A DNA stretch of 64,000 nucleotides from Flavobacteriales bacterium (GTDB lineage: Bacteria; Bacteroidota; Bacteroidia; Flavobacteriales_F; PHOS-HE28): positions 9,637 to 73,636 of the forward strand of contig JABWBQ010000006.1 in the NCBI GenBank assembly GCA_013360395.1. Direction: 5' to 3'. The notes beneath the pieces are model-generated. The model ran no database searches, was not told the DNA's origin, and worked only from the letters and a program-made list of their open reading frames with translations. Shown one piece after another: positions 1 through 64,000 of the stretch (within the stretch, counting starts at the first letter, position 1; the number at the start of each line of letters is the position of its first letter). The translations under genes and the position numbers were made by a program.

Positions 1-150
1 AGCTACGGTGACGAAGGAGTGAGTCGCTGGGGGATCGGGTACGGCCGCGGCCAGAACGGATCCGCGCGTGAACTTGGATGGCATCTCGGCCAGGCGACCT
101 GGCCCCCGACCTTGTTGTGATGCTGTCGCACCTTGATCGTTCATGGGAAC

Positions 151-1296
151 ATGATCCATCTCGATAGCAAGCTCCCCCGCGTCGGCACCACCATCTTCAC
201 GGTGATGAGCAGGCTGGCACAGGAGTGCGGCGCCATCAACCTGAGCCAGGGCTTTCCGGACTTCCCCATCGACGGCAAGCTCATCGACCTGGTGGACAAG
301 GCCATGCGGGCCGGGCACAACCAGTACGCGCCGATGCCGGGACTTCCCGCCCTGCGCGAGGCCATCGCGGCCAAGGTGCAACGGCTGTACGGCTTCAGCT
401 ACGACCCGGAGAGGGAGGTGACGGTGACCGCGGGTGGTACGCAGGCCATCTTCACGACGATCGGCGCCTTGGTGCATCCCGGCGATGAGGTGATCATCGT
501 GGATCCGGCCTACGACTGCTACGCGCCAACGGTCGAGCTCTTTGGGGGCACACCGGTCCATGTGCGCTTGGGCGCGGACATGCGGTTCGACGCAGAGGGA
601 GTGAAGGACGCGATCACGGCGCGCACGCGGATGCTGATGATCAACACGCCGCACAACCCGGCAGGCACCATCCTGCGCGATGCGGATATGCGGCGGATCG
701 CCGACCTGCTGCGCGGAACGGACATCGTCCTGCTCAGCGATGAAGTGTACGAGCACCTGGTGTACGATGGTGCGCCGCACGCCTCGGCGATACGCCTCCC
801 GGAACTGCGCGAACGCGCCTTCGTGATCTTCAGCTTCGGCAAGGTCTTCCACGCCACGGGCTGGAAGATGGGGTATGCCCTCGCCCCGGCGGAGCTGATG
901 GCCGAGTTCCGCAAGGTGCATCAGTTCAATGTGTTCAGCGCGAACACCCCGGTGCAGGTGGCCCTGGCGGAGTACCTGAAGCAACCGGCGCACTACGAAG
1001 GCGTGTCGTCCTTCTACCAGGCCAAGCGCGACCGCTTCGCGAACGGGATGAAGGGATCCCGGTTCAGCTTGCTGCCCTGCCAGGGCTCCTATTTCCAGAC
1101 CGCGGACTACAGCGCGATCTCCGATGAACCGGACCTGGCCTTCGCGCAGCGTGTGACCCGCGAGTTCGGCGTGGCGAGCATCCCGCTTTCTCCCTTCTAC
1201 AAGGAACCGCCCGCCGGCCAGCGACTGCTGCGCTTCTGTTTCGCCAAACAGGACGCTACCTTGGACGCGGCCATCGCCAAACTATGCGGGATCTGA
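151..1296 (+). CDS. PLP-dependent aminotransferase, class I/II (methionine aminotransferase YbdL-like)
   Basis: Track ORF 133..1296 starts on TTG; first in-frame ATG at 151 gives MIHLDSKLPRVGTTIFTVMS...NLSQGFPDFP, the typical YbdL-type N-terminus, and a full-length class I aminotransferase fold. The 3' end overlaps the next CDS by 13 nt. Confidence 0.85.
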   Translation: MIHLDSKLPRVGTTIFTVMSRLAQECGAINLSQGFPDFPIDGKLIDLVDKAMRAGHNQYAPMPGLPALREAIAAKVQRLYGFSYDPEREVTVTAGGTQAIFTTIGALVHPGDEVIIVDPAYDCYAPTVELFGGTPVHVRLGADMRFDAEGVKDAITARTRMLMINTPHNPAGTILRDADMRRIADLLRGTDIVLLSDEVYEHLVYDGAPHASAIRLPELRERAFVIFSFGKVFHATGWKMGYALAPAELMAEFRKVHQFNVFSANTPVQVALAEYLKQPAHYEGVSSFYQAKRDRFANGMKGSRFSLLPCQGSYFQTADYSAISDEPDLAFAQRVTREFGVASIPLSPFYKEPPAGQRLLRFCFAKQDATLDAAIAKLCGI

Positions 1297-2063
1297 ACGT
1301 CTCCATCGTGCAGTGCATGCTCCATTGGGAGGATGCCGGAGCGAACCGTGCGATGCTCCAGGAGCGGCTCGCCGCCTTGAAGGGCACCACCGACCTGATC
1401 GTGCTCCCCGAGATGTTCACCACCGGCTTCAGCATGCGCAGTGGCGAGCTGGCCGAGGGGATGGAAGGCACGACGGTGGCCTGGATGCGCGACCGGGCGG
1501 CGGACCTGGGCGCGGCCCTCTACGGCAGCGTGATCATCGGCGAAGGCGGGCGGCGGTACAACCGCGGCCTGTTCGTCATGCCGGACGGCCGGATCACCAC
1601 CTACGACAAGCGCCATCTCTTCCGCTTCGCGGGCGAAACGGAACATTACAGTCCCGGCAGGAAGCGCGTGGTGGTGGAGTGGCACGGCTGGCGCATCCTG
1701 CTGCAGGTGTGCTTCGACCTGCGCTTCCCTGTGTTCGCGCGGAACCGGCGCGACTATGACGCGATCCTCTACGTGGCGAACTGGCCCGAACCGCGACGCT
1801 TCCCCTGGAGCCAGCTGTTGATCGCCAGGGCCATCGAGAACCAGTGCTACGTGGTGGGCGTGAACCGCGTGGGGATGGACGGCAAGGGCAACCACTACAG
1901 CGGCGACAGCGTGGTCCTCGACCCGCGCGGGGCCTGCATCGCGTCGGTGGCGTCCGCCAGGGAGGGCCTGGCCACCGCGCACCTGGACCGGGCCGGTCTG
2001 GAGGAGTTCCGGACGAAGTTCCCGGTGGCCTTGGAGGCGGACGACTTCGCGCTGCGGGACTGA
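1284..2063 (+). CDS. carbon-nitrogen hydrolase (omega-amidase YafV-like)
   Basis: 259 aa starting MRDLNVSIVQCMLHWEDAGANRAML...LIVLPEMFTTGF; nitrilase-superfamily motifs (E..K..C with VCFDLRFP). ATG at 1284 overlaps the aminotransferase; aminotransferase plus omega-amidase is a known pairing. Confidence 0.85.
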   Translation: MRDLNVSIVQCMLHWEDAGANRAMLQERLAALKGTTDLIVLPEMFTTGFSMRSGELAEGMEGTTVAWMRDRAADLGAALYGSVIIGEGGRRYNRGLFVMPDGRITTYDKRHLFRFAGETEHYSPGRKRVVVEWHGWRILLQVCFDLRFPVFARNRRDYDAILYVANWPEPRRFPWSQLLIARAIENQCYVVGVNRVGMDGKGNHYSGDSVVLDPRGACIASVASAREGLATAHLDRAGLEEFRTKFPVALEADDFALRD

Positions 2064-2066
2064 AGT

Positions 2067-5000
2067 TCAGCGCAGGATGGTCACGTGCCCCATGCGCTCC
2101 TGTTCCATGCCCACCCCGCCCTGCGCATCGTCCACGAAACGGTAGCGCATGCGCCACACGTAGATCTCGCTGGGCACTTCGGTGCCGTGCGCGGTGCCGT
2201 CCCATTGGTCCGTGGGGCTGTTGGTCTGCCACAGCACACCGCCCCAGCGGTCGAACACGATGAGCTCCAGGCTGGCCACGTTCCTGCCCACCGGCCCCCA
2301 GGTGTCGTTGATGCCGTCGGCGTTGGGGGTGAAGGTGTTGGGCACGTAGATGCTCGCCGGGCAGAACTCGGTGACCTGCACCGAATCGCGCAGACCGCAA
2401 TGGAAGGTGTTGGTGATGTCCACGAAGTACCAGCCGTACGCGCCGGCAAGGATCACCTGGCTGGTCTGGCCGGAGCTCCAGTCGAAGGTGGAGCCGGGGT
2501 TGCCGGCATCGATCACCACATAGTGCGGGTCCTCGTCCAGACAGGTGAAGATCCGGTGCGCAGGCAGCCCGGTGGGGCGGGGGTTGAACCCGGCCGTCAC
2601 CGCGTCGCTCACGCTGCAATGACCGTTGTCCACGGCCACGCTGTACGTACCGTTCTGCACCACATCGATCGTGCGGGTGGTGGCTCCCGTGCTCCAGGTG
2701 TACGTGGCCCCGGGGTTGCCGGCGTCGAGGGTCAGCACATCGCCCTGGCAGAGCGCCGTGTCCGGACCGAGGTCCACTGCGGGCCAGGGCACGAAGGCCA
2801 CCACGGCGTCGAACGTGCCACTGCAACCCAGGGGGCTGGTCACCACCACCGTGTAGGTGCCCGGTGACGCGGGCGCGATGGTCCGTGTCGCCGCACCCGT
2901 GCTCCACGCGTAGGTGCAACCCGGGTTCCCCGCATCGAGCACCACGGGCTCGCCTTCGCATTCGGTGGCATCGTTCAAAGCATCCACGGGCCCGGGAAGC
3001 AGCGTGATCGACACGCTGTCCACCACCTGACAGGCCGCGTTGCTGACGATCACAACGTAGGTGCCGCTCTGCACGGGCGCGATGGTCTGGGTGGTGGACC
3101 CGGTGTTCCACAGGTAGGTGCTTCCCGGCGCGCCTGCATCCAGGACGATGCCCGTGCCGGCGCAGAGGGTGCTGTCCGGGCCCAGGTCCACCACAGGCGG
3201 GTCCACCAGGGTCACCTGCGCGTCGAAGCTGGCGCTGCAGCCTTGCGCATCGGTCACCTCCACCGTGTAAAGGCCGCTGGTGGTGGCCTGGACCACCTGA
3301 TCGGTGGAACCGGTGCTCCAGGCGAAGGAGGCGCCGGGGTTGCCGGCATCCAGCAGCACCGGTGCCGTGGTGCAGGCCGTGACGTCCTGCAGCTGATCCA
3401 CCGGCATGGGTGCGAAGGTCAGCGTGACCGCATCGGTGCTCGTGCAGCCCTGCGGGCTGGTGGCCGTGGCCGTGTAGGTGCCGCTGCCGGTCGCCTGGAA
3501 CTGCGGACCGGTGCTCCCATTGCCCCAGACCACGGTGTTGCCGGGGCTGTTGGCCTGGATGGTGAAGACCGCAGCACCGCAGAGCAGACTGTCAGGCCCC
3601 AGGTCCAGTGCGGGCAAGGCGTGCAGGAGCACGTTGAACGTCTTGGTGGTCTGGCAACCCTGCGCGTCGGTGATCTCCACCACGTAGGTGCCCGTGGCGG
3701 CCACCGATACCGTTTGCGTCACCGGGCCGTGGGACCAGGCATAGGTGCTTCCGGGGAATCCGGCGTCGAGCACCAGGCTCTGCCCGGCACAGCCGCTCAG
3801 GTTCACCGGGTTCACCATGCTGTCGAACGCATCGGTGATGTGGACCGAGTCGCTCACCGAACAGCCGTTCGCATCGGTGACGGTGACCAGGAAGGACATC
3901 GACGTGTCGGCCATGAGCGAGGGCGTGGCGATGTTGCCGGCGTTGAGCAGGTTGGCCGGCGTCCAGGCGATGGCGAACGGCGCGGGGACGTTGTGCTGCA
4001 CGTCCAGCTGGAATCCGAGCGTGTTGCACAACGTGGTGTCGGGTGTGGCTGCGATGCTGTACGCCGTGGTCACCGCGATGGTGATCGGGGCCTGTACGCT
4101 GCACCCGGACTGGGTGTCCGTGAGCGTGGCGGTGTAGGTGGTGGTGGTGGTGGGCGAGGCCACGGGGTCGGGGATCGTGGCGCTGCTGAGCGTGCCGGCG
4201 TTGTCCCAGACGATCTGCAGGGTCCCGGCGCCCTGGATCACGGCGTTCAACTGGCTGCTCTCCCCCTGGCAGAGGGTGAGGTCGCTGGCGGTGACACCGA
4301 GGCTCAACTGGGGGCCCACGGTCACGACCACGGCATCGCTCGCGCTGCACCCGATGTTGTTCGTGGCCGTGGCGGTGTACGTGGTGGTGGCGGTCGGGCT
4401 GGCCAGCGGTGCGGCGACGACCGTGCTGCTCAGGCTGCCGTTGTTCGGCGCCCAGCTCCACTGAATGCCTTGCCCGCCGCTGGCCGTGGCCTGTAGCTGC
4501 ACCTGGCCTCCGCCGCACAGCACCGTATCGGCGCCGGCGTTGATGCTGAACGCGGGAGCCACCTGGACGAGCACGGGGTCGCTGAACGAACAGCCGTTGC
4601 CGCCTGCGACCTCCACGGTGTACCAGGTGTCGGCCGTGGGCGTGGCCATGGGGTTCGCGATGGTCGCGTTGTTCAACGTGCCCGCCGGGGACCACAACAG
4701 GGACAGCCCGCTGTTATCCACCCGGGTCACGGTGACGTTGTCCAGGGCCCATACGTCCTGTGCCGCACCACTGTGCACGGGCTGCCTCCAGCGGAAGTGC
4801 GTAGCCGTGGACCAGGCCGCAGGAGGTACCGTGAGGGTGACGGAGGTGAAAGCCGGATACTGCGCTTCGTTCAGCGTATGGAACACGGTCCAGGTGGAGC
4901 CGTTCAGGCTGTACTCCACCACCACATCCTCACCGGGTTCGGCTCCGTCGCACGGGGCGCTGCCGGTGGCGATCCAAATGCCGAACACCAGGCTGCCGCC

Positions 5001-7070
5001 CTGGGCCACATCCACCGGGACGGTGCGCGCCGCGCGTGTTCCGGCGGCATTGAACAGCAGGGCGTTGCCCGTGGCCGCTCCGCAGGTCCCGCTCACGTTG
5101 CCGCCTTGCAGTTGCGCCCACAGCGCGGTGGTGCCGTTGTCCAACGGGTCGAAACCGATCACCCGCTGGATGCGCGTGCCCAACTGCACCGCGTCGCCCA
5201 GGCAGATGTTGCTGTCCGCCGCGATGGCCTCCACGCTCTGCACCGTGTTGGGGGTCACCTGCACCAGCACGCTGTCCAGCGCGGTGCCGCAACCCAACGG
5301 ACTGGTCACGCTCAGCTTGAACCAGGTGTTGGCCATCGGGAAGGCCACGGGATCGGGGATGGTCGGGTCGCTCACCAGGGCGGCGGGGGTCCAGCTCAGG
5401 GTGTAGGCACTGGTGTCCAGGTTGGGGGTGGCCCCCAGCTGCACGGGCTGGTACTGGCAGACGGTGGCGGTGTTGGCGCCGTTCGCGGTGGCCTCCACCA
5501 CCGGCGGCACCTGAACGCCCACATGGAAGGTGAACGCCAGGGGGCACGTGGACCCGGGCGCAGTGCCCGAGACCGTATAGCTGTCGTTCGTGGTGGGCGT
5601 GAAGCTGTAGCTCAACCCCGTGGCGAGCACGGTCCCCGGGGTGCTGGCCGCCTCCCACTGGGGATTGTCCATGGGCCAGGGTGCGGTCAGGGTCACCGGG
5701 CCGCTCACGCAAAGCACCGAGTCCTGCGGCACCACCGGCACCACGGTGGCGTTGGCGTTGAAGGCGTAGCTCTCACCGGTGCCGAAGCCGGTGGCGTACA
5801 CGTGGATGCCCAGTGGAGCGGTGACGGTGTGGCTCCCGGCGCCGATGATGCGGCTGGCGTGCGACCAGGTGGGGCACGCGGCGAAGGGGGCGAAGATCCC
5901 GGAGGGGACCGGCACACCGTCCACGGCCACTTGACCCACCACGGCGGTGGGCACCACCAGTTCCACGCGGTGGCCGGTAAGCTGCGGCGAGCTCACCGTG
6001 CTGAAAGTGGTGGCCGTGGTGCTGCGGTCGTCCGGCTCGATCACCAGCATGGAGGGATCGCCGGCGTTCGCGCAGTTGTACCCTTCGTAGATCACCACCA
6101 CCGAGACGGGCGCCGAGGCGCTGATGCAGGCGTCGCCGACGAACCCGTTCAGCTCGTGGGCCTGACCGGCGTTGAGGGTGACGGGAGCCCCGCCGTTCAC
6201 GGTGACGTTGGTGCCGTTCTGGCCGGCGAGGATGCGGACGGTCCCGTTCGCCAGGCCCGTGGGCAGGAAGCTGTGGAATTCGGTGCCCCAGCGTTCCAGC
6301 GGGACCATCTGCTCCACCAGGTGGTCGCAGGCCGGGCAACCCACGGGCACGTTCGCGCACATGCTGCCGCTCAACACCACGAAGGGCCTGCAGGGGCCGC
6401 TGGCGGTGGTGGCACGCACCCGGGTGCCGGTGAGGTCCAGCGACGAAAGGGCGGACTGCACCTGGTAGCTCTGGCCCGCATCCAGCGCCACCGTGAAGGG
6501 TACGCCCGCCGGCCTGCCGCCCACGGTGTTCACGCTCGGGGTGATCTCCACCTCCGTGCCGTCGGCGGTGGCCACGATCAGCAGTTCACTCTTGTAGAAT
6601 TCGTTGAAGCCGGGCAGACCGCGATAGGCTTCCGCGAAGTAGTCCGTGCCCAGGGCCGTCACTGGGAGGACTTGCGTACCGTCCTGGGTGTAGCTCTGGT
6701 AGCTCACGGCCGTCACGGCCACCGGGGAGGCGGCCTGGATCAGCACGCCTTTGCCGGACACCGTCTCCGAGCCGACATGTTCCGCGGTGAGCGGCACGTT
6801 GACCTGCACCACGCTGTTGGCACCCACGCTGAAAGGCTGGCTCCAACCCGCCTGGGGGATGCTCACCGTGCCGGAGGTCGCCGTGGGAGCGCTGATGTAC
6901 AGCCTGGCTTCCTGGGCACCGTAGGCGTTCTGCATGAAGCCGGTCCACAATTCGGTGCCCAGGGTGGGCATGGGGTCGTTCACCTGGGCATGGACCCCGT
7001 TGAAGAACAGGGCCGCCAGCACGCAGGCCAGTGACCGTACGACGCGCGGAGGAGTGGGATGCAGGCTCAT
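2067..7070 (-). CDS. giant T9SS-secreted adhesin-like protein with type B C-terminal sorting domain (gliding motility-associated CTD)
   Basis: Track ORF begins on GTG at 7076; ATG at 7070 gives MSLHPTPPRVVRSLACVLAALFFNGVHAQ (signal peptide). About 8 tandem Ig/PKD-like repeats (LDAGNPGSTYxWSTGxTTQTI). C-terminus FTPNADGINDTWGPVG...GHVTILR matches the type B CTD. The N-terminal 480 aa are paralogous to the next gene. Confidence 0.85.
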   Translation of the reverse strand: MSLHPTPPRVVRSLACVLAALFFNGVHAQVNDPMPTLGTELWTGFMQNAYGAQEARLYISAPTATSGTVSIPQAGWSQPFSVGANSVVQVNVPLTAEHVGSETVSGKGVLIQAASPVAVTAVSYQSYTQDGTQVLPVTALGTDYFAEAYRGLPGFNEFYKSELLIVATADGTEVEITPSVNTVGGRPAGVPFTVALDAGQSYQVQSALSSLDLTGTRVRATTASGPCRPFVVLSGSMCANVPVGCPACDHLVEQMVPLERWGTEFHSFLPTGLANGTVRILAGQNGTNVTVNGGAPVTLNAGQAHELNGFVGDACISASAPVSVVVIYEGYNCANAGDPSMLVIEPDDRSTTATTFSTVSSPQLTGHRVELVVPTAVVGQVAVDGVPVPSGIFAPFAACPTWSHASRIIGAGSHTVTAPLGIHVYATGFGTGESYAFNANATVVPVVPQDSVLCVSGPVTLTAPWPMDNPQWEAASTPGTVLATGLSYSFTPTTNDSYTVSGTAPGSTCPLAFTFHVGVQVPPVVEATANGANTATVCQYQPVQLGATPNLDTSAYTLSWTPAALVSDPTIPDPVAFPMANTWFKLSVTSPLGCGTALDSVLVQVTPNTVQSVEAIAADSNICLGDAVQLGTRIQRVIGFDPLDNGTTALWAQLQGGNVSGTCGAATGNALLFNAAGTRAARTVPVDVAQGGSLVFGIWIATGSAPCDGAEPGEDVVVEYSLNGSTWTVFHTLNEAQYPAFTSVTLTVPPAAWSTATHFRWRQPVHSGAAQDVWALDNVTVTRVDNSGLSLLWSPAGTLNNATIANPMATPTADTWYTVEVAGGNGCSFSDPVLVQVAPAFSINAGADTVLCGGGQVQLQATASGGQGIQWSWAPNNGSLSSTVVAAPLASPTATTTYTATATNNIGCSASDAVVVTVGPQLSLGVTASDLTLCQGESSQLNAVIQGAGTLQIVWDNAGTLSSATIPDPVASPTTTTTYTATLTDTQSGCSVQAPITIAVTTAYSIAATPDTTLCNTLGFQLDVQHNVPAPFAIAWTPANLLNAGNIATPSLMADTSMSFLVTVTDANGCSVSDSVHITDAFDSMVNPVNLSGCAGQSLVLDAGFPGSTYAWSHGPVTQTVSVAATGTYVVEITDAQGCQTTKTFNVLLHALPALDLGPDSLLCGAAVFTIQANSPGNTVVWGNGSTGPQFQATGSGTYTATATSPQGCTSTDAVTLTFAPMPVDQLQDVTACTTAPVLLDAGNPGASFAWSTGSTDQVVQATTSGLYTVEVTDAQGCSASFDAQVTLVDPPVVDLGPDSTLCAGTGIVLDAGAPGSTYLWNTGSTTQTIAPVQSGTYVVIVSNAACQVVDSVSITLLPGPVDALNDATECEGEPVVLDAGNPGCTYAWSTGAATRTIAPASPGTYTVVVTSPLGCSGTFDAVVAFVPWPAVDLGPDTALCQGDVLTLDAGNPGATYTWSTGATTRTIDVVQNGTYSVAVDNGHCSVSDAVTAGFNPRPTGLPAHRIFTCLDEDPHYVVIDAGNPGSTFDWSSGQTSQVILAGAYGWYFVDITNTFHCGLRDSVQVTEFCPASIYVPNTFTPNADGINDTWGPVGRNVASLELIVFDRWGGVLWQTNSPTDQWDGTAHGTEVPSEIYVWRMRYRFVDDAQGGVGMEQERMGHVTILR

Positions 7071-7190
7071 GGCCACCGAAGAGCGGGGTGGTTCGCGCCG
7101 TGCATACGCGATCCGGCCTCCAAGGTTCCCGCCCTGAACGGTGAAGGGCCGGGAAGCTCCCGGCCCTTCACCACGATGCCGCTCCTCCGG

Positions 7191-10100
7191 TCAACGCACC
7201 AACGTCACATGCCCCACGCTCTCCCGTTCCGCCCCCAGGGTGCCGTGGACGTCCTCGATGAACCGGTATTTCAGCTTCCACACGTACACGCCGTCCTGCA
7301 CGTCCGTGCCGTTGCGCTTCCCATCCCAGGCCACCTCGGCGTCCTGGCCCACGAAGATCTGCTCACCCCAGCGGTCGAAGACCCGCATCTCCATGGTCGC
7401 GATGTTGTACCCGTTGGGCATGAACAGGTCGTTCACCCCGTCGCCATCGGGCGTGAAGCTGTTCGGCACCCAGCACTGTGGCGGGCAGAACTCCACCACT
7501 TCGATGGAATCGGTGATGGTGCAGTTCAGCGGGGTGGTGATCTCCACGATGTACCAGCCGTAAGCGTTCACCTCGATGGTCTGCGTCTCCTCGTCGGTGT
7601 TCCACAGATAGGTGCAGCCGGGGTTCCCCGCATCCAGCAGCGTCTTCTTCGGCCAGTGGTCCAGGCAGAGCACTTGCTCCTCTTCGGTGATGTAGTTCGG
7701 CAGGGGGTTGAACACCACCGCCACCGAATCGCGTGTGGTGCAGTAGCCGTTGAACACCTCGGCCCAGACGTCCTGCGTGGTGGTGACGAAGGTGGTCTGT
7801 GCGGTGGACCCGGTGCTCCACACATGGGATTGACCAGGGTTCCCGGCGTCCAGGTGCATGGTGTCCGTGTCGCACAAGGCCGTGTCCGGCCCCAGGTCCA
7901 CCACCGGGAAGGGGATGATGTCGATCACGGCATCCGCCGAATCCACGCACCAAGTGGGCGTGGTCACCACCACCGAGTAGGTCCCGCTCACACTGTCCAC
8001 TTGGATCACCTGCGTGGTCTCCCCCGTGCTCCACAGGTGGCTGCTGCCCGGGTTGCCCGCATCGAGCGGGATCGTTTCGCTGATGCACACGGCGGTGTCG
8101 CTGAGGACGATCACGGGCAGCGGGTCGAACACCACGTCGATGCTGTCGCTGTTCACACAGTTGTTCCCGTCGGTCACCTCCACCTGGTAATTGTCGTCCG
8201 TATTCACGGTGATGGTCTGGGTGGTGGCCCCGGTGTTCCACAGGTACTGGCTTCCGGGGTTGCCGGCGTCCATGGTCCAGTTCTGGCCGATGCACAACGA
8301 GGTGTCCGGACCAAGGGTGACCACCGGCAGGGGGTCCACCGTCACGTTCGTGGTGAAGGTGGCCTGGCAGCCGAGCGTGTCCGTGATGGTCACGGTGTAG
8401 GCCCCGGCCGTCGAGACCGTGATGGTCTGGGTGGTGGCGTTGGTGCTCCAGTCGTACGTGCTTCCCGGGTAGCCCGCATCGATCACCATGCTCTCGCCAG
8501 CGCACAACGATGAGTCGGCGATGAAGGTGAGGTCGTCGAAGGATACCGTGATGTTCACGGTGTCGCGGGCCGAACAGCCCAGGGCATCCTGCACCACCAC
8601 GATGTATTGCGCGGTGGAGTCGAAGGTGATCACCGGGTTGGCGGTGTTGGCACCTGTCAACTGGTTGGTCGGTGTCCAGCTGATGACGGCGCCCGGCACG
8701 TTGTGCTGCACGTCGAGCACGAAGCCCACCGGGTCGCAGAGCGCGGTGTCCGCCGTGGCCGTCACCACGTAGGCCGTGCTCACCGTGATCTCGATGTCCT
8801 CGGTGAGCACGCAGCCGCTGATGGTGTCGGTGACGGCCAGCACGTAGGTGGTGGTGGTGAGCGGCGTGGCCGTGGGGTCCTGCAGCGTGGCGTCGTCCAG
8901 GGACCCGGCCGGCGTCCAAGCGTACACCAGGTTGGTGGTGTTGCCGTTGATGGTGGCGTCCAGCAGCGTGCTCTCACCCTGGCACAGGTCGTCGTCCAGG
9001 GTGGTGACGGTGAGCCCCAGCAATTGGTTCACCGTGATCGTCACACTGTCGGTGGCGCTGCAGCCCTGGCCGGTGGTCACCGTCACGAAGTACTCCGTGG
9101 TGGTGGCCGGTGTGGCGATGGGCGATTGTACGAAGGTGGCCGAAAGGGTGCCGTTGTTGGGCGTCCACGTCCAGGTGTGGTTGGTGCCGGAGCTCGGAAC
9201 GGCGTTGAGCTGGATGCCCCCCAGGTCGCAGATGGCCGTGTCCGGCGTCATGGCGATGCTGAAGGGCGCGCCCACCTCGATGTACACCGAATCCTGATAG
9301 CTGCACTGCGTGCCGGTGAGCGTGCTCTGGACATGGTACCAGCCCGTGGTCGTCGGGTAGGCCATCGGGTTCGGGATGTTGGCGGCGCTCAAGGTGGCGG
9401 CGGGCGACCAGTTGATGGTGAGCCCGGTGGTGCCCTGGGCCCCGATGGCCACGTTGTCCAGGCTCCAGTTGTCGTTGCCCGGGCCGCTGCTGTTCAGCTG
9501 GCGCCAACGGAACAGCGTGGCGGCGGTCTGTGCCGCCGGTGGGATCGGATAGGTCAACGTGGTGAAGTTGGGGTACAGGTATTCCCACAGGGTGGCCATC
9601 ACCGTCCAGCTGCCGCCGCCGTTGGTGGAATACTCCAGCACCACGTCCTCGCCCGGGTCCGCATCGTCGCACGGCGGGGCCGCCGCCCCGATCTTGATGG
9701 CGAAGCTCACGCTGCCCCCGCTCGCCACGTTCATGGCGGCCGTGGTGGCCTGCCGCGGGTTCACACCGTCGAAGTACAGCGCATCGCCGAACACCGATCC
9801 GCAGGCATTGCTGATGCTGCCGCCCTGCACCGCGTTCCACATGGAGGTGAGCACCATGTCCAGGGGGTCCTCGGCGATGATCTGGTGCACCTGCAGGTCC
9901 AGTTGCGAGGAATCACCCTGGCACAACGCATCCACGGCCGTGCTGGCCTCATAGAGCAGGATGTCCCCCTGGATCACATCGATGTACACGCTGTCCAGGC
10001 TCACCGCACAACCGTTCAGGGTGCTCACGCTCACGTAGAACCAGCCGCTCTGGGTGGGCGTGGCCACGGGGTTCTGCAACGAGCCGTCGTTCAGCTGGGC

Positions 10101-11795
10101 GTCCGGCCACCAGTTGTACAGGTAGGTGCCCGGTGGGTTCACCAACACGTCCAACTGCACCGTCTCGTACTCGCAGATGGTGATCGTGGCGGGCGAAGGC
10201 ACGCCGTTCGCCGTCGGGGTCAGCTGGGGCGGCGTGTCCACCTCCACACTGAAGAAGTACTGCTCCTCGCACTGGCTCAGGTTCTCGTAACCCGTGACCA
10301 CGTACACGTCGCTGCCCGGCGGGGTGAAGGTGTACGTCATCCCGTAATGCAGAGTGTCGGTGGGGTCCGAAAGCGCCGTCCAGAAGGGGTTGAAGAGCGG
10401 GCTGGGCGGGGCCAGCGTCAGGGTGCCCGTGCTGTCCACACCGCAGAACACCGAGTCGATGTTCAGGGGCGGCAGCGGGGTGTAGGAGCCCACCGAGTAG
10501 GCGTAGCTCTCGGCGCTGCCCATGCCGTACACGTAGGCCGACAACCCGCCCGGACAGCTCAGCGTGTGGCTGCCCTGGGTGAGCGGCACGCTGGCGTAGG
10601 CCGCCGTGGGGCACGCCGGGTAGGCGGTGAAGCTCGCCGGGGGTATCAGGGTGCCGTCCAGGGAGACCTGGTTGATGTTCGCCGTCTCGGTGACGATGTT
10701 CAGGTAGTGGTTGGTGATCACCGTGGACGACACCGTGCTGAAGGTGATGTTGTCGATCTGCTGTTCCTCGGCGTTGAGGATCAGCAAGGCCGGGTCGCCG
10801 TTGCCGCTGCAGGTGATGCCCTCCATGAGCTGCGCCACGCTGAAAGGCACGTTGCCCTCGAAGCAGGCCGCCTGGCCAAAGGCGTTCACCTCGGTGAACT
10901 GCCCCGCGTTCAGGTTGATGGGCGCCCCGCCGTTCACCGTCACCACCGTGCCGTTCTGATCGGCCAGGATGCGGTAGGTGTAGCCCGTGGTGGTGGAGTA
11001 GGGCACCGAGAAATACTTGCGGCCCCACACGTTGCGCGGCAGGTTCTGTTCATACACGTGGTCGCAGGCATAACAGCCCTGCGGGATGTTGGTGCACACC
11101 GAACCGCTGAAGACCGCGAAGGGTCGGCAACTGCCGCTTTGGGCCGTGCCCACCACCGTGGAGCCGGTGAAGTCGTCCGTGATGTTGTTCCCCGCCGCCT
11201 TCACCTGGTAGGTCTGGCCCGAATCGAGCTGCACCGTCCACGGCACCCCCGCCGTGTGGCCACCGGCGGTGTTCACCGTGGTGGTGATCTCCACCTCGGT
11301 GTCGTCCTGCGTGGACACGATGAGGAACTCGGAGGCCAGGCCCGTGACGCCCGAAAGCCCACCGTAGGCATGGATCCGGTATTCGGTGCCCAGGGACTGC
11401 ACCGGGTACACCGTGGTGCCGTCGGCCGTGTACTGCTCGAAGTTGATGGCGAAGACCGCCACGGTGTCCTGCGTCTGCACCAGCACCGACTTGTTGTCGA
11501 TGATGTCCGATTGGAAGTGCATGGCCGTGGCGATCGGGATCGTCACCGTGGTGGTGACGTTGGGGCTCACGGAGAAGGCCTGTGTCCAGCCCACCAGCGG
11601 CATGGTCACCACACCCACGGTGGCCACCGGGGAGCTGATGAAGATGTCCAGGCTCTGGGTGGGGTTGCCCTGGTAGTTCTGCATGAAACCGAGCCAGAAC
11701 TCCTTGCCCATTGTGGGTACCACACCCTGGCCGTGGGCCTGGCCCAGGCTGAGCGCCACCACCACGGGCAGCGCGCGCATGATCGTTCGCATCAT
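7191..11795 (-). CDS. giant T9SS-secreted adhesin-like protein with type B C-terminal sorting domain (paralog of 2067..7070)
   Basis: Track ORF starts on TTG at 11858; ATG at 11795 gives MMRTIMRALPVVVALSLGQAHGQ (signal peptide). N-terminal domain GKEFWLGFMQNYQG... is homologous to the neighbouring gene's GTELWTGFMQNAYG.... Repeated LDAGNPG..W.TG.TTQTI modules. C-terminus FTPDGDGVNDLFMPNG...GHVTLVR. Confidence 0.85.
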   Translation of the reverse strand: MMRTIMRALPVVVALSLGQAHGQGVVPTMGKEFWLGFMQNYQGNPTQSLDIFISSPVATVGVVTMPLVGWTQAFSVSPNVTTTVTIPIATAMHFQSDIIDNKSVLVQTQDTVAVFAINFEQYTADGTTVYPVQSLGTEYRIHAYGGLSGVTGLASEFLIVSTQDDTEVEITTTVNTAGGHTAGVPWTVQLDSGQTYQVKAAGNNITDDFTGSTVVGTAQSGSCRPFAVFSGSVCTNIPQGCYACDHVYEQNLPRNVWGRKYFSVPYSTTTGYTYRILADQNGTVVTVNGGAPINLNAGQFTEVNAFGQAACFEGNVPFSVAQLMEGITCSGNGDPALLILNAEEQQIDNITFSTVSSTVITNHYLNIVTETANINQVSLDGTLIPPASFTAYPACPTAAYASVPLTQGSHTLSCPGGLSAYVYGMGSAESYAYSVGSYTPLPPLNIDSVFCGVDSTGTLTLAPPSPLFNPFWTALSDPTDTLHYGMTYTFTPPGSDVYVVTGYENLSQCEEQYFFSVEVDTPPQLTPTANGVPSPATITICEYETVQLDVLVNPPGTYLYNWWPDAQLNDGSLQNPVATPTQSGWFYVSVSTLNGCAVSLDSVYIDVIQGDILLYEASTAVDALCQGDSSQLDLQVHQIIAEDPLDMVLTSMWNAVQGGSISNACGSVFGDALYFDGVNPRQATTAAMNVASGGSVSFAIKIGAAAPPCDDADPGEDVVLEYSTNGGGSWTVMATLWEYLYPNFTTLTYPIPPAAQTAATLFRWRQLNSSGPGNDNWSLDNVAIGAQGTTGLTINWSPAATLSAANIPNPMAYPTTTGWYHVQSTLTGTQCSYQDSVYIEVGAPFSIAMTPDTAICDLGGIQLNAVPSSGTNHTWTWTPNNGTLSATFVQSPIATPATTTEYFVTVTTGQGCSATDSVTITVNQLLGLTVTTLDDDLCQGESTLLDATINGNTTNLVYAWTPAGSLDDATLQDPTATPLTTTTYVLAVTDTISGCVLTEDIEITVSTAYVVTATADTALCDPVGFVLDVQHNVPGAVISWTPTNQLTGANTANPVITFDSTAQYIVVVQDALGCSARDTVNITVSFDDLTFIADSSLCAGESMVIDAGYPGSTYDWSTNATTQTITVSTAGAYTVTITDTLGCQATFTTNVTVDPLPVVTLGPDTSLCIGQNWTMDAGNPGSQYLWNTGATTQTITVNTDDNYQVEVTDGNNCVNSDSIDVVFDPLPVIVLSDTAVCISETIPLDAGNPGSSHLWSTGETTQVIQVDSVSGTYSVVVTTPTWCVDSADAVIDIIPFPVVDLGPDTALCDTDTMHLDAGNPGQSHVWSTGSTAQTTFVTTTQDVWAEVFNGYCTTRDSVAVVFNPLPNYITEEEQVLCLDHWPKKTLLDAGNPGCTYLWNTDEETQTIEVNAYGWYIVEITTPLNCTITDSIEVVEFCPPQCWVPNSFTPDGDGVNDLFMPNGYNIATMEMRVFDRWGEQIFVGQDAEVAWDGKRNGTDVQDGVYVWKLKYRFIEDVHGTLGAERESVGHVTLVR

Positions 11796-11935
11796 GATCC
11801 GTCGGTTCGTTCGGGCCACAAGGTCGGCCGGTGCTGAAAGGTATTGCAGGTTGCGCAAACCGGTCCAGCGGCCGGTGGCGGACCCACCTCATGACGCAGG
11901 TCGGGGCCGGGACGTTGCCAGCCCATCGCACATCA

Positions 11936-13501
11936 TCAGGGCAGGGTCCAGGTGATCTCCAGGTCCCAGCCAAGGCGCACCTGCACCGGCTCCGGATGTG
12001 TGAGCACCACCTCGGGCAGCAGGCCCTCGCGCCAGCGCCCGGGGTCCCAGCGCCCGTTGGCGTTGGCGTCGCGCACCGCTCGGATGCTGTACGTCCCGGG
12101 GGACAACCCTCCCCACAGCACGGTCCGCGTACCGCCCTGCAGCACCGCCCGTCGCACCGCCCGGCCCTGGCCGTCCTGCAACAGGGCGATCAGGCTTCCG
12201 CCGGGGCCGTCGATGGTGAGCTTCAGGCTGCCCACCGTCCCCGGGTCGAAGGCCCCGAGCGTCACCGTGGTGCTGTCGTTCCAGGCGCCGAACACATCGT
12301 GTACCGCCTTGGGTCTCAGCAGGATGGGGCCTCGGTCCCCACCTTGGTGCCGCACCCACAACAACCGTCGGTCCGTCGTGTCCCGGTCCACCGCGAACCG
12401 CACGCTGTCCGCACCGGGGCCGATGGCCACCACCCGTTCCGCATCCACCCGGTCGATGGGCCGGGAGGACCGCAGGGGCACGCCGACCGGCGTGGGCGCA
12501 CCGGCGCGCAGCACCAGGTGGAAGGGCGGACGCAGCGGACGCCGGTAGGTCACCGTGTCCGCCGCGGCGCTGTCCGCCTGCACGATCACCCGCACGCCGT
12601 GCAGCAGGGTGGTGTCCGTAGGCCAGGCCAGCACCGTATCGCGGTCGGAGCCCCACTCCAACAGCCACGCCGGCCGCGGGCCGTCCGCCGGGGTGCGCAC
12701 CGCGAGGCTGTCCACAGGCTTGCTGAAGACCAGCTGCAGCGCGCCTTCCGGCAGCACCCGGTCGTCCATCACCTGCGGTCGGGGGCCCGGTTCGCGGTAA
12801 AGCTCCAACGTGTGCCGGATCGTGTCGCCGGGGAGTGCCACCTCTGCCGGGTCGAAGGCGATCTCCTCCCCGGGCAGGTCGTAGCGCAGGTTGCCGTTCA
12901 GGTCGCGCAGGGCGCGCAGGTTGTAGCGACCGCCGGCCAGGTAGCGCAGCCTGAAGCGGCCTTCGGCATCGGTGCGTGCGATGTACCGCGGCCGCCCGGC
13001 GGTGAACGCCGCGGTGTCGCCGGCCTCGTACAGCAGCACGGCCACGTCCCGCTCCACCGCGCCGGTGTATGCATGGCGCACCGTGCCCGCCACCTCCAGG
13101 CTGTCCACCGCATCGCCTGTGGCCACCACATGCACCAGGTCTTTCGCGGCGTTGCCTTCGGTGAGGTCCACCACGGCCTGGCCCAGGTTGATCACATAGG
13201 TGGTGCCCGCCAGCAGCGGCCCCGGCAGGTCGATCCGCACTTCACGCGGACCGGTGCGGGTCACTTCCAAGGGCGTCTCCAACGGCGGGGAGACCACCAC
13301 GTTCTCGCGCACCTTGCGCAGGTCGATCCGTTCGTCGAACCGCAGGATGAGGGCCCCGCCGGCAAAGCCCGTGGTGCCGCTCGGCGGTTCGGCGGACACC
13401 AATTGTGGCGGGGTCTCGTCCTTGGGGCCGCCGACCGGTTCGCGCACCTGGGCGCAGGCCGAGAGCGCGAGCAACAGAACGGTCGCCGCGTACCGGCTCA
13501 T
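11936..13501 (-). CDS. Ig-like domain-containing lipoprotein (SbsA/Big-type Ig domain plus carboxypeptidase-regulatory-like domains)
   Basis: Residue 185 of track ORF 11936..14053 is M of MSRYAATVLLLALSACAQ (lipoprotein signal, lipobox LSAC), start 13501. The upstream 184 aa are Arg/Gly-rich junk. Followed by TPPQLVSAEPPSGTTGF..., an Ig-like N-terminal domain. The ATGA overlaps the stop of the upstream GAF gene. Confidence 0.7.
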   Translation of the reverse strand: MSRYAATVLLLALSACAQVREPVGGPKDETPPQLVSAEPPSGTTGFAGGALILRFDERIDLRKVRENVVVSPPLETPLEVTRTGPREVRIDLPGPLLAGTTYVINLGQAVVDLTEGNAAKDLVHVVATGDAVDSLEVAGTVRHAYTGAVERDVAVLLYEAGDTAAFTAGRPRYIARTDAEGRFRLRYLAGGRYNLRALRDLNGNLRYDLPGEEIAFDPAEVALPGDTIRHTLELYREPGPRPQVMDDRVLPEGALQLVFSKPVDSLAVRTPADGPRPAWLLEWGSDRDTVLAWPTDTTLLHGVRVIVQADSAAADTVTYRRPLRPPFHLVLRAGAPTPVGVPLRSSRPIDRVDAERVVAIGPGADSVRFAVDRDTTDRRLLWVRHQGGDRGPILLRPKAVHDVFGAWNDSTTVTLGAFDPGTVGSLKLTIDGPGGSLIALLQDGQGRAVRRAVLQGGTRTVLWGGLSPGTYSIRAVRDANANGRWDPGRWREGLLPEVVLTHPEPVQVRLGWDLEITWTLP

Positions 13502-13986
13502 TCGAAGAGGGGTTCCAGCAGGGCGCCCACCTGTGCCAGGGCGTGGGCGTCCACTTCGCTGAAGTCGTTGTGCACGCTGCTGTCGATGTCGAGCACGGCG
13601 GCCACGCGCCCGCTGCGATCGCGCAAGGGCACCACGATCTCCGACCGGCTCAGGGGGCTGCAGGCGATGTGCCCGGGGAATTGCGCCACATCGGGCACCA
13701 CCAGCGTGCGTTCCTGTTCCCAGGCCGCGCCGCATACACCCTTGCCGAAGCCGATGCGCATGCAGGCCACCGGCCCTTGGAAGGGGCCCAGCACCAGCTC
13801 GGCGCCCAGCACGCGGTAGAAACCGACCCAATGCCAGCCGAAGGCCTGGTGCAGGGCGGCGCTCACGTTGGCCATGGCGGCGATGGGGTCGCGCTCCTCG
13901 GCCAGCAGCGCCCGCAATTGGGGCATCAGCGCGGCGTAGAGCGATACCCGGTCCGTGGTGGCGGGCAGCGTAAGCGTGGTCTCCAT
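13498..13986 (-). CDS. GAF domain protein (free methionine-R-sulfoxide reductase-like, YebR/MsrC family)
   Basis: 162 aa single GAF domain (METTLTLPATTDRVSLYAAL...GKGVCGAAWEQERTLVVPDVAQFPGHIACS...) with the conserved Cys pattern of fRMsr. ATG start; 4-nt overlap with the lipoprotein gene. Confidence 0.75.
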   Translation of the reverse strand: METTLTLPATTDRVSLYAALMPQLRALLAEERDPIAAMANVSAALHQAFGWHWVGFYRVLGAELVLGPFQGPVACMRIGFGKGVCGAAWEQERTLVVPDVAQFPGHIACSPLSRSEIVVPLRDRSGRVAAVLDIDSSVHNDFSEVDAHALAQVGALLEPLFE

Positions 13987-14164
13987 GCAGGGGGGAAGGG
14001 CCGCAAAGGTATCGGAGGTGGCGGGGTGGGGCGGACCGGTCGTTATAGATCAAGGAACGGTGGATAACACGGATTCAACTCATAAACGCAATCGGATAGA
14101 CCGACAAGAAGGCTGATCATTTTTTCAGGAGGAGGAGAGGCTCTCGCCCCTCGCTCCTCTCTGA

Positions 14165-14770
14165 ATGGAGGATACGGCCTACCCTTGTGCTGGGGTCCGA
14201 TCCGTTGCAAGAATGAGCCATATCACCGATGAGCAAAGGTGCATCATACAGCGCATGAAGAAGGCAGGTCGCCAGCAGAAACAGATCGCCGAGGCCATCG
14301 GCAAGTCTGCCTCCGCGGTGAGCCGCGAGCTCAGGCGCAACTGCGATGGGCGCAGCGGGGAGTACAACGCCGACCTGGCCGCGCGCAAGAGTGCCCAACG
14401 CAAGAGGGACAAACCCAAGGCAGTGCGCTTCACCGCTGCCATGCGTGCCGAAGTGGAGCGGCAACTGGCCCAAGAGTTCAGTCCGGAGCAGATCGTGGGC
14501 ATGGCAGAGCGCGAGGGCCGCGACATGGTCTCCCACGAGCGCATCTACCAGCATGTGTGGCAGGACAAGAAGCGAGGCGGGACCTTGCACGAACACCTGC
14601 GCACACGCGGCAAGCGCTACCGCAAGCGCGGAGCGGCCAAGGACAGCAGGGGCATCATCGTGGGCAGGGTGGATATCGAACAGCGGCCGGCCGTGGTGGA
14701 GCAGCGCAAGCGCTTCGGCGACCTGGAGATGGACACGATCATCGGCAAGGGCCACCAGGGTGCCGCACTT
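14165..14770 (+). mobile_element. IS30-family transposase, N-terminal fragment (remnant)
   Basis: MEDTAYPCAGVRSVARMSHITDEQRCIIQRMKKAGRQQKQIAEAIGKSASAVSRELRRN...DLEMDTIIGKGHQGAAL is the HTH plus start of the DDE region of IS30 transposases (alternative ATG at 14213). Beyond about 14770 the frame becomes Arg/Pro junk and homology jumps to another frame. A lower-GC segment at 14060..14130 lies upstream. Confidence 0.7.
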
Positions 14771-15749
14771 TCCGCAGGACACCATGTACCTCACCGGTTA
14801 CCGGGGCACCCTGTGCGGCTACGACAGCAGCTGCGTGTTCGCTTACGTGGGCGATACCATCGTGCCCAGCCCCTACCGGGCGCCGGTGCTGCACCACGGT
14901 CCCACCAGCTACGTGGGCTTCGCCTTCAAGTACCAGGGCGTGCCCTACATCACCGGCCTGTTCTACGACCCCCTGCAAGGGCAGTACTACAGCTTCATGC
15001 GCTGGAACGGAGCGGCCTGGGAGGCTGTGCCGGGGTGGAGCACCCTGGACCCCATCAAGGACGTGCTGATCAAGGATGGCTGGCTGTACGTGTGCGGGTG
15101 GTTCTTCGAGGCGGGCGGCGCGCCGGGCAACATGGTGGCGCGCTTCAACGGAACCCAGTGGCAGACCTTGGGCAGCGGGCTTCTGTACGACCTGCCGGCC
15201 AGCAGCTCGGGTGTGGCGCTGGACCTGCACGCGTGGAACGGCGACCTGTACGTGGCCGGGCAGTTCAACTACGCCGGTGGGGTGCCGGCGGAGAACGCCG
15301 CGCGCTGGGACGGCAGCCGCTGGTGCGGCCTGGGGGGCAGCTATGCCATGCAGACCCCGGGTGGGAAAGCGAACGGGTTCACCGTGTGGCGCGATGAACT
15401 GTACATGTCAGGCGGCTTCGTCACCATCGACGGGGACACCCTGTGGCACGTGGCGCGGTGGCTGGGCCAGGTGGAGAACTGCAGCGCCCCGGTGGCGGTG
15501 ATGGAAACGGCGGAGGAGGACCAAGCCCCGTGGTTGATCCCCCTGGAGCCCGGCCGGTGGCGACTTCGACTGCCGACAGGTGTGGTGGGCCAGTTGGCCG
15601 TGTGGGATGCGCAAGGCCGCTTGGTGCTGATGCAAAGCAATGCCCGTGACGGCCACGTTGTGGACCTGGCCGCAGCTGCACCAGGCGTGTATCTGGCGCG
15701 TTTGGAGGAAGCGAACGGTGCGGTGCGATCGGTTAAGGCCCTGCGATGA
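14771..15749 (+). pseudogene. 5'-truncated T9SS cargo gene (beta-propeller-like repeats plus type A C-terminal sorting domain)
   Basis: Frame-3 ORF 14346..15749 makes sense only from about DTMYLTGYRGTLCGYD onward. It has repeated G.F.....W.G..W (propeller-like) and ends WRLRLPTGVVGQLAVWDAQGRLVLMQSNARDGHVVDLAAAAPGVYLARLEEANGAVRSVKALR (type A CTD). There is no signal peptide or N-terminus; it abuts the IS30 fragment. Confidence 0.6.
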
Positions 15750-15763
15750 TGCGTTGATCGCCC

Positions 15764-16450
15764 TCACGCCGTCGCCGCCGTGCATACGCTCACCCGCAGG
15801 TCGGGCACGCACAGCAACGCACGGATGCAGCCTTCCAGGGTGGCGCCGGTGGTGACCACATCATCAATGAGCAGCACATGCGCGCCGGCGAGGGGCCGGG
15901 TGTCGCCGAGCTCGAAGGCCTCCTTCACGTTGGTCCAGCGTTCCCAGCGGCCTTTGCGGGTCTGGGTGGTGGTGCGCACCACGCGCATCAGCCCCTGGTC
16001 GGGCAGGCACAGGGGCCACAGCTCGCGAAAGCCGTCCACCAGCACCTGGCTCTGGTTGTAGCCGCGCTCGCGCAGCCGCCGCGGATGCAGCGGTACGGCC
16101 AGCACATGGTCCACGGTGGCGAATCGGGGACTGGTGCGCAGCGCCTCGGCCATCCACCGGCCCAGCTCGAGCCCCACGGCCTGGTCGCCTTGGTATTTCA
16201 GCCGGTGCAGCATCCGTTGCACGCGGCCCCTGCGGTTGAACTGCAACAGGGCTGCGGCCGCCTGCACCGCCACTTTGCCGTGGAAGAGCCGTTCCACCCG
16301 GTTGTCCGCCTGCAGGTGCATGCCGGTGCGCGGCAGGTCGTGCAGGCAGGGCAGGCACACGGCCCTCTCGTGCGCCATCAACGGGCGGTCGCAGGCACTG
16401 CAGCAGCGCGGAAGGAAGAGGTCGGCAGCATCCAGCAGCCAGCGCCCCAT
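15764..16450 (-). CDS. comF: ComF family protein (phosphoribosyltransferase-type, ComFC)
   Basis: LLDAADLFLPRCCSACDRPL...CLPCLHDL zinc-finger-like N-terminus and C-terminal PRTase motif VLLIDDVVTTGATL. Start chosen at M18 of the track ORF (16450), which fits the typical ComFC N-terminus; ATGs at 16474 and 16501 are alternatives. Confidence 0.8.
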   Translation of the reverse strand: MGRWLLDAADLFLPRCCSACDRPLMAHERAVCLPCLHDLPRTGMHLQADNRVERLFHGKVAVQAAAALLQFNRRGRVQRMLHRLKYQGDQAVGLELGRWMAEALRTSPRFATVDHVLAVPLHPRRLRERGYNQSQVLVDGFRELWPLCLPDQGLMRVVRTTTQTRKGRWERWTNVKEAFELGDTRPLAGAHVLLIDDVVTTGATLEGCIRALLCVPDLRVSVCTAATA

Positions 16451-16560
16451 CCCCGTCGTCGTATGCCGGACCATCCCGGTCGCTGTGTTGATAATTGTCA
16501 TCGAAAGCCCGGAAGCCCGCGGACCGCGGCGGTAATTTAGCCGCCCGAGCCCGAACCCTC

Positions 16561-17475
16561 ATGGACCAGACAACCAGCAACCCCCAACCCTCCAAGCCCC
16601 GTTCCAACGTCGCCCTGCTGGCTTTGGTGGTGCTCCTGCTCATCAGCAATGTGGTGATGCTCTACCTGTTGATGCAGAGCAAGCGCCAGGAAGAGGCCAC
16701 CCAGAGCGAGGTGGTGAAGGTGTCCAGCGAGAAGGAGAACGTGACGCGCATGCTGGAGGACATGCTGGCCCAGTATGACACACTGGAGACCGAGAACGAG
16801 CAGCTGCGCGTGGAGATGGACGCCCAGAAGCAGCAGATCGAGAACCTGCTGGAACAGGTGAAGAAGGGCAACTACAGCCTGGCCAAGGCCCAAAAGGAGG
16901 CCGCCACCCTGCGCAAGATCATGAAGGGCTATGTGGCCACGATCGACTCGCTCAACCAGGTGAACCTGCAACTCACGGCCGACAAGGCCACCCTGACGCA
17001 GGAACTGGGGACCGTGAAGGGCCAGAAGGACGCGTTGGAACAGCAGAGCGCCGAACAACAGGCCCTGATCGCCAAGGGCTCGGTGCTCACCGCCACCACC
17101 ATCAGCGCCGGCGCGGTGATGCTGCGCAACAACGGCAAGCAGGTGGATACCGACCGGGCCAAGAAGGCCGAGATGGTGAAGTGCTGCTTCACCCTCGGGG
17201 AGAACCGCGTGGCCCGCACCGGCGACAAGACGCTGTACATGCGCATCATCAGCCCGGACGGCCAGGTGCTGCCGGCCAGCGAGGCCAACAACCGCTTCCA
17301 GTTCGATGGCGTGGAGGGCGAGTTCAGCGTGAAACGCGAGGTGAACTACCAGGGCGTGCCGGTGGATGCGTGCATGTTCTGGACCGCCAGCGGCGAGATG
17401 CGCACCGGCCAGTACATCGTGGAGGTGTACGAGAGCGGCGGCAAGGTGGGCCGCGCCACCTTCGATCTGAAGTAG
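16561..17475 (+). CDS. membrane-anchored coiled-coil protein (hypothetical)
   Basis: Track ORF starts on TTG at 16495; first ATG 16561 gives MDQTTSNPQPSKPRSNVALLALVVLLLISNVVMLYLL (N-terminal TM). A long coiled coil follows (EKENVTRMLEDMLAQYDTLETENEQLRVEMDAQKQQIENLLEQ), then a C-terminal beta-rich domain. Divergent from comF. Confidence 0.6.
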   Translation: MDQTTSNPQPSKPRSNVALLALVVLLLISNVVMLYLLMQSKRQEEATQSEVVKVSSEKENVTRMLEDMLAQYDTLETENEQLRVEMDAQKQQIENLLEQVKKGNYSLAKAQKEAATLRKIMKGYVATIDSLNQVNLQLTADKATLTQELGTVKGQKDALEQQSAEQQALIAKGSVLTATTISAGAVMLRNNGKQVDTDRAKKAEMVKCCFTLGENRVARTGDKTLYMRIISPDGQVLPASEANNRFQFDGVEGEFSVKREVNYQGVPVDACMFWTASGEMRTGQYIVEVYESGGKVGRATFDLK

Positions 17476-17482
17476 GCCGCGG

Positions 17483-20400
17483 TCAGAAGAAGGCCCGCAC
17501 CTGCGCACCACCCACGTGCACCGCGGGGGTGTGCTCGCTCTTGCGACCGTTGTAGGTGAGGTCCACCTGCAGGTTGCGGCTCAGTCGGCGCTGGATGTTG
17601 AGGCTCCAGGTCCAGTTGGTGCCCACTTTCAGGCCGCCCAGCATCTCGTTGCCCAGGCTCGTGTTGGGGTCGCCGTCGTACCGGATGTCCACAAGGTCCA
17701 GGTTCAGTTGGATGCTGCCCTTGCCGGCGGTGTTCCAGCGGGCCTCCAGGCCCAGGTTCTGCACGGTGGCGGCCTCACCGCCCAGCTCCTCGCGGTTCAG
17801 CTTGTCGGTGTACCGGTAGCTCAGGGCCGCACGCAGGTCGGTGTTGGGCCTCCAGGTGACCCGTGGCCGTACCCCGTATTGGCGGATGTTGAAGGTGCGG
17901 CCGCTCAACAGGTCCGAGGCGTTGGCCACCCGCCCGGCCTCGCCCTCCAGGTCGGTGGTCCATTGCCGGGTGATGTTCCACCGGATGCGTACCTGGTCCA
18001 GCTCGCGCAGCCGTGATTCGAAACCGTTCAGCAGCAGGGTCTTGGTGCGGTCGCTCTGGAAGGTGTGGTCCACGCTCCACACCGGGCTGGTGCGGTCGTA
18101 GAACAGCGTGTTGCGCAACGCGCTGGTGAAGGCCGTGAGCAGCGTGTCCGCCGGATCGATGCGGAAGGGGTCCAGCGCCTGCCCGAGGTCGGCCGTGCTG
18201 GTCTTGCGATCGCTGCGGAAGGAGGCCAGGTCGGAGAACTTCGCCAGGAAGCGGCGCAGGCCCGTACGCCCCCCCCAGGCCACGGACGGCCGCAGGTCCA
18301 GCGAGGCGCTGAGCTGGTTGCTGAAGGTGCGCGCATAGGTGGTGCCGGGCACGAACACCCGCACATAGTTGGCCTCGTATCCGAAGTTGGCCTGCTCGAA
18401 CTCGTTGAGCTCCTTGATGCCGTTGCCGTTGTAATCGTTCCAGATGTAGAGGCCCTGGCCGGCGGGCACCTCCACATAGAGGAATTCGCGCTGCTGCTCC
18501 AGGCCCGAGCCCAGCTCGTAGAACAGGTCCCACACGGCCACCCCCTTGCCCAGGGTGAGGTCGTGGTCGATGCGCATCAGGTAGGTGTCCTCAGGCCGCT
18601 GGGCCGTGAGGGTGCTGTCCACGATGCGGAGCTGGCGGTAGGTGAAGGTGGTGGCCAGCCGGTGGCGGGCATCGCGGCCCACGCCCAGGGTGGCCGTGCC
18701 GGCGGTGGCCACGGTGCTGCGCGCCAGCCCGCCATCGCGCAGGCCCTGGTCGTAGCGCTGGCCGCCGCCCACGCGGAAAGTGGTGCGGGCCGTGTCGCGG
18801 CTCTGGATGAAGACCTCCCAATCGTGGAAGCGGTAGCTGCCGGCGAGCAGCGCGTCGCTCGTGTCGGCCAGGAAGCGGTTGTGTTCGTGCTCGTCCTGCA
18901 CGCCGATCGTGAACCAGCGCATGCGCCGCGCGAGCCGGGCCTTGTGCCGCAGGAACCCCGTGCGCACCGGGCTCGTGGTGGTGAGCAGGCTGGCGGTGCC
19001 CGTGAGGTCGAACCGGCCCGGGTGCAGGTCGCTCAGCAGTTCGTGCCGCCACCCGGCATAGCGGTCGCGCACCTGGAAGGTGTTCAGCACGTACCGCAGG
19101 CGCCCGGCCTTGCCGGCCCGCAGGCCCACACCCAGTGCGGCCAGCAGCTGGTCGCCGTCCAGCGGCCGGCCCACGGCGTTCCAGTTGCGCTCGAACTCCA
19201 CCGCCCGGTACCGCTCCACGGGTGTGAAGGAGGCCGTGAGCGCCTCGCTCTCCAGGCCCAGTTCCAGGGCCCAGGTGCTGTCGGCGGCGCGCAGCGGGAT
19301 CGCCTGGTCCGCCTTCACACGCGCGGCGAAGGCCTGGTCGTCGGCCGCATCCCGGCCGCTGAAGGTGTTGCGGTCGTACCTCCCGTAGGCCAGCTCGGTG
19401 CTCAGCCGCAGCCCGCCGACGGTCCGGTGGTCCGCCCCCACGGTCACCACCTGTTGCGAGCGCGGCGCCACCAGCACCCGCACGGGGGCATGGTCGCCCC
19501 GGTGCACCACGGCACCGTTCACCGTGTCCGGCGCCACCCAGCGGTACACCCGTCCGTTGGGGGTGAACTCCTGCTGCACATAGTCCCCCTTGCCCGCACC
19601 CACGGCGGAGAAGGTGATGCGGTGCCGCGCGCTGTCCGGCGAGGTGCTGTACACGTACACCGGGCTGTAGCCCAGGGAGTCCACGGCCTTGTACAGCACC
19701 TGGTCGGGGTTGTACGCCACGGTGTCCACGCCGGGCACCACGGCGGCCAGGGGGTCGTCCCCCGCTTCGGCCAGGGCGCGCTGCTCCTGGTCCGTGAGGT
19801 CCTGCTGCAGCGGCTGTCCCTTGTGGTCCTGCTCGCTGAAGACGTTGAGACGGAGGGTCGTGCGGCCCCGCGTCCAGGTGTCGTCCAGCCGCAGCAGCGT
19901 GCGCATGTAGTTGCGGTCCGAGTACTGGAACTCCACGGTGATGCGACGGTCCTTGGTGATCAGGCGGCGCGCGGTGAAGGTGAGCTCGGCCGTGTTGTAG
20001 TCGATCACATAGTCGTTCTCCTGGCCGCGCACCAGTTGCTGGCCGTCGATGAACACGCGCTCGGTGCCCGACAGCACCACGATGAAGGTCTCGCCACCAT
20101 CGCCGCGCAGGCGGTAGGGGCCCTGCACGCCCTCCACACCCTGGATGACGTTGCGCGCGAACTTGCCCTTGGAGATGGCCACGGAGGTGCCCAGCGTGTT
20201 GGTGGCCCGCGCCCCCCGCGCCCGGTGGTTGAACGACAGCCCCTTCGACTTCTTGAGGTAGGTGAGGAAGTGGCTGTTGGGGCGCTGCAGCACGAAGTCA
20301 CCTGCGATCAGCTCCCAGTCGTCCTCGAAGAGCTTGATGAACACCTGGTCGAAATCCTGCAACTCCAACGTGTTGCCCTCGGCCTGGATGGGGATGCTGT

Positions 20401-20926
20401 TGTCCGTGATGGAAGCCTGCACCTGGATGCGGTCGGTGATGCGCCCGCTCAGCTCCAGGTTCAGCGAGGAGTTCACCGACAGGTCCTGGTTGTTGCCGAA
20501 GAGGATGCCCCGCGAGATGCTGCCGCTCTTGTTGAGCCCGGCGTTGCCGAAGAGGTCCTCGCGTTCGGCCGGTGCCACGTACTTGAAGGGGTCCCGCCGG
20601 TCGGGGTCCTCGCTCAACAGCCGCGTGCGGTCCTTGTGGCGCCGCTCGGCGGCGAACAGCAGGGGCCACACGCGGTAGCGGGCCGTGAGCGTGTCGCCGG
20701 CGATGCCGGGGGCCACCCACAAGCGCGCCCGGTAGGGGTCGAGCACGAAGGCACTATCGGGCAGCCGCACGGTGCCGTGCCACAGGGACAGGCTGCCCGG
20801 GGCGATCCCCAGGGTGTCCAGCGCGATGGTGTCGCCGGTGAGCACCACGGTGCGCATGCGGCGGTTGTCGCCGGGGCCCTGCCCGCGGACCGGGAGCGCG
20901 GCCAGCAGCACCAGCCACAGGGGCAT
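17483..20926 (-). CDS. large outer-membrane beta-barrel protein (hypothetical, about 1148 aa)
   Basis: Track ORF starts on GTG at 21118; M65 (20926) gives MPLWLVLLAALPVRGQ (signal peptide). Alternating amphipathic beta-strand pattern throughout. Terminal residues ...VRAFF with C-terminal Phe are typical of OMP barrels. Confidence 0.6.
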   Translation of the reverse strand: MPLWLVLLAALPVRGQGPGDNRRMRTVVLTGDTIALDTLGIAPGSLSLWHGTVRLPDSAFVLDPYRARLWVAPGIAGDTLTARYRVWPLLFAAERRHKDRTRLLSEDPDRRDPFKYVAPAEREDLFGNAGLNKSGSISRGILFGNNQDLSVNSSLNLELSGRITDRIQVQASITDNSIPIQAEGNTLELQDFDQVFIKLFEDDWELIAGDFVLQRPNSHFLTYLKKSKGLSFNHRARGARATNTLGTSVAISKGKFARNVIQGVEGVQGPYRLRGDGGETFIVVLSGTERVFIDGQQLVRGQENDYVIDYNTAELTFTARRLITKDRRITVEFQYSDRNYMRTLLRLDDTWTRGRTTLRLNVFSEQDHKGQPLQQDLTDQEQRALAEAGDDPLAAVVPGVDTVAYNPDQVLYKAVDSLGYSPVYVYSTSPDSARHRITFSAVGAGKGDYVQQEFTPNGRVYRWVAPDTVNGAVVHRGDHAPVRVLVAPRSQQVVTVGADHRTVGGLRLSTELAYGRYDRNTFSGRDAADDQAFAARVKADQAIPLRAADSTWALELGLESEALTASFTPVERYRAVEFERNWNAVGRPLDGDQLLAALGVGLRAGKAGRLRYVLNTFQVRDRYAGWRHELLSDLHPGRFDLTGTASLLTTTSPVRTGFLRHKARLARRMRWFTIGVQDEHEHNRFLADTSDALLAGSYRFHDWEVFIQSRDTARTTFRVGGGQRYDQGLRDGGLARSTVATAGTATLGVGRDARHRLATTFTYRQLRIVDSTLTAQRPEDTYLMRIDHDLTLGKGVAVWDLFYELGSGLEQQREFLYVEVPAGQGLYIWNDYNGNGIKELNEFEQANFGYEANYVRVFVPGTTYARTFSNQLSASLDLRPSVAWGGRTGLRRFLAKFSDLASFRSDRKTSTADLGQALDPFRIDPADTLLTAFTSALRNTLFYDRTSPVWSVDHTFQSDRTKTLLLNGFESRLRELDQVRIRWNITRQWTTDLEGEAGRVANASDLLSGRTFNIRQYGVRPRVTWRPNTDLRAALSYRYTDKLNREELGGEAATVQNLGLEARWNTAGKGSIQLNLDLVDIRYDGDPNTSLGNEMLGGLKVGTNWTWSLNIQRRLSRNLQVDLTYNGRKSEHTPAVHVGGAQVRAFF

Positions 20927-21099
20927 GCGCACGATGGCCCGGAAGCGGGCCGGGCACGTGGCGGCGATGGACGGGTGGGGCCCCAAGGGCGGGAAAATTA
21001 CCCAGCCCGTCCGCGTCCCCGCCCCCATCAAGATCCGATCGTTGATGAGCGGTACGGCGCCCCTCGGGCGGCTGCGGCACGCCCGGGTACATTTGGCCG

Positions 21100-22833
21100 G
21101 TGAGCTTGAAGAACGCACGGATCCCGCGGCTGTTGTTCTTCATCGCCCTGGTGCTGCTGTACGCCTGCGGCGGTGGCGGCGGCGACGAGGTGCGGCGGGT
21201 GCGCGGTGGCAAACACTACGGCGGGGTCTTCAACATCAACGAAGTGGGCGGGGTGCGCAGCATCTTCCCCCTCCACCTCTCGCAGGCCACCGAGCACCGC
21301 ATCGCCTCCATGATCTACCAGGGGCTGGTGCGCTTCGACCCCGGCGACCTGAAGGTGCTGCCCTGCCTGGCCGAGCGCTGGGAGGTGAACGACGACGCCA
21401 CCACCTTCACCCTGCACCTGCGCAAGGATGTGCTCTTCCATCCGGACCCCGCGTTCAGTTCCCAGGAGGACCGGCGCTTCGATGCCGAGGATGTGCTGTA
21501 CTGCTTCCGTGCATTGTGCACCGCCGATCCCGCCAACCGCGTGTTCTGGCTGTTCCAGGACAAGGTGTTGGGCGCCAACGAGCACCACGCGAGCACGGCC
21601 GCCGGCGGCGATCGCGACGCACCCATCCCCGGCCTCGAAGTGGTCGATCCGTACACCTTCCGCATCACCCTCACCCACCCCAATGCGGGCTTCCTGCAGG
21701 TGCTGGCGCATCAGGGCTGCTGGATCCATCCCCGCCAGCTGGCCGAAGCCTACGGCGATGACCTGAGCGCGCACGCCATCGGCACGGGCCCGTTCAAGCT
21801 CAAGACCTACGCGCCCGGCGAGGCTTACGTGCTGGAGCGCGATCCCGACCACTGGGACCGCGACGAGCACGGCAACGCGCTGCCCTTCCTGGACGCCGTG
21901 CGCATCACCCTGGACCCCGACAAGAACAAGGAGATGGAGGCCTTCCTGGCCGGAAGGCTCTCGTGCATCACGGATGTGCCGGTGGAACGGACCGGCCTGT
22001 TCAAGGACACGATGGACGCCACCGGGAGGAAACGCTTCACGGTGCAGTCGGTGCCGGGCTCGGCCGTGCAGTTCTACGGCTTCAACATCAACGCCCGGCC
22101 CTTCAACGACCTCCGCGTGCGGCGGGCCTTCAGCATGGCCATCGACCGGCGATTCCTGGTGGACAGCGTGCTCGAGGGCCTGGCGGTGCCCGCCGAGCAC
22201 GGCCTGGTGGCGCCGGGGCTCCCCGGTTATCCGTATGAGGCGGTGGCCGGGCACAGCTTCGACCCCGCCGCCGCCAGGGCCCTGCTGGCCGAGGCGGGAT
22301 ACCCGGGCGGAACGGACTTCCCGCAGGTGGTGCTGAACGTGAGCCCGGGCTTCGGGTACATCCAGGTGGCCGAGGCCGTACAGGTGATGTTGCAACGCCA
22401 CCTCGGGGTGCCGCTCATCCTGTCGGTGCTGCCCATGGACCAGCACTACACCTCCATCGAACGCGGCCGGGCCCGCTTCTGGCGCGAGGGTTGGGTGGCC
22501 GACCTGCCCGATGCCGAGAACTTCCTGTCCCTGCTCTACGGCAAGAACGCCCAGGCCGACACCGCCCTGCCCACCTTCCTGAACACCACACGCTATCGCG
22601 ACGCGCGCTTCGATTCGCTGTTCGCCGAGGCGCAACGCAACGTGGACGGCGCGCGCCGTTCCGGGCTCTTCGCCGAGGCGGAGAACAAGGCCATGGCCGA
22701 TGCGCCGCTGACCCCGCTCTACCACGAGCGCATCATCCGCCTGCTGCGCCCCGATGTGCGCGACATGCCGCTGAACGCGATGGACCTGCGCGACATGGCG
22801 CGCGTGTGGTCCGATCCCTCGTTCACACGCTGA
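21100..22833 (+). CDS. ABC transporter substrate-binding protein, family 5 (peptide/nickel OppA/DppA-like) lipoprotein
   Basis: GTG start at 21100 (first start after an in-frame stop); MSLKNARIPRLLFFIALVLLYACGG lipoprotein signal. SBP_bac_5 architecture with conserved W/Y-rich segments. Confidence 0.8.
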   Translation: MSLKNARIPRLLFFIALVLLYACGGGGGDEVRRVRGGKHYGGVFNINEVGGVRSIFPLHLSQATEHRIASMIYQGLVRFDPGDLKVLPCLAERWEVNDDATTFTLHLRKDVLFHPDPAFSSQEDRRFDAEDVLYCFRALCTADPANRVFWLFQDKVLGANEHHASTAAGGDRDAPIPGLEVVDPYTFRITLTHPNAGFLQVLAHQGCWIHPRQLAEAYGDDLSAHAIGTGPFKLKTYAPGEAYVLERDPDHWDRDEHGNALPFLDAVRITLDPDKNKEMEAFLAGRLSCITDVPVERTGLFKDTMDATGRKRFTVQSVPGSAVQFYGFNINARPFNDLRVRRAFSMAIDRRFLVDSVLEGLAVPAEHGLVAPGLPGYPYEAVAGHSFDPAAARALLAEAGYPGGTDFPQVVLNVSPGFGYIQVAEAVQVMLQRHLGVPLILSVLPMDQHYTSIERGRARFWREGWVADLPDAENFLSLLYGKNAQADTALPTFLNTTRYRDARFDSLFAEAQRNVDGARRSGLFAEAENKAMADAPLTPLYHERIIRLLRPDVRDMPLNAMDLRDMARVWSDPSFTR

Positions 22834-23566
22834 TCCGCTCGGCGGGCCGTTCGGCCATGAGGTAGCGGTGCACCAACTGCTTGGCCAGCGGCATGAAGGT
22901 CTCGATGTGCGGCACCTCCCAGGCGCACTCGAACCCGAAGGTGGCCGGCACCGGCAGTTGCGGCCGGGTGGCGATGAGCTCGGCGCGGATCGCCTCGTAG
23001 GTGCGGTGCAGGCCCACCGCACGGCTGCCCACGTACTGCGTCACCACGCTGCGCCAGTGCAACCGCTCCTCCGCGTCGCGCAGCAGCGTCACCGCATAGC
23101 TGTAAATGCGGGCCTCGCGACCCTGGCGCAGCAACAGGTAGCCGGCGCGCGGGTCCAGCGGCAGCACGCCCACCGGACCGAACTGGATGTGGTCGCAGAT
23201 CCGCTCGCGCAGTTCGTTGCCCTGCGCCAGCCGTTCGCGCAGCTCGGGCAGTGCGTCGTCGATCACCTCGTCGATCACGCCCAGGGCCCCTTCGGGCTGC
23301 GGCAGCGCGGCGTAGGTCACCGTGCCCGTCCGCGGGTCCAGCCCCGTGATGTCGCGCGGCATGGTGGACCGCAGTTGGTCCGTGCATTGCTGCAACCGCT
23401 CCAAGCCGTCCAGGTGCCCCGCCACGTCCAGCAGGTAGGGGTACAGCTTGCGCTCGGTGAAACGCCGCCCCACTTCCTGCAGGTAGGCCAGCAGGGTGTA
23501 GCGCTTCAGCTCCCGGTCGATGGCCGGGACCAGGATCCAATCCTTGGCGAGCAGGGCTTGGGCCAT
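22823..23566 (-). CDS. conserved hypothetical protein
   Basis: 247-aa ORF with ATG start and normal amino-acid composition (MAQALLAKDWILVPAIDRELKRYTLLAYLQEVGRRF...); 11-nt convergent overlap with the SBP gene; no recognisable domain. Confidence 0.55.
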   Translation of the reverse strand: MAQALLAKDWILVPAIDRELKRYTLLAYLQEVGRRFTERKLYPYLLDVAGHLDGLERLQQCTDQLRSTMPRDITGLDPRTGTVTYAALPQPEGALGVIDEVIDDALPELRERLAQGNELRERICDHIQFGPVGVLPLDPRAGYLLLRQGREARIYSYAVTLLRDAEERLHWRSVVTQYVGSRAVGLHRTYEAIRAELIATRPQLPVPATFGFECAWEVPHIETFMPLAKQLVHRYLMAERPAERISV

Positions 23567-23661
23567 GGCGCTCGATGAACGGTGTGTTCACAAAAAAGGT
23601 TGCGCCCCGGCGGTCCGAAAGCCCCGGGACGGGACCTTTGCACGACCCGAAAGGTACTGCC

Positions 23662-24612
23662 ATGAAGTCGCGTTCCATCGTTCCGGCCGCATTTGTTGCG
23701 GCCCTGCTGTTCACCGCCTGCGTGCCGCACCGCAAATACGAGGAGCTCCGGGCTTCCATGGAGACCATGCGTGCCGAGAGCGAAGCCGCCTCGGCCAAGG
23801 CCCGGGACGCGCAGGCCGCGCTGGATTCCCAGAACACGGCCCTGAGCGACCTGCAGCGCCGCGTGAAGCTCCTGGAACAGGACACCACCACCCTGGGCAC
23901 CTCCCTGCGCAAGATGCAGCAGCAGTATGACAAGATCAACGCCCTCAACGACGAGCTGCTGGACAAATACAACAAGCTGCTGGCCGGCGACCGCAGCGAG
24001 AACCGCAAGCTGCTCACCGACCTGGAGGCGCTGCGCCTGGACCTGCAGAACAAGGAGGACTCCATCGCGCGCAGCAGCAAGCGCCTGGCCGAGCGTGAGG
24101 CCCGCCTGGCCGAACTGCAGGCCGAGCTGGACCGCAAGGATGCCGCCATGCGCGACCTGAAGGACCGCGTGAGCCGTGCGCTCACCGGCTTCGAGGGCAA
24201 GGGCCTCACCGTGGAACAGCGCGAGGGGCGCATCCATGTAAGCCTGGAGAACAAGCTGCTCTTCCCCAGCGGCAGCGCCACGGTGGACAAGCAGGGGCGG
24301 GAGGCCCTGGTGCAGCTGGCCAAGGCCATCGAGGCCGACCGCGACATCAGCATCCTGGTGGAGGGCCATACGGACACCGACAAGATCCTGCCGGGAAGCA
24401 GCTTCAAGGACAACTGGGAGCTGAGCGTCGAACGTGCCAGCAGCGTGGTGCGCATCCTCCAGGAGAGCAGCGCCATCGAACCGCGGCGCATCACCGCCGC
24501 CGGGCGCAGCGAGTACGTGCCGGTGGACCCGACGGACAAGGCCAAGAACCGCCGCATCGAGGTGATCCTCACCCCGGACCTCACCGCGCTGTACAACCTG
24601 GTGAACGACTGA
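23662..24612 (+). CDS. OmpA family lipoprotein with coiled-coil region
   Basis: M30 of the track ORF: MKSRSIVPAAFVAALLFTACVP (lipobox). A long coiled coil, then an OmpA-like C-terminal domain (ILVEGHTDTDKIL...NWELSVERASSVVRIL...NRRIEVIL). Confidence 0.8.
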   Translation: MKSRSIVPAAFVAALLFTACVPHRKYEELRASMETMRAESEAASAKARDAQAALDSQNTALSDLQRRVKLLEQDTTTLGTSLRKMQQQYDKINALNDELLDKYNKLLAGDRSENRKLLTDLEALRLDLQNKEDSIARSSKRLAEREARLAELQAELDRKDAAMRDLKDRVSRALTGFEGKGLTVEQREGRIHVSLENKLLFPSGSATVDKQGREALVQLAKAIEADRDISILVEGHTDTDKILPGSSFKDNWELSVERASSVVRILQESSAIEPRRITAAGRSEYVPVDPTDKAKNRRIEVILTPDLTALYNLVND

Positions 24613-24667
24613 GCGCCCCGCGGTCACCAGCGCAGCGGGCCTGCGGTGCGCCCGCTACTTTTGCCGC

Positions 24668-25804
24668 ATGAGCCGCCCGTGGCCGCAGCTGGACCTGCTT
24701 CCCCTGGAGCGGTGGGGTCCGGGGATCGAACGGCCCCTGCTGATCGCCGGTCCGTGCAGCGCCGAGAGTGAGGAACAGCTGATGGCGGCCGCGCTCGGCA
24801 TCCGCAGCCATGCGCCCACCGTGCGGGTGCTGCGCGCCGGGATCTGGAAACCGCGCACCCGCCCCGGGGCCTTCGAGGGGGCCGGCGAACCGGGCCTGCG
24901 CTGGCTGCGCGATGCCGGTAACGCCACCGGCCTGCTCACCGCCACCGAAGTGGCCACGCCCCAGCACGTGGAGGCCGCCCTCAAGGCCGGTGTGGACCTG
25001 CTGTGGATCGGCGCCCGCACCACGCCGAACCCCTTCAGCGTCCAGGCCCTCGCCGACGCGCTGGCCGGGGTGGATGTGCCCGTGCTGGTGAAGAACCCCG
25101 TGAACCCGGACCTCCACCTCTGGGTGGGCGCCCTGGAACGGTTGAACCATGCCGGCATCCGGCGCCTTGCCGCCGTGCACCGCGGCTTCAGCTGGTCGGG
25201 CCGCACCACCTTCCGCAACGCGCCCATGTGGGAGTTCCCCATCCGGCTGATGGCGGCTTGCCCCGGCCTGCCCATGCTGTGCGACCCCAGCCACATCGCC
25301 GGCCGCACCGACCGCCTGGCCGAGGTGGCCCAGCAGGCGCTCGACCTGAACTTCAGCGGGCTGATGGTCGAGGCCCACCCCGACCCCGGCAACGCCCTGA
25401 GCGACGGTGAACAGCAGGTGACGCCCACCGCCCTGGGTGCCCTGCTCCAAAGCCTGGCCCACCGCGCCGCACGCCCCGACCCCGTGCTGCGCGACCTGCT
25501 GGACGAGCTGCGCGACCAGATCGATCAGCTCGATGCCGACATCGCCCAAAAGCTCGCCGAACGCCTGGATATCGCCGAGCGCATCGGCCTGTACAAGCAG
25601 GAGCACAACGTGGCCATCCTGCAGCCCGAACGGTGGGAGCGCATTATGGCCGCACAGCACGAGATCGGCCGCCGCTCCGGCCTCAGCCCGGCTTTCATCG
25701 AGGCCTTCATGAACGCCGTGCACCAGGAGAGCATCCGCCGCCAGACCGAGGCCTGGGAGCGTGCCCAGGTGCCCACCCAGGCGCCTCCGGCACAGGCCGA
25801 ATAA
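24668..25804 (+). CDS. bifunctional 3-deoxy-7-phosphoheptulonate synthase (type I-beta, KDO8PS-like) / chorismate mutase
   Basis: N-terminal DAHPS_I-beta motifs (LLIAGPCSAESEEQ, GIWKPRTRPGAFEG, LMVEAHPDP). C-terminal chorismate mutase helix (LRDQIDQLDADIAQKLAERLDIAERIGLYK). Confidence 0.85.
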   Translation: MSRPWPQLDLLPLERWGPGIERPLLIAGPCSAESEEQLMAAALGIRSHAPTVRVLRAGIWKPRTRPGAFEGAGEPGLRWLRDAGNATGLLTATEVATPQHVEAALKAGVDLLWIGARTTPNPFSVQALADALAGVDVPVLVKNPVNPDLHLWVGALERLNHAGIRRLAAVHRGFSWSGRTTFRNAPMWEFPIRLMAACPGLPMLCDPSHIAGRTDRLAEVAQQALDLNFSGLMVEAHPDPGNALSDGEQQVTPTALGALLQSLAHRAARPDPVLRDLLDELRDQIDQLDADIAQKLAERLDIAERIGLYKQEHNVAILQPERWERIMAAQHEIGRRSGLSPAFIEAFMNAVHQESIRRQTEAWERAQVPTQAPPAQAE

Positions 25805-25870
25805 CAGGCCGGCGTCCGCCGGTGAACGGGCCGCCAGGGGAGGAGGTCCGCCCAAGGGAGAGCCTTGCAC

Positions 25871-25896
25871 GACCGGAAGGGACCGCTTTCCGGTCC
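25871..25896 (+). terminator. hairpin downstream of DAHPS gene (possible terminator)
   Basis: gaccggaa-gggaccgctt-ttccggtc is a perfect 8-bp inverted repeat 67 nt after the stop; no U-tract, so weak. Confidence 0.3.
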
Positions 25897-26007
25897 CGGG
25901 GGACGGGATGGGTGGTTCGACGAAGCGCTATGACGAATGTCATCAACCCCCTATTTTTGATCCTACCTGCGAGGAAAAGGAAACGAACCAAAACCCGAAC
26001 CGGAACC

Positions 26008-28821
26008 ATGGTCCATCGTTACGCTTCGGCGGCAGCGCTGCTGCTGTCCGCCGCCGGGCTCGTTGCCCAGCCTGTGTTCACCAACCAGTCGGCCATCCTG
26101 CCCCATAACGCCAACAGCGGCGGCTGCATGGCCGTGGTGGACATGGACTTCGACGGGCTGGACGACATCGTGCAGCTCCACATGAGCAAGCACGTGTACA
26201 TCCTCTACCAGAACCCCGACCACTCCTTCACCACCTACGATTACGGGACGGTGGACGGCAGCAACCAGTGGGGCTGGGCCATCGCCGACATGGACCGCAG
26301 CGGGCACAAGGACATCATGAGCGGGGTGTCCGTGACGCGCTACCTGCGCATCACCTCGCGTGGCGTAGCGCAGTTGGTGAACCTCAACGGGCCCACCATC
26401 TTCCACCAGAACGTGAGCATCGCCGACATGAACGGCGATGGCTGGGCCGACCTGTACGCGTGCAATGACGTGGGTCCGAGCAACATCTGGATCAACGACG
26501 GCAGCGGCAACCTGCTCTACGACGGCAACTTCATCGATTGGTCCACGAACCCCGGCTCGGACATGAGCGGCAACTACGGCAGCGTGTTCACCGACTTCGA
26601 CGACGACGGGGACATCGACCTGCACATCAGCCATTGCCGCCAGGGTGTGAACAACCCCAACGACCCGCGTCGTTGGGACCGCCTGTTCGTGAACGACGGC
26701 AACAACAACTACACCGACATGGCCCAGGCGTACGGCCTGCAGAACCGTGAGCAGGTGTGGACCACCGATTTCGGCGACTACGACAACGACGGCGACCTCG
26801 ATGTGTTCAGCACCACGCACAGTACCTCGCTGATGCTGTTCGAGAACGACGGCAACAACAACTATGTGGACGTCACGGCCGGCAGCGGTCTGGAGAATTA
26901 CACCGGCTTCTTCCTGCAGGGCCTGTTCCGCGACCTGGACAACGACGGCTTCCTGGACATCATGACGGGTTCGGCCGACCACTACTTCAAGGGCAATGGC
27001 GACGGCACCTTCGCGGAGGTCACCGGTCTGTTCCCCGCCGGCAAGAACATGCTGAGCTTCGCTTACGGCGACCTCAACGAGGACGGCTTCACCGACCTGT
27101 ACGCCAGCTACGGGAACGCCTATGTGGACGGGGATCCCAGCTTCCCGGACCGGCTGTACCTCAACACGCCCAACGGCAACCACTGGCTGGACGTGGACCT
27201 CAAAGGCGTGACGAGCAACAAGGAGGCCATCGGTGCCAAGGTCAAGATCTGGGGGCCCTGGGGCATCCAGGTGCGCGAGGTGCGCAGCGGCGAGAGCTAC
27301 GGCGTGGTGAACAGCACCACCCTGCACTTCGGCCTGGGGGCCCACACCACAGTGGACAGCCTGGTGGTGCAGTGGCCCAGCGGTGAGGTGGACAGCTACA
27401 CGAACATCGATGCCGATCAGGGCATCACCCTGCTGGAAGGCACCTGCATCGCCCCCGTGGCGGAGATCACCGCCGGCGGCGCCCTGGTGGTGTGCACCGG
27501 CGGGGCTCCGCTCACCCTCACGGCCAACCCGGGCTTCCAATACACTTGGAACACCGCCGCCACCACCCAGAGCATCGACGTCACCGCCGCCGGCAGCTAC
27601 ACGGTGACCATCGACGACGGCACCGGCTGCTGGAGCCAGGCCACCGTGACCGTGATCGCCGATCCCGACGAGACCCCCACGGTGTCCGTGGTCGGGGAGA
27701 CCACCTTCTGCGAAGGCGGGTCCGTGGAGCTCACCAGCTCGTCGGCCAACGGCTACCTGTGGAGCAACGGGGCCACCACGCAGACCGTGCAAGCCACGGC
27801 GGATGGGCCCATCACCGTCACCATCCCCGGCCTGTGCGGCAACTTCACCTCCGCGCCCGTGGAGCTCGAAGTGATCGACACCCCCGATGCGCCGGTCACC
27901 ACCGGTGCCACCCTCATGGGCCCGGGCACGGCCGACATCCAGGCCACCGGTGCCAACATCACCTGGTACGACCTGCCCGCGGGCGGCACCGCCCTGGGCA
28001 CGGGCAACACCTGGACCACGCCCTTCGTGAACAGCACCACCAGCTTCTGGGCCGAGGACCTCAACAGCTTCGGCGGCGGGGTGGTGAGCGGCGGGCGCGT
28101 GGACAACACCGCCACCGGCCAGTACCACCAGAACGATGCCTTCTACCTGTTGTTCGATGCCTATGAGCGCTTCACGATCAACTCCGTGAAGGTGTACGCC
28201 AACGGGGCCGGCACGCGCACCATCGCCCTGGTGGACATGAGCGACAACAGCACCGTGGCCAGCGTCTCGCCGAACATCGCCTCCGGCACGCAGGTGGTGA
28301 CCCTGGGCCTGGAGGTGCCCGGCCCCGGCAACTACGCCCTGCGCTGCGTGGGCACGCCCAACCTGTGGCGCGATGGCCAGGGCAGCAACCCGCAATACCC
28401 CTACGCGCTCGGCTCCCTGGGCAGCATCACCGGCACCAACATCGGTGGGCAGAACGCGCTGGCGTACTACTACTTCTTCTACGACTGGCAGGTGGAGGCC
28501 TTCGGTGTGGATTGCCCGGGCCCGCGCACCGAGACCGTGGTGACCGTGACCTCCGTGGGCCTGCCCGAGCAGGGCACCAACGGCTTCCTGCACCTGATGC
28601 CCAACCCGGCCGATGAAGCGGTGACCGTGACCTTCCCCACCACGGGCGGCACCGTTGCCGTGGAGGTGACCGACCTGAGCGGACGGGTGGTGCGTCGCAT
28701 CACCGGAGCCGGTGCCACCGGTAAGGTCCAGCTGGAGATCGGCGACCTGGCGCGCGGACAATATCTCGTGCGCCTGAACAGCGCCGAAGCCCAGCACGTG
28801 GCGCGCCTCACCGTGCGCTGA
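26008..28821 (+). CDS. FG-GAP/ASPIC-UnbV repeat protein with Ig-like repeats and T9SS type A C-terminal sorting domain
   Basis: M126 of track ORF 25633..28821 gives MVHRYASAAALLLSAAGLVAQ (signal peptide). Multiple FG-GAP/VCBS-like Ca-binding repeats (DxDxDGxxD), an UnbV-like segment (HWLDVDLKG...GAKVKIW), SprB/PKD-like repeats, and C-terminus HLMPNPADEAVTVTFP...GQYLVRLNSAEAQHVARLTVR (type A CTD). Confidence 0.8.
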   Translation: MVHRYASAAALLLSAAGLVAQPVFTNQSAILPHNANSGGCMAVVDMDFDGLDDIVQLHMSKHVYILYQNPDHSFTTYDYGTVDGSNQWGWAIADMDRSGHKDIMSGVSVTRYLRITSRGVAQLVNLNGPTIFHQNVSIADMNGDGWADLYACNDVGPSNIWINDGSGNLLYDGNFIDWSTNPGSDMSGNYGSVFTDFDDDGDIDLHISHCRQGVNNPNDPRRWDRLFVNDGNNNYTDMAQAYGLQNREQVWTTDFGDYDNDGDLDVFSTTHSTSLMLFENDGNNNYVDVTAGSGLENYTGFFLQGLFRDLDNDGFLDIMTGSADHYFKGNGDGTFAEVTGLFPAGKNMLSFAYGDLNEDGFTDLYASYGNAYVDGDPSFPDRLYLNTPNGNHWLDVDLKGVTSNKEAIGAKVKIWGPWGIQVREVRSGESYGVVNSTTLHFGLGAHTTVDSLVVQWPSGEVDSYTNIDADQGITLLEGTCIAPVAEITAGGALVVCTGGAPLTLTANPGFQYTWNTAATTQSIDVTAAGSYTVTIDDGTGCWSQATVTVIADPDETPTVSVVGETTFCEGGSVELTSSSANGYLWSNGATTQTVQATADGPITVTIPGLCGNFTSAPVELEVIDTPDAPVTTGATLMGPGTADIQATGANITWYDLPAGGTALGTGNTWTTPFVNSTTSFWAEDLNSFGGGVVSGGRVDNTATGQYHQNDAFYLLFDAYERFTINSVKVYANGAGTRTIALVDMSDNSTVASVSPNIASGTQVVTLGLEVPGPGNYALRCVGTPNLWRDGQGSNPQYPYALGSLGSITGTNIGGQNALAYYYFFYDWQVEAFGVDCPGPRTETVVTVTSVGLPEQGTNGFLHLMPNPADEAVTVTFPTTGGTVAVEVTDLSGRVVRRITGAGATGKVQLEIGDLARGQYLVRLNSAEAQHVARLTVR

Positions 28822-28846
28822 CCGCGGATACGACCATCCGAGCCTC

Positions 28847-28881
28847 GGAGCCCCCGGCATCGCCGGGGGCTCCCGCTTTTC
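28847..28881 (+). terminator. intrinsic terminator after T9SS FG-GAP gene
   Basis: ggagcccccgg-catcg-ccgggggctcc is a perfect 11-bp stem followed by cgcttttcc (U-tract), 26 nt after the stop. Confidence 0.6.
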
Positions 28882-28976
28882 CGGGCCCGGCCATACGGCA
28901 TACCTTGGACGCATGGGGTGACGGTCGTACTTGCACCGCCGGACCGCCCGCCCGACCTTGTGTGCCGAACACCACC

Positions 28977-29705
28977 ATGAGCACGATCGGACTCGGGCTT
29001 CTCTTCGCCGCCATCGCGCTGATGTACGCCTCGGTGGGCCATGGCGGGGCCAGCGGCTACCTGGCGGTGATGGCCCTGCTGGGTTATTCGCAGGACGTCA
29101 TGCGACCATCCGCCCTGCTGATGAACCTCTTCGTCAGCGGGATCTCCTTCCTGCAGTTCGCGCGGGCGCGCCATTTCCGCTGGAACCTCTTCTGGCCTTT
29201 CGCGGTGGCCTCGGTACCCATGGCCTGGATCGGTGCGCGCATCACCATCGATCCCCTGCTCTACAAACGCATCCTGGCCGTCTGCCTGCTGATCGCCGCG
29301 GCCCGGCTGTTCGGCCTGTTCGGCAAGGCCGACGACCGGCGTGCGACGCTGGCCATCCTCCCGGCCATGGGCATCGGTGCGGTCCTGGGCCTGGCATCGG
29401 GGATCATCGGCATCGGTGGTGGCATCCTGCTGAGCCCCCTGCTGCTGCTCTTCCGCTGGGCCGATGCCCGTGAGACCGCCGCCGTGAGCGCACTGTTCAT
29501 CTTCGTGAACAGCCTGGCCGGCCTGGTGAGCGCCATGGGCAACGGGGAGCGCGTGACGCCCGACGTGCTCGCCTGGGTGGCGGCGGCCGTGGCGGGAGGT
29601 CTGCTCGGCGGCTATCTCGGTGCGCGACGCATTCCCGAGCTCCGGCTGCGACAGGCGCTCGCCGTGGTGCTCGCCCTGGCCTCCGTGAAGCTCATGCTCC
29701 CATGA
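28977..29705 (+). CDS. TauE/SafE family sulfite exporter-like permease
   Basis: M25 of the track ORF: MSTIGLGLLFAAIALMYASVGHGGASGYLAVMALL... is the typical TauE N-terminus; 8 predicted TM segments. 4-nt overlap with moeA. Confidence 0.8.
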   Translation: MSTIGLGLLFAAIALMYASVGHGGASGYLAVMALLGYSQDVMRPSALLMNLFVSGISFLQFARARHFRWNLFWPFAVASVPMAWIGARITIDPLLYKRILAVCLLIAAARLFGLFGKADDRRATLAILPAMGIGAVLGLASGIIGIGGGILLSPLLLLFRWADARETAAVSALFIFVNSLAGLVSAMGNGERVTPDVLAWVAAAVAGGLLGGYLGARRIPELRLRQALAVVLALASVKLMLP

Positions 29706-30877
29706 TCCGCGTACAGGACGCGCGTACCGCGCTGTTGGAACGGGTGCTGCCCCTGCCGCCCGAGCAGGTGCCGCTCGCCGTGGCCGTGGGACGCTTCCTT
29801 GCGGCCGATGCCGTGGCCGAGGACGCCTTCCCCCGCTTCGACATGAGCGCGGTGGACGGATACGCCGTGGGCGATGGCCCGGGTCCGTGGCGCCGCATCG
29901 GCGCGGTGGCCGCCGGCGAGGTGCTTCATGCCCCGCTCGGCGCTGCGGAATGCGCACGGATCTTCACCGGTGCGCAGGTGCCCGCCGGGACCGCCGCGGT
30001 GCTGATGCAGGAATATTGCACCGATGAGGGAGGGCTGGTGCATGGCCCGGCGACCGCGCCTCGTCCGGGTGCCAACATCCGCCGCCGCGCCGAAGGATAC
30101 AGCCCCGGCGATGTGCTGCTGCGGAAGGGTGAGCGCCTGGACCCCGCCGCCATCGGCCTGCTGGCCTCGGCGGGTATCCGCATGGCCACGGTGGCCCGCC
30201 GTCCGCGTGTGGCCCTGGTGCGCACCGGCGGCGAATTCATCACCGGGGGCCTGCCCACCGAAGGACGCATCCACGGCAGCAACGAGGTGATGCTGCAGGC
30301 CGCCGTGCAGGCCGCCGGCGCCGATGTCACCGGCCCGCCCATCACCATCCACGATCAGGAAGGCCCCATGGGCGATGCGCTTGCCCGCGCCTGCGCCGAT
30401 GCCGATCTGGTGCTCACCACGGGCGGTGTGTCCGTGGGCGACCACGACCTGGTCAGGCCCGTGCTGGAGCGGCTCGGGGCCACCGTCCACTTCCACGGGG
30501 TGCGGCAGAAACCCGGCAAGCCCATGCTCTTCGCCACGCTCGGCACGCTGCCGGTGATCGGCCTGCCCGGCAATCCGCGTGCGGTGCTGGTGCTGTTCGA
30601 CGTGTACGTGCGCAGCGTGATCCGCGCCCTGCAGGGTGCGAACGATCCCGGTCCCTGGGAGGAAATGCTGCCCCTGGCCGCCCCCCTGCGCCGCAAGGGC
30701 GAGCGCGACGAATTCCGCGGGGCCCACGTGCGCCAGGGACGGGTGGAGCTGCTGCGCGACGAAGGATCGCACCTGCTGGGAGGCCTGGTGGGCAGCGGTG
30801 CGCTCTGCCACCTGGAGGCCGAACGCACCGTGTTGGAGGCCGGCGATCCCGTGCGCGTGATCCGCCCGCTGCCATGA
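29702..30877 (+). CDS. moeA: molybdopterin molybdotransferase MoeA
   Basis: MoeA N-terminal and MoCF_biosynth domains (DMSAVDGYAV, GAQVPAGTAAVLMQE, LVLTTGGVSVGDHD, GLPGNP). ATGA overlaps at both ends. Confidence 0.9.
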   Translation: MIRVQDARTALLERVLPLPPEQVPLAVAVGRFLAADAVAEDAFPRFDMSAVDGYAVGDGPGPWRRIGAVAAGEVLHAPLGAAECARIFTGAQVPAGTAAVLMQEYCTDEGGLVHGPATAPRPGANIRRRAEGYSPGDVLLRKGERLDPAAIGLLASAGIRMATVARRPRVALVRTGGEFITGGLPTEGRIHGSNEVMLQAAVQAAGADVTGPPITIHDQEGPMGDALARACADADLVLTTGGVSVGDHDLVRPVLERLGATVHFHGVRQKPGKPMLFATLGTLPVIGLPGNPRAVLVLFDVYVRSVIRALQGANDPGPWEEMLPLAAPLRRKGERDEFRGAHVRQGRVELLRDEGSHLLGGLVGSGALCHLEAERTVLEAGDPVRVIRPLP

Positions 30878-31440
30878 GCGACCGCGCGTGGACCGGTGTG
30901 GTGCTCACCGGCGGACGAAGCAGCCGCATGGGCACCGACAAGGCGCTGGTGCCCATCGACGGCGTCCCCATGCTGGCGCGTGCCATCGCCCTGTTGCGGC
31001 CCCACGTGCGCGAGCTGCTCATCATCGGCGACACCCAGCACCACCGCCATCCGCACGCCACCACCGTGGCGGACGACCTGCCCGGCCTCGGGCCCATCGG
31101 CGGGCTGATCACCGCGCTGGACCGCAGCCGGTACGGCCGCATCCTCGCCCTGGCCTGTGACATGCCCGGGGTGAACGACCGCCTGTTGCTGCGCCTCAAG
31201 GAACGCTTCGACGGTACGGTGGACGCGGTGGTGCCCGTGCACGAAGGCCGCGCCGAACCGCTCGCGGCCGCCTACCACCGGCGCTGCGCGGATCCCTTCC
31301 GGAAGGCGGTGGAGGAGGGCCTGCTGAAGCTCACCGCCGCGCTGGACCGCCTGCACTGGGCCCCCGTGGACGTGCGCCCGGGCCATGAAGGCTGGCCGGC
31401 CGACCTGTTCCGCAACGTCAACCGGCCGGGCGATCTCTGA
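30874..31440 (+). CDS. mobA: molybdenum cofactor guanylyltransferase MobA
   Basis: VVLTGGRSSRMGTDKAL...LACDMP are MobA nucleotidyltransferase motifs; 188 aa; ATGA overlap with moeA. Confidence 0.85.
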   Translation: MSDRAWTGVVLTGGRSSRMGTDKALVPIDGVPMLARAIALLRPHVRELLIIGDTQHHRHPHATTVADDLPGLGPIGGLITALDRSRYGRILALACDMPGVNDRLLLRLKERFDGTVDAVVPVHEGRAEPLAAAYHRRCADPFRKAVEEGLLKLTAALDRLHWAPVDVRPGHEGWPADLFRNVNRPGDL

Positions 31441-31491
31441 AGCGCCGGTACCTTCGCCGTCCCGCCGCCATCAGGCGGTGGCGCACAACGC

Positions 31492-32514
31492 ATGATCAAC
31501 GCCAGGGAGGCGATGGTGGAGGAACTGGTGCTCCACCGGGTGGGCACCGACGGCTCGCCCACCGTGCTCACCGACGTGAGCGCCGTGCTGCAGGGGCCCG
31601 AGGAACAGGAGTTCCTGCGGCGCCTCTTCCTGCGGCCCTTCGCCACGGCGACGGCCACGCACACTTTCCGCAGCGGCGAGGGCCGCGACGGGAACGCCCT
31701 GCAGGCCCTGTGCACCAAGGCGATGAAAAGCCGCGACCTGGTGGGCGTGTCGCGCGCCATCGCCAAGCTGTTGGTCGACACCGCCGCCGAGCACGAGGTG
31801 CGTGCCGGGGACCTCTTCATCGTCCGCTTCCATGCCGTGGAGCTGGCCGGTGCCGTGCACGACGCGGTGGGCATCCTCAAGTTCGACGACAAGGAGGTGT
31901 TCCTGGAGAGCAAGCTCAGCGGCAGCAACATCGGCATGCGCCTGCGGCGCGGGCTCGGAGGACGGCGCCCCGACCAGGCCCTGCTGGTGCTCTTCACCCC
32001 GGAGGAGCCCACCGTGCTGACGATCGACGACGACCCGCGGAGCGGCTTCTGGCAGCAGGCCTTCGCCGGGCTGCGTGCCAGGCAGGACCACGTGAACAGC
32101 ACCAACAACCTGCTGGAGATGACGCGCTCCTTCATCACCGAGCAGCTGCCCCAGGACTACGAGATCCCCAAGGCCGACCAGATCGACCTGCTGAACCGCT
32201 CGGTGCAGTACTTCAAGGAGAACACCGAGTTCGACCGCGGCAGCTTCGCACGCGAGGTCTTCCAGAACGACGAGGTGATCGGCTCTTTCGAACGCTTCGG
32301 CGACCGGTTCAAGGAGGAACGCGCCGTGGAACTGGAGGACCGTTTCGCCATCAGCCCCGATGCCGTGAAGAAGCAGGCCCGGGTGTTCAAGAGCGTGCTG
32401 AAGCTGGACAAGAACTTCCACATCTACATCCACGGCGACCGCAACAAGATCGAGCGTGGGGTGGACGAGCAGGGCCGGAAGTTCTACAAGATCTACTACG
32501 AGCAGGAGCTGTAG
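31492..32514 (+). CDS. yejK: nucleoid-associated protein YejK/NdpA family
   Basis: 340 aa with ...LHRVG..., conserved acidic regions and C-terminal FHIYIHGDRNKIERGVDEQGRKFYKIY, characteristic of the 37-kDa nucleoid-associated protein family. Confidence 0.8.
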   Translation: MINAREAMVEELVLHRVGTDGSPTVLTDVSAVLQGPEEQEFLRRLFLRPFATATATHTFRSGEGRDGNALQALCTKAMKSRDLVGVSRAIAKLLVDTAAEHEVRAGDLFIVRFHAVELAGAVHDAVGILKFDDKEVFLESKLSGSNIGMRLRRGLGGRRPDQALLVLFTPEEPTVLTIDDDPRSGFWQQAFAGLRARQDHVNSTNNLLEMTRSFITEQLPQDYEIPKADQIDLLNRSVQYFKENTEFDRGSFAREVFQNDEVIGSFERFGDRFKEERAVELEDRFAISPDAVKKQARVFKSVLKLDKNFHIYIHGDRNKIERGVDEQGRKFYKIYYEQEL

Positions 32515-32674
32515 AGGCTATCTCAAGAAACCCTTTGGGCTGCGCGAGGAACTTTTGCGCCCATGCTTCGTTGTGAAAAATCTTTCAGAGCTACCGGCCA
32601 TTCTCGGTTCTCACGCCTCGCCTGGACGCGAAATACTTGTCGCTCGCTTCCAAGATCATTTTTGAGACAGCCTC
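32514..32674 (+). repeat. dispersed ~160-bp element with 13-bp terminal inverted repeats (copy A); MITE-like or structured RNA
   Basis: Begins gaggctatctcaa and ends ttgagacagcctc; about 80% identical over its length to 46225..46387 in the same orientation. Contains the conserved core cacgcctcgcctggacgcgaa. Starts at the last base of the yejK stop codon. Confidence 0.7.
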
Positions 32675-32783
32675 TGGCCGGCCCGTACCGCCCGCCGCCG
32701 TGCGCGATCCCGTGACACCCGTCCGGTCGCGCGCTCTTGCCCTTTGCCCGGCCTGTGCGCATCTTGGTCCCAGCACCCCGCCC

Positions 32784-35700
32784 ATGCGCCTGTTCCCGCT
32801 GATCGCCGGAGCGCTCCTCGCACCCGAACTGGGGGCACAGCTGCTCTTTGACCGCATCACGGCGGCCGATGGCCTTCCGAACGAGGAGGTCCATGCGCTG
32901 TTCGAGGACCGCGACGGCTTCATCTGGGCCGGCACGGCCGATGGCCTGGCACGTCTGGAGGGCACCAGGGTCCGCGTCTTCCACCACGACCACAACGATA
33001 CCGCCAGCCTGGCCCACGACCAGGTGCGGGGCATCGCGCAGGACGCCGCAGGCACCCTCTGGTTCGCCACCATGGATGGGCTGTCGCGCTTCGATGCGCA
33101 GCGCGCCACCTTCACCAACCTGCGCATCACCGCCGCCGGAACGGATGCGCGGCAGGCCAATCGCATGCTGCAGGTGCTGCCCCTGGGCGACACGCTGCTC
33201 TGGGTGGTCACCGAAGCCGGCCTCTACCGCCACGACATCCGCAGCGCCCGCTTCCGCAGCGTGCAAGGCCGCCCGGCCGGAGAGGGCCCCGCGGGCATGG
33301 TGAACGCCGCCGGTGCCGTATTCTGGGATGCGCCGCACCGAACCCTGTGGGTCGGCACGCACAAGGGTCTCGCCTCCTGGGATGCGAACACCGGGCGCTG
33401 GACCGACCATCGGAACAGCACGGAAGAGCCCTGGGCGGGGACCTCCTCCACCAACGTGCCCGTGGTCCATGGCGATTCGCTCTGGTTCCTGCGCAACGCC
33501 CCCTACACGCTCTGTGCGTATGACCTGCGGCGCAGGCGGATGCACGTACAGCCCGACCTCGAGCAGGAGCCGAACCGTTTCACCCTGCGCGCCCAGGGCA
33601 TCGGCCCGGACGGTACGCACTGGCTCTGTACGTGGACCCACCGTGTCTTCCGCCGCCGGCCACACGGCAACTGGCACGAAGTGCGATCCATGGTGGACCG
33701 CCCCGGCGCCATGCCGTCCACCCGGGTCAGTGCCTTGTTGTTCGTGCGTAAGGGCGAGACCTGGTTCGCCACTGCCCAAGGCATCGCCGCCCTGCGCCCG
33801 ACGGCCGACAAGATCGTTCCCCTGTACGAGGACCCCGACGGCCGCATGGTCTCGGCCCTGGGACGGCTGGGTAAGGACACCCTGTTGGTGGGCAGCGCCG
33901 GTGGGGGGGTAAGCCTGGTGGACCTGCGAACGGGAGAACGCACCGCCCCCCTGCGTCGCGTGTCCGCCGCCTTGCCGGAGGAGCTGGAGCTGGCCAACTT
34001 CGTGCGTGCCTTCGGCACCGCATATCGGGGCATGCCGCTGGTGTGCACCTCCCGGGGCCTCGCCCTGCTCGATGTGCGTGGCGGTGCGCTCAGGCCCATG
34101 CAGGCGCTCGATGCGGCGTTCCCGCAGGCGGGGGAAAGCACCTTCACTTTCGCCGAACGCGCGGATGGGGCCTTCTGGTTCGGCACCTGGTCGCGGGGTC
34201 TTTGGCGGCTGGATGAAGGCAGCGGCGACGGTGTGTGCATTGACACCGTGGCCGGACCGTACGGTGCGCTGCCCGGCCGCATGATGCTGAGCTGGCTCAC
34301 CGACCGTTCCGGCGGAGCTTGGGTGGGCATGAACGACGGCGGTGGGCTGGCGCACGAGGTGAACGGTCGGTTCCAGGTGCTGCGCGAGCCAGGGGGGGGC
34401 CATGTGGGCGGTGTGGTGCGTTCCATCGCCGAAGGCCCCGACGGAAGGATCTGGCTCGGCACCCACGAACGGGGGATCCTGGTGTACGACCGCGCGACCG
34501 GCGGCACCCGCTACTACACCCGCCGCGACGGCCTGCCCGCCACGCGCATCCACGCGCTCCTGTTCACCCGCGACGGCACCTTGTGGGCGGCCACCGCCGG
34601 CGGCTTCGCCTTCATGGAGCCCGGCACGGCGACCTTCCGAACACCCGACCTCCCCGCCGGGCTGCAGGAGGGGGGGGCCTACACGTTGCAGGAACTGGCC
34701 GACGGCCGCCTCGCGCTCACCATCGGCGACCGGGTGTTGTTGTATGACCCGGCCATCGGGCCTGCTTCCGTGCCTCCGCATCCGGTGTTCACCGGCCACC
34801 GCATCAACGACCTGCTGGTGCGCGGCGCCCCCGGGCCCCTGGAACTGACGTACGATCGCAAGGCCCTGAGCCTGGAGCTCGGGACGGTGGGCCATCACTT
34901 CGGGCCACCGCCACAGTTCCGCTATCGCCTGGCGGACAAGGATACCGGCTGGTACGAGCTGGGCCGCGTTGCACGCATCGACCTGTTCGATCTGGCACCG
35001 GACCGCTACCATATCCAGGTGCAGGCCAGTGCGGACGGTGTGCACTGGAGCACCGACGTGGCGGCGGTGGAGGTCGCCGTGCGGCCGCCCTTCCACGCCA
35101 CCTGGTGGTTCAGGTCCCTGATGGCGCTGCTGGCCGTCCTGGCGGCGGTGGCCGGCTCCCGGGTCCATCTGGCCATCCGGCTGCGCCGCCAGCGCGAGGC
35201 GTTCGAGCGGGAGCAGGCCGTGCTGGCCGAACGCATGCGGATCGCCAGCGACATGCACGACGACCTCGGGGCCGGTCTCAGCGCCCTGAAACTGCGCAGC
35301 GAAATGGCCCTGCGCATGGAGAGGGACCCGTCGAAACGCGACCAGCTCGGCGCGCTGGCCCGGACCGCGGGGGAGCTCATCGGCAGCATGCGCCAGATCA
35401 TCTGGACCATGAACGCCGACCAGGGGAGCGTGGCCGACCTGTTCGCCTACACCGGCAGCTATGCCCGCAAGTACTGCGACGAAAATCGGGTGGCGCTGAC
35501 GGTGGTGGCGGACACGGACCCGCCCGCCGTGTCGCTCAGCGCCGAGCAGCGCCGCAACGTCTTCCTGGTGGTGAAGGAAGCCCTGCACAACATCGTGAAG
35601 CATGCCGCCGCCCACCGGGCCGAGCTCCGGATGCGCTGGGACAGCGGCGCGATGGATGTGCTCATCTGCGACGATGGGCCCGGATGGCCCGCGAACCCCG

Positions 35701-35891
35701 AGGCCACCGAAGGCAACGGGCTGCGCAACATGCGGCGGCGCATCGCCGCGCTTGGCGGCACCATCGACCCGGTCCGTGACGGGAGCCCGCTTCCCGGGGC
35801 CTGCCTGCACTTCCGGGTGCCGGTGGCCATGCCCCCTAACCTTCGTTCCATTGACCGGTCCGTGGCGGCCGATGACCTTCGTGGCGCATGA
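32784..35891 (+). CDS. sensor histidine kinase with periplasmic two-component-regulator beta-propeller (Reg_prop/Y_Y_Y), TM segment, HisKA_3 and HATPase_c
   Basis: M50 of the track ORF gives MRLFPLIAGALLAPELGAQ (signal peptide). Repeated F.D..G.LW.GT..GL motifs (Reg_prop), a TM at WWFRSLMALLAVLAAVAG, an H-box (MRIASDMHDDLGAGLSAL) and an N/G-box (GNGLRNMRRRIAALGG). 4-nt overlap with the response regulator. Confidence 0.85.
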   Translation: MRLFPLIAGALLAPELGAQLLFDRITAADGLPNEEVHALFEDRDGFIWAGTADGLARLEGTRVRVFHHDHNDTASLAHDQVRGIAQDAAGTLWFATMDGLSRFDAQRATFTNLRITAAGTDARQANRMLQVLPLGDTLLWVVTEAGLYRHDIRSARFRSVQGRPAGEGPAGMVNAAGAVFWDAPHRTLWVGTHKGLASWDANTGRWTDHRNSTEEPWAGTSSTNVPVVHGDSLWFLRNAPYTLCAYDLRRRRMHVQPDLEQEPNRFTLRAQGIGPDGTHWLCTWTHRVFRRRPHGNWHEVRSMVDRPGAMPSTRVSALLFVRKGETWFATAQGIAALRPTADKIVPLYEDPDGRMVSALGRLGKDTLLVGSAGGGVSLVDLRTGERTAPLRRVSAALPEELELANFVRAFGTAYRGMPLVCTSRGLALLDVRGGALRPMQALDAAFPQAGESTFTFAERADGAFWFGTWSRGLWRLDEGSGDGVCIDTVAGPYGALPGRMMLSWLTDRSGGAWVGMNDGGGLAHEVNGRFQVLREPGGGHVGGVVRSIAEGPDGRIWLGTHERGILVYDRATGGTRYYTRRDGLPATRIHALLFTRDGTLWAATAGGFAFMEPGTATFRTPDLPAGLQEGGAYTLQELADGRLALTIGDRVLLYDPAIGPASVPPHPVFTGHRINDLLVRGAPGPLELTYDRKALSLELGTVGHHFGPPPQFRYRLADKDTGWYELGRVARIDLFDLAPDRYHIQVQASADGVHWSTDVAAVEVAVRPPFHATWWFRSLMALLAVLAAVAGSRVHLAIRLRRQREAFEREQAVLAERMRIASDMHDDLGAGLSALKLRSEMALRMERDPSKRDQLGALARTAGELIGSMRQIIWTMNADQGSVADLFAYTGSYARKYCDENRVALTVVADTDPPAVSLSAEQRRNVFLVVKEALHNIVKHAAAHRAELRMRWDSGAMDVLICDDGPGWPANPEATEGNGLRNMRRRIAALGGTIDPVRDGSPLPGACLHFRVPVAMPPNLRSIDRSVAADDLRGA

Positions 35892-36523
35892 CCCCCAAGG
35901 TGATCCGCACCAGCATCGTCGAGGACGACCCCACCATCCGGGAGACCCTTCGCGCCCTCTTCACCTTCGAGGGAGGCTTCGAGCTCTTCACCGTGCACAG
36001 CACCGCCGAGGATGCGCTGCTGCGGTTGCACGACAGGTGCCCGGACGTGGTGATCATGGACATCAATCTGCCGGGAGCGAGCGGGATCGACCTGGTGCGG
36101 CAGCTCAGCAGGCGGTGCTGTGCCACGCAGTTCCTGATGTACACCGTGCACGACGACGACCACCGCGTGTTCGAGGCCCTGAAGGCCGGTGCCAACGGCT
36201 ACATCCTGAAGGGCAGCACCCCGGACGAGATCCTGGAGGCCGTGCGGGAGCTGCACCTCGGGGGAAGCCCCATGAGCGCCCCGGTGGCGCGGCGCGTGGT
36301 GGCCCACCTGCGTCCGCAACAGGGTGGCGGGGTGGCCGATGCCGGGCTCACCGAACGCGAGCAGCAGATCCTCGCCCTCCTGGCGCAGGGCCTGCTCTAC
36401 AAGGAGATCGGCGACCGCCTGGGCATCACCGTGGGCACCATCAAGCAGCACATCCACAGGATGTACGAGAAGCTCCACGTGCAGAACCGCACCGAGGCGG
36501 TGAACCGCTTCTTCGGCCGCTGA
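35888..36523 (+). CDS. response regulator, NarL/FixJ (LuxR) family
   Basis: REC domain (IVEDDPTIRE...VVIMDINLPG) plus C-terminal LuxR HTH (LTEREQQILALLAQGLLYKEIGDRLGITVGTIKQHIHRMYEKL). Confidence 0.9.
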   Translation: MTPKVIRTSIVEDDPTIRETLRALFTFEGGFELFTVHSTAEDALLRLHDRCPDVVIMDINLPGASGIDLVRQLSRRCCATQFLMYTVHDDDHRVFEALKAGANGYILKGSTPDEILEAVRELHLGGSPMSAPVARRVVAHLRPQQGGGVADAGLTEREQQILALLAQGLLYKEIGDRLGITVGTIKQHIHRMYEKLHVQNRTEAVNRFFGR

Positions 36524-36581
36524 GCACCGGAACGAACGGTCCGTGGCCTCCGGCACCCCGCTTTCCCGGTTATTTCGTGCC

Positions 36582-37172
36582 ATGGCGAAGCAGGACCTGG
36601 TGCGCTGCCCCTGGCCGGGCACCGATGCGCGCATGATCGCGTACCACGACACCGTGTGGGGTGTTCCCGAGCACGACGACCGCAAGCTCTACGCGAAGCT
36701 GGTGCTCGACGGCGCGCAGGCCGGCCTGAGCTGGAGGACCATCCTGCACCGCAGCGAGGGCTACCGCAAGGCCTTCCACGACTGGAACGTGGAGCGCATC
36801 GCCCGCTATGGCCGCAAGGACGTGGAACGCCTGCTCGCCGATGAGGGGATCATCCGCAACCGCGCCAAGGTGGAGAGCGCCATCAACAACGCCCGGGCCT
36901 GGCTGGCGGTCATGGAGGGCGGCCCAGGGTCGTTCAACGACCTGCTCTGGAAGCACGTGGACCACCGCACCATCGTGAACCCCTGGCGCGAGAACGCCCA
37001 GGTGCCGGCCAGCACGCCCGTCTCGGACGCGTTGAGCAAGGAGCTGAAACGCGCGGGATTCACCTTCGTGGGCAGCACCATCGTCTACGCCTTCATGCAG
37101 GCCGTGGGCATGGTGGACGACCACCTGGTGGGCTGCTGGCGAAAGCCCGGGGCCGGGGCCCGCTATCTTTGA
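36582..37172 (+). CDS. tag: DNA-3-methyladenine glycosylase I
   Basis: CPWPGTDARMIAYHDTVWGVPEHDDRKLYAKLVLDGAQAGLSWRTIL... is the Tag signature. Start at M14 of the track ORF (the 36543 start is an alternative). Confidence 0.85.
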   Translation: MAKQDLVRCPWPGTDARMIAYHDTVWGVPEHDDRKLYAKLVLDGAQAGLSWRTILHRSEGYRKAFHDWNVERIARYGRKDVERLLADEGIIRNRAKVESAINNARAWLAVMEGGPGSFNDLLWKHVDHRTIVNPWRENAQVPASTPVSDALSKELKRAGFTFVGSTIVYAFMQAVGMVDDHLVGCWRKPGAGARYL

Positions 37173-37264
37173 TCGGGCATGGCCGCCGGAGCGTACCTCG
37201 CTGCGCCGATGGACCGGGAAGCGGAGCACCTTCCGCGCCGGAGCGCGGCCCATCGTACCCATCC

Positions 37265-38098
37265 ATGAGCACGGGAAGGTCATCGGTCTCGCCCATCCGG
37301 ATGCGTCGTGTGGTGCCGGAGGGCTGCACCGAGGCCGACGACCTGCTGGTCACCGAGGAGCCGCTGGAGATCCGCCTGGGGCACGGGCCCGTGGAGGACC
37401 GCAGGGAGATCCGCCTCAGCGTCACCATGCGCACACCGGGCCACGACGGGGAGCTTGCCCTGGGTTTCCTGTTCACCGAGGGACTGATCGCGTCGGCCGA
37501 CGAGGTGGTGCGCGTCACCGTCTGTGCGAACGTGAAGGAGGAGGAGCGGGGCAACGTGGTGCGTGCGGAACTGCGGCCCGACGTGGCCGTGGACCCCTCG
37601 CGCTGGCAGCGCAACTTCTACGTCACCAGCAGCTGCGGCGTATGCGGCAAGAGCAGCATCGAGGCCGTCCAGGTGTTGCGCCAGCACCCGCTGCGGCCTT
37701 GGGGCGCCATCGAGCCCGCCCTGATCCGCACGCTGACGGACCGCATCGGCGAGGCCCAGACCGTGTTCCGCCGCACCGGTGGCATCCACGCTGCGGCGAT
37801 CTTCAACCGCGCCGGCGAACTGTTGCTGCTGCGCGAGGACGTGGGCCGCCACAACGCCGTGGACAAGGTCATCGGTGCGGCCCTGCATACCGGGATGGAC
37901 CGCACCGACCACATCCTGCTGGTGAGCGGCCGCGCCGGGTTCGAGCTGGTGCAGAAATGCGTGGTGGCCGGCATCCCGTTGATGGCCGCCGTGGGGGCGC
38001 CCTCCTCCCTGGCCGTGCGCCTGGCCCGGGAAAGCGGCCTCACCCTGGTGGGCTTCCTGCGCGAGGGACGCTTCAACCTGTACGCGGGGGAGCTCTGA
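37265..38098 (+). CDS. fdhD: formate dehydrogenase accessory sulfurtransferase FdhD
   Basis: EEPLEIRL, SSCGVCGKSSIE and GGIHAAAIF...HNAVDKVIGAAL are FdhD motifs. Track ORF starts on TTG at 37169 (overlapping the tag stop); the first ATG at 37265 gives 277 aa. Confidence 0.8.
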   Translation: MSTGRSSVSPIRMRRVVPEGCTEADDLLVTEEPLEIRLGHGPVEDRREIRLSVTMRTPGHDGELALGFLFTEGLIASADEVVRVTVCANVKEEERGNVVRAELRPDVAVDPSRWQRNFYVTSSCGVCGKSSIEAVQVLRQHPLRPWGAIEPALIRTLTDRIGEAQTVFRRTGGIHAAAIFNRAGELLLLREDVGRHNAVDKVIGAALHTGMDRTDHILLVSGRAGFELVQKCVVAGIPLMAAVGAPSSLAVRLARESGLTLVGFLREGRFNLYAGEL

Positions 38099-38130
38099 AC
38101 CACGCCCCGCGCCGCGAGGCTCCTGACCGG

Positions 38131-38397
38131 TTACCGCCAGTAGTTGTTGGCCGCGGCCACCGTCTGGAAGTTCAGCGCCACCACCTGCGAGGCCATCGTG
38201 AGGCTGTCCGCGTTCTCCGCGTAGGCCGGACGCAACCGGTCGCGCACCTCGGCCGAGGGCTGCGTGTACTTCACCCCCATGCGCGCGAGCTTGATGGCCA
38301 GTTCAAAGCCTTCCTGCGGGGTCTTGGTGATCAAGGTGGTGAGCCAGGTTTCCATGATGGTCGATGCATTGATGGGACGATGGACAAGGTACTTCAT
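38131..38397 (-). CDS. small hypothetical protein
   Basis: 88-aa ORF (MKYLVHRPINASTIMETWLTTLITKTPQEGFELAIKLARMGVKY...) with protein-like composition; no recognised domain. Start uncertain (M at 38418, 38397 or 38352). Confidence 0.35.
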   Translation of the reverse strand: MKYLVHRPINASTIMETWLTTLITKTPQEGFELAIKLARMGVKYTQPSAEVRDRLRPAYAENADSLTMASQVVALNFQTVAAANNYWR

Positions 38398-38445
38398 CCG
38401 GCACGGGCCGGCGTGCACTTCCGCCGCCGGTGGCGGCGACCAGGT

Positions 38446-38838
38446 TCAGTACAGCCCCCGCAGCTTCGCCATCCACCACGGCGCCAGCGCGGTCACCACC
38501 GGCACCAGCACCCAGATGCGTCCCCGGGTGAGGTCGTAGTCGAGCAACAGTTCGCTCCACGGTTTCTTGAACAGGAAGTGCCCCGCACCGAACTCGAACC
38601 CTAGCGTGAGCCCGAGCCAGCACAGCCCGATGGCCCAGGCCTGCGGTGCTGTGGCGGGCCCCAGCCAGCGGATGCCGAGCCACGTGGCCAGCAGGATCAG
38701 CCCGCACAGCATCAGGGTGCTGATCGCGAGACCCGCCGTGAGGCCCGTGTACGGGATGATGAACTTCACCCGCACCGTGCCGTTCGCGATCGCGAGCACC
38801 ATCAGCAGGAACCAGAAGAGCAGGGTCTTCCACCACAT
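38446..38838 (-). CDS. hypothetical membrane protein (4 TM)
   Basis: MWWKTLLFWFLLMVLAIANG... has four hydrophobic helices and W-rich composition typical of small membrane proteins. Confidence 0.5.
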   Translation of the reverse strand: MWWKTLLFWFLLMVLAIANGTVRVKFIIPYTGLTAGLAISTLMLCGLILLATWLGIRWLGPATAPQAWAIGLCWLGLTLGFEFGAGHFLFKKPWSELLLDYDLTRGRIWVLVPVVTALAPWWMAKLRGLY

Positions 38839-39011
38839 GACGGTCGTTTTCCGAAAGATGGCGATGCCCCACCGCGCGGGGAATGTCGAAGGTCAGGCCG
38901 CGGACCGGCGGTATTCATCGCCGGCGTTCACGGGAACACGACCTTACGGCAGTCCGGCAGGTGGCGACGGTGCGGCGGGTGTTGCGGGTGCTTGTGTGAG
39001 CGGGATGATCG

Positions 39012-39125
39012 GCGGGCTCTTAACGCTACCATGTCGCCCTCGGCGATGCCGTAGTCGGCGGTCGCCCTAAGGCTTGATCGTGAGCACATGCTCGGTGGGG
39101 ATCACCCCTTCGCTTGTGCGGTATC
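39012..39125 (-). pseudogene. relic fragment of an FdsA-like (formate dehydrogenase alpha) C-terminal region
   Basis: Minus-strand translation reads ...RTSEGVIPTEHVLTIKP*/ATADYGIAEGDM in two frames with a stop. It matches fdsA ...RTANSTILTEDVLMIHPEDAAKHGIAEGDMV; nucleotides 39029..39052 (ccatgtcgccctcggcgatgccgt) are identical to 40270..40293 inside fdsA. Confidence 0.45.
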
Positions 39126-39172
39126 ATGGGGTACAGCGCCAATGGCGCGGCCTTCGTCTATCTTTGAGCATC

Positions 39173-39406
39173 ATGCTCGACTGGCATCAGCATATCGCGG
39201 CCGATCCCCAGGTGATGTACGGCAAGCCGTGCATCAAAGGCACGCGCATTCCGGTGGACCTGATCCTCGACAAGCTGGCCGCCGGGCAGAGCGTGGATGA
39301 TCTGCTGGAGGGTTACCCGCAGCTTACCCGGGAGCATGTGCAGGCCTGCCTGCAGTATGGTGCGGACTCCGTTCGGAACGACATCGACCTACCCTTCGCT
39401 TCCTGA
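39173..39406 (+). CDS. DUF433 domain protein (putative antitoxin-like partner)
   Basis: M34 of the track ORF: MLDWHQHIAADPQVMYGKPCIKGTRIPVDLILDKLAAGQSVDDLLEGYPQLTREHVQACLQYG is the canonical DUF433 fold; it is followed after 6 nt by the DUF5615 gene. Confidence 0.7.
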   Translation: MLDWHQHIAADPQVMYGKPCIKGTRIPVDLILDKLAAGQSVDDLLEGYPQLTREHVQACLQYGADSVRNDIDLPFAS

Positions 39407-39412
39407 TCGGCC

Positions 39413-39763
39413 ATGCGTTTCGTGGCCGATGAATGCCTCGATGCGCGCATCATCAAGCGCCTCGTTGTCGATGGACATGACCTCGTGGTCGTACGCACCG
39501 AGCTGACCGGCCGCAAGGATGAGGATGTGTTGCGCATCACACGGGACCGCGACGCCATGCTCATCACGGAGGACAAGGACTTCGGTGAACTGGTCTTCCG
39601 GCTCAAGGCCGTTCACGCGGGCGTGGTGCTCGTGCGCATGCACGGGCTTACGGGAGCCGAACAGGCCCAGCGCGTTTCACAAGCTGTGAAGGACCACGGT
39701 GCTGAATTGCTGAACGCATTCACCGTGATCACCGGGAAGCGGCTGAGGATCCGCCGGGGTTAG
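39413..39763 (+). CDS. DUF5615 family PIN-like protein (putative toxin-like partner of DUF433)
   Basis: MRFVADECLDARIIKRLVVDGHDLVVV...ITEDKDFGELV is the DUF5615/PIN-like pattern, usually paired with DUF433. Confidence 0.7.
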   Translation: MRFVADECLDARIIKRLVVDGHDLVVVRTELTGRKDEDVLRITRDRDAMLITEDKDFGELVFRLKAVHAGVVLVRMHGLTGAEQAQRVSQAVKDHGAELLNAFTVITGKRLRIRRG

Positions 39764-40039
39764 TTCCTCAGCGGTACATCACCAGCCTTCCGCAAGCCGG
39801 CCTACGGCAGGAAAATGCACCAGATCAGGCTTTCACCGTCACCTCACCGGCCTTTATAATTGATAGGGCGGATCAATGCTTTGATCGACACGCCGCTGGC
39901 TGGGCACGATTCGTATAGAACGAGCAACGCTGATCGAAAACTTTGACCCACCGACTCAATAGGTGCGCCTTTCCCGCTTCACAGGACTTCGCTCGTTCCT
40001 CGCTCAGCCCCGCATGGCGGGATCTCGCTTTGCTCAACT

Positions 40040-42973
40040 TCATTTCAAAAGGACTTCACCCGCGTTCCGCGTGTGGGCTTTCCGCGCCTTCCTGATCCTG
40101 CAGCTCACCACCTTGTATTCAGGACACTTGGCCTCACTGTCGTGCACGTCGCTGGTGATCACGTTGAGCATGATCTCCGGGAAGTGGAAGGTGCTGCTGA
40201 GGATGCCGGGCCTCACCTCATCGGTGATGCGCGCCTTGATGTCCACCTTGCCGCGCGGGCTCTCCACGCACACCATGTCGCCCTCGGCGATGCCGTGCTT
40301 GGCGGCGTCCTCGGGGTGGATCATCAGCACGTCCTCGGTGAGGATGGTGCTGTTGGCCGTGCGCCGCGTCATGGTGCCGCTGTTGTAATGCTCCAGCTCG
40401 CGGTTGGTGGTGATGATGTAGGGGTAGTCCTTGCCGTGGTCCAGCACCTCGCGGCTCTCCTGCCAGTGCGGCGCGATGAACCGGCCTTTGCCGCGCTTGA
40501 AGGTCTCGGTGTGCAGGATCTTGGTGTCGGTGCCGTCCGCCGCCACGGGCCACTGCTTGCCGTTGTCGCCGAGGTTCTCCCAGCGGATGCCCTTGAAGAA
40601 GGGCACGATGGCGCTGATCTCCTTCAGGGCCCAGGCGGGGTGGTAGCTGGTGCGCGTGACGGTGCGCCCGCCCTCCTGCACTTGTTGCTGGTACTTGGCG
40701 ATGCTCGGTGCCGCCCCGCGGCCGTTGCTGAAGGGGTTGGGCAGGCCCAGGCGTTCGGCCAGGCGCTCGGTGATGTCCACGATGATCTGCCCGTCGGACC
40801 GCGTGCCGGGCAGCGGGTCCACCGCGGCCTGCACACGCTGCACGCGGCGCTCGCCGTTGGTGAAGGTGCCGCTCTTCTCCAAGAAGGTGGCGCCGGGCAG
40901 GATCACATCGGCGTAGCGGGCGGTCTCGGTCATGAAGATCTCCTGCATCACCAGCAGGTCCAGCCCCTCCATGGCGCGGATCACCTTGTTGGTGTTGGGA
41001 TCGGTCTGCACCACGTCCTCGCCGATGAGCCAGAGCGCCTTGAGGCGGCCCTCGATGGCGGCGTCGAACATCTCGGGGATCTTCCAGCCGTTGCGGTCCG
41101 GCACGGGCACGCCGTAGTGCTCGCGGTAGATCCGGTTCACGTCGGCCTGCTCCACCTCCAGGTAGCCCGCGCCCTGGTGCGGCTGCGCGCCCATGTCGGC
41201 CGCTCCCTGAACGTTGTTCTGGCCCCGCAGCGGGTTCACGCCCACACCGCGCCGGCCGATGTTGCCGGTCATCATGGCCAGGTCGGCGATCTGCATCACC
41301 GTGAAGGTGCCCTGGGAGTGCTCGGTGACGCCCAGGCCGTGGAAGCTCATGGCGGCCGGTGACTTGGCGTAGGCGATGGCCGCACGGCGCACCTGCTCAC
41401 GGTCCACGCCGGTGACCTGCTCCATGCGGTCCACGTCCAGCGCCAGCAGCTCCTTGCGGAAGGCCTCCCAGCCCTCGGTGCGCCGGGCGATGAACTCCTT
41501 GTCCACCAGATCCTCCTTGATGATGTAGTGCATCATCATGTTGAGCAGGGCCACGTTGGTGCCGGGCCGCAACTGCAGGTGATGCGTGGCGTAGCGCGCC
41601 AGGTGGATGCGACGCGGGTCGATCACGATCAGCGTCTTCCCCTTCATCACCTGCTGCTTGATGCGTGCGCCCGTCACCGGGTGCGCATCGGTGGGGTTGG
41701 CGCCGATCAGCAGGATGGTGTCGGTGTCGCTCAGGTCGTCGATGCTGTTGGTGGCGGCGCCGGTGCCGTAGGTCTGCTGCATGCCCAGCGCGGTGGGGCT
41801 GTGGCACACGCGCGCGCAGCAGTCGATGTTGTTGGTGCCCACCACCGCGCGCATGAACTTCTGCATCAGGTAGTTCTCCTCGTTGGGGCAGCGCGCGCTG
41901 CTGATGCCGGCGATGGCGTCGGGGCCGTGCTCCTCCCGGATCCGAGCCAGACGGTCCACGATGAAGGCGTAGGCCTCGTCCCAAGTGGCGGGCTCGAACG
42001 TGCCGTTGCGTTTGATCAGCGGGGTGCGCAGGCGGTCGGGGTGGTCGTAGAAGCTGAAGGCATAGCGGCCCTTCAGGCAGGTGTGGCCCTGGTTGGCCTC
42101 GGCGCTGTACGGCGCGCGGATGCTCACCACCTTCTCGTCCTTCACGTTCACCTCCAGGTTGCAGCCCACGCCGCAATAGGTGCACACGGTGCGCACCACC
42201 TTGTCCGGGATGTTCTCCTTGCTGCGGAACACATCGGTGATGGCGCTGGTGGGGCAGGCCTGCGCACAGGCGCCGCAGCTCACGCAGTCGCTGTCGAAGA
42301 AGCTCTCGTCGGTGCCCTTCACGATGTGGTTGTCGAAACCGCGCCCGGCCATGGTGAGCACCATTTCCCCCTGCACCTCATCGCAGGCGCGCACACAACG
42401 GAAGCAGCCGATGCACGCGCTGAGGTCTGATACCATATAAGGATGGCTCGTGTCCATCGGCGTGTCCAAATGGTTCCTGCCTTTCGGGTAGCGCACGCTG
42501 TCGATGTCGAAGCCCACCTGTTGCACCACGTTGTACAGTTCGTTGCGGCCGTGGTCCTCGGTCTTCAGGCGCTCGGTATCATAATCGGTGAGCACCAGTT
42601 CCACGATGTTCCGGCGCAGCCGCTCCATGCGGGGGCTGTTGGTGGTGATGTACATGCCCTTGCCCACGGGGGTGTGGCAGCTGGCCATCACTTTGGAAGG
42701 GCCATCCTCCTGCAGGGCCACTTCCACCGAGCACACACGGCAGCTCCCGAAGGGTTCCAGGTTGGGCGCATCGCAGAGCGTGGGCACGGGGTTGGGCCCG
42801 ATGTGCCGCCGCATGAACGCGAGCATGGTCTCCCCCTTGCGGATGGGGTACGCCTGGCCATCGATGAAGGCGACGTCCACATCGGCGGCCACCTGGTTGG
42901 ACGTGGTGGGCGCGCCTTGCGTGCGTGCGACGGGAGCAGCGGCGGTTCCGTGCTTGGCTTGGGGCGTGTTCAT
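40040..42973 (-). CDS. fdsA: NAD-dependent formate dehydrogenase alpha subunit (FdsA/FdhF type: 2Fe-2S, 4Fe-4S and molybdopterin-bis-PGD domains)
   Basis: The track translation shows four regions: (1) N-terminal ferredoxin-like segment IDGQAYPIRKGETMLAFM...CRVCSVE; (2) 4Fe-4S clusters (CIGCFRCVRAC, CVSCGACAQACP); (3) CTYCGVGCN molybdopterin-oxidoreductase Fe-S domain with a Cys (not Sec) active site SARCPNEEN; (4) C-terminal molydop_binding. Start at M13 (MNTPQAKH...). Confidence 0.9.
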   Translation of the reverse strand: MNTPQAKHGTAAAPVARTQGAPTTSNQVAADVDVAFIDGQAYPIRKGETMLAFMRRHIGPNPVPTLCDAPNLEPFGSCRVCSVEVALQEDGPSKVMASCHTPVGKGMYITTNSPRMERLRRNIVELVLTDYDTERLKTEDHGRNELYNVVQQVGFDIDSVRYPKGRNHLDTPMDTSHPYMVSDLSACIGCFRCVRACDEVQGEMVLTMAGRGFDNHIVKGTDESFFDSDCVSCGACAQACPTSAITDVFRSKENIPDKVVRTVCTYCGVGCNLEVNVKDEKVVSIRAPYSAEANQGHTCLKGRYAFSFYDHPDRLRTPLIKRNGTFEPATWDEAYAFIVDRLARIREEHGPDAIAGISSARCPNEENYLMQKFMRAVVGTNNIDCCARVCHSPTALGMQQTYGTGAATNSIDDLSDTDTILLIGANPTDAHPVTGARIKQQVMKGKTLIVIDPRRIHLARYATHHLQLRPGTNVALLNMMMHYIIKEDLVDKEFIARRTEGWEAFRKELLALDVDRMEQVTGVDREQVRRAAIAYAKSPAAMSFHGLGVTEHSQGTFTVMQIADLAMMTGNIGRRGVGVNPLRGQNNVQGAADMGAQPHQGAGYLEVEQADVNRIYREHYGVPVPDRNGWKIPEMFDAAIEGRLKALWLIGEDVVQTDPNTNKVIRAMEGLDLLVMQEIFMTETARYADVILPGATFLEKSGTFTNGERRVQRVQAAVDPLPGTRSDGQIIVDITERLAERLGLPNPFSNGRGAAPSIAKYQQQVQEGGRTVTRTSYHPAWALKEISAIVPFFKGIRWENLGDNGKQWPVAADGTDTKILHTETFKRGKGRFIAPHWQESREVLDHGKDYPYIITTNRELEHYNSGTMTRRTANSTILTEDVLMIHPEDAAKHGIAEGDMVCVESPRGKVDIKARITDEVRPGILSSTFHFPEIMLNVITSDVHDSEAKCPEYKVVSCRIRKARKAHTRNAGEVLLK

Positions 42974-43113
42974 GGGCTGCTGGGCTTCAAGGACGAAGAT
43001 AGGAAGCACGTCAAGGTAGGCGTTGGGACAGCTCGACAGGAGCCTTGGGTGATCGCGGGGGGGGGAGAGGGATCTGCGATGGAATGCTCATCTTCGTGGG
43101 AAACCGCATCCGC

Positions 43114-43662
43114 ATGAAACGCGTGATCGACCTGCACGCCATCGGCGAGCGCATCCAGTTCAACGACGCGCGCGAGCGCACCAACGGCCAACGCAGCGAG
43201 GCCACCTTGAGCCTGGGACCGGGCAACAAAGGCCCGGGAGCGCACATCCACATCGGGCAGGATGAGGGCTTCAAGGTGAACAGCGGGAAGCTCATCGTGA
43301 CCATCGGGAAGAAGGAAGTGACGCTCGGCCCGGGGGAAAGCGCGGTGATCCGCTCCGGGGAAGCGCACAACTTCCGCAACGCGAGCGATACCGAACGTGT
43401 GGAGGCCGATTTCTGGTACGAGCCCGCCTTGCACATCGAGTGGATGCTGCAATCCATGGGCGACACGGCCATGGAACGCGGTGGCGATTGGCACAAGGTG
43501 CCGCCCCTGGCCGCCATGCACCTGCTGTGGAAGATGCGGATGGAATACCGGCTGGCGGGCATGCCGTTCTGGTTGCAGGATGCGCTATTCGGCTTCGCCT
43601 CGCTGCTCGCACGGCTCACCGGGGCGCACAAGCTATGGCCGCTGCCTCCGGATCTCCGTTAG
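43114..43662 (+). CDS. cupin domain protein
   Basis: Two cupin motifs (GPGAHIHIGQDEGFKV and GPGESAVIRSGEAHNFRN); start at M24 of the track ORF (alternative M14 at 43084). Confidence 0.7.
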   Translation: MKRVIDLHAIGERIQFNDARERTNGQRSEATLSLGPGNKGPGAHIHIGQDEGFKVNSGKLIVTIGKKEVTLGPGESAVIRSGEAHNFRNASDTERVEADFWYEPALHIEWMLQSMGDTAMERGGDWHKVPPLAAMHLLWKMRMEYRLAGMPFWLQDALFGFASLLARLTGAHKLWPLPPDLR

Positions 43663-43790
43663 GTTCCGGGCTGTAGTGGCCCGGTTGGATCCGGGTTGCG
43701 CTGGAGGATGGGAAGCAGGTACTCCCCCTTCTTGATGGGATACACCTTGCCATTGATGCGGGTGCCGTCCACCTCAGCAGCACTTGGTCG
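43662..43790 (-). pseudogene. relic fragment of an FdsA/NuoG-like N-terminal 2Fe-2S segment
   Basis: C-terminus of minus ORF 43659..44069 reads VDGTRINGKVYPIKKGEYLLPIL, matching fdsA IDGQAYPIRKGETMLAFM. Nucleotide identity is about 78% over about 50 nt (against about 30% expected by chance). The rest of that ORF is junk and it abuts the cupin stop. Confidence 0.4.
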
Positions 43791-44266
43791 GCGGGGGCGG
43801 CGGAGCGACGGGCATGCGCACGGCCGGTGCAGCAGGGCACTTGGATGTGTCGAGGCCGACGACAGGCGAAGTGATCCGGCGGTGTTCCACCGCGCATTGC
43901 ACGATCGATCCGTGGTGCGCCACAGCGCGCTGGAAGAGCTCCTTACATGTCGCATCGATGCACAAGGTGTGTCACATGCGGTCGCATCATCGCGCGTTGG
44001 ATCGCCAGTCGAAGTGATGTGATGATCGTGTCGGAACACGGATGCGCGAGCGATGAGGATGAAAGGCACGATGTGCGGAATGCCGCTTGCACCAAGGGTT
44101 GCGTGAGGTCGATGCGCAGCGCATCATGCACATCGCATCGTGTGCATGCGCGTGGTCGGGGATCGGTCCGCATCGTTATCAACAATATTTGGTTGGAACA
44201 TCTTTGCAACCTTTTGATGCGCACAAGCGTTCGAGGTGATACGTTTGTCTCAAACCCTTAACCGTC

Positions 44267-44383
44267 ATGGCAAAGAAGGCAGCTAAGAAGGCCACGAAGA
44301 AGGCCGCGAAGAAGGCGACCAAGAAGGCCGCCCCGAAGAAGGCCGCGAAGAAGGCCACGAAGAAGGCCGCGAAGAAGAAGTGA
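44267..44383 (+). CDS. histone H1-like lysine/alanine-rich microprotein (38 aa)
   Basis: ATG GCA AAG AAG ... TGA encodes MAKKAAKKATKKAAKKATKKAAPKKAAKKATKKAAKKK. It is preceded by a lower-GC stretch (44161..44266) and followed by two perfect hairpins. Seen only as the antisense FFAAFF run in track ORF 44179..44682. Bacteroidota carry similar KKAAKK histone-H1-like genes. Confidence 0.55.
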   Translation: MAKKAAKKATKKAAKKATKKAAPKKAAKKATKKAAKKK

Positions 44384-44404
44384 GGAGCTGTGCTCCGAAC
44401 GTTC

Positions 44405-44462
44405 GAAGGGCCCGGTCTCCGGGCCCTTCGCCATTTCCGACGCACCGCACCGCGGTGCGTCG
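44405..44462 (+). terminator. tandem perfect hairpins between convergent microprotein and fdsB genes (bidirectional terminator candidate)
   Basis: gaagggcccgg-tct-ccgggcccttc (11-bp stem) and cgacgcaccgc-ac-cgcggtgcgtcg (11-bp stem) followed by tgctttcaaa. Confidence 0.55.
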
Positions 44463-44524
44463 TGCTTTCAAATGGATCGTTCCTCACGGGCCGCGCCGGG
44501 CATTGCCGGCGGGTCGTGCGCTGC

Positions 44525-46210
44525 TCAGGCGAAGGCGGTGCGCAGTTCGTCCGCGAAGTAGCGCAGGGCGTTCCGCACGCCGAGGGGCAGGCCGCCGCCC
44601 AGGGCGCACAGCGAACCGATCTCCATGGTCTCGATGAGGTCCTCGAAGAGCGCGCGGTCCATCGGGCGGCCTGCACGCACACCCTGGATGAGCTCCCGGC
44701 CCCGCACCGAACCGATGCGGCAGGGGAAGCACTTGCCGCAGCTCTCGGCTTCGGTGAACGCGAAGAGGTGCTCCAGGTATTCGATCATGGGAAAGCCTGC
44801 CGGGATGCTCAGCACGCTCGCATGCCCGAGCAGGAAGCCTTCCTTCTGGAAGCTCTCGAAATCGATCGAGAGGGCGTTGACCTTCTCCAGCGGCACGATG
44901 CCGCCGAGCGGACCGCCGATGTGCAGCGCCTTGGTGGGGCGGGCAAAGCCCTGACCGAGCTCGTCGATCACACGGGCGAGCGGCGTGCCGCACTCCACCT
45001 CGTACAGGCCGGGGCGGTTGAAGCCGCTGTCCAGGCACACGAGCTTGCTGCCGTTGCTCTTCTCACTGCCGAGGCGTGCGAAGGCCGCCCCGCCATGTTC
45101 CACCACCCACGGTACGCACGCCAGCGTCTCCACGTTGTTCACCACCGTGGGCCGGTTGAACAGGCCCTGCTGGGCGGGGTAGGGGGGGCGTGTGCGCACC
45201 TCGCCACGCTTGCCCTCGATGCTGTTGAGCAGCGCGGTCTCCTCGCCGCACACATAGGCACCCGCCGCCTTGATCACCTTGAAGCGCCAGTTGACCCCGC
45301 TGCCCTTGATGTCCGTGCCGATCCAGCCGTTCGCCTCCAGTTCGTGCACCGCGTGGCGCACCGCGGCGATGGCCTCGGGGTACTCCGCCCGGATGTACAG
45401 CACGCCGGTGTCCGCCCCCACGCAACGACCGGCGATCATCATGCCCAGGAGCACGCGGTGCGGACGCTGTTCGAGCAGGTACCGGTCGCTGAAGGCCGCC
45501 GGATCGCCTTCGTCGGCGTTGCACACGATGTACTTGCGCGGGGTGCCGTTGCCGGTGACATCCTCCGCGTTGCGGCACGCCTCGAGCTTGAGGCCCATGG
45601 GGAAGCCCGCACCGCCGCGCCCGCGGATGGTGGCCACCTTGATCTCCTGGAGCACGTCGGCAGGATCGCTCTTCAGCACCCGCTCCCACAGTGCATAGAA
45701 CGCGGGCAGGGGCGGCATGGGCGCCGTGAGGATGGGGTGCTCCATGGTGGTCCCCACATGGTGCGCGCCACCGACGGGCACGGAGGCGGCGCCCGGAGCC
45801 TGCACCAGCTCGTCCAGCCGGTCGATGGCGTCCCCGCTGTAGTTGCGGCCACCCACGTGGAAGGCCCTGTTCTCATGGCAGCGGCCCAGGCAGCACATGT
45901 GCCCGATCTCCTCCTCCTTGAAGTGGCGGCGCAGTTCGTGATGCACCTGTTCCTGCGTGCCCGCCACCAAGCAGGCGCTGCCGTTGCACACGTAGGCCTT
46001 GAGGTCCTTGTTGCCCGGCTTCAGGAAGTCGTAGAAAGTGCTGGTACCGTAAGTGACCGCCTCGCCCACGAGGTAGTCGTCGGCGATGGCCGTGAGCGCC
46101 TCGGTGGACGGTGTGCCCGTCCCCTCCGCCGCCTGCTGCAACCGCTCCCACAGGGCGTCGTCCAGCTCCTTGCCATCCCGGCCGGAGAGGGAGGTGATGT
46201 TCTTGGACAT
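44525..46210 (-). CDS. fdsB: NAD-dependent formate dehydrogenase beta subunit, fused NuoE-like/NuoF-like (FdsGB type)
   Basis: N-terminal thioredoxin-like 2Fe-2S (CNGSACLVAG...CCLGRCHENRAF), then NuoF-like FMN/NAD binding (GRGGAGFPMGLK, CNADEGDPAAFSDR) and a 4Fe-4S site (ESCGKCFPCRIGS). Confidence 0.9.
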   Translation of the reverse strand: MSKNITSLSGRDGKELDDALWERLQQAAEGTGTPSTEALTAIADDYLVGEAVTYGTSTFYDFLKPGNKDLKAYVCNGSACLVAGTQEQVHHELRRHFKEEEIGHMCCLGRCHENRAFHVGGRNYSGDAIDRLDELVQAPGAASVPVGGAHHVGTTMEHPILTAPMPPLPAFYALWERVLKSDPADVLQEIKVATIRGRGGAGFPMGLKLEACRNAEDVTGNGTPRKYIVCNADEGDPAAFSDRYLLEQRPHRVLLGMMIAGRCVGADTGVLYIRAEYPEAIAAVRHAVHELEANGWIGTDIKGSGVNWRFKVIKAAGAYVCGEETALLNSIEGKRGEVRTRPPYPAQQGLFNRPTVVNNVETLACVPWVVEHGGAAFARLGSEKSNGSKLVCLDSGFNRPGLYEVECGTPLARVIDELGQGFARPTKALHIGGPLGGIVPLEKVNALSIDFESFQKEGFLLGHASVLSIPAGFPMIEYLEHLFAFTEAESCGKCFPCRIGSVRGRELIQGVRAGRPMDRALFEDLIETMEIGSLCALGGGLPLGVRNALRYFADELRTAFA

Positions 46211-46224
46211 GCGCTCCGAAGGTA

Positions 46225-46387
46225 GAGGCTATCTCAATAAGAACCTTTGAGCTGCGCGAGGGTCTTTGGCGCCCATACTTGGTTGTGAAAAGCCTTACAG
46301 CGCTACCGACCATGCTCGGCCCTCACGCCTCGCCTGGACGCGAAGTACCGCTCGCTCGTTTGAAAAAAGCATTGTGGAGATAGCCTC
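46225..46387 (+). repeat. dispersed ~160-bp element with 13-bp terminal inverted repeats (copy B)
   Basis: Begins gaggctatctcaa and ends ttgagatagcctc; homologous to 32514..32674; it is responsible for the similar 69-aa artefact ORFs 32456..32665 and 46303..46512. Confidence 0.7.
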
Positions 46388-46483
46388 AAGCGGACCTGGC
46401 GGCTCAGTGGACATGTAGACCCCCGGCCCCTTGCCCGGCATCCGGCCATTCGCCAACTTCGATGTATCAAACCCCGAACGATC

Positions 46484-47461
46484 ATGAAACTCCTGCTCAA
46501 GATCCTCGGCATCCTCCTCGTGCTGGTCGTGCTGGCCGGCCTGGGCGGCTATCTCTACCTGACCCGGGCCCTTCCCGATGTGGACGCCCCTGCCGACCTG
46601 AAGGTGGAGCTGACACCGGACCGCATCGAACGCGGACGTTACCTGGCCAACAGCGTGTGCGTGTGCATGGACTGCCATGCGCAACGGGACTGGAGCCTCT
46701 TCGCCGGCCCTCCCAAACCCGGCACCCTCGGTGCGGGCGGCGACAAGTTCGACCGCACCATGCAGTTCCCCGGCGAGTTCCATGCGCGCAACATCACCCC
46801 CTTCGGGCTGAAGGACTGGACCGATGGCGAGCTGTACCGCGCCATCACCAGCGGTGTGAGCCGGGACGGTCATCCCTTCTTCCCGGTTATGCCCTATCCG
46901 AACTACAACCGCATGGCCACCGAGGACGTGTACGCCATCATCGCCTACCTGCGCTCCCTGGACCCCATCACCACCGCGCCTTTTCCGGAGAGCGTCATCG
47001 ATTTCCCGGTGAACCTCATCATGCGCACGGTACCGGAACCCGCCCGGCCGATGGAACGCCCCGCCCCGGGCGATGCGCAGTACGGCGCGTATGTGATCAA
47101 TGCCGCGGCGTGCATCGAATGCCACACGAACACCGTGCAGGGCGAGCGCATCGGGGAGCCCTATGCGGGCGGCTTCGCGTTCAACTTCCCCGACGGTTCG
47201 GTGCTCCGTTCGGCCAACATCACCCCGCACTCCACGGACGGCATCGGGTCCTGGGACAAGGCGACCTTCATCCGGAAGTTCAAGCAATACACGGACAGCA
47301 CCTACGTGCCGGAGCGGGTGGCACCGGGTGCGTTCCAGACCGTGATGCCCTGGTCGATGTACGCCACCATGACCGAACAGGACCTGGGCGCGATCTACGA
47401 CTACCTCGCCGCGCTCAAGCCGGTGGCCGGCAAGGTGGAGAAGTGGACCCCGGCGCCATAG
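46484..47461 (+). CDS. diheme c-type cytochrome (membrane-anchored)
   Basis: MKLLLKILGILLVLVVLAGLGGYLYL N-terminal TM/signal; two CXXCH motifs (CMDCH and CIECH). Confidence 0.8.
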   Translation: MKLLLKILGILLVLVVLAGLGGYLYLTRALPDVDAPADLKVELTPDRIERGRYLANSVCVCMDCHAQRDWSLFAGPPKPGTLGAGGDKFDRTMQFPGEFHARNITPFGLKDWTDGELYRAITSGVSRDGHPFFPVMPYPNYNRMATEDVYAIIAYLRSLDPITTAPFPESVIDFPVNLIMRTVPEPARPMERPAPGDAQYGAYVINAAACIECHTNTVQGERIGEPYAGGFAFNFPDGSVLRSANITPHSTDGIGSWDKATFIRKFKQYTDSTYVPERVAPGAFQTVMPWSMYATMTEQDLGAIYDYLAALKPVAGKVEKWTPAP

Positions 47462-47628
47462 GCCGTTCATGCCCTTTGGACATCCGGTCCCACCGATCCG
47501 CCTGCTCTACTTCCTCAGGCCTCCACCGGGAGACCTGTCCTGTAGGCCCCGCTACACATCAGGTCTTCCGTTCCGCTTGTGAGCGAACAGCCACGCATCT
47601 TCGGCCGCTCTTGAATGTCCACCTGATG

Positions 47629-47802
47629 TCATTCGGTGCTGCGGCCGCGGTGCTTGGGCCTGCGCGCGTATGTCTTGCGGCTTCGCACCACGCGCGGGCG
47701 GAAACGTCCGTCGAAGGCGCCGGCCTCCTTCTGGGCCGCGCGTTTGGCCGAGCGGTCCAGCGAGGCGGGTGTACGGCGCTTGGGCCTGCGCTTCGCGGTC
47801 AT
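47629..47802 (-). CDS. small Arg/Lys-rich protein (57 aa), possibly spurious
   Basis: MTAKRRPKRRTPASLDRSAKRAAQKEAGAFDGRFRPRVVRSRKTYARRPKHRGRSTE; its ATG overlaps the GNAT stop in an ATGA arrangement, but Arg-rich ORFs are common artefacts in 70%-GC DNA. Confidence 0.3.
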   Translation of the reverse strand: MTAKRRPKRRTPASLDRSAKRAAQKEAGAFDGRFRPRVVRSRKTYARRPKHRGRSTE

Positions 47803-48326
47803 GGGCGCAGGATGCCGTAGTAGAGCAGGTCCGTGAACTCGCCCGAGGCGGTGCGGAACTCGCCCCGCAGCACGCCCTCGCGGAGGAAGCCGCACTGCTC
47901 CACCACCCGGATGCTCGCCGCGTTGTCCGGTGCGATGCGCGCCACCGCCTTGCGCATGCCCAGCCTGCCGAAGGCATGGTCCACGGCCCACATCACGCCC
48001 AGGGTGGCGTAGCCCTGCCCGCCGTGCGCTTCGCTGATGAAGTAGGCCACCTCGCACTTGCCCAGGGCGTGGTCGAACTGTTTGAGGATGAGCGCCCCGA
48101 TGGGGTCGGATCCCTCGTAGTCGCGCAGCATGAAGCAGTGGAAGCTGCCCGCCTTGGCCGAGGCCACCAGTTCCTTGAGGTACCTGCGCGTGGCCCCCAC
48201 GTCCGTGCATCGGCTCACGGTCACCGGGAAGTAGGGACGGAGGCGGGCCTGCTCGCGGCTCACCAGGCGGTGGAAGCCCGCATCGTCGGTCTTGCACGCC
48301 GGCTCGATGATGACCGAATCGCTCAT
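47799..48326 (-). CDS. GNAT family N-acetyltransferase (RimJ/RimL-like)
   Basis: M at residue 157 of track ORF 47799..48794: MSDSVIIEPACK..., with the acetyl-CoA motif FISEAHGGQGYATLGVMWAVDHAF. ATGA overlap with yhhQ upstream. Confidence 0.8.
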   Translation of the reverse strand: MSDSVIIEPACKTDDAGFHRLVSREQARLRPYFPVTVSRCTDVGATRRYLKELVASAKAGSFHCFMLRDYEGSDPIGALILKQFDHALGKCEVAYFISEAHGGQGYATLGVMWAVDHAFGRLGMRKAVARIAPDNAASIRVVEQCGFLREGVLRGEFRTASGEFTDLLYYGILRP

Positions 48327-49108
48327 GGCGCGTCCCTTTGCCGCACCGCCGCCGCACGCAGGGCCGCAGCGCGCTCCGTGCCAAGATAGCGTTCCACGGC
48401 GGCGTGCACGAGATAGACCAGCGGTGTGCTCAGCACGGCCACGACCAGCTTGTAGGCATAGGCCGTGAGCACCAGCGCGGTGCACAAGGCGAAGCTCCAG
48501 CCCTTGAACACCCAGAAGGCCACATAGGTCACCACCACGCTGTCGATCAGCTGGCTCACCAGGGTGCTGCCCGTGGCGCGCAGCCAGATCCGCCGGTCGC
48601 CCGTCATGCGCTTGATCGCCCGGAAGCTGAAGGCGTCCACCAGCTGGCCGACGATGAAGGCCGTGAGCGAACCGACGATGATGTTCATGCCCTGGCCGAA
48701 GATGCCCACGAACGCCGCCTGCATGTCCGGCACCCCCTGCTCCACGCTGCTGGTGGTCCAGAAGTCCGCCGGTGGCATGTGGATGGCGCACCACAATACG
48801 AAGAACGCGAAGGCGATCAGGGAGGCCGTGAGCATGGTCAGGAAGCGCACCCCGCGCACCCCGTAGTAATCGTTGATCACATCGGTCATGATGAAGACGA
48901 TGGGCCAGGGCAGCACCCCCACGCTCAGCACGAAGCTCAGGTGCGGCTGGCCCAGCAGCGTGAAGTCCGCCCGTTCCATCCCCAGCGCATCCTCCAGCTG
49001 GAAGAGCTTCACACCGATCATCTCCGCGACCAGCGCGTTGGCCACGAAGAGCCCGCCCAGGACGAGGTAGAGGCGTGTGGCCTTGTCGGCCAGGATCGTG
49101 CGGTTCAT
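48323..49108 (-). CDS. yhhQ: queuosine precursor (preQ0/preQ1) transporter YhhQ family (DUF165/VUT)
   Basis: MNRTILADKATRLYLVLGGLFVANALVAEMIGVKLFQ..., six TM, DUF165-like conserved segments; 4-nt overlaps with the MOSC and GNAT genes. Confidence 0.8.
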   Translation of the reverse strand: MNRTILADKATRLYLVLGGLFVANALVAEMIGVKLFQLEDALGMERADFTLLGQPHLSFVLSVGVLPWPIVFIMTDVINDYYGVRGVRFLTMLTASLIAFAFFVLWCAIHMPPADFWTTSSVEQGVPDMQAAFVGIFGQGMNIIVGSLTAFIVGQLVDAFSFRAIKRMTGDRRIWLRATGSTLVSQLIDSVVVTYVAFWVFKGWSFALCTALVLTAYAYKLVVAVLSTPLVYLVHAAVERYLGTERAAALRAAAVRQRDAP

Positions 49109-49902
49109 GGTGAGGCGGGGATCGTGACCGGATCGCCCGCCCGGACCAGGCCCTGGGGATCGGCCACGGCGTTCATGCCGAAACGCACCTTGCCGTCCAC
49201 GGCGCGGTAGGTGGCCAGCGTGCGCAGCGGCTCCTTGCCGCGTTCGCCCGTGCGCTGGTCGGTGGTGGGGATGACGCACCGTGCGCAGGGCTTCACCAGG
49301 CGGAACGACGCGTCGCCGATGCGGATGCCGCCCCAGCCGTCCTCCTGGTACGCCGCACCACCCGCGATCACCAGGTTGGGCCGGAAGCGGTCCATGGGCA
49401 CCGGCATGGTGAGGCGCGCATTGAGGTCGTCCAACGACGCCTGCGAGATGATCAAGTACGGGAACGCGTCGTTGAAGGCGACCAGTGCGGTGGCGTAGTG
49501 GGGATCCACTTCGCGCCGGGTCTCTTCCGGCAGGTGGACCGCACGCAGTGGCCGGCCCGACCGCGCGCTGAACCATGCGGCGAGGTCCTTGCCGCCCTCG
49601 CGCGCGCGCACGCGCGTTCCCCATATCTCCACGAGGCGGTCGGTGCCGTGTTCGAGCGTCCACGGCAGCCACAGTACGCTCCCATCCCGCCGGTCGGTCA
49701 CGGTGAAACCGTCGCCTTCCGGTGCGGTGGCCAGGCAGGCCAGTGCCGGCAGCTCGCGCTGGGTGACGAAGCGCCCATCCTCATCCACCAGCATCCAGCG
49801 ACGGTCGTGCTCCAGGCCACGGTCCGTCAAACGCGCCTGCGTCACCGGGAAGCCGCCGAGCGACTTCACCGGGTGGATGTGGATGGAGGCCAGGGTGTGC
49901 AT
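49105..49902 (-). CDS. MOSC domain protein (YcbX-like molybdenum-cofactor sulfurase C-terminal domain)
   Basis: MHTLASIHIHPVKSLGG... matches the YcbX N-terminus (M7 of the track ORF); MOSC beta-barrel with the conserved Cys in LVKPCARCVIPTTDQRTGERG. Confidence 0.8.
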   Translation of the reverse strand: MHTLASIHIHPVKSLGGFPVTQARLTDRGLEHDRRWMLVDEDGRFVTQRELPALACLATAPEGDGFTVTDRRDGSVLWLPWTLEHGTDRLVEIWGTRVRAREGGKDLAAWFSARSGRPLRAVHLPEETRREVDPHYATALVAFNDAFPYLIISQASLDDLNARLTMPVPMDRFRPNLVIAGGAAYQEDGWGGIRIGDASFRLVKPCARCVIPTTDQRTGERGKEPLRTLATYRAVDGKVRFGMNAVADPQGLVRAGDPVTIPASP

Positions 49903-50029
49903 GGTGCCCTGTGCGGACATCGGTCAGGAGGCGCAAGGTAGCCGCGTCGATCCTTGCCGTATGCGGATCGTGGCGCTGCCGTCGTTGTATCCCTCGCCGG
50001 GTGCCGATGCTTGCCGATACTTTTGACCC

Positions 50030-51667
50030 ATGCACCTGCTCTTCCATCGCTGCCTCCTGCTTCTGCTCCTGGCACCGGGGGCATCACTGGCCCAATCGGT
50101 CCAACCGTTCGTGGACCACTGGGACAGCACCCGCACGGTGAAGCGCAGCGAGGGTCTCTTCGTCAACGGGCGCGAATGGGGGCTGTGGCGCTTCTGGGAC
50201 CCGCAGGGCCGGCTGTACGAGGAGGCCGAGTTCAAGGGCGGTGAGCGCGACGGCCATGTGCGGCTCTTCTACGACAACGGCCAGGTACGCCACGACGGAT
50301 GGTTCGCCCGGGGGGCGCAGGACAGCCTGATGCAGAGCTTCTACCGCAGCGGCACACCCATGGAGCGCGGGCACTATGCCCAGGGCCGGAAGCGCGGGCT
50401 GTGGGAGTACTGGTACGCTGACGGAAGGCCCTACATGCGGGAGCAGTGCGCCGACACCCTCTGTCTGCTGCTCGACGCCTGGGACACGGTCGGCACGCAG
50501 ACCGTGAAGAACGGCACGGGCACCCTGCGCACCTGGTTCGCCAGCGGCGCCCTGCGGTCCGAGACCGCCTACGTGGCCGGTGTGCCCAGCGGCCCCTGCC
50601 GTGAACTCTACCCCGCCGGCAATCCGCAGGCCACGGGCGCCTACCTCGGCGGTGTGAAGCATGGCGCCTGGTCCTACTTCTACAGCGATGGTCGGCCCGA
50701 GAAAGAGGAGCGGTATTTCCGTGGGCGGCTGCACGGACCCTTCCAACTGTTCTTCCGCAGCGGCCAGGCCAACATCACGGGGCGCTATCGCGACGGGCTC
50801 AAGGACAGTCTCTGGACCTGGTACACCAGCACCGGCCAGCCCGACATGCAGGGCGGGTTCGCGGCGGACAAGCGGCAGGGGCTGTGGAAGTACTGGTACC
50901 CCGGCGGACAGTTGAGCAGCACAGGCACCTATGCCGACGACCGCGAAGAGGGCGAATGGGTGTACTTCTACGAGGGCGGCCAATTCTGGAAGAAGGGCCG
51001 CTATGCCGCAGGGGCGAAGCAGGGCGTGTGGACCACCTGGTACGAGAGCGGGCAGAAGCTGCAGGAAGGCCCCTACGTGAACGACCTCAGCGAGGGCCAG
51101 TGGACCAGCTGGTTCGAGAACGGGAACATGAAGGACCAGGGCGGCTTCACCGCAGGGCGCATCGCGGGACTTTGGAAGGGCTGGTACCCCGATGGGCAGC
51201 AGGAGTACGAGGGCAGCTGGAAGGACGACCTGAAGGACGGCGCCTGGAAGTTCTGGTACGAGAACGGCCGGTTGAAGGAGGAGGGCTACTACGCGGCGGG
51301 CAAGCGTGCCGGACGCTGGGTGGCGTTCAACACCGCGGGCCTGCCGATCAGCGAAGGCACCTACGAGAACGGCACTCCCACCGGCCGCTGGACCTATTTC
51401 GACGATGCCGGTGTGAAGCTGCGCGAGCAGGAACTGCTGAACGGCGACCCGCATGGACGCTGCGAGGTGTACGACCATCGCGGGCGGGTGGTGCAGCGCA
51501 TGAGCTATGTGCATGGCCGCCTGCATGGCACCATGGAGTTCCTCGATGCCGACGGCCGTGTCACCCGGTCCATCACGTACAAGGACGGATCGCAGGTGAA
51601 GGAGCCCGCGCCGGTGAAGCAGGAACGTGCGCCTGCCGCGGTACCCGGCATGGACCGCCGACGCTGA
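50030..51667 (+). CDS. secreted MORN-repeat protein (YwqK-antitoxin-like repeat family)
   Basis: Signal peptide MHLLFHRCLLLLLLAPGASLAQ, then about 14 tandem G.W..WY.NGQ....G.Y..G...G.W MORN-variant repeats. Confidence 0.75.
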   Translation: MHLLFHRCLLLLLLAPGASLAQSVQPFVDHWDSTRTVKRSEGLFVNGREWGLWRFWDPQGRLYEEAEFKGGERDGHVRLFYDNGQVRHDGWFARGAQDSLMQSFYRSGTPMERGHYAQGRKRGLWEYWYADGRPYMREQCADTLCLLLDAWDTVGTQTVKNGTGTLRTWFASGALRSETAYVAGVPSGPCRELYPAGNPQATGAYLGGVKHGAWSYFYSDGRPEKEERYFRGRLHGPFQLFFRSGQANITGRYRDGLKDSLWTWYTSTGQPDMQGGFAADKRQGLWKYWYPGGQLSSTGTYADDREEGEWVYFYEGGQFWKKGRYAAGAKQGVWTTWYESGQKLQEGPYVNDLSEGQWTSWFENGNMKDQGGFTAGRIAGLWKGWYPDGQQEYEGSWKDDLKDGAWKFWYENGRLKEEGYYAAGKRAGRWVAFNTAGLPISEGTYENGTPTGRWTYFDDAGVKLREQELLNGDPHGRCEVYDHRGRVVQRMSYVHGRLHGTMEFLDADGRVTRSITYKDGSQVKEPAPVKQERAPAAVPGMDRRR

Positions 51668-51719
51668 GGACGGGCCGGTGCGGGGGATCCGGTAACTTTT
51701 CCGGACCTATCTGTCGGCC

Positions 51720-54700
51720 ATGAACCCCCGATCGCTCCTGCTCCCGGCCGTGATGGTGGCGGCCCTGCAATCCCATCCCGGCGTCCTGCCCGCCCAGGTG
51801 AACAGGATCTACCTGGCCCCCGACGACCATACCGACTACCTCTGGAGCGGAACGGTGGCCGATTACGAGCAGTGGATCCCGCAGATGATCGACCACTACC
51901 TCGACCTGAACGACTCCACCGCCGGGTACCCGGCGCCCTACCGCAACAAGTGGAACTGCGACGGCTGGTACTGGGTGGAGATCTACAAGCGCAACCGGCC
52001 GGCCGCGCAGTTCGACCGGCTGATCGCACAGTTGCAGAGCGGCCGCATCACCGTGCCGCTCAACGGGCTGGTGTGCACGCACGGCGGCAACACCACCGAG
52101 GGCGTGATCCGCTCGGGCTACTACGCCGGCCGGCTGCAACGGCAGTACGGCATCGACATCCCTGTGGCGATCAGCATGGAGAACCAGACCCAGCCCCTTG
52201 GCCTGGCCTCGCTGTGGAACGGCATGGGGGCGCGGTACAGCTGGAAGGGCGTGTGCGGATGCGCCACGCAGGTCCCCGGGCTCGGCCAGCGGGAGCACGA
52301 GATCCACCGTTACACGGGCCTCGATGGTTCCGGGGTCCTGATGAAGTGGTACAGCCTCACCTACAACCAGGGCCTGGGCGGCTATGCCGAGGCCTTCGAC
52401 CCCAACACCGCAGTGGACCAGTGCCTGGACAAGCTCAACAGCGTGGCCTTTCCGCACAACTACCCGTACACGGTGGCCGGTGCCTTCGGCCATGGATGGG
52501 ACAACACCTTCACGCTGGACAGCAGCTTCCCCGCCGTGGCCATGGCCCGCAGCAACGACAGCGTCCAGTGCCACGTGAGCAACATGAAGGACTTCTTCGA
52601 GGACTTCGAGGCCACGTACGGCGGAACGCTGCCCGGCCAGTCGTTGAGCTTCGGCAATGAATGGGACTTGGACTGCGCGAGCATCGCCGAGGTCACCGGG
52701 CGCATGCGGCGCGGCATTGAGCGCCTGCGCAGCGCCGAAGCCGTGGCCGCCCTCGCCGCGCGGTACGACCCCGCCGTGTGGACGGACCTGGCGGTGCCGC
52801 GCGAGCAGGCCCACACGGCCATCGCCCTCTACTGGGAGCACAACATGGGCGGGGGCGGCGTGGTGCCTGCCAACGACAGGGCCCTGTGGCAGCGCGGCCT
52901 GGAGGCGCAGGTGACCGGTTATTCGACGCAGCTGCTCAACGACGCCATGGCCTCGCTGGGTGCGCGGATCGACGCGGGCGGCGAGCTGCGCTTCGTGGTG
53001 GTGAACCCGCTGGGCCACCAGCGCACCGACGTGGCCGACCTGCCGTACGCGGGCCCGCAACCCGTGCAGGTGGTGGACCGCACCACCGCCACCGTGATCC
53101 CCTCTCAGGTGATCCAGAAGGATGGCGCCACCTACATCCGCATCCTGGCCACCGCCGTGCCGGCGGCGGGCTACAAGGTCTTCACCGTGCAACCGGGCGA
53201 CCCGCCGGTGCTGCCCAACACGGCCACCCTGGAGACGCACCTGTTCGAGAGCGACCGCTTCCGCATCAGCATGAGCGGTGAAGGGGTGATCACCAGCCTG
53301 CGCGACAAGCTTGCCAACCGCAGCTACGCCGGCACGGTGAACGGCCGCATCATGAACGACCTGGGCGCCTTCACCGCCCCGGGCGGCATCAAGTACCTGG
53401 TGAACAACGGCCCCATCAGCGCCACGGTGCAGACCGAGGGCGTGATCCCCCTGGGACACGATGTGCGCGTGACCCTGTACAAGGACCTGCACCGCGTGGA
53501 CGTGGAGGACCGCATCACCGACAACTTCAGCGACACGCTGGACTGGGCCTTCGGCGTGCAGATCGTGAACGCCACGGTGCACCACGAGGAGCTGGGCGCC
53601 ATCCTCACGGCCAGGCTGAGCAACGCCGGCGGCCACTACGCCACGCAGAACGCCCGCTACGACCAGCTCACCCTGGGCCACTTCGCCGACATCAGCAACG
53701 CGCAGTACGGTCTTTCGGTGAGCACCTCCGGGCCCGCCTTCCTGCGGCTGGGGAACAGCACCGTGGGTTCCTTCGACAGCGGCAGCAGCCAGCTGCGTTT
53801 CACGGCCGGCGGCAACTTCCAGGGCAGTGGCCCGGGCATCCCCGCGCAGCATGGCGACACCCTCTTCCACTATGCCTTCAGCCTGCGCCCGCATGAGGGC
53901 CCCTACGATCCGGTGGCGGCCATGCGCGGCGCGTTGGAGCACCAGAACCCCTTGGTGGTGGGCCTCTGCACCGGCACAGGCGGACCCTATCCCGACACCT
54001 CGTTCGGGGCCTTCACCTTCAGCGATCCCCATGTGATGCTATGGGCCCTGAAACCGGCCGAGGAGGGCATCGGCAATGGCCTCATCGCACGGCTATGGAA
54101 CGTGAGCGATGCGACGCACAGCACCACGCTGGCTTCGCCCTGGGGTCTGGAAGCAGCGCAGACCGCCACGCACATCGAGACCAACACCGGAGCCGCCCCG
54201 CTCTCGAACGGCACCCTCACCGCCTCCTTCGGTCCGCAACAGATGCGCACCTTCCGGCTCACCCCGGGCGGTCCGTCCGTGCAACTGGCGCTGCGCACCG
54301 CGCTCGAGGGGCCCTGGTCCACCATCGATCAACTGATGCGCGATGACCTCCGTGCCGCGGCGCTGCTGCCGCTCACCGAGCCGTACACCGCGCTGGGCTA
54401 CACGCACGTGGGCGGGGGCGGGGAGACCACCGTGCCCGCCGTGCTGCAGGTGAGCGGTGCCGATGCCGTCGTGGACTGGGTGGTGGTGGAATTGCGCGAT
54501 GCGGCGACGCCGTCCACGGTGGTGGCCACACGATGCGGGCTGCTTCAACGCGACGGGGACGTGGTGGGGACCGACGGCCTTTCGCCGCTTTCCTTCAACG
54601 CGCCCGCCGGCAGCTACCGCATCGCCGTGCGCCACCGCAACCACCTCGGTGCCATGACGGCCGCGGCCTTTGCGCTCGCAGGAGCGCCCCTGGCCGTGGA

Positions 54701-55013
54701 CCTCACCGCGCCCGCCACGGCCACCCACGGCACCGATGCGCGCAAGAACCTCAGCGGCACCATGGCGTTGTGGGCCGGCGACGTCACCTTCAACGGCGTG
54801 GTGAAATACGCCGGCGAGGCCAACGACCGCGACCCCATCCTGTCCGTGGTGGGCGGTGCCGTGCCGACGGCCACGCAGGGTGGTTATCTGCGCGAGGATG
54901 TGAACATGGACGGGGTGGCACGGTACGCCGGTGGTGGCAACGACCGCGACCCCATCCTGGTGAACATCGGAGGTGCGGTGCCCACGGCCGTGCGCCCGGC
55001 ACAGCTGCCTTGA
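51720..55013 (+). CDS. large secreted protein, putative glycoside-hydrolase-like N-terminal domain, with duplicated C-terminal Ca-binding-like motif
   Basis: Signal peptide MNPRSLLLPAVMVAALQSHPGVLPAQ. N-terminal IYLAPDDHTDYLW resembles metal-dependent glycosidase (GH38/GH57-like) entry motifs. C-terminus has two copies of YAG(E/G)(A/G)NDRDPIL..(V/I)GGAVPTA. Confidence 0.6.
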   Translation: MNPRSLLLPAVMVAALQSHPGVLPAQVNRIYLAPDDHTDYLWSGTVADYEQWIPQMIDHYLDLNDSTAGYPAPYRNKWNCDGWYWVEIYKRNRPAAQFDRLIAQLQSGRITVPLNGLVCTHGGNTTEGVIRSGYYAGRLQRQYGIDIPVAISMENQTQPLGLASLWNGMGARYSWKGVCGCATQVPGLGQREHEIHRYTGLDGSGVLMKWYSLTYNQGLGGYAEAFDPNTAVDQCLDKLNSVAFPHNYPYTVAGAFGHGWDNTFTLDSSFPAVAMARSNDSVQCHVSNMKDFFEDFEATYGGTLPGQSLSFGNEWDLDCASIAEVTGRMRRGIERLRSAEAVAALAARYDPAVWTDLAVPREQAHTAIALYWEHNMGGGGVVPANDRALWQRGLEAQVTGYSTQLLNDAMASLGARIDAGGELRFVVVNPLGHQRTDVADLPYAGPQPVQVVDRTTATVIPSQVIQKDGATYIRILATAVPAAGYKVFTVQPGDPPVLPNTATLETHLFESDRFRISMSGEGVITSLRDKLANRSYAGTVNGRIMNDLGAFTAPGGIKYLVNNGPISATVQTEGVIPLGHDVRVTLYKDLHRVDVEDRITDNFSDTLDWAFGVQIVNATVHHEELGAILTARLSNAGGHYATQNARYDQLTLGHFADISNAQYGLSVSTSGPAFLRLGNSTVGSFDSGSSQLRFTAGGNFQGSGPGIPAQHGDTLFHYAFSLRPHEGPYDPVAAMRGALEHQNPLVVGLCTGTGGPYPDTSFGAFTFSDPHVMLWALKPAEEGIGNGLIARLWNVSDATHSTTLASPWGLEAAQTATHIETNTGAAPLSNGTLTASFGPQQMRTFRLTPGGPSVQLALRTALEGPWSTIDQLMRDDLRAAALLPLTEPYTALGYTHVGGGGETTVPAVLQVSGADAVVDWVVVELRDAATPSTVVATRCGLLQRDGDVVGTDGLSPLSFNAPAGSYRIAVRHRNHLGAMTAAAFALAGAPLAVDLTAPATATHGTDARKNLSGTMALWAGDVTFNGVVKYAGEANDRDPILSVVGGAVPTATQGGYLREDVNMDGVARYAGGGNDRDPILVNIGGAVPTAVRPAQLP

Positions 55014-57317
55014 TCAGGGATCCTCCTCGCGCCGGCCGAAGATGCGGCGGAGCAGGCCGGGGCGTGCGGTGCTGTCGGTGGGGTCCTTGGGACGGCCCTC
55101 GAACAGCCGTTCCAGCCATCCCGGATCATGCCGCGGTGGGCAGTCCAGGGCGTACCGTGCCGAGTCGGGCGCGGTGAACGGCCGCATGTAACGTTTGCGT
55201 GGTCCGGCCCCGGCCTCGATGCCGTGGAACACCTGGCCCGCGATGGGCAGTGCCAGCTGGGAACCCGTACCCAGGGCCCCGCGGAAATGCACCGCCGGGT
55301 CGCGCGCACCCACCCACGTGCCCACCACCAGGCCGGGGGTGTATCCGAAGAACCACGCATCGCGCTGGTCCTGGGAGGTGCCGGTCTTGCCGGCCACGGC
55401 CCCGGCCACGCCGTACCGTGTGCGCAGCGCCGTTCCCGTGCCCTGGTCCACCGCGCGCCGCAGCAGGGCGTTCATGGCGTCGGCCGTACCGGGCGTGAGC
55501 GCCCGGTGGCCGCGTGGGCGGGGAGCCTCGTACAGCACCTTGCCTTCCGCATCGGTGATGCGGGTGATCAGGCGCGGGCGCGGCCGCTGGCCTCGCGCGG
55601 CGAAGGCCGCGTACACCGGCACCATGTCCAGCAGGCTCAGGTCCGACGACCCCAGGCACACCGAGGGATGCTGCACCTGCACGCCGGGGATGCCCAGGGC
55701 ACGCACCATGTCGCGCAGCGAATCCTTGTCCAGTTGGAAGTAGAGGTCCACGGTGGGCAGGTTCATGCTTTGGGCCAGGGCCGCCCACAGGGCCACCTCG
55801 CCACCGGTGGTGTCGCCGTTGAAGTTGCGCGGCGACCAGTCGTCGTATGCGCTGTAGATGCGCGGAGCGTTGCTCAGGTACATGCACGGTGAGCGGCCGG
55901 CCTCGAGGGCGGCGGCATAGATCACCGGCTTGATCGCACTGGCGATGGAGCGACGCGCCTCCACCAGGTCATAGGGCAGATAACGATGGTGGCCGCCACC
56001 CACCCACGCCCGCACGTTGCCCGTGGCCGGCTCCATCATCAGCACGGCGGCGTTCAGCAGCCGGTGGTAATGCCAGAGGCTGTCGCCGACGCTGATGGTG
56101 TCCACCCGCACGCCATCGTGGTCGTACAGTTCGCGCGGCGCACGCACATCGGCCTTCCGGGTCCGGTCGCCTTTCCCGGCCTTCGACCGTTCCCAGGCCG
56201 CGCGGGCCTTGGACGCCTTCAGTTCGGCATCGAGCCGGGGCTGCATGCGCGCCAGGTGCGTGCGCGCGGCGGCCACGGCCAGGTGTTGCAGCGCGGGGTC
56301 GAGCGTGGTGTGGATCCGCAGGCCGTCCTTGCGCAGGTCGGGGATGGGCGGGTCGGGGCCCACGGCCTTCCCGCGCGCACCCTTGCGTGCACCCTTGGCG
56401 GCCGCGGTCCGCGCCGCTTCGCGCAGGAGCGTTCCGGCCTCCCTTTCCACCCGGGCCACGAAGTACCCGTAGGCGTCGTAGGCATCCAGGCCGGTGTAGC
56501 GCAGTTTGAGCGGGAGCGCCTGCAGGCTGTCCGCCTCACGCGCGCTCAGGTGACCATGCTTCTCCATCAGGCCCAGCACGGTGTTGCGGCGCTCGCGGGC
56601 GCGGTCGGGATGCAGGCGGGGGTTGTACGCCGTGTTCGCCTTCAGCATGCCCACGAGCACGGCGGCCTCCTCCACGCCCAACCGTGTCGTGGAGCGCCCG
56701 AAGAAGCGCCGCGCGGCCGATTCGATGCCGTACAGGTTCTCCCCGAAGGGCACGCTGTTGAGGTACAGCACCAGCACGCCGCGCTTGTCGTACACGCGCT
56801 CCAGCCGCTGCGCCACCAGGGCCTCCTTGATCTTGTTCACCGGCACGGTGAGCGGGCCGTGCCGCTCGCGACCATAGAGGTTCTTGATGATCTGCTGGCT
56901 GATGGTGCTGCCCCCGCCGCCGCTGCGATCGCCCCCCAGGATGGTGCGAAGGAGGACGCGCACATAGCTGGTGCCGTCCACCCCCTGATGCTCGAAGAAG
57001 CGGGCATCCTCGGTGCTCACCAGGGCATCGATGAGGTGCTGCGGCAGGTCCTCATAGCGGATGTTCGTCCGGTCCTCGGCGAAGAGCTTGCCGATCAGGG
57101 TGCCGTCCTCGGCGAACACCAGCGTGGCTTCCTCATTTTCAATGGCCGCCAGCTCGGCTTCCGAGGGCAGCGGGCCGAACACGTTGAGCGACACCAGGGC
57201 CACCAGCAGGAACAGCAGGGCGAGGCCGGTCGCCGTGGCGAACAGCAATGCCCGCAGCAGGAGGGCGCCGCCCCCCGGCGGTGGTGATCCCTTCTTCCTT
57301 TTCTTCTTCTTCGCCAT
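55014..57317 (-). CDS. mrcA: class A penicillin-binding protein (PBP1A; transglycosylase plus transpeptidase)
   Basis: MAKKKKRKKGS... basic N-terminus and TM, GT51 motifs (EDARFFEHQGVD, GGSTISQQ) and transpeptidase motifs (SIASAIKP, SMN, KTGTS). Start at M19 of the track ORF. Confidence 0.9.
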   Translation of the reverse strand: MAKKKKRKKGSPPPGGGALLLRALLFATATGLALLFLLVALVSLNVFGPLPSEAELAAIENEEATLVFAEDGTLIGKLFAEDRTNIRYEDLPQHLIDALVSTEDARFFEHQGVDGTSYVRVLLRTILGGDRSGGGGSTISQQIIKNLYGRERHGPLTVPVNKIKEALVAQRLERVYDKRGVLVLYLNSVPFGENLYGIESAARRFFGRSTTRLGVEEAAVLVGMLKANTAYNPRLHPDRARERRNTVLGLMEKHGHLSAREADSLQALPLKLRYTGLDAYDAYGYFVARVEREAGTLLREAARTAAAKGARKGARGKAVGPDPPIPDLRKDGLRIHTTLDPALQHLAVAAARTHLARMQPRLDAELKASKARAAWERSKAGKGDRTRKADVRAPRELYDHDGVRVDTISVGDSLWHYHRLLNAAVLMMEPATGNVRAWVGGGHHRYLPYDLVEARRSIASAIKPVIYAAALEAGRSPCMYLSNAPRIYSAYDDWSPRNFNGDTTGGEVALWAALAQSMNLPTVDLYFQLDKDSLRDMVRALGIPGVQVQHPSVCLGSSDLSLLDMVPVYAAFAARGQRPRPRLITRITDAEGKVLYEAPRPRGHRALTPGTADAMNALLRRAVDQGTGTALRTRYGVAGAVAGKTGTSQDQRDAWFFGYTPGLVVGTWVGARDPAVHFRGALGTGSQLALPIAGQVFHGIEAGAGPRKRYMRPFTAPDSARYALDCPPRHDPGWLERLFEGRPKDPTDSTARPGLLRRIFGRREEDP

Positions 57318-57560
57318 GAATGACCGGGGCCGACAGGCGGCTGCGCGGGGCCGCCCATGGCGGACGATCAATGGTGCATCGATCCGCGGACGTGGGCCCT
57401 TTCAGGGGGCTGCGAAGTTACCGGCAACGGCCGGAATGGCAGGGGCGAACCCCGTGCGGTCGCCGCCCGTTGCGGTGTGACGTGCGGCCGACCTGGACCG
57501 GGCCGCAACCTGATGCGGCGCGGACGGAAGGTCCGACCGGACCGGTGCTGCGGCGAAGCG

Positions 57561-57680
57561 TTCACTCCGCACCCAACATCCGGTCCTGGAAGAGCAGGTC
57601 CTTCTCATAGGGATAGCGCGCGAGGTGGATGGCCTTCACACGTTCGTACAGCGGCTTGCGTAGCAGGTCGATGTTCCTTG
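57561..57680 (+). repeat. direct repeat: diverged duplicate of the hflX 3' end (copy 1, displaced)
   Basis: ttcactccgcacccaacatccggtcctggaagagcaggtccttctcatagggatagcgcg...ggtcgatgtt matches 58311..58432 (the actual hflX 3' end) at about 95% over about 116 nt; it would encode the last 37 aa of HflX. Confidence 0.8.
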
Positions 57681-57702
57681 CAGCGATGAACGTGGCCACA
57701 CC

Positions 57703-57966
57703 CTATTGGCTCCTGGCCGACCGGTTGTCATACACGGTGACCACTTCGATGGTATTCCGGCTTACACGGTAAACCACCGAAATGTTCGGGTGAATGACGG
57801 CCCTGCGACAGCCGGGGTAAAGCGATGAAGCCTGATAACCCTTGGGGAATCGGGCCACCGATCGTTCAAACTCGTGCAACAGGTCCAGGATGACTTCTTC
57901 CTCGCGTTCGCTCCAGTGGCTGCGCACGTATTCTTTGATCACGTCCACTTGGTCCTTGGCCTCCAT
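57703..57966 (-). CDS. type II toxin-antitoxin system RelE/ParE family toxin
   Basis: 87 aa: MEAKDQVDVIKEYVRSHWSEREEEVILDLLHEFERSVARFPKGYQ...HPNISVVYRV...IEVVTVYDNR is the RelE/ParE fold pattern; low-GC gene. Confidence 0.7.
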   Translation of the reverse strand: MEAKDQVDVIKEYVRSHWSEREEEVILDLLHEFERSVARFPKGYQASSLYPGCRRAVIHPNISVVYRVSRNTIEVVTVYDNRSARSQ

Positions 57967-57985
57967 GGACCAGAGAACGGATCAC

Positions 57986-58210
57986 CTAACGGCCATGACC
58001 GGCCCAGAAATCCGCGCTGCTGATGCAGCGTCCCTTTCGGAGATCCTCCAGACCCCTTTCGATGGAGCGGCGTTCATCCGCCGAGAGGTCCTCCGACCGA
58101 TCTTTCTGCTGCATCGCTTTCTTGATGCCCAATAGCGTACTCAGCAGCCCGGGGTCATCCAGGGACTTGATCCATTCGATCAGCTCATTCCGGGCTGCAA
58201 GCGTGCTCAT
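57986..58210 (-). CDS. putative addiction-module antitoxin component (TIGR02574-like)
   Basis: MSTLAARNELIEWIKSLDDPGLLSTLLGIKKAMQQ... (M13 of the track ORF), 74 aa, immediately upstream of the RelE-like gene (19-nt spacer). Confidence 0.6.
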   Translation of the reverse strand: MSTLAARNELIEWIKSLDDPGLLSTLLGIKKAMQQKDRSEDLSADERRSIERGLEDLRKGRCISSADFWAGHGR

Positions 58211-58311
58211 GGGGTCCGGGTTGGAACAAAGATAGCCCGCCTGCAAGGCGCTTCATGATTCAAAGTCGAGGTCGGCCCGCATCCGCCAGCCCGGCAGGCC
58301 CGGCGGGTGGT

Positions 58312-59535
58312 TCACTCCGCACCCAACATCCAGTCCTGGAAGAGCAGGTCCTTCTCGTAGGGATAGCGCGTGAGGTGGATGGCCTTCACACGTTCGTACA
58401 GCAGCTTGCGCAGCTGGTCGATGTTGTCCTTGCGTGCGGCGGAGATGAAGATGGCCTCCTCGTCGCCGGCGATGCGGGCCATCCATGTGCGTTCCAGTTC
58501 CTCCAGGGTGTACTGGTCGCGGCGCTTGGGGGCCAGGTCGTCCGGGTCGTGCGGGGCCGGGCGGTAGGCATCGATCTTGTTGAAGACCACGAGAACGGGT
58601 TTGTCGCCCGCGCCGATCTCGGCCAGCGTCTGCTTCACGGTGGCATACTGCTGCTCGAAATCGTGGTGGCTCACGTCCACCACGTGCAGCAGCAGGTCGG
58701 CTTCGCGAGTTTCGTCCAGGGTGCTCTTGAAGCTCTCGATCAGTTGGTGGGGCAGCTTGCGGATGAAGCCGACCGTGTCGCTGAGGAGGAACGGCAGGTT
58801 GCCCAGCACCACCTTGCGCACGGTGGTGTCCAGCGTGGCGAAGAGCTTGTTCTCGGCGAACACATCGCTCTTGCTGAGCAGGTTCATCAGCGTGCTCTTG
58901 CCCACGTTGGTGTAGCCCACCAGGGCCACACGCACCAGCTTGCCCCGGTTGCCGCGCTGGGTGGCCATCTGCTTGTCGATGTCGCGCAGCTGGGCCTTCA
59001 GCAGGGCGATGCGGTCGTGCACGATCCGGCGGTCGGTCTCGATCTCCTTCTCGCCCGCACCGCCGCGTGTGCCGGTGCCCCCGCGCTGCCGCTCCAGGTG
59101 GGTCCACAGCTTGGTGAGGCGCGGCAGCATGTACTCGTACCGGGCCAGTTCCACCTGCGTGCGGGCGTGGGCGGTGCGTGCCCGGCGGGCGAAGATGTCC
59201 AGGATCAGGCGCGGACGGTCCAGCACGGGGCGTCCCAGTTCCTTCTCCAGGTTGCGCTGCTGGGCCGGGCTCAGCTCATCGTCGAAGATCACGCTGTCCG
59301 TCCCGTTGGCGTCCACCCAGGCCTTCACCTCGGCGAGCTTGCCGCTGCCCACGTACGTGCGCCCGTCAGGCCGGTGCAGCCTCTGCACGAAGCGCTTCAC
59401 CGTGCGGATCTCCGCCGTGGTGGCCAGGAACTCGAGCTCGTCGAGGTGCTCCTTCACCTGGTCGGTGTCCTGCCCGTCGGTGATCAGCCCGACGAGCACC
59501 GCGGTCTCGGCCTTCACCTGTACGTTCTCGATCAT
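58312..59535 (-). CDS. hflX: GTPase HflX
   Basis: MIENVQVKAETAVLVGLITDGQD... N-terminal HflX domain; G1 GYTNVGKST, G3 DTVGFI, G4 NKID. Start at M72 of the track ORF; ATGA overlap with the upstream cytochrome c gene. Confidence 0.9.
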   Translation of the reverse strand: MIENVQVKAETAVLVGLITDGQDTDQVKEHLDELEFLATTAEIRTVKRFVQRLHRPDGRTYVGSGKLAEVKAWVDANGTDSVIFDDELSPAQQRNLEKELGRPVLDRPRLILDIFARRARTAHARTQVELARYEYMLPRLTKLWTHLERQRGGTGTRGGAGEKEIETDRRIVHDRIALLKAQLRDIDKQMATQRGNRGKLVRVALVGYTNVGKSTLMNLLSKSDVFAENKLFATLDTTVRKVVLGNLPFLLSDTVGFIRKLPHQLIESFKSTLDETREADLLLHVVDVSHHDFEQQYATVKQTLAEIGAGDKPVLVVFNKIDAYRPAPHDPDDLAPKRRDQYTLEELERTWMARIAGDEEAIFISAARKDNIDQLRKLLYERVKAIHLTRYPYEKDLLFQDWMLGAE

Positions 59536-59870
59536 GGCCGTGCTCCAGGTGCGCCCGTGCGCATCGCCATCACATGGTCCACCACGGCCTCCAGTTCCGC
59601 GGCGGTGAGGCTGTTGCGGTAGCCCGCCATCCGGCCCCGGCCCCCGGCCACCACCACCGCCACCTCTTCGCGGGTGAGCTGCGACAGTGTGAGGTCCCTG
59701 GCCCCGCTGAGGCCGAGCCTGCCGTCCTTGCCGTGGCACAGCACGCAATGCGTTCCGAACAGCACCGCACCGTCGGGGGCCGTACCACCCGGGGCCGCAC
59801 CGTCCGTGGCGCCACCGGCCATGCAGCCCGCCAGGGCCACGACCGCAGCGAGGGCGATCCGCTTCCTCAT
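59532..59870 (-). CDS. c-type cytochrome lipoprotein (class I monoheme)
   Basis: M95 of track ORF 59532..60152: MRKRIALAAVVALAGCMAGG (lipobox LAGC), single CVLCH heme site, 112 aa. Confidence 0.75.
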   Translation of the reverse strand: MRKRIALAAVVALAGCMAGGATDGAAPGGTAPDGAVLFGTHCVLCHGKDGRLGLSGARDLTLSQLTREEVAVVVAGGRGRMAGYRNSLTAAELEAVVDHVMAMRTGAPGARP

Positions 59871-60307
59871 AGCCATCCCAGCCCTTCGCCGATGGCGGTG
59901 AACGGCCATGGCGTCGCCCAGAGCATCAGGGCCAGGGCGATCAGGAAGAAGATGGCGACGAGACGCTGCTTCCGCGCCTCGTCCTTGGCGCGCTTGCTCA
60001 AGGCCCGGCCCACGGTCACCAGCGTGATGGCGACCAGCATGGTGCCGATGTGCTCCATCTTCCAGAAACGCTGATGAGCCCCCTGCATCTGCCCGAAGGC
60101 CTTGAAGCGCATGAGGTAGAGCGTGAGACCCAGCGCCAGCTGCACGTGGCACAGCACCACCGTCACCACCGCCAGCATGCGCTCATACACCAGGATGGGG
60201 CGCCCGCGCAGCAGGCCGAGCAGCGCGGTGATGCCGGCGCCTGCGGTGAAGGCCAGCACCGCGTAGCGCATCAGGCTGTGGAAGAAGGTGATGAGGCTGG
60301 TGTCCAT
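59867..60307 (-). CDS. hypothetical integral membrane protein (4 TM)
   Basis: MDTSLITFFHSLMRYAVLAFTAGAGITALLGLL... hydrophobic helices; 4-nt overlap with the cytochrome c gene. Confidence 0.5.
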   Translation of the reverse strand: MDTSLITFFHSLMRYAVLAFTAGAGITALLGLLRGRPILVYERMLAVVTVVLCHVQLALGLTLYLMRFKAFGQMQGAHQRFWKMEHIGTMLVAITLVTVGRALSKRAKDEARKQRLVAIFFLIALALMLWATPWPFTAIGEGLGWL

Positions 60308-60382
60308 GGGCGCCGCCGCGGTGAGGTCGGCAAAGGTAGCGCCCCGACGGCCGGGCCGTCGGGACGGCTACTTTCGCAACCC

Positions 60383-63300
60383 ATGCGGACCCCGCTCGCG
60401 TTCACCGCCGCCCTGTTGGCCCTCGTGGCCCAGGCCCAGCGCAACGCCCCCGTGAACGGGCCGCACCAGCGGGCCGAGGTGCCCGTGGCGTTCACCCACG
60501 CCGTCGTGCATGTCTCGCCCACGGTGACCCTCCAGGATGCCACCGTGCTGGTCCGGGGCGATCGCATCCTGGAGGTGGGCAAGCGCGTGCGCGTTCCCGA
60601 CGGCGCCGAAGTGCGCGACCTCGCGGGCAGGCACCTCTGGCCGGGGTTGATCGAACCGTTCAGCGACCTGGGCATCCCGGCACGGTCCAGGCAGGACAAG
60701 CAGCCGGTCGCCGGCGCGCACTACTGGAACCGTGCCATCGCCGCGGCCACCCACGCCGCCGAGCTCTACGCACCCGATGAAAAGCGGGCCGCGGAAATGC
60801 GGGCGCAGGGCTTCACCACCGCCGTGGTGCACCGCATGGACGGCATCGCGCGCGGTACGGGCTGCGCGGTCTCCCTCGCGGGGCGCACGCCGGCGCAGGA
60901 CGTCATCCTGCCCCGCGCCTCGGCCCATTTCTCCTTCCGCAAGGGCAACGCACCGGATGAGCATCCTTCCTCGCTCATGGGCAGCATCGCCCTGTTGCGC
61001 CAGGCGCTGTACGATGCGCGCTGGTATGCGGCCGGGGGGCACAAGGAACAGAGCGATGAGGACCTGCAGGCCCTCCTCGACCAAACGGGACTGCCGCTGG
61101 TCTTTGAAGCGCGCGATCATCAGGACATGCTGCGCGCCGCGCGGGTAGGGCAGGAGTTCGGGCTGCAGTTCATCCTGAAAGGCGACGGCGATGCCTACCA
61201 ACGCCTGGCGGACATCCTGGCCACCGGTTCCCCGCTGATCATCCCGCTGGCGCTGCCGGAAGCCTACGATGTGGAGGACCCCTTCGACGCCCTGGAGGTG
61301 AAGCTCGGGGAGTTGAAACATTGGGAGCTGGCACCATCCAACGCTGCGCGGATCGTGGCCGGTGGCGGGACCTTCGCCTTCACCGCCCAAGGCCTGAAGG
61401 AGACCGCGGAGCTCTGGACCAACCTGCGCCGCATGGTGCGCTGCGGCCTCGATACCGCCTCGGCCATCGCGGCGCTCACCACCGTGCCCGCATCGCTCTT
61501 CCATTTGGAGCACGAAACGGGCCGCATCGCACAAGGCATGCGCGCGGACCTTGTCATCACCACCAGGCACCTGCTCGATGCCGACAACGAAGTGCTCGAG
61601 ACCTGGGCCTCGGGCAGGCGCTTCATCGTGAAACCCGAGGTGCGGGAGGACCCGCGCGGCACCTTCGACCTCAACCTGAAGGCCGCCGTGCTGAAGTTGA
61701 ACGTGGACGGCAAACCCGGGGCGTTCCAGGCCAAGGTGCGCCAACCCGGCGCCGATACCGCGTGGGTGAAGGCCGTGATCGCCATCGAGGGGCCCGTGGT
61801 GTCCATCTGGTTCGAGGGGAAAAAGTTCGGCTTCGACGGGCCCGTGCGGCTGAACGGCGTGATCCATGACCGCGGCGCCATCTGGGACGGTCAGGGGCAG
61901 CGGCCCGATGGGACCTGGTTCGCCTGGAGCGCCATCCGCCAGAAGGAAGGCCCGCGCCCCAGGGAGCGGGAGCGCACCGCGGCCCTGGACAGCATCTGGT
62001 CGCTGCCCACCGGGGAAGTGTGGTACCCGATGAACGCCTTCGGCACGACCCTCTTCCCGGACACCGAGACCGTGGTGTTCCGCAACGCCACGGTGTGGAC
62101 CAACGGCCCGCAAGGCATCCTGTCCAACGCCGATGTGTGCATCGACAAGGGGCGCATCCTGGCCGTGGGCCCCAGGCTGGACGTGGCCGCACTGTTCCCG
62201 CGCGGCAGGGTGCAGGTGCCGGAGATCGACGCCACGGGCATGCACCTCACCAGCGGCATCATCGACGAGCATTCGCACATCGGCATCGCCCGCGGCGTGA
62301 ACGAGGGATCGCAGGCCGTGACGGCGGAGGTGCGCATCGGCGACGTGGTGAACCCGGACGACATCAACATCCACAACGCCCTGGCCGGCGGGGTGACGGC
62401 GGTGCAGCAGCTGCACGGCTCGGCCAACCCCATCGGCGGGCAGAGCTCGCTGATCAAGCTGCGGTGGGGCCGCAATGCCGACGGGCTGCGCATCCACGAC
62501 GCGCCGGGCTTCATCAAGTTCGCCCTCGGCGAGAACGTGAAGCGCAGCAATTGGGGAAGCAGCGACCGCTACCCGCGGACGCGCATGGGTGTGGAGCAGG
62601 TCTTCCGCGACGCCTTCCTCCGCGCCCGGGACCACGCCGCCGAGCAGGCCCGCTATGCTGCCCTGAAGCCCAAGGAGCAGGCCGCCACCACGCCGCCCCG
62701 CCGCGACCTGGAGCTCGAGGCGCTGGCCGAGATCCTCGCCGGCACGCGCCACATCACCTGCCACAGCTACGTGCAGAGCGAGATCCTGATGCTCCTTCGG
62801 GTGGCGGACAGCCTGGGCTTCCGCGTGAACACCTTCACCCACATCCTGGAGGGGTACAAGGTGGCGCGGGAGCTGAAGGCCCACGAGGCCAACGCCAGCA
62901 CCTTCAGCGACTGGTGGGCCTACAAGTACGAGGTGATGGACGCCATCCCCTACAATGCCGCCATGATGCATGGGCAGGGCCTGAACGTGTGCCTCAACAG
63001 CGACGATGCCGAGATGGGCCGCCGCCTCAACCAGGAGGCCGCCAAGGCGGTGAAATACGGTGGCGTGCCGCCTGCGGAGGCCTGGAAGATGGTGACGCTG
63101 AACCCGGCCAGGGCGCTGCATCTGGACGCGCGCATGGGCAGCGTGGAGCCCGGCAAGGACGCGGACCTGGTGCTCTGGGACGACAACCCGCTCGGCATCC
63201 GCGCCAAGGCCATGATGACCTTCATCGACGGCACGCGGTACTACGACCGCCGCCGTGAGCTGGACCGGGAGGCGGTGGCCACGGCCGAACGCGCACGCCT

Positions 63301-63406
63301 CATCGGCAGGATGCTCGCCGCCAAGCAGGCCGGGGCCAAGGTGCGCAAAGTGGAACGGCAGGAGCCCCGGCAGTGGCACTGCGAGACCATCGGGGAAAGG
63401 CCATGA
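60383..63406 (+). CDS. secreted tandem-amidohydrolase family protein
   Basis: M112 of the track ORF gives MRTPLAFTAALLALVAQAQ (signal peptide). Two amidohydrolase-fold halves with metal-binding His motifs (GLIEPFSDLGI; IDEHSHIGIARG...HGSANPIGG; HSYVQSEI). Confidence 0.8.
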   Translation: MRTPLAFTAALLALVAQAQRNAPVNGPHQRAEVPVAFTHAVVHVSPTVTLQDATVLVRGDRILEVGKRVRVPDGAEVRDLAGRHLWPGLIEPFSDLGIPARSRQDKQPVAGAHYWNRAIAAATHAAELYAPDEKRAAEMRAQGFTTAVVHRMDGIARGTGCAVSLAGRTPAQDVILPRASAHFSFRKGNAPDEHPSSLMGSIALLRQALYDARWYAAGGHKEQSDEDLQALLDQTGLPLVFEARDHQDMLRAARVGQEFGLQFILKGDGDAYQRLADILATGSPLIIPLALPEAYDVEDPFDALEVKLGELKHWELAPSNAARIVAGGGTFAFTAQGLKETAELWTNLRRMVRCGLDTASAIAALTTVPASLFHLEHETGRIAQGMRADLVITTRHLLDADNEVLETWASGRRFIVKPEVREDPRGTFDLNLKAAVLKLNVDGKPGAFQAKVRQPGADTAWVKAVIAIEGPVVSIWFEGKKFGFDGPVRLNGVIHDRGAIWDGQGQRPDGTWFAWSAIRQKEGPRPRERERTAALDSIWSLPTGEVWYPMNAFGTTLFPDTETVVFRNATVWTNGPQGILSNADVCIDKGRILAVGPRLDVAALFPRGRVQVPEIDATGMHLTSGIIDEHSHIGIARGVNEGSQAVTAEVRIGDVVNPDDINIHNALAGGVTAVQQLHGSANPIGGQSSLIKLRWGRNADGLRIHDAPGFIKFALGENVKRSNWGSSDRYPRTRMGVEQVFRDAFLRARDHAAEQARYAALKPKEQAATTPPRRDLELEALAEILAGTRHITCHSYVQSEILMLLRVADSLGFRVNTFTHILEGYKVARELKAHEANASTFSDWWAYKYEVMDAIPYNAAMMHGQGLNVCLNSDDAEMGRRLNQEAAKAVKYGGVPPAEAWKMVTLNPARALHLDARMGSVEPGKDADLVLWDDNPLGIRAKAMMTFIDGTRYYDRRRELDREAVATAERARLIGRMLAAKQAGAKVRKVERQEPRQWHCETIGERP

Positions 63407-64000
63407 GGAACAACCTGCTGCCGATCGCCCTGCTCTTGTCCGCGACCGTGGCCGCACAACGGCCTTCGCCCGCTCCGGCACAGTCGGGATCCATCCTGGT
63501 GAAGGGCGGCACCGTGCACGTGGGCGACGGCCGGACGTTCGACGACGGCGCCGTGGGCTTCCGCAACGGCACGATCGACTTCGTGGGTTACGAATACGCG
63601 GTGAAGGCCTCGTACGACACCGTGATCGACGCGAAGGGCATGCAGGTCTATCCGGGCCTCATCCTGCCGGACGCCACGCTGGGCCTGGTGGAGATCGACC
63701 TCGTGAGCGCCACCAACGACGAGGCCGAGACCGGCGTGATGGAACCGGAGGTGCGGGCATGCACCGCGTACAACACGGATTCCAAGATCATCCCCACGGT
63801 GCGCAGCAACGGCGTGCTGCTGGCGCAGATCACCCCGCGCGGCAACCGCATCAGCGGCACCAGTTGCATCGTGCAGCTCGATGCCTGGAGCCACGACGAC
63901 GCCGTGGTGAAGGTCGACGAAGGCGTTCATGTCAACTGGCCCCGGGCCTTCGTCCACACCGGTTGGTGGGCCGAGCAGGGCGGCACGGACAAGGTGGCGG
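63403..64000 (+). CDS. amidohydrolase family protein (5' part; continues beyond window)
   Basis: MRNNLLPIALLLSATVAAQ signal peptide; GGTVHVGDG...GLILPDATLGLVEIDL amidohydrolase N-terminal pattern; ATGA overlap with the previous gene. Confidence 0.75.
   Translation, partial: MRNNLLPIALLLSATVAAQRPSPAPAQSGSILVKGGTVHVGDGRTFDDGAVGFRNGTIDFVGYEYAVKASYDTVIDAKGMQVYPGLILPDATLGLVEIDLVSATNDEAETGVMEPEVRACTAYNTDSKIIPTVRSNGVLLAQITPRGNRISGTSCIVQLDAWSHDDAVVKVDEGVHVNWPRAFVHTGWWAEQGGTDKVA

Follow-up and report, generated by a model that had tools for sequence, protein, structure and literature searches.

The two giant proteins encoded in tandem on the 64-kb stretch of Flavobacteriales DNA analyzed here (hereafter the window) are probably orphan type-B cargo of the T9SS with an unlinked PorP/SprF shuttle, an old tandem pair placed behind a housekeeping block and transcribed in more than one unit. 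Since orphan cargo of this kind has already been described in model flavobacteria, the locus is an ordinary one, holding two further members of an abundant, already annotated type-B T9SS family.

Locus layout, domains and age of the giant pair

The four minus-strand ORFs given in a preliminary description of this DNA were confirmed by ORF and domain analysis, in the order fRMsr (GAF), Big_5 lipoprotein, giant B and giant A; the features described below within and between them are on the same strand. The fRMsr gene (13498-13986) encodes a single GAF domain of 162 aa (Pfam GAF/GAF_2), and its stop codon overlaps the ATG of the lipoprotein gene as ATGA, exactly as first described. The lipoprotein gene (11936-13501) encodes 521 aa, with the lipobox LSAC and, in the N-terminal part, an Ig-like Big_5 domain. 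Of the two paralogs, giant B lies upstream (7191-11792) and has 1533 aa from the ATG at 11792 or 1555 aa from a TTG at 11858, and giant A lies downstream (2067-7070) and has 1667 aa from the ATG at 7070 or 1669 aa from a GTG at 7076. The spacers of 78 and 114 nt first reported assume longest-ORF starts; with gene-caller starts they become 143 nt (lipoprotein to giant B) and 120 nt (giant B to giant A). A gene for a ComF-family phosphoribosyltransferase (15764-16501, minus strand; TIGR00201 comF, E=1e-20) is parted from the fRMsr gene in the window by a 1.8-kb insertion, and upstream of fRMsr the window has an inserted IS30-like remnant that is absent at the relatives' loci. The giant pair adjoins housekeeping genes of unrelated function, and Rfam and tRNA scans found no RNA genes in the window.

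Both giants carry IgGFc_binding, Reelin_subrepeat-B, Ig_7 and CHU_C domains in Pfam, and they are 44% identical across 1457 collinear residues, in agreement with the paralogy initially proposed. The IgGFc_binding HMM (PF17517), suggested at that stage as a check, matched giant B at 10524-11423 (E=1.5e-64) and giant A at 5790-6683 (E=1.3e-57). The insert that had been called MAM-like scored as a Reelin-subrepeat-B jelly-roll domain and not as MAM, at 9441-9824 in giant B (E=8e-29; motif PGEDVVLEYSTNGGGSWTV) and at 4728-5105 in giant A (E=1.9e-26; motif PGEDVVVEYSLNGSTWTV). The arrays of LDAGNPG...W.TG.TTQTI repeats were found as described, with five tandem copies of about 70 aa in giant B (7470-8483) and seven of this type in giant A (2349-3770); the paralogs differ in length mostly because of these two additional copies. 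By inspection, the hydrophobic N-termini, which end in VHAQ in giant A and in AHGQ in giant B, are putative Sec signal peptides. For the first 520 aa of giant B, the AF2 model was all-beta (pLDDT 88.5, pTM 0.85), and fold searches returned only generic Ig-like matches. From their domain content, the giants are predicted surface adhesins.

The type-B assignment of the C-terminal domains (CTDs) stood up to HMM scoring. The CTD of giant B (7194-7469) reached 46.4 bits with TIGR04131 and 53.1 bits with CHU_C, and that of giant A (2070-2348) reached 58.5 and 49.7 bits, for curated cutoffs of 35 bits (TIGR04131) and 27 bits (CHU_C). The two CTDs are 47% identical to each other, and in both giants the match stops about 16-21 residues before the last residue. 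Neither giant matched the type-A CTD models (TIGR04183 and PF18962) at E<=0.01; another protein of the window (25633-28821) did match a type-A model, showing that these models are capable of detection. The SprB repeat (PF13573), also proposed as a search, is absent from the Pfam matches of both giants; it was detected by Pfam scan in the cargo of another locus, L063, and is listed in the precomputed Pfam matches of the cargo of a further one, L209.

Giant homologs were found in eleven genomes, the window's own and 10 relatives. The A clade comprises 22 sequences and the B clade 56, from many organisms, and the B-then-A tandem recurs with the same CN_hydrolase/aminotransferase flank in L007, L213, L214 and L215 and is likewise present in L009. 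The tandem duplication put forward in the preliminary description is, on sequence grounds, real but old, because the two paralog clades each span many species.

PorP/SprF genes and export of the giants

As stated in the preliminary description, no PorP/SprF gene adjoins the giants. Pfam and NCBIfam scans of the sizeable ORFs of the 64-kb window found no PorP/SprF (PF11751), and no stop-to-stop ORF of at least 60 aa in the window matched, at E<=10, a custom HMM made from 115 PorP/SprF sequences; the same HMM detects PorP/SprF in L045, L209 and L210. A regular expression for the PorP N-terminal motif and single-sequence phmmer searches also found nothing in the window. The unannotated ORFs at 16495-17475, 17483-21118 and 22823-23566 and the ORFs in gaps were considered as hidden PorP/SprF genes, and none was one by Pfam or NCBIfam. 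The SprA match of a 1211-aa protein of the window was insignificant (14.5 bits for a cutoff of 200). No PorE-like anchor gene (OmpA_C with PD40/TPR) was present in or beside the giant cluster; the only OmpA-family gene, at 23575-24612, was the candidate considered, but it is MotB-like and devoid of PD40/TPR, and lies about 10 kb off on the other strand.

The same arrangement was observed in the relatives, since HMM-checked searches of the fetched flanks (up to 10 kb) found no PorP/SprF near the giants in 10 of the 10 other genomes. One of these lineage members, GCA_009612815.1, carries a syntenic single giant (L211) and, about 50 kb away on the same 1.6-Mb contig, the L209 cluster with three PorP/SprF genes, in the order PorP, SprB-like cargo, PorP, another cargo, PorP and a PorE-like gene. 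The giants' lineage therefore possesses PorP/SprF paralogs. At least two of these three genes directly follow other type-B cargo; the PorP/SprF genes seen in this genome adjoin other cargo, and there is no orphan shuttle among them. In our wider sample, a type-B CTD gene lay directly upstream of 109 of the 119 assessable PorP/SprF genes, and the remaining 10 (about 8%), with no adjacent cargo, could serve orphan cargo. The expectation that type-B cargo has its partner encoded immediately downstream thus describes most PorP/SprF genes, with the known orphans and the unlinked giants of 10/10 relatives as exceptions.

[quoted passage not shown] Shuttles can also take non-cognate CTDs with significant homology (PMC12618676). 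The missing PorP/SprF neighbor is not anomalous, orphan type-B cargo being already documented in model flavobacteria, and the whole giant family, judged from its gene contexts, belongs to the orphan cargo class recently characterized in F. johnsoniae.

On this model, the giants would be exported by Sec through their N-terminal signal peptides, the type-B CTD of each would be recognized at the SprA translocon, and they would be collected by a PorP/SprF-family shuttle whose gene lies elsewhere in the genome. With 47% identity between their CTDs, the two giants would probably share one shuttle. Each giant would then be displayed as a surface adhesin, with a long Ig-repeat stalk and distal IgGFc_binding and jelly-roll domains; loading on the gliding track may or may not occur.

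We also considered that the giants need no PorP/SprF shuttle and are either released to the medium or taken over by PorV or by some other pathway. Such a fate is consistent with the missing linked shuttle gene in every member of the giant family and with the moderate CTD scores (46 and 58 bits for a cutoff of 35). However, all the type-B CTDs that were tested in F. johnsoniae required co-production of a PorP/SprF-like shuttle for detectable secretion when the fusion was highly produced, and type-B secretion was independent of PorV (PMC12618676). Since the CTDs of the giants match type-B models only and not type-A models, we judge a shuttle-free route improbable and retain the unlinked shuttle.

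The upstream genes and transcription of the cluster

The preliminary description had proposed the lipoprotein as an alternative anchoring or chaperone partner of the giants. Its N-terminus reads MSRYAATVLLLALSAC-AQ, with the lipobox judged by inspection, and Cys16 is invariant in 4/4 homologs and nearly invariant in 52. The AF2 model (pLDDT 91) is a chain of about five beta-sandwich domains, with generic Ig-like matches only in the PDB. Members of the family came from 80 species genomes, spread over Flavobacteriaceae, Sphingobacteriales, Bacteroidales, Saprospiraceae and Chlorobiota, and full-length homologs also occur in Bacteroides and Phocaeicola, taxa without giants. The T9SS is absent from Bacteroidaceae (PMC11611037). 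The usual neighbor of the lipoprotein gene is comF, which in many Bacteroidota immediately precedes it with neither the GAF gene nor giants nearby, and a giant was found downstream in only 5 of the 72 assessable lipoprotein loci. The proposal of the preliminary description is not supported by this distribution: the lipoprotein is not a dedicated partner of the giants, because it is phylum-wide, occurs in the T9SS-less Bacteroidaceae and seldom precedes a giant, and a role as substitute partner is unlikely.

A narrower version would have the Big_5 lipoprotein recruited in this lineage as a dedicated anchor, periplasmic escort, chaperone or assembly factor that forms a functional unit with the giants and replaces a linked PorP/SprF. 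Such co-option would explain both why the lipoprotein-giant adjacency survives in 11 genomes ranging from 42% to 68% GC, whose lipoproteins are only about 30% identical, and why no member of the giant family is linked to PorP/SprF. The spacer can be short (41 nt in L006), and persistent adjacency can indicate functional coupling. Against this, in addition to the distribution described above, L013 and L033 retain comF, the GAF gene and the lipoprotein gene but no giant, and a paralogous giant elsewhere in the genome of L005 (L004) has no lipoprotein gene beside it. The protein itself resembles no PorP/SprF-like beta-barrel, being modeled as a string of beta-sandwich domains, and it shows no lineage-specific extra domain, its homologs being 517-590 aa throughout. 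We therefore hold recruitment of the lipoprotein to be highly improbable; if true, it would give type-B cargo a route that is PorP-independent or PorP-auxiliary.

Residues 10-162 of the fRMsr protein match the Neisseria fRMsr (PDB 3MMH, E=4.9e-45), and the protein also matches YebR (1VHM) and yeast fRMsr (3KSF), with the cysteines conserved in the AC.RI, GVCG and HIACS motifs of the alignment. Like the N. meningitidis and E. coli proteins (3MMH and 1VHM), it consists of one GAF domain, about 160 aa long and bearing catalytic cysteines; unlike them, it is placed between comF and a lipoprotein gene, a lineage-specific position. Enzymes of this family reduce free methionine-R-sulfoxide in the cytoplasm, and the protein has no signal peptide. 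Across the lineage, the genes keep the order fRMsr, lipoprotein, giant. Judged from the neighborhoods compared, comF is the ancestral upstream neighbor of the lipoprotein gene, and fRMsr is a lineage-specific insert in this pair. It had been described as the head of an adhesin operon, a position that this origin and a promoter-like motif of its own do not bear out.

This motif, TACCTTTG (14004-14011, minus strand), lies 17 nt upstream of the fRMsr ATG and matches the Bacteroidota -7 promoter consensus, TAnnTTTG; in L007 the same motif precedes the GAF gene by 24 nt. A near-match to the consensus, TACCTTTC (11836-11843), precedes the giant B ATG by 43 nt, and L009 has TATTTTTC at a similar distance. 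Both are putative promoter elements. A sigma-70 promoter scan gave no match and is uninformative for Bacteroidota. Between the giants, a perfect 15-bp GC-rich stem-loop (7140-7172) lies about 20 nt past the giant B stop, with a dG of -31.8 kcal/mol and a z-score of -4.85 for the giant B-giant A spacer. It is terminator-like with no clear U-tract, and because of this the consensus terminator scan did not call it. Strong hairpins of different sequences were observed at the equivalent position in L007, L009, L214 and L215, and a weaker one in L213, so that the hairpin is strong in five of six species.

The single four-gene operon of the preliminary description does not sit well with this position-conserved strong hairpin, which separates the giants and, as a predicted structure, speaks against a simple single transcript of the four genes; read-through across all of them is possible. 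We propose instead that fRMsr and the lipoprotein would be translationally coupled, and that the promoter-like motif of giant B and the conserved hairpin between giant B and giant A make two or three transcription units more likely than one four-gene operon. The gene neighborhoods show that the giants were added downstream of the comF-fRMsr-lipoprotein housekeeping block in an ancestor of this Flavobacteriales lineage, and that the adhesin gene duplicated in tandem long ago to give clades B and A. That all four genes form one operon in which methionine-sulfoxide repair is functionally linked to the adhesins is highly improbable, since the shared strand, the ATGA overlap and the conserved fRMsr-lipoprotein-giant order are countered by a cytoplasmic enzyme acting on the free oxidized amino acid, by the giant-free fRMsr-lipoprotein pairs of L013 and L033, and by the promoter-like motif and hairpin just described.

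Relation to known families and cargo-shuttle systems

The locus matters little beyond annotation, and the conserved comF-fRMsr-lipoprotein block is only mildly curious, as is the role of the Big_5 lipoprotein found throughout the phylum. The orphan class is useful for cataloguing which type-B cargo share unlinked shuttles, and the giant family, widespread in wastewater Flavobacteriales, would be a convenient test set for the prediction of CTD-shuttle pairs.

Among the closest known relatives are the proteins annotated as [quoted passage not shown] in Flavobacteriales MAGs, of which one, P0001, is 91% identical to giant B. The family has the identical domain order (PF17517, PF21471, PF19081, PF13585), the same two length classes of about 1530 and about 1660 aa, and the same genomic location, flanked by the genes for the Big_5 lipoprotein and CN_hydrolase. 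There is essentially no difference from the giants, and the window holds another member pair.

The SprB-SprF and Fjoh_3952-Fjoh_3951 pairs share the C-terminal signal class and the secretion system of the giants, and their cargo are likewise giant repetitive surface proteins. Unlike SprB-SprF, the giants have no PorP/SprF gene after the cargo gene and no SprB repeats; conversely, IgGFc_binding and Reelin-subrepeat-B were not detected in the SprB-repeat cargo beside PorP/SprF in L209 (precomputed Pfam matches) and L063 (Pfam scan). The F. johnsoniae orphans (PMC12618676) are another parallel, likened here by CTD class and gene context, from their published description. In both cases large predicted adhesins end in a TIGR04131/CHU_C type-B CTD, the operon has neither a downstream porP/sprF-like gene nor a porE-like gene, and one shuttle plausibly serves several cargoes whose CTDs are similar. 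The host differs, the giants belonging to an uncultured Flavobacteriales MAG of 68% GC.

Organisation and duplication of the giant genes

Within the window (GC content of 67.6%, coding frames clearly marked by high third-position GC), the minus strand carries four genes from 2067 to 13986. The first (13498-13986) encodes fRMsr, a 162-aa protein with a single GAF domain, which matched the Neisseria free methionine-R-sulfoxide reductase 3MMH (E=4.9e-45) as well as E. coli YebR and yeast fRMsr, and which keeps the three cysteine motifs. [quoted passage not shown] Each giant possesses a signal peptide, an N-terminal region of about 450 aa centred on IgGFc_binding, a Reelin-subrepeat-B jelly-roll insert bearing the PGEDVV(V/L)EYS motif, Ig_7 and a run of LDAGNPG repeats of about 70 aa, five in B and seven in A. 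Their CTDs exceeded the cutoffs of the type-B models TIGR04131 and CHU_C; type-A CTD models gave no match in either giant, and SprB repeats were not found in them. The two proteins are 44% identical and collinear across 1457 residues, and their CTDs are 47% identical. Overall, the preliminary description of the genes, their order, paralogy and type-B CTDs was accurate, save for small corrections: the insert, previously called MAM-like, scores as Reelin subrepeat B and not as MAM, and the spacers given as 78 and 114 nt measure 143 and 120 nt with the gene-caller start codons on identical metagenome contigs.

In a neighbour-joining tree built on the first 1050 residues, the clade of giant A comprised 22 sequences, most of them 1620-1690 aa long, and that of giant B 56, most of them 1500-1560 aa; many organisms are represented in both. 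Among the loci fetched from relatives (L numbers), L007, L213, L214 and L215 share with the window both the B-then-A tandem and the CN_hydrolase and aminotransferase genes downstream of it, and L009 also has the tandem; other relatives have one giant only, or a short and a long one. The proposed tandem duplication is real; since the A and B clades each span many organisms, it is ancient and stably inherited.

Elsewhere in the window, a 1062-aa FG-GAP/ASPIC-UnbV protein (25633-28821, plus strand) with Ig_7 carries the type-A T9SS sorting domain TIGR04183, indicating that the organism uses T9SS. Together with the giants, this shows that both CTD classes, type A and type B, are used by the source organism.

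Transcription signals

The lipoprotein ATG overlaps the fRMsr stop codon as ATGA. This 4-nt overlap is also present in L006, L007, L214 and L215, and the two genes are predicted to be translationally coupled. Upstream of fRMsr, TACCTTTG agrees fully with the Bacteroidota -7 consensus at a distance of 17 nt from the ATG (24 nt in L007), and a near-match to the consensus, TACCTTTC, precedes giant B by 43 nt. About 20 nt past the giant B stop, we observed a perfect 15-bp GC-rich hairpin (dG -31.8 kcal/mol; spacer z-score -4.85); hairpins of equal strength but other sequence are found at this position in L007, L009, L214 and L215, and a weaker one in L213. As these hairpins are without U-tracts, they may act as terminators, as attenuators or by stabilising the 3' end. 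The convergent genes for giant A and CN_hydrolase have only 3 nt between their stop codons (2063-2067), which leaves no room for an intergenic terminator. The four genes had been taken for a single operon. Their common strand and the ATGA overlap agree with this, whereas the hairpin between the giants and the promoter-like motif upstream of giant B do not; judged from these signals, a single four-gene transcript would be possible, though other readings are more economical.

Genomic context of the lipoprotein and fRMsr genes

The lipoprotein had been suggested as an alternative partner of the giants. Using a four-sequence alignment as query and one genome per species, we recovered full-length relatives (25-30% identity) in Flavobacteriaceae, Sphingobacteriales, Bacteroidales, Saprospiraceae, Chitinophagales and one Chlorobiota MAG. 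The Bacteroidales include Bacteroides and Phocaeicola, and Bacteroidaceae are without T9SS (PMC11611037). In many genomes a comF-family gene is directly upstream of the lipoprotein gene, with neither a GAF gene nor a giant. A giant was directly downstream in only 5 of the 72 assessable loci, all five in Flavobacteriales-type MAGs of 60-67% GC, and the second giant of one genome (L004) stands in an unrelated locus with no lipoprotein alongside. The AF2 model of the lipoprotein is confident (pLDDT 91): beta-sandwich domains follow one another in a chain, the PDB gave only generic matches, and there is no resemblance to a PorP/SprF barrel. This phylum-wide distribution, the rarity of an adjacent giant and the structure argue against the partner role. 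As for fRMsr, the GAF gene lies between comF and the lipoprotein gene only in the window lineage and a few others, and occurs there without a giant in L013 and L033, against its being part of the adhesin system. Thus, neither protein is likely to be an adhesin accessory. Most simply read, the locus arose by insertion of the giants, with a conserved housekeeping block on one side and the convergent CN_hydrolase and aminotransferase genes on the other. Since the lipoprotein-giant adjacency is kept in the lineage from 42% to 68% GC while the lipoproteins are only about 30% identical, a lineage-specific functional link might nevertheless exist.

Between comF and fRMsr, the window holds a 1.8-kb insert (14054-15763; GC about 63%, lower than the window). 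Its transposase ORF (14165-15397, plus strand) corresponds to the N-terminal half of the IS30/IS4351 family (NF033563, E=2.5e-35, profile positions 1-150 of 267) and is 52% identical to Riemerella IS4351-like transposases; as the DDE half is missing, this IS has decayed. L005-L007 and L213-L215 lack the insert; the metagenome contigs L001-L003 have it, along with identical genes, and gene callers annotated an antisense ORF there in place of the transposase. Upstream of comF, a gene pair is kept across the lineage (16495-21118; also L001, L005, L007, L211, L213 and L215): one gene (17483-21118, minus strand) encodes a protein of about 1200 aa that falls in no Pfam family, the other (16495-17475, plus strand) a divergent coiled-coil protein of about 305 aa with the annotation DUF8429/DUF8428. 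Next comes an SBP_bac_5 gene. Further along, 29702-46210 holds a molybdenum-cofactor and formate-dehydrogenase-like set comprising MoeA, MobA, FdhD, a NuoF-like flavoprotein and a molybdopterin oxidoreductase of 989 aa that has Fe-S domains. Interspersed in this set are a Reg_prop/HisKA_3 sensor kinase and its accompanying LuxR-type response regulator. A DUF433/DUF5615 (PIN-like) pair at 39074-39763 (plus strand) resembles a toxin-antitoxin module; a similar pair adjoins the aminotransferase gene in L215.

PorP/SprF genes and orphan cargo

PF11751 was absent from every sizeable ORF of the 64-kb window in Pfam and NCBIfam scans. Taking the L045 gene (PF11751, E=1e-72) as a true PorP/SprF reference, we used its N-terminal motif as a DNA pattern, which retrieved 120 metagenomic PorP/SprF loci, and built an HMM from 115 of their sequences. 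This HMM recovered known PorP/SprF genes and found nothing at E<=10 in the window or any giant-homolog locus. The absence of PorP/SprF next to the giants, as first described, is thus upheld by both approaches.

The giant family is abundant (481 matches at E<=1e-10), its members being named 'gliding motility-associated C-terminal domain-containing protein [Flavobacteriales bacterium]' at NCBI. No PorP/SprF gene was present within the fetched flanks of the giant loci of the ten further genomes examined (L004/L005, L006, L007, L009, L037, L211, L213, L214, L215 and two truncated loci, L010 and L012). The relative GCA_009612815.1 has its syntenic giant on one contig with a classic cluster (L209; WBZS01000004.1, 994-1015 kb), at a distance of about 50 kb. 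This cluster is made of PorP/SprF, a 3122-aa SprB-repeat cargo, PorP/SprF, a 2637-aa CHU_C cargo, PorP/SprF and a PorE-like OmpA protein. PorP/SprF paralogs are therefore present in the lineage, which pairs other cargo with linked PorP/SprF, and the giant family is consistently unlinked. The giants add new members to a family of orphan type-B T9SS adhesins that is already known and widely annotated.

The rule that type-B cargo is usually paired with PorP/SprF is sound, but has documented exceptions. In our PorP-anchored sample, a type-B CTD gene was directly upstream of 109 of the 119 assessable PorP/SprF genes, and 10 were without adjacent cargo. A Bacteroidales MAG has an orphan PorP/SprF gene between lysS and pnp, with no adjacent type-B cargo (L045, 14466-15386, minus strand), and in L063 the gene downstream of a Saprospiraceae SprB-repeat CHU_C gene encodes a CNNM transporter, not PorP/SprF. 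Both examples show how common it is for cargo and shuttle genes to be unlinked. [quoted passage not shown] With such orphans known and the family unlinked in relatives too, the arrangement is not the T9SS anomaly it had seemed, and the 47% identity between the CTDs of the two giants falls within the range seen among the F. johnsoniae orphans with their common shuttle.

Follow-up and report, generated by a model that had tools for sequence, protein, structure and literature searches.

What is the non-coding sequence of about 160 bp that occurs twice, next to unrelated genes, in the genome of a Flavobacteriales bacterium? In the 64,000-nucleotide stretch of DNA analysed here (the window), an original prediction had located two copies, at 32514-32674 and 46225-46387, and had read them as a MITE-like non-autonomous transposon or, alternatively, as a structured small RNA or REP-like regulatory element whose ends pair as a closing stem. 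Both copies lie at these coordinates and on one strand, and they comprise the following features.

32514..32674, plus strand: copy A of the probable MITE, 161 bp, non-coding, a foldback by sequence comparison and folding
32514..32529, plus strand: left terminal inverted repeat of copy A, GAGGCTATCTCAAGAA, matching the left end of the insertion sequence ISMsp1 at 13/16 positions
32612..32632, plus strand: conserved core of copy A, CACGCCTCGCCTGGACGCGAA, forming the 3' arm of the inner foldback helices
32659..32674, minus strand: right terminal inverted repeat of copy A, reading GAGGCTGTCTCAAAAA inward, 15/16 to the ISMsp1 left end
46225..46387, plus strand: copy B of the probable MITE, 163 bp, accounting for 165-168 bp of extra spacer with respect to relatives
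46225..46240, plus strand: left terminal inverted repeat of copy B, GAGGCTATCTCAATAA, from the sequence
46324..46344, plus strand: conserved core of copy B, the same 21 nt as in copy A
46372..46387, minus strand: right terminal inverted repeat of copy B, reading GAGGCTATCTCCACAA inward, decayed, from the sequence

Pairwise alignment of copies A and B yields 132 identities over 163 positions (81%), in agreement with the end-to-end identity of about 80% initially put forward, and both copies start with GAGGCTATCTCAA. The predicted common core is likewise present as 21 nt identical in the two copies, and within the window it is found in these copies only, with 0 occurrences expected; the 13-mer end, allowing up to two mismatches, occurs five times in the window versus 0.32 expected. 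The description of the termini has to be amended. Both copies had been said to end in TTGAGA(C/T)AGCCTC and to carry perfect 13-bp terminal inverted repeats, but copy A ends in TTGAGACAGCCTC and copy B in TGGAGATAGCCTC, so that neither terminal repeat is perfect and each copy matches at 12/13 positions. The open reading frames overlapping the elements are only read-through extensions of neighbouring frames, and the elements have a G+C content of 52-55%, versus 67.6% for the window.

The two copies are surrounded by the following genes and short target sequences.

31492..32514, plus strand: gene for a yejK-like nucleoid-associated protein (PF04245), with its stop codon interrupted and regenerated by copy A
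32512..32513, plus strand: TA target, left copy of the duplication and at the same time the TA of the yejK TAG stop codon, from empty sites in relatives
32675..32676, plus strand: TG to the right of copy A, from comparison with the flanks of other family copies
32781..35891, plus strand: histidine-kinase gene downstream of copy A, at a distance of 106 bp, with 32781 as its most likely start
44525..46210, minus strand: gene for an fdsB-like NAD-dependent formate dehydrogenase subunit, start codon at 46208-46210
46223..46224, plus strand: TA target between copy B and the fdsB-like gene, 12 nt ahead of the start codon of that gene
46388..46389, plus strand: AA on the cytochrome c side of copy B (TT when read towards fdsB), from empty-site comparison
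46484..47461, plus strand: cytochrome c gene, divergent from fdsB, its start 96 bp from the end of copy B

Copy A begins, as predicted, on the last base of the yejK stop codon (the G of TAG), and copy B lies between the fdsB-like start codon, 14 bp away, and the cytochrome c gene. Copy A is missing from relatives whose YejK is 83-89% identical; in relatives without the element the gene ends in ctgTAG or ttgTAG at the same position, and homology to locus L018, with a YejK 89% identical, breaks off exactly at 32514. Similarly, the spacer between fdsB and the cytochrome c gene spans 273 bp in the source genome, versus 105-108 bp in relatives with an FdsB-like protein 88-89% identical, and on four related contigs the empty site has just one TA, in the sequence ...CTG(C/T)-TA-CCTTCGGAGCGCATG. 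Both window copies hence show presence/absence at orthologous sites, with one TA at each junction. The TG at 32675..32676 can be interpreted as the decayed right copy of the TA duplication, while the AA at 46388..46389 fits a decayed second TA and a 1-bp duplication equally well. With mismatched ends and a decayed second TA in both copies, the window lends no support to continued mobility of either one.

A search for homologous copies beyond the window found at least 11 in high-GC genomes of related Flavobacteriales, at unrelated positions. The aligned set comprises 13 copies at 12 different loci, drawn from the window, the metagenome WBZY01 (at least seven copies, three of them on one 280-kb contig) and four Flavobacteriales MAGs, which together carry five copies. 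Every copy in the set is flanked by TA on at least one side (13/13), and five present TA on both (L006, L008b, L066, L068 and L141), one of which, L008b, is nested within another copy with flanks TA/TA. The target-site duplication that a transposon would be expected to leave is thus apparent in these five copies, and decayed on its second side in those of the window; four family copies show TG at the end where no stop codon protects the flank. The target often lies within (C/T/G)TAG. Seven of the 13 copies have inserted exactly into a TAG stop codon and regenerate it, and 7/13 lie directly at gene ends. Copy A had no blastn match among PLSDB plasmids, and the exact 21-nt core had none in a collection of one genome per GTDB species; the subfamily copies that do occur in those genomes have a core that differs from it. 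A literal search of the literature for the end sequences returned no paper.

The termini connect this family to a known group of insertion sequences. The family end, extended to 16 nt and with sharp boundaries, has the consensus GAGGCT(A/G)TCTCAA(A/N)AA, also given as GAGGCTGTCTCAAAAG. The latter is also the left end of ISMsp1, a 1741-bp insertion sequence with right end GAGGCCGTCTCAAAAG and a coding sequence annotated at NCBI as 'IS1182-like element ISMsp1 family transposase'. Compared with the left end of ISMsp1, the four window ends agree at 12-15 of 16 positions, with the right end of copy A at the upper bound (15/16) and the right end of copy B at the lower (12/16). A 1678-bp element that begins with the family 16-mer, and matches it at 13/16 positions on its opposite end, carries a degraded DUF772 + DDE_Tnp_1_6 transposase, and six further full-length copies of 1723-1741 bp have ends matching the consensus at 14/16 positions, with left end GAGGGTGTCTCAAAAG. 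Full-length insertion sequences with matching ends, which the original prediction had proposed to look for, therefore exist as ISMsp1 and seven others. The carriers of matching ends combine DUF772, DDE_Tnp_1 and DDE_Tnp_1_6 domains, and all eight full-length elements come from other organisms (Cytophagales, an IMG/VR contig) rather than from the source genome. Similar ends are seen in ISBf3, in IS1182 and in a Bernardetia element, and a first G followed by a CAAAA run is a family-wide feature of IS1182-family ends.

The same ends also delimit at least 118 elements of approximately 150-175 bp, mostly from Bacteroidota, with interiors that are unrelated in sequence and self-complementary (median folding z = -4.0). 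The flanks of this wider superfamily follow an aaaa...tttt pattern, with additional 3-5-bp repeats in the loops of flanking palindromes, and some MITEs of GC-rich hosts are located in the loop of a flanking palindrome. Full-length ISMsp1-like copies are also flanked by aaaa...tttt, and not by TA/TA. The A...T flank signature is hence common to the wider MITE superfamily and to full-length IS1182-family copies, and the location in palindrome loops recalls the hairpin targeting reported for IS1272 (PMC4923244, PMC5678879).

On this evidence, copies A and B probably represent an old and inactive MITE with IS1182-type ends that was moved in trans. The elements are shorter than about 300 bp, non-coding, bounded by terminal repeats and dispersed; they show presence/absence with target duplication, and an autonomous element shares their ends. 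The first of the two predicted readings, that of a MITE-like non-autonomous transposon, is consequently borne out by dispersed copies, empty sites, TA duplication and matching full-length insertion sequences. In the proposed mechanism, the terminal repeats of about 16 bp would serve as binding and cleavage sites for a DDE transposase supplied in trans, for which an ISMsp1-type IS1182-family insertion sequence with ends GAGGCTGTCTCAAAAG would be the likeliest source; in the source genome, mobilisation would have depended on an IS1182-family enzyme, and both copies appear to be inactive at present. Within the high-GC Flavobacteriales lineage, insertion would take place at a TA dinucleotide, which is duplicated. 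With a G as first base and a C as last base, an element that lands on the TA of a TAG stop codon would restore this codon irrespective of the gene strand. The encoded protein would hence remain unchanged, and this would explain the survival of stop-codon insertions.

The identity of the transposase is the aspect of this model with the most serious competitor. A TA duplication of 2 bp is what IS630 and the IS427 group of IS5 typically produce, and 2-bp direct repeats have been reported for the latter (PMC3281130). In the IS1182 family, IS1272 generates no target duplication (PMC4923244, PMC5678879) and ISPse1 generates one of 4 bp. A TA duplication, which has not been reported for this family, is made by the subfamily found in the window. 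Movement by another TA-duplicating family, be it the IS427 group of IS5 or IS630/Tc1-mariner, would account directly for the duplicated TA and its frequent location within (C/T/G)TAG. Moreover, the IS427 group is related to IS1182 and its ends likewise begin with GAG; a TA-targeting MITE, RUP, is assigned to IS630-Spn1 (PMC2229807), and a close relative (L167) carries a gene of the IS630 type (DDE_3). This explanation is nonetheless unlikely, given that the MITE ends agree with those of the IS1182 family at up to 15/16 positions and belong to a continuum of at least 118 same-ended elements with the flank pattern of full-length ISMsp1-like copies. The element in L167, the sole IS630-type element examined, was rejected as a partner, with ends (TTATTGATCCGGCAT) unrelated to those of the MITE.

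Searches by tblastn and profile HMM detected no IS1182-family transposase in the 64-kb window or in the approximately 1.3 Mb of fetched flanks of MITE copies, matches being confined to already known insertion sequences. Pairing of relaxed end matches 500-3000 bp apart in the fetched loci gave only chance pairs (L126 and L145 were checked) and no full-length partner. The best 120 matches to the ISMsp1 transposase protein were all close ISMsp1 relatives, mostly on contigs of 1.7-2 kb, with no Flavobacteriales partner among them. The atypical TA duplication, the different flanks of ISMsp1-like copies and the lack of a transposase in the regions searched run counter to an IS1182 assignment.

Inverted repeats flanking about 160 bp could also delimit an inverton, that is, a promoter-bearing segment flipped by a site-specific recombinase. 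Invertible DNA switches are common in Bacteroidota, and the position of copy B between divergent genes and of copy A upstream of a kinase gene would suit such a switch. Orientation, however, appears to be fixed: three independent assemblies of copy B (L172, L173, L174) are oriented as in the window, and two MAGs with the element at one locus (L092 and L109) share its orientation. Public short-read assemblies of the source organism do break inside copy A, but they do so just past the core and not at a repeat boundary. Coupled with the lack of a TAnnTTTG promoter box in copies A and B, and with the correspondence of the repeats to insertion-sequence ends, these results make an inverton scarcely credible. 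A doublet of REP sequences of the REPIN type, mobilised by a RAYT (IS200/IS605-like) enzyme, would in turn be a long extragenic hairpin in many copies, as seen here, and GTAG precedes copies A, B, L011 and L141. Yet GTAG, which is conserved in RAYT-dependent elements, occurs at only 4/13 copies, the others showing TTAG, CTAG or ATAG, no RAYT gene was noticed, and REPINs have neither terminal repeats matching a DDE insertion sequence nor a target duplication, making this origin extremely improbable.

A further reading concerns structure. Because the interior of the element is a long imperfect palindrome, a DNA strand or a transcript would fold into one long hairpin, and both strands of copies A and B fold far better than shuffled sequences (z = -2.9 to -4.1). 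Changes on both sides of a predicted pair occur in 14 of 50 pairs, where shuffles gave 4.4 +/- 1.6 (0/500) and slid controls 1-5; compensatory changes have preserved the hairpin along the entire element. The predicted closing stem is thus supported as a foldback, and the question is whether it reflects an RNA structure or a regulatory hairpin of the REP/ERIC sort, acting as a terminator, small RNA or mRNA stabiliser and repeated on account of its function, or, in a weaker form, a MITE recruited for such a role. The strong folding of both strands, the excess of two-sided changes, the self-complementary interiors throughout the superfamily and the location of 7/13 copies immediately at gene ends are all compatible with a function of this kind. 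Rfam 15, on the other hand, identified only tRNAs at gathering threshold in the window and 18 related loci, and returned no match for either copy even at E <= 10. The strands fold about equally well, so neither is singled out as the RNA strand, and G-U pairs offer no guide in this respect, since the structure was predicted on one strand. Copies occur in either orientation relative to their neighbours and in unrelated contexts, and arm-to-arm exchange within the palindrome could also yield paired changes. Above all, insertion-sequence ends, TA duplication and empty sites require transposition. An RNA or regulatory family is hence very improbable, and the mobile behaviour of the element and the Rfam results speak against the RNA part of the original alternative. 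A plain intrinsic terminator was also considered, given that the ends resemble terminator stems (e.g., in a Bacillus plasmid), and was rejected: neither copy is followed by the T run typical of a terminator.

For an IS1182-type MITE, the closest described counterparts are the 160- and 169-bp MITEs of Methanosarcina acetivorans, partnered with the IS1182-family ISMac2 (Kamoun et al. 2013, PMC3852290). By their description, they resemble the window copies in size, in their multiple copies (14 and 7), in having terminal repeats and in the assignment of an IS1182-family partner by end similarity, and differ from them in their archaeal host, in terminal repeats of 25-26 bp and in a duplication of 4 or 0 bp. 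The suggestion that the element belongs to no described family is therefore tenable for the subfamily, as far as could be found, but not for its kind. Compared with IS1182-family insertion sequences, which it resembles in the terminal 16 bp (15/16 between ISMsp1 and the right end of copy A), the MITE has no transposase gene, one tenth of the length and an unrelated interior, and it duplicates TA. According to a review (PMC2229807), the Correia/NEMIS elements of Neisseria and the RUP of Streptococcus pneumoniae are likewise non-coding, measure about 100-155 bp and have terminal repeats, a TA target, hairpin transcripts, gene-adjacent locations and a partner insertion sequence inferred through end similarity. 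They inhabit other hosts, RUP is tied to a different transposase family through IS630-Spn1, and the passages of the review consulted here make no mention of stop-codon enrichment.

The element is consequently of an ordinary kind, and what takes it beyond routine is its frequent insertion into TAG stop codons and the long hairpin that it has retained. A broader proposal, that it is a stop-codon-seeking foldback MITE kept as a hairpin by selection, with ends defining a pan-Bacteroidota superfamily of hairpin MITEs, is rather doubtful. If it were true, a hairpin of about 160 nt at the start of the 3' untranslated region could serve as a terminator or mRNA-stabilising module, and the superfamily, extending also to Solirubrobacterales, Binatia and Kiritimatiellae, would insert into and replace terminators and palindromes. 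Several questions follow from these data: whether IS1182-type transposases, known for duplication-free hairpin targeting, are also able to duplicate TA, what brings over half of the subfamily exactly into TAG stop codons, and whether a hairpin kept by compensation acts on transcripts.

In practical terms, the 16-nt signature GAGGCTGTCTCAAAAG flags a set of small mobile elements that are very widespread in Bacteroidota MAGs, appear to be uncatalogued and break short-read assemblies, as observed at copy A. The motif CTGTCTC is also present in the Tn5 mosaic end; a sequencing-adapter artefact was discarded, the remainder of the sequence not matching and copies being present in independent assemblies. 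Effects on neighbouring genes are conceivable at both window sites. Copy A would place a hairpin right after yejK, and copy B puts 165 bp between the start codon of the formate dehydrogenase operon and its former upstream region, a displacement through which the regulation of the operon may have changed.

The window carries two copies of the element on the same strand:

32514-32674, + strand: copy A, 161 bp, non-coding
46225-46387, + strand: copy B, 163 bp, non-coding

The original prediction placed both copies correctly, at about 80% identity (132/163 positions, 81%), and described their gene context accurately. The first base of copy A is the G of the TAG stop codon of a yejK-type gene (PF04245), with a histidine-kinase gene (likely start 32781) beginning 106 bp downstream, and copy B is flanked by a cytochrome c gene and a divergent fdsB-like gene. 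Both copies start with GAGGCTATCTCAA and share the core first described (CACGCCTCGCCTGGACGCGAA), which is identical in the two and found nowhere else in the window (chance expectation 0). The 13-bp terminal inverted repeat, previously described as perfect, matches at 12/13 positions in each copy, and copy B ends in TGGAGATAGCCTC, not in the sequence first reported. With up to two mismatches allowed, the terminal 13-mer occurs five times in the window, against 0.32 expected. The G+C content of the elements is 52-55%, versus 67.6% for the window; sigma-70-type promoters, terminator-like T runs and TAnnTTTG boxes are absent from both copies. Neighboring proteins identify the host as an uncultured Flavobacteriales bacterium of high G+C content, and GCA_019187595.1 (JABARF010000004.1) as well as several publicly available short-read assemblies match the window at 99.8-100% identity. 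A single 12-nt gap separates the window from GCA_019187595.1, and may fall within 44261-44389, where eight overlapping 12-nt units encode the lysine/alanine-rich tail (AKKAAKKATKK...) of a small protein encoded immediately downstream of fdsB.

The interpretation of this element as a MITE stands, given its dispersed copies, empty sites, TA duplication and insertion-sequence ends. The search for further copies proposed in the original prediction recovered them: at least seven true copies in metagenome contigs searched with a 19-nt core, every one in assembly WBZY01 (70-87% identity to copy A, on unrelated flanks; three on one 280-kb contig), and five further homologues in four Flavobacteriales MAGs (L066, L068, L092, L109 and L141), retrieved by searching for the two ends at MITE spacing. 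L092 and L109 are one locus shared by two species-level genomes, and a MITE copy can hence outlast speciation. Furthermore, at least 16 assemblies with the identical YejK break off 118 bp past the stop codon, precisely where the shared core finishes, as expected of a repeat in a de Bruijn assembly. An unrelated 161-bp MITE, with terminal repeat TACCATTTCGCAATAGAA and flanked by TTA/TTA, lies at 4113-4271 of the WBZY01 locus L008 (WBZY01000076.1), inside a main-family copy whose right end also holds a nested copy, L008b; this second MITE occurs in neither the window nor any other locus.

Empty sites are available for both window copies. Relatives with 89%, 83% and 73% identical YejK carry no element after the gene, the gene ends in ...TGTAG at the position of the copy A junction in loci L018 and L022, and nucleotide homology between the window and L018 ends at 32514. 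The copy B site is empty in four contigs from relatives (fdsB-like protein 88-89% identical), where a 105-108-bp spacer reads ...CTG(C/T)-TA-CCTTCGGAGCGC-ATG; in the source genome the spacer is 273 bp long and reads ...CGCTT-[163 bp]-TA-CCTTCGGAGCGC-ATG, a comparison that is clean on one side. Since the empty-site contigs carry a single TA at the junction, the copy B target held one TA. Across the subfamily of 13 aligned homologous copies, TA is present on both flanks in five and on at least one flank in all 13, supplying the target-site duplication that the original prediction had proposed to look for; the dinucleotide opposite TA is TG in four copies, and the nested L008b is flanked by TA/TA. 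Taken together, the flank pattern and the empty sites lead us to conclude that the element duplicates TA on insertion. The window copies look like decaying relics, and the second TA of both has presumably been lost by decay, a 1-bp duplication being a possible alternative for copy B. L018 lacks the segment 32515-36600, which comprises the MITE, the histidine kinase and one further gene, and holds in its place MoaA fragments, a GerE-type regulator and additional genes; homology returns with the adenine glycosylase gene, and copy A thus borders a variable region.

Of the 13 copies, seven abut exactly on the TAG stop codon of a gene, with TA as the target and the G as the first base of the element or, for genes on the opposite strand, the complement of its last C:

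Genes with a TAG stop codon abutted by a subfamily copy
Window (copy A): YejK
L011: YchF
L017: PhnA/YjdM
L006: AhpC/TSA-type protein
L012: NlpC/P60
L068: CHU_C protein
L141: TypA/BipA

The C-terminal Pfam domain extends to no more than 14 residues from the protein end in L011, L017, L068 and L141. Stop codons make up five of the approximately 72 non-disrupting TAG sites in the window (rough gene calls), and 7/13 is hence far above expectation (roughly 1e-5 at p = 0.07, by our binomial estimate). Most simply, this reflects a TA(G) target and the survival of protein-sparing insertions, although the MITE may possibly have an active preference for gene ends. At copy B and at L092/L109, a start codon instead lies 14 nt downstream of the element; copy B, 14 bp from the fdsB-like start codon, would have shifted the former upstream region of that operon 165 bp away from this codon.

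Folding, as proposed in the original prediction, gave a single long stem for each copy on either strand (-56 to -66 kcal/mol; z = -2.9 to -4.1), and copy A presumably places this stable hairpin directly after yejK. The consensus of the 13 copies comprises 50 pairs, with 93.7% of all cells paired, and 14 of these pairs show changes on both sides, versus 4.4 +/- 1.6 after shuffling (0/500) and 1-5 in slid controls with partners moved by 1-3 columns. A large share of this signal comes from L008b (70% identical), in which many paired changes preserve the fold. The way the structure was derived biases the G-U count, which, with both strands folding, does not tell RNA from DNA constraint. The hairpin could be maintained by selection on a transcript hairpin or because the transposition mechanism requires it, and the paired changes could also stem from exchange between the two arms.

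The pattern GAGGCTNNCTCAA-N(120-150)-TTGAGNNAGCCTC, run against one genome per species, matched at least 118 loci, versus about 2 expected by chance (our estimate from pattern information alone). These elements (L028-L145, GTDB genome contigs; approximately 150-175 bp) are multi-copy per genome, with examples at L077 5238-5392, L054 5480-5641 and L058 1329-1477. End positions left free in the pattern are likewise conserved, yielding GAGGCTGTCTCAAAAG with sharp boundaries inside and outside, and interiors are alike within a genome and unrelated between genomes. With the 16-nt ends trimmed, the interiors of all 121 superfamily matches remain strongly self-complementary (median z = -4.0; 83% below -2). 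Among the matches listed, hosts are mostly Bacteroidota (Saprospiraceae, Lewinellaceae, Chitinophagaceae, Bacteroidales, Cyclobacteriaceae and Flavobacteriales), including isolates of Algoriphagus, Roseivirga, Ohtaekwangia, Echinicola and Chryseobacterium, and the other hosts listed are Solirubrobacterales, Binatia, Kiritimatiellae and a Ruminococcaceae MAG.

The same 16-mer begins a 1678-bp element in L151, from a viral-contig search, which has a 13/16 match at its other end and encodes a degraded transposase (DUF772 and DDE_Tnp_1_6). This transposase family adjoins the same end on the Microscilla plasmid pSD15, where an intact 1741-bp copy with ends GAGGCTGTCTCAAAAG and GAGGCCGTCTCAAAAG has its CDS annotated as 'IS1182-like element ISMsp1 family transposase'. 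Six more copies of 1723-1741 bp in two genomes end in GAGGGTGTCTCAAAAG and GAGGCCGTCTCAGAAG, related ends occur on ISBf3, IS1182 and a Bernardetia element, and the right end of copy A (GAGGCTGTCTCAAAAA) matches ISMsp1 at 15/16 positions. A full-length element with matching ends, which the original prediction had proposed to look for, is found elsewhere, in ISMsp1; no IS1182-type transposase is present in the window or the fetched flanks. The element is a MITE, most likely of the IS1182, ISMsp1-like type, an already known kind and not a new kind of system; in Methanosarcina, 160-169-bp MITEs with an IS1182-family partner have been described (PMC3852290). What nevertheless merits a short note is that the end is conserved across the superfamily, the foldback is retained and copies tend to sit in stop codons.

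Symmetric flanks, with aaaa before and tttt after the element rather than a direct repeat, accompany the full-length ISMsp1-like copies and the majority of Bacteroidota MITEs. In GC-rich hosts, direct repeats of 3-5 bp (TTA, TAA, TTTA, CAAG, AGGA, TCCA) are observed, several of them in the loop between inverted flanking arms, as in CCCACAG-CAAG-element-CAAG-CTGTGGG. In such palindrome-loop insertions (L037 4042-4198, L100 4748-4900, L045 467-640, L060 4261-4434 and L138 227-387) the 4-nt loop is duplicated, as in GTGGCTG-AGGA-element-AGGA-CAGCCAC. By analogy with IS1272, an IS1182-family member that targets hairpins and terminators without duplication, these cases look like insertions into hairpins or terminators, in agreement with the published targeting of hairpins by IS1272 and of palindromes by some family members (PMC4923244; PMC5678879). 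TA duplication is the sole feature of the window's subfamily that would better fit a transposase from IS630 or IS5/IS427, but the one IS630-type element inspected, in a relative, has ends unrelated to those of the MITE. This insertion sequence (HTH and DDE_3; ends TTATTGATCCGGCAT) lies at about 6150-7265 of L167 (GCA_016715895.1, a close relative), between a cupin gene and a formate dehydrogenase alpha-subunit gene, and is absent from that position in the window's genome.

Short terminator-like hairpins resembling two element ends joined head to head, such as AAAAAAGAGGCTGTTCCCAAAATTAGCTTTTGGGACAGCCTCTTTTT between convergent genes, were also seen (L146 1500-1546, on a Bacillus sp. S3 plasmid; L126 3113-3131; L081 4564-4590; L132 near 930); they may reflect mimicry of terminator stems by IS1182-type ends, or the element may have left some of them behind as footprints. 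Other repeats in the window include a 125-bp direct repeat (92% identical), in which 58301-58425 covers the 3' terminus of a gene on the minus strand (58312-59748) and 57551-57675 is a stray duplicate of that terminus, 750 bp away. Very large genes at 2400-12300 contain several repeat families (88-131 nt; 60-76% identical; spaced by approximately 210, 243 and 414 nt) that look like tandem domain repeats of surface/adhesin-type proteins, and a T9SS-sorted FG-GAP/ASPIC protein is encoded at approximately 26000-28900.

Follow-up and report, generated by a model that had tools for sequence, protein, structure and literature searches.

How did an intact fdsA gene come to lie between two decayed pieces of an fdsA-like gene, on its own strand and in gene order, at a distance from its usual partner fdsB? 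The question was examined within the window (the whole stretch of 64,000 nucleotides, hereafter 64 kb), the host organism of which is an uncultured MAG, and in a comparison with related loci (L numbers).

Gene content of the locus

The intact fdsA (40040–42973, minus strand, 977 aa) encodes a protein with 785.1 bits against TIGR01591 (cutoff 666.25 bits) and a full set of domains (2Fe-2S, 4Fe-4S, Molybdop_Fe4S4, Molybdopterin, and Molydop_binding), and the product is predicted to be the alpha subunit of a formate dehydrogenase, a molybdopterin oxidoreductase. The native anchor of the locus is fdsB (44525–46210, minus strand), the product of which is a NuoF-like FMN/4Fe-4S subunit whose N-terminal part resembles NuoE (2Fe-2S) (Pfam Complex1_51K, NADH_4Fe-4S, and 2Fe-2S_thioredx). 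FdsB shares 93.6% amino acid identity with L169 and 88–89% with L094, and the upstream synteny is conserved. Between fdsB and the fragment nearest to it, the 5′ relic (43683–43866, ends approximate, minus strand), there is a 38-aa Lys/Ala-rich (histone H1-like) ORF made of 12-nt repeats (44267–44383, plus strand), which is annotated as a gene in the source assemblies and shows 100% amino acid identity in L094 and L169. Colinearity of the window stops at 44066 with L094 and at 44072 with L169, and window-specific DNA (43867–44071) extends from the end of this conserved fdsB/H1-like flank to the 5′ relic.

The initial annotation assumed an ancestral fdsA adjacent to fdsB, and this adjacency is indeed canonical in L001, L085, L087, L092, and L096 as well as in distant Bacteroidota. 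In the window, two opposite-strand genes separate fdsA from fdsB, and the resulting split of the operon, by these genes and a relic, would mean that fdsA is now transcribed on its own. The intergenic region between the cupin gene and fdsA (42974–43083) is the presumed site of the present fdsA promoter; a promoter and terminator scan gave no signal beyond shuffled expectation, and no Rfam family was found in 36000–48000.

The genes first listed between the two fragments, namely DUF433, DUF5615/PIN-like, Cupin_2, and FdsA, were confirmed by Pfam and TIGR01591, and the spacer is of lower GC (0.55–0.56). The cargo on the 5′ side is the Cupin_2 gene (43084–43662, plus strand, 192 aa with the start as in the source annotation), which is divergent to fdsA. 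Cupin genes with amino acid identities of 93.5% (L169) and 82% (L172) occupy the same place beside fdsA, and the gene is missing from ~20 other loci of the clade. On the 3′ side, the spacer (39769–40039, 271 nt), without a match in any locus compared, leads from the fdsA stop codon to a cassette on the plus strand (39150–39768) with two adjacent small genes, DUF433 (39173–39406, 86.9 bits) and DUF5615/PIN-like (39413–39763, 74 bits). Both are above the Pfam cutoffs, and together they represent a putative type II toxin-antitoxin (TA) pair. The TA cassette is 619 nt long with sharp ends and has 85% nucleotide identity to positions 11454–12072 of L100, where it also follows fdsA. Its GC3 is 0.76–0.80 compared to ~0.92 in the neighboring genes, and no terminal repeats were seen at its ends. 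The two inserts are small, ~0.7 kb (cupin) and ~0.9 kb (spacer and TA cassette), with Cupin_2, DUF433, and DUF5615/PIN_10 as the only Pfam domains of the window cargo, and the ORF and Pfam searches of 38300–44600 identified no integrase, transposase, or recombinase.

Beyond the 3′ relic (39012–39125, minus strand), a short stretch of DNA (38839–39011) has a single weak match (40 nt, 80%, E 0.002) to DNA ~100 nt past the fdsA stop codon in L087/L090. When this stretch, the window-specific DNA, and the spacer were compared with the related loci, only this match and the expected L094/L158 flank were found. The downstream native context (37169–38838) consists of a membrane protein (38446–38838, minus strand, 130 aa), a small gene for an HTHP haem protein, and FdhD (ORF 37169–38098, plus strand, for which the source assemblies annotate a shorter 265-aa gene); FdhD is also found, together with Tag, downstream of fdsA in L093 and L095. 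The relic architecture is not an assembly artefact because the same architecture is seen on over 20 contigs that stem from several independent samples, and the relics are 100% identical across the four loci compared at the nucleotide level.

Identity of the flanking fragments

That fdsA-like fragments flank the intact gene, as originally proposed, was borne out by BLASTN, which gave two outstanding hits on the fdsA strand and in gene order. The 3′ relic aligned at 39012–39102 (80.4% over 92 nt, 78.8 bits, E 3.5e-16) and the 5′ relic at 43714–43833 (70.2% over 121 nt, 50.9 bits, E 1.7e-7), and the third-ranking match to fdsA within the 64 kb reached 37 bits. The shuffled control suggested at the outset gave the same picture in Smith-Waterman alignments, as the scores of 42 (3′) and 26.5 (5′) are far above those of 300 dinucleotide shuffles per relic (mean ~11, maximum 16.5) and of 277 real segments of the window (maximum 19.5).

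The 5′ relic corresponds to approximately codons 1–77 and stops just short of the first 2Fe-2S cysteine. It was aligned by TBLASTN (43683–43829) to FdsA residues 20–77 (E 1e-4) and by BLASTX to the N-termini of ~40 FdsA homologues, and the N-terminal peptide reported in the initial annotation, VDGTRINGKVYPIKKGEYLLPIL, was found within the ORF at 43659–44069, although the nucleotide identity to fdsA of about 78% given there is actually ~70% (66% column-matched). The relic sits inside this 136-aa ORF, which has no Pfam match, is not called in the source assemblies, and has a flat codon-position GC (0.61/0.61/0.66); the GC3 of the relic is 0.74 versus 0.87–0.93 in real genes. The 3′ relic covers gene nt ~2600–2719, with the final ~215 nt of the gene missing. 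The C-terminal peptides claimed for it are present, PTEHVLTIKP followed by a stop codon and DYGIAEGDMV in another frame, and the two blocks of repeated sequence at offsets of 1243 and 1244 to fdsA represent a frameshift. A perfect match of 24 nt to 40270–40293 had also been given, which is in fact 25 nt long (39028–39052 to 40272–40296). Neither relic is a functional gene, the 5′ relic being non-coding, and both are identified by their similarity as true fdsA relics, placed where the ends of a gene that once adjoined fdsB would be expected.

The lineage of the relics was examined by BLASTN and BLASTX against 17 alleles and 120 homologues, by column-matched identity (with the 3′ relic aligned to the 17 alleles), and by diagnostic sites. 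Column-matched identity is roughly equal to all alleles (66–70% for the 3′ relic and 62–67% for the 5′ relic), the resident gene is not clearly the closest, and the diagnostic sites split 5 versus 4 and 5 versus 3. The left part of the 3′ relic shares the states of the L094/type II allele at five of six diagnostic sites. The 5′ relic is unique among ~20 loci of the clade.

Related loci and the origin of the relics

The intact gene itself has a composite history. The FdsB tree places the window with L094 (100% bootstrap), whereas the FdsA tree places the two in different, strongly supported clades, and fdsA has thus exchanged sequence between lineages. Based on sliding-window, partition-tree, and informative-site analyses, nt 1–750 of fdsA cluster with L094/L095, which are syntenic relatives (97% bootstrap, with informative sites at 97:16), and the remaining 3′ 2.2 kb belongs to another sublineage, with a breakpoint near gene nt 750 (~42224 in the window). 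The final 33 nt before the fdsA ATG are also homologous to L094. The gene is, by these comparisons, a homologous-recombination mosaic with a vertically inherited 5′ part of 750 nt, rather than a gene imported whole.

Among the related loci, the sister genome L169 has a cupin-fdsA block with 91% nucleotide identity to the window and the same fdsA mosaic, yet it lacks both the 5′ relic and the TA cassette, and in place of the latter it carries a restriction-modification (R-M) pair (a BglII-like endonuclease and a C5 methylase) and its own fresh 3′ relic. Homology between L169 and the window breaks exactly at gene borders (44072, 43649, and 40053 in the window), with other content outside. A reverse-strand FdsA-like match beside the cupin gene of L169 was rejected as spurious, since its frame differs from the called ORF and it has no BLASTP match; the opposite-strand ORF at this place resembles, by eye, an adenylate-cyclase fragment. 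The cupin-fdsA arrangement is also present in L172, with quite a different fdsA allele. The closest relatives of the window that were compared (L094 and L169) lack both of its relics and have other DNA at these sites. No relics were found beside fdsB in L002/L003, where fdsA is absent.

Relics of the fdsA 3′ end recur in 10 of ~19 related loci, past small cargo such as PIN, TA, and R-M genes and 0.4–3 kb downstream of an intact fdsA (L001, L091, L093, L094 with two relics, L095, L098, L099, L100, L169, and the window). The duplicated gene ends are 145–290 nt long with left borders scattered over gene nt ~2563–2779, and their identity to the resident fdsA is 95–98% in L169, 93% in L098, 91% in L001, 90.6% in L094 (first relic), 88% in L099, and 83% in L091. 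The cargo includes PIN genes in L001 and L094, a TA cassette in L100, a 208–215-aa ORF common to L091 and L095, and, elsewhere, unknown ORFs of lower GC; integrase and transposase domains were absent from the cargo ORFs of L001, L094, L095, L099, L100, and L169. An empty and an occupied site can be compared in L092 and L001, respectively, 97% identical genomes that differ by an 876-bp insertion in L001, consisting of a PIN gene and a duplicate, 213 nt long, of the gene end. Both copies of this end in L001 are chimeric in complementary ways, with eight relic-only differences in the first 63 nt and ten differences unique to the resident copy, all in the last 50 nt. The crossover lies inside a 213-nt block of diverged homology and not at a short identical core, and in this pair a 3′ relic arose without replacement of the gene.

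We consider it somewhat probable that both fragments in the window are decaying duplicates of the fdsA ends, left at a hotspot of recombination by layered insertions with long target duplication. Both borders of fdsA would be hotspots in this clade of high-GC Flavobacteriales MAGs, where cassettes such as cupin genes, TA modules, PIN genes, R-M systems, and surface proteins may land. Each insertion would duplicate ~100–300 bp of the gene end, so that one copy keeps fdsA intact and the second, cut off beyond the cargo, decays, a process that could also be described as terminal displacement. As candidate routes, a circle may have entered by one RecA-dependent crossover, the joining may have been illegitimate recombination facilitated by homology, or a recombinase may have been supplied in trans. 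An established architecture may then have spread among relatives by ordinary homologous recombination. We infer that the two relics of the window arose in this way in two separate events. The 5′ scar, beyond the cupin gene, would be an old event because the cupin-fdsA arrangement is common to L169 and L172, and the 3′ scar, beyond the DUF433/DUF5615 cassette, would be a separate one.

Several observations count against this explanation. The window itself has no empty-site relative for either insertion, as all 23 contigs with an identical FdsB, retrieved by exact FdsA/FdsB look-up, are occupied and share the architecture. Secondary loss must be assumed for the 5′ relic, given that it is unique and that L169 and L172 have the cupin gene without it, and an extra deletion is needed for the 3′ relic, since the other relics reach the stop codon. 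Moreover, the equal distance of the relics from all alleles would also fit remains of a different, displaced allele.

The latter point bears on the reading of the initial annotation, in which a single segment of ~4.6 kb with its own complete, diverged fdsA overwrote or split the native gene. In its explicit form, a cupin-fdsA-spacer-TA segment would have entered a native fdsA by two illegitimate joints, deleting gene nt ~230–2600, and both relics would be the remains of one native gene. This scenario agrees with the order, strand, and positions of the relics, which fit the ends of one gene from the fdsB side to the FdhD side, with their similarity to the resident gene not exceeding that to other alleles, with the L094-like states in the left part of the 3′ relic, and with the incongruent trees. 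However, the first 750 nt of the supposedly imported fdsA are the vertical counterpart of L094/L095. The cupin-fdsA unit occurs in L169 and L172 without the relics of the window, with another 3′ cargo and relic in the former and a different allele in the latter, a pattern that would call for several subsequent losses or replacements. Moreover, the TA cassette, a separate and sharply bounded unit in another arrangement in L100, seems to be independently mobile rather than to have arrived together with the cupin gene; no donor-like contiguous cupin-fdsA-spacer-TA block was found among ~170 loci; and 3′ relics are recurrent and, in L001/L092, formed without gene replacement. We thus retain from the earlier interpretation the relics of an fdsA once beside fdsB and the exchange between lineages but not the single segment, and regard a one-event replacement as unlikely, though worth keeping in mind.

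A further reading, which we regard as rather improbable, is that selfish cassettes without a recombinase (TA, PIN, and R-M) use the fdsA ends as a dedicated landing site and carry a copy of the host gene end as a homology handle. This would explain why the same gene end was struck repeatedly across the clade, why different fdsA alleles are followed by the same cargo (TA in the window and L100, the 208–215-aa ORF in L091 and L095, and PIN in L001 and L094), and why the L001 relic is donor-like on the left and native on the right. If true, it would represent a RecA-dependent, “bring-your-own-att” lifestyle. Site-specific integration, in which small elements would recognize an att site at the end of fdsA (3′ and also 5′) and supply a replacement for it, like islands that target tRNA genes and with the recombinase in trans or lost, would likewise account for one gene end being struck in many lineages and for the intact copy always being restored to the stop codon; the scattered left borders, the cargo scanned being free of integrase and transposase domains, and the L001 crossover in diverged homology make it very unlikely. 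The notion that the fragments reflect chance similarity or faulty assembly, or are genuine small genes, for which only the 136-aa ORF around the 5′ relic speaks, has a negligible probability in view of the alignment scores against both kinds of control, the identical relics in independent assemblies, the uncalled and compositionally flat ORF without a Pfam match, the stop codon and frameshift in the 3′ relic, and the absence of both relics from the closest relatives.

Comparison with known systems

Under the preferred explanation of layered insertions, the locus adds a further example to a known process and is not a new kind of system. It provides a well-documented natural case, in uncultured Bacteroidota, of addiction-type and other small cassettes entering a chromosome without a mobility gene and leaving datable scars, and it shows how insertion and allele exchange can return again and again to one metabolic operon (fdsB-fdsA) as a hotspot. 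It also calls for caution in annotation, as such scars may be taken for “gene replacement” or annotated as spurious ORFs.

Insertion with long target duplication of R-M systems was reportedly described by Nobusato et al. in 2000. R-M systems inserted with long, variable target duplications and without mobility genes were later analyzed on the basis of a target direct repeat >30 bp, an insert <20 kb without integrase, transposase, or other mobile-element genes, an empty-site comparison genome with the repeat present once, and cargo that contains R as well as M genes (Furuta, Abe and Kobayashi, 2010; PMC2853133). The loci studied here are similar in their small cargo without mobile-element genes and in the flanking direct repeats, which vary in length from tens to hundreds of bp; in the window, these are 92–110 nt at 80% on the C-terminal side and ~120–185 nt at ~70% on the N-terminal side. 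The repeat aligns once in the empty site of L092 relative to L001, whereas the conspecific contigs of the window are all occupied. Cargo with both R and M genes is found only in the sister locus L169, and the window instead carries a TA pair and a cupin gene. Further differences are that the repeats of the window are old and degenerate (70–80%), one of them truncated, and that a single gene is struck at both ends and repeatedly across the clade.

Homology-facilitated illegitimate recombination and 3′-end displacement have also been described (Kirchberger, 2017; PMC5361080), and the C-terminal displacement and orphan arrays of Rhs, CDI, and T6SS effector loci are attributed to this type of recombination in the summary given there (Jackson, 2009, and others). 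As in those arrays, as far as they are summarized in that paper, a new 3′ end with cargo would enter at a conserved anchor and push the old 3′ end downstream, and successive events would produce arrays (two relics in L094) that spread by homologous recombination; displaced 3′ fragments are indeed found downstream of full-length fdsA. On the other hand, fdsA is a housekeeping-type enzyme gene without effector/immunity logic. Instead of variable toxin tips with immunity genes, one finds the same FdsA C-terminus encoded by relic and resident end alike (80–98% identical), with no apparent C-terminal functional diversification.

Genomic islands integrated by tyrosine or serine recombinases at gene 3′ ends (attL/attR direct repeats) share with these loci the duplicated gene end, the restored gene, and the relic at the distal border of the insert, but here there is no recombinase gene, the repeat borders vary (left borders at gene nt ~2563–2779) instead of sharing a fixed crossover core, and the cargo is only 0.45–2.5 kb. 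Finally, the locus resembles those of NAD-linked formate dehydrogenases of the FdsABG/FdhF type in its FdsA above the TIGR01591 cutoff with full domains and in the presence of FdsB and FdhD, and it differs from them in the interruption of the fdsB-fdsA operon, where two opposite-strand genes and a relic now intervene.

Relics of fdsA in the window

The fdsA locus of this high-GC "Flavobacteriales bacterium" MAG was mapped from ORFs, Pfam and NCBIfam and is described along the minus strand, the sense strand of fdsA. After fdsB (46210-44525, minus strand) and a 38-aa Lys/Ala-rich ORF (44267-44383, plus) come a decayed copy of the fdsA start (5' relic; 43866-43683, minus), a cupin gene (43084-43662, plus) and the intact fdsA (42973-40040, minus), which encodes 977 aa and scores 785 bits against TIGR01591 (cutoff 666). 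There follow a lower-GC spacer of 271 nt (40039-39769), a DUF433 and DUF5615/PIN-like pair forming a putative toxin-antitoxin (TA) unit (39173-39763, plus), a decayed copy of the fdsA end (3' relic; 39125-39012, minus), a 130-aa membrane protein (38838-38446, minus) and FdhD (37169-38098, plus), an ORF for which a shorter 265-aa gene is called in the source assemblies. Between the last two, the formate dehydrogenase neighbourhood holds a small HTHP gene (~38130-38355, minus), matching PF11534 (hexameric tyrosine-coordinated haem protein) per the source annotation.

The intact fdsA thus appears uncoupled from fdsB, and its promoter would have to lie in the 110 nt between cupin and fdsA. In the stretch between the 3' relic and DUF433 (39126-39172), homology of the TA unit with that of the related locus L100 begins only ~23 nt ahead of the DUF433 start codon, and therefore any promoter for the pair would be in or beside the 3' relic. 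The 38-aa ORF, placed between fdsB and the variable region, is histone H1-like with eight 12-nt repeats, and its protein is 100% identical in the window and the related loci L094 (6090-6203) and L169 (9096-9212), whereas flanking genes are only 84-94% identical.

Both relics are genuinely similar to fdsA, as the initial annotation had proposed. When fdsA was compared by BLASTN with the remainder of the window, the 3' relic scored 78.8 bits and the 5' relic 50.9 bits (next-best match elsewhere, 37 bits). Their Smith-Waterman scores of 42 and 26.5 exceeded all controls, which reached at most 16.5 (dinucleotide shuffles, 300 per relic) and 19.5 (277 real window segments). The peptides, stop codon and frameshift first described were all recovered, but the nucleotide identity of the 5' relic is ~70% rather than 78%, and the perfect fdsA match is 25 nt at 40272-40296 rather than 24 nt at 40270-40293. 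The 5' relic stops immediately before the first 2Fe-2S cysteine, has no Pfam match, is absent from the gene calls of the source annotations and no longer shows the pronounced GC bias at third codon positions (GC3 0.66-0.74 vs 0.87-0.93 in real genes here). The identical relic-bearing sequence is present in many independent assemblies.

Mosaic origin of the intact fdsA

In FdsB trees the window grouped with L094 at 100% bootstrap, whereas in whole-FdsA trees L094 fell in a 100%-supported clade without the window, which grouped with L087 (96%). Sliding windows and partition trees over fdsA resolved this conflict: the window grouped with L094 and L095 at nt 100-720 (97% bootstrap), and with L087 at nt 721-2500 (96%) and nt 2501-2934 (90%). 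L094 stayed with L095 and its clade in every partition, which makes the window lineage the recombinant one. From the informative sites, the breakpoint lies near nt 750 (97:16 before, 128:168 after; Fisher 1e-15, uncorrected for scanning breakpoints). The fdsA of L169 has the same informative-site pattern, and accordingly the exchange is older than the window/L169 split. The intact fdsA is a mosaic and not the wholesale import initially suggested, as the partition trees and informative sites indicate that the 5' third of the gene was not brought in by exchange.

Insertions at the borders of fdsA across the clade

In distant Bacteroidota and in the clade members L001, L085, L087/L090, L092 and L096, fdsA directly follows fdsB. 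Upstream synteny with the window is kept in L002 and L003, and neither fdsA nor an fdsA relic follows fdsB in L002 (10001-13000) or L003 (10001-15400); these fdsB genes are apparently orphans, and fdsA may have been lost or lie at another position in these genomes.

TBLASTN and BLASTN identified C-terminal fdsA fragments 0.4-3 kb downstream of intact fdsA in L001, L091, L093, L094 (two), L095, L098, L099, L100 and L169. With the window, 3' relics occur in 10 of the ~19 clade loci having enough downstream sequence, and it is their repeated appearance at a single metabolic gene within a clade that makes the locus most interesting. Their left borders are spread over gene nt ~2563-2779, most extend to the stop codon, and most are closest to their own resident fdsA (83-98%). 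The adjacent cargo is of small size and in many cases lower in GC, and contained no mobility genes in these loci; it includes PIN genes (L001, L094), restriction-modification (R-M) genes (L169), TA units (window, L100), a 208-215-aa ORF common to L091 and L095, and others. The latter ORF, homologous and of lower GC, lies directly after the fdsA stop (L091 2710-3357; L095 10830-11456), and since the two loci have fdsA genes from different subclades, this cargo occupies the site behind different alleles.

L092 and L001 share ~97% identity across 17 kb and provide an empty and an occupied site. Immediately behind the fdsA stop, L001 has an insertion of 876 bp that comprises a PIN gene and a duplicate of the final 213 nt of fdsA. 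Its resident fdsA end is L092-like on the left with the last ~50 nt foreign (10 private differences), and in the relic the first 63 nt are foreign (8 private differences) and the right part is L092-like and continuous with native downstream DNA. This relic arose without gene replacement. The pattern is predicted by one crossover with a circle that bears both cargo and a fragment of the gene end, and also by homologous transfer of an architecture in which cargo and relic already existed. A homologous PIN cassette (77% nt), here with a longer relic, is present in L094.

The closest relative of the window is L169 (amino acid identity 93.6% for FdsB, 93.1% for FdsA and 93.5% for cupin; ~91% nt), followed by L094 (FdsB 88-89%, identical H1-like ORF). 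Homology with L169 is interrupted between window 44072 and 43649, the latter lying 13 nt within the 3' end of cupin, and ends at 40053, 13 nt short of the fdsA stop. At the position of the 5' relic, L169 has 1.2 kb of different DNA, in which a 55-aa ORF (7824-7991, minus) containing YDIRGDTVNMASRMGSSGEAG looks, on inspection by eye, like the final part of a class III adenylate/guanylate cyclase domain. In place of the window's spacer, TA unit and 3' relic, L169 has a BglII-like endonuclease and C5 methylase (2157-4054), then a fresh 3' relic (gene nt 2779-2922, ~145 nt; 95-98% identical to its own fdsA) at 1782-1973 (reverse complement 15717-15908), split by a 39-40-nt insertion. Homology with L094 is lost at the same place on the left (window 44066), and a WG-repeat gene stands there instead. 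In L172, fdsB is followed by a 174-aa ORF, then by cupin and an fdsA allele that is fairly distinct (72.5% aa). The TA unit of the window (39768-39150) shares 85% identity across a sharply bounded 619 nt with that of L100, which lies after a 3' relic, whereas the window unit lies before one. In L088, ~3 kb of cargo (6943-9733) encoding a HigB toxin and putative antitoxin, glyoxalase, 5-FTHF cyclo-ligase, MOSC and PDDEXK_3 separates fdsB from fdsA, and thus their junction is also an insertion site.

Probable succession of events at a hotspot

The most economical account of the window is that several events were layered at a hotspot. A homologous exchange within fdsA, common to the window and L169, and an insertion of cupin at the fdsA 5' border, common to the window, L169 and L172, would both be old; the upstream duplicate from the latter would still be kept in the window and overwritten in L169 and L172. 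The TA unit would have been inserted separately at the fdsA 3' border, with the downstream duplicate later losing its last ~215 nt. No empty site for the window's own insertions was found.

The initial annotation correctly recognized the relics, and its reading, in which one ~4.6-kb segment with its own complete fdsA replaced or split the ancestral gene, is only partly supported. Some room is left for it, as the relics are about equally far from all alleles (column-matched identity 66-70% for the 3' relic and 62-67% for the 5' relic) and diagnostic sites for relic lineage split 5:4 and 5:3. However, under a single replacement L169 and L172 must have undergone several subsequent losses, and the fdsA mosaic must already have been present in the donor.

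With layered insertion as the preferred reading, the scars in the window match the published class of insertion with long target duplication, known from R-M systems that lack mobility genes (PMC2853133). They also resemble the 3'-end displacement in Rhs, CDI and T6SS loci, which is attributed to homology-facilitated illegitimate recombination (PMC5361080). The locus adds a new case to an already known type of rearrangement scar.
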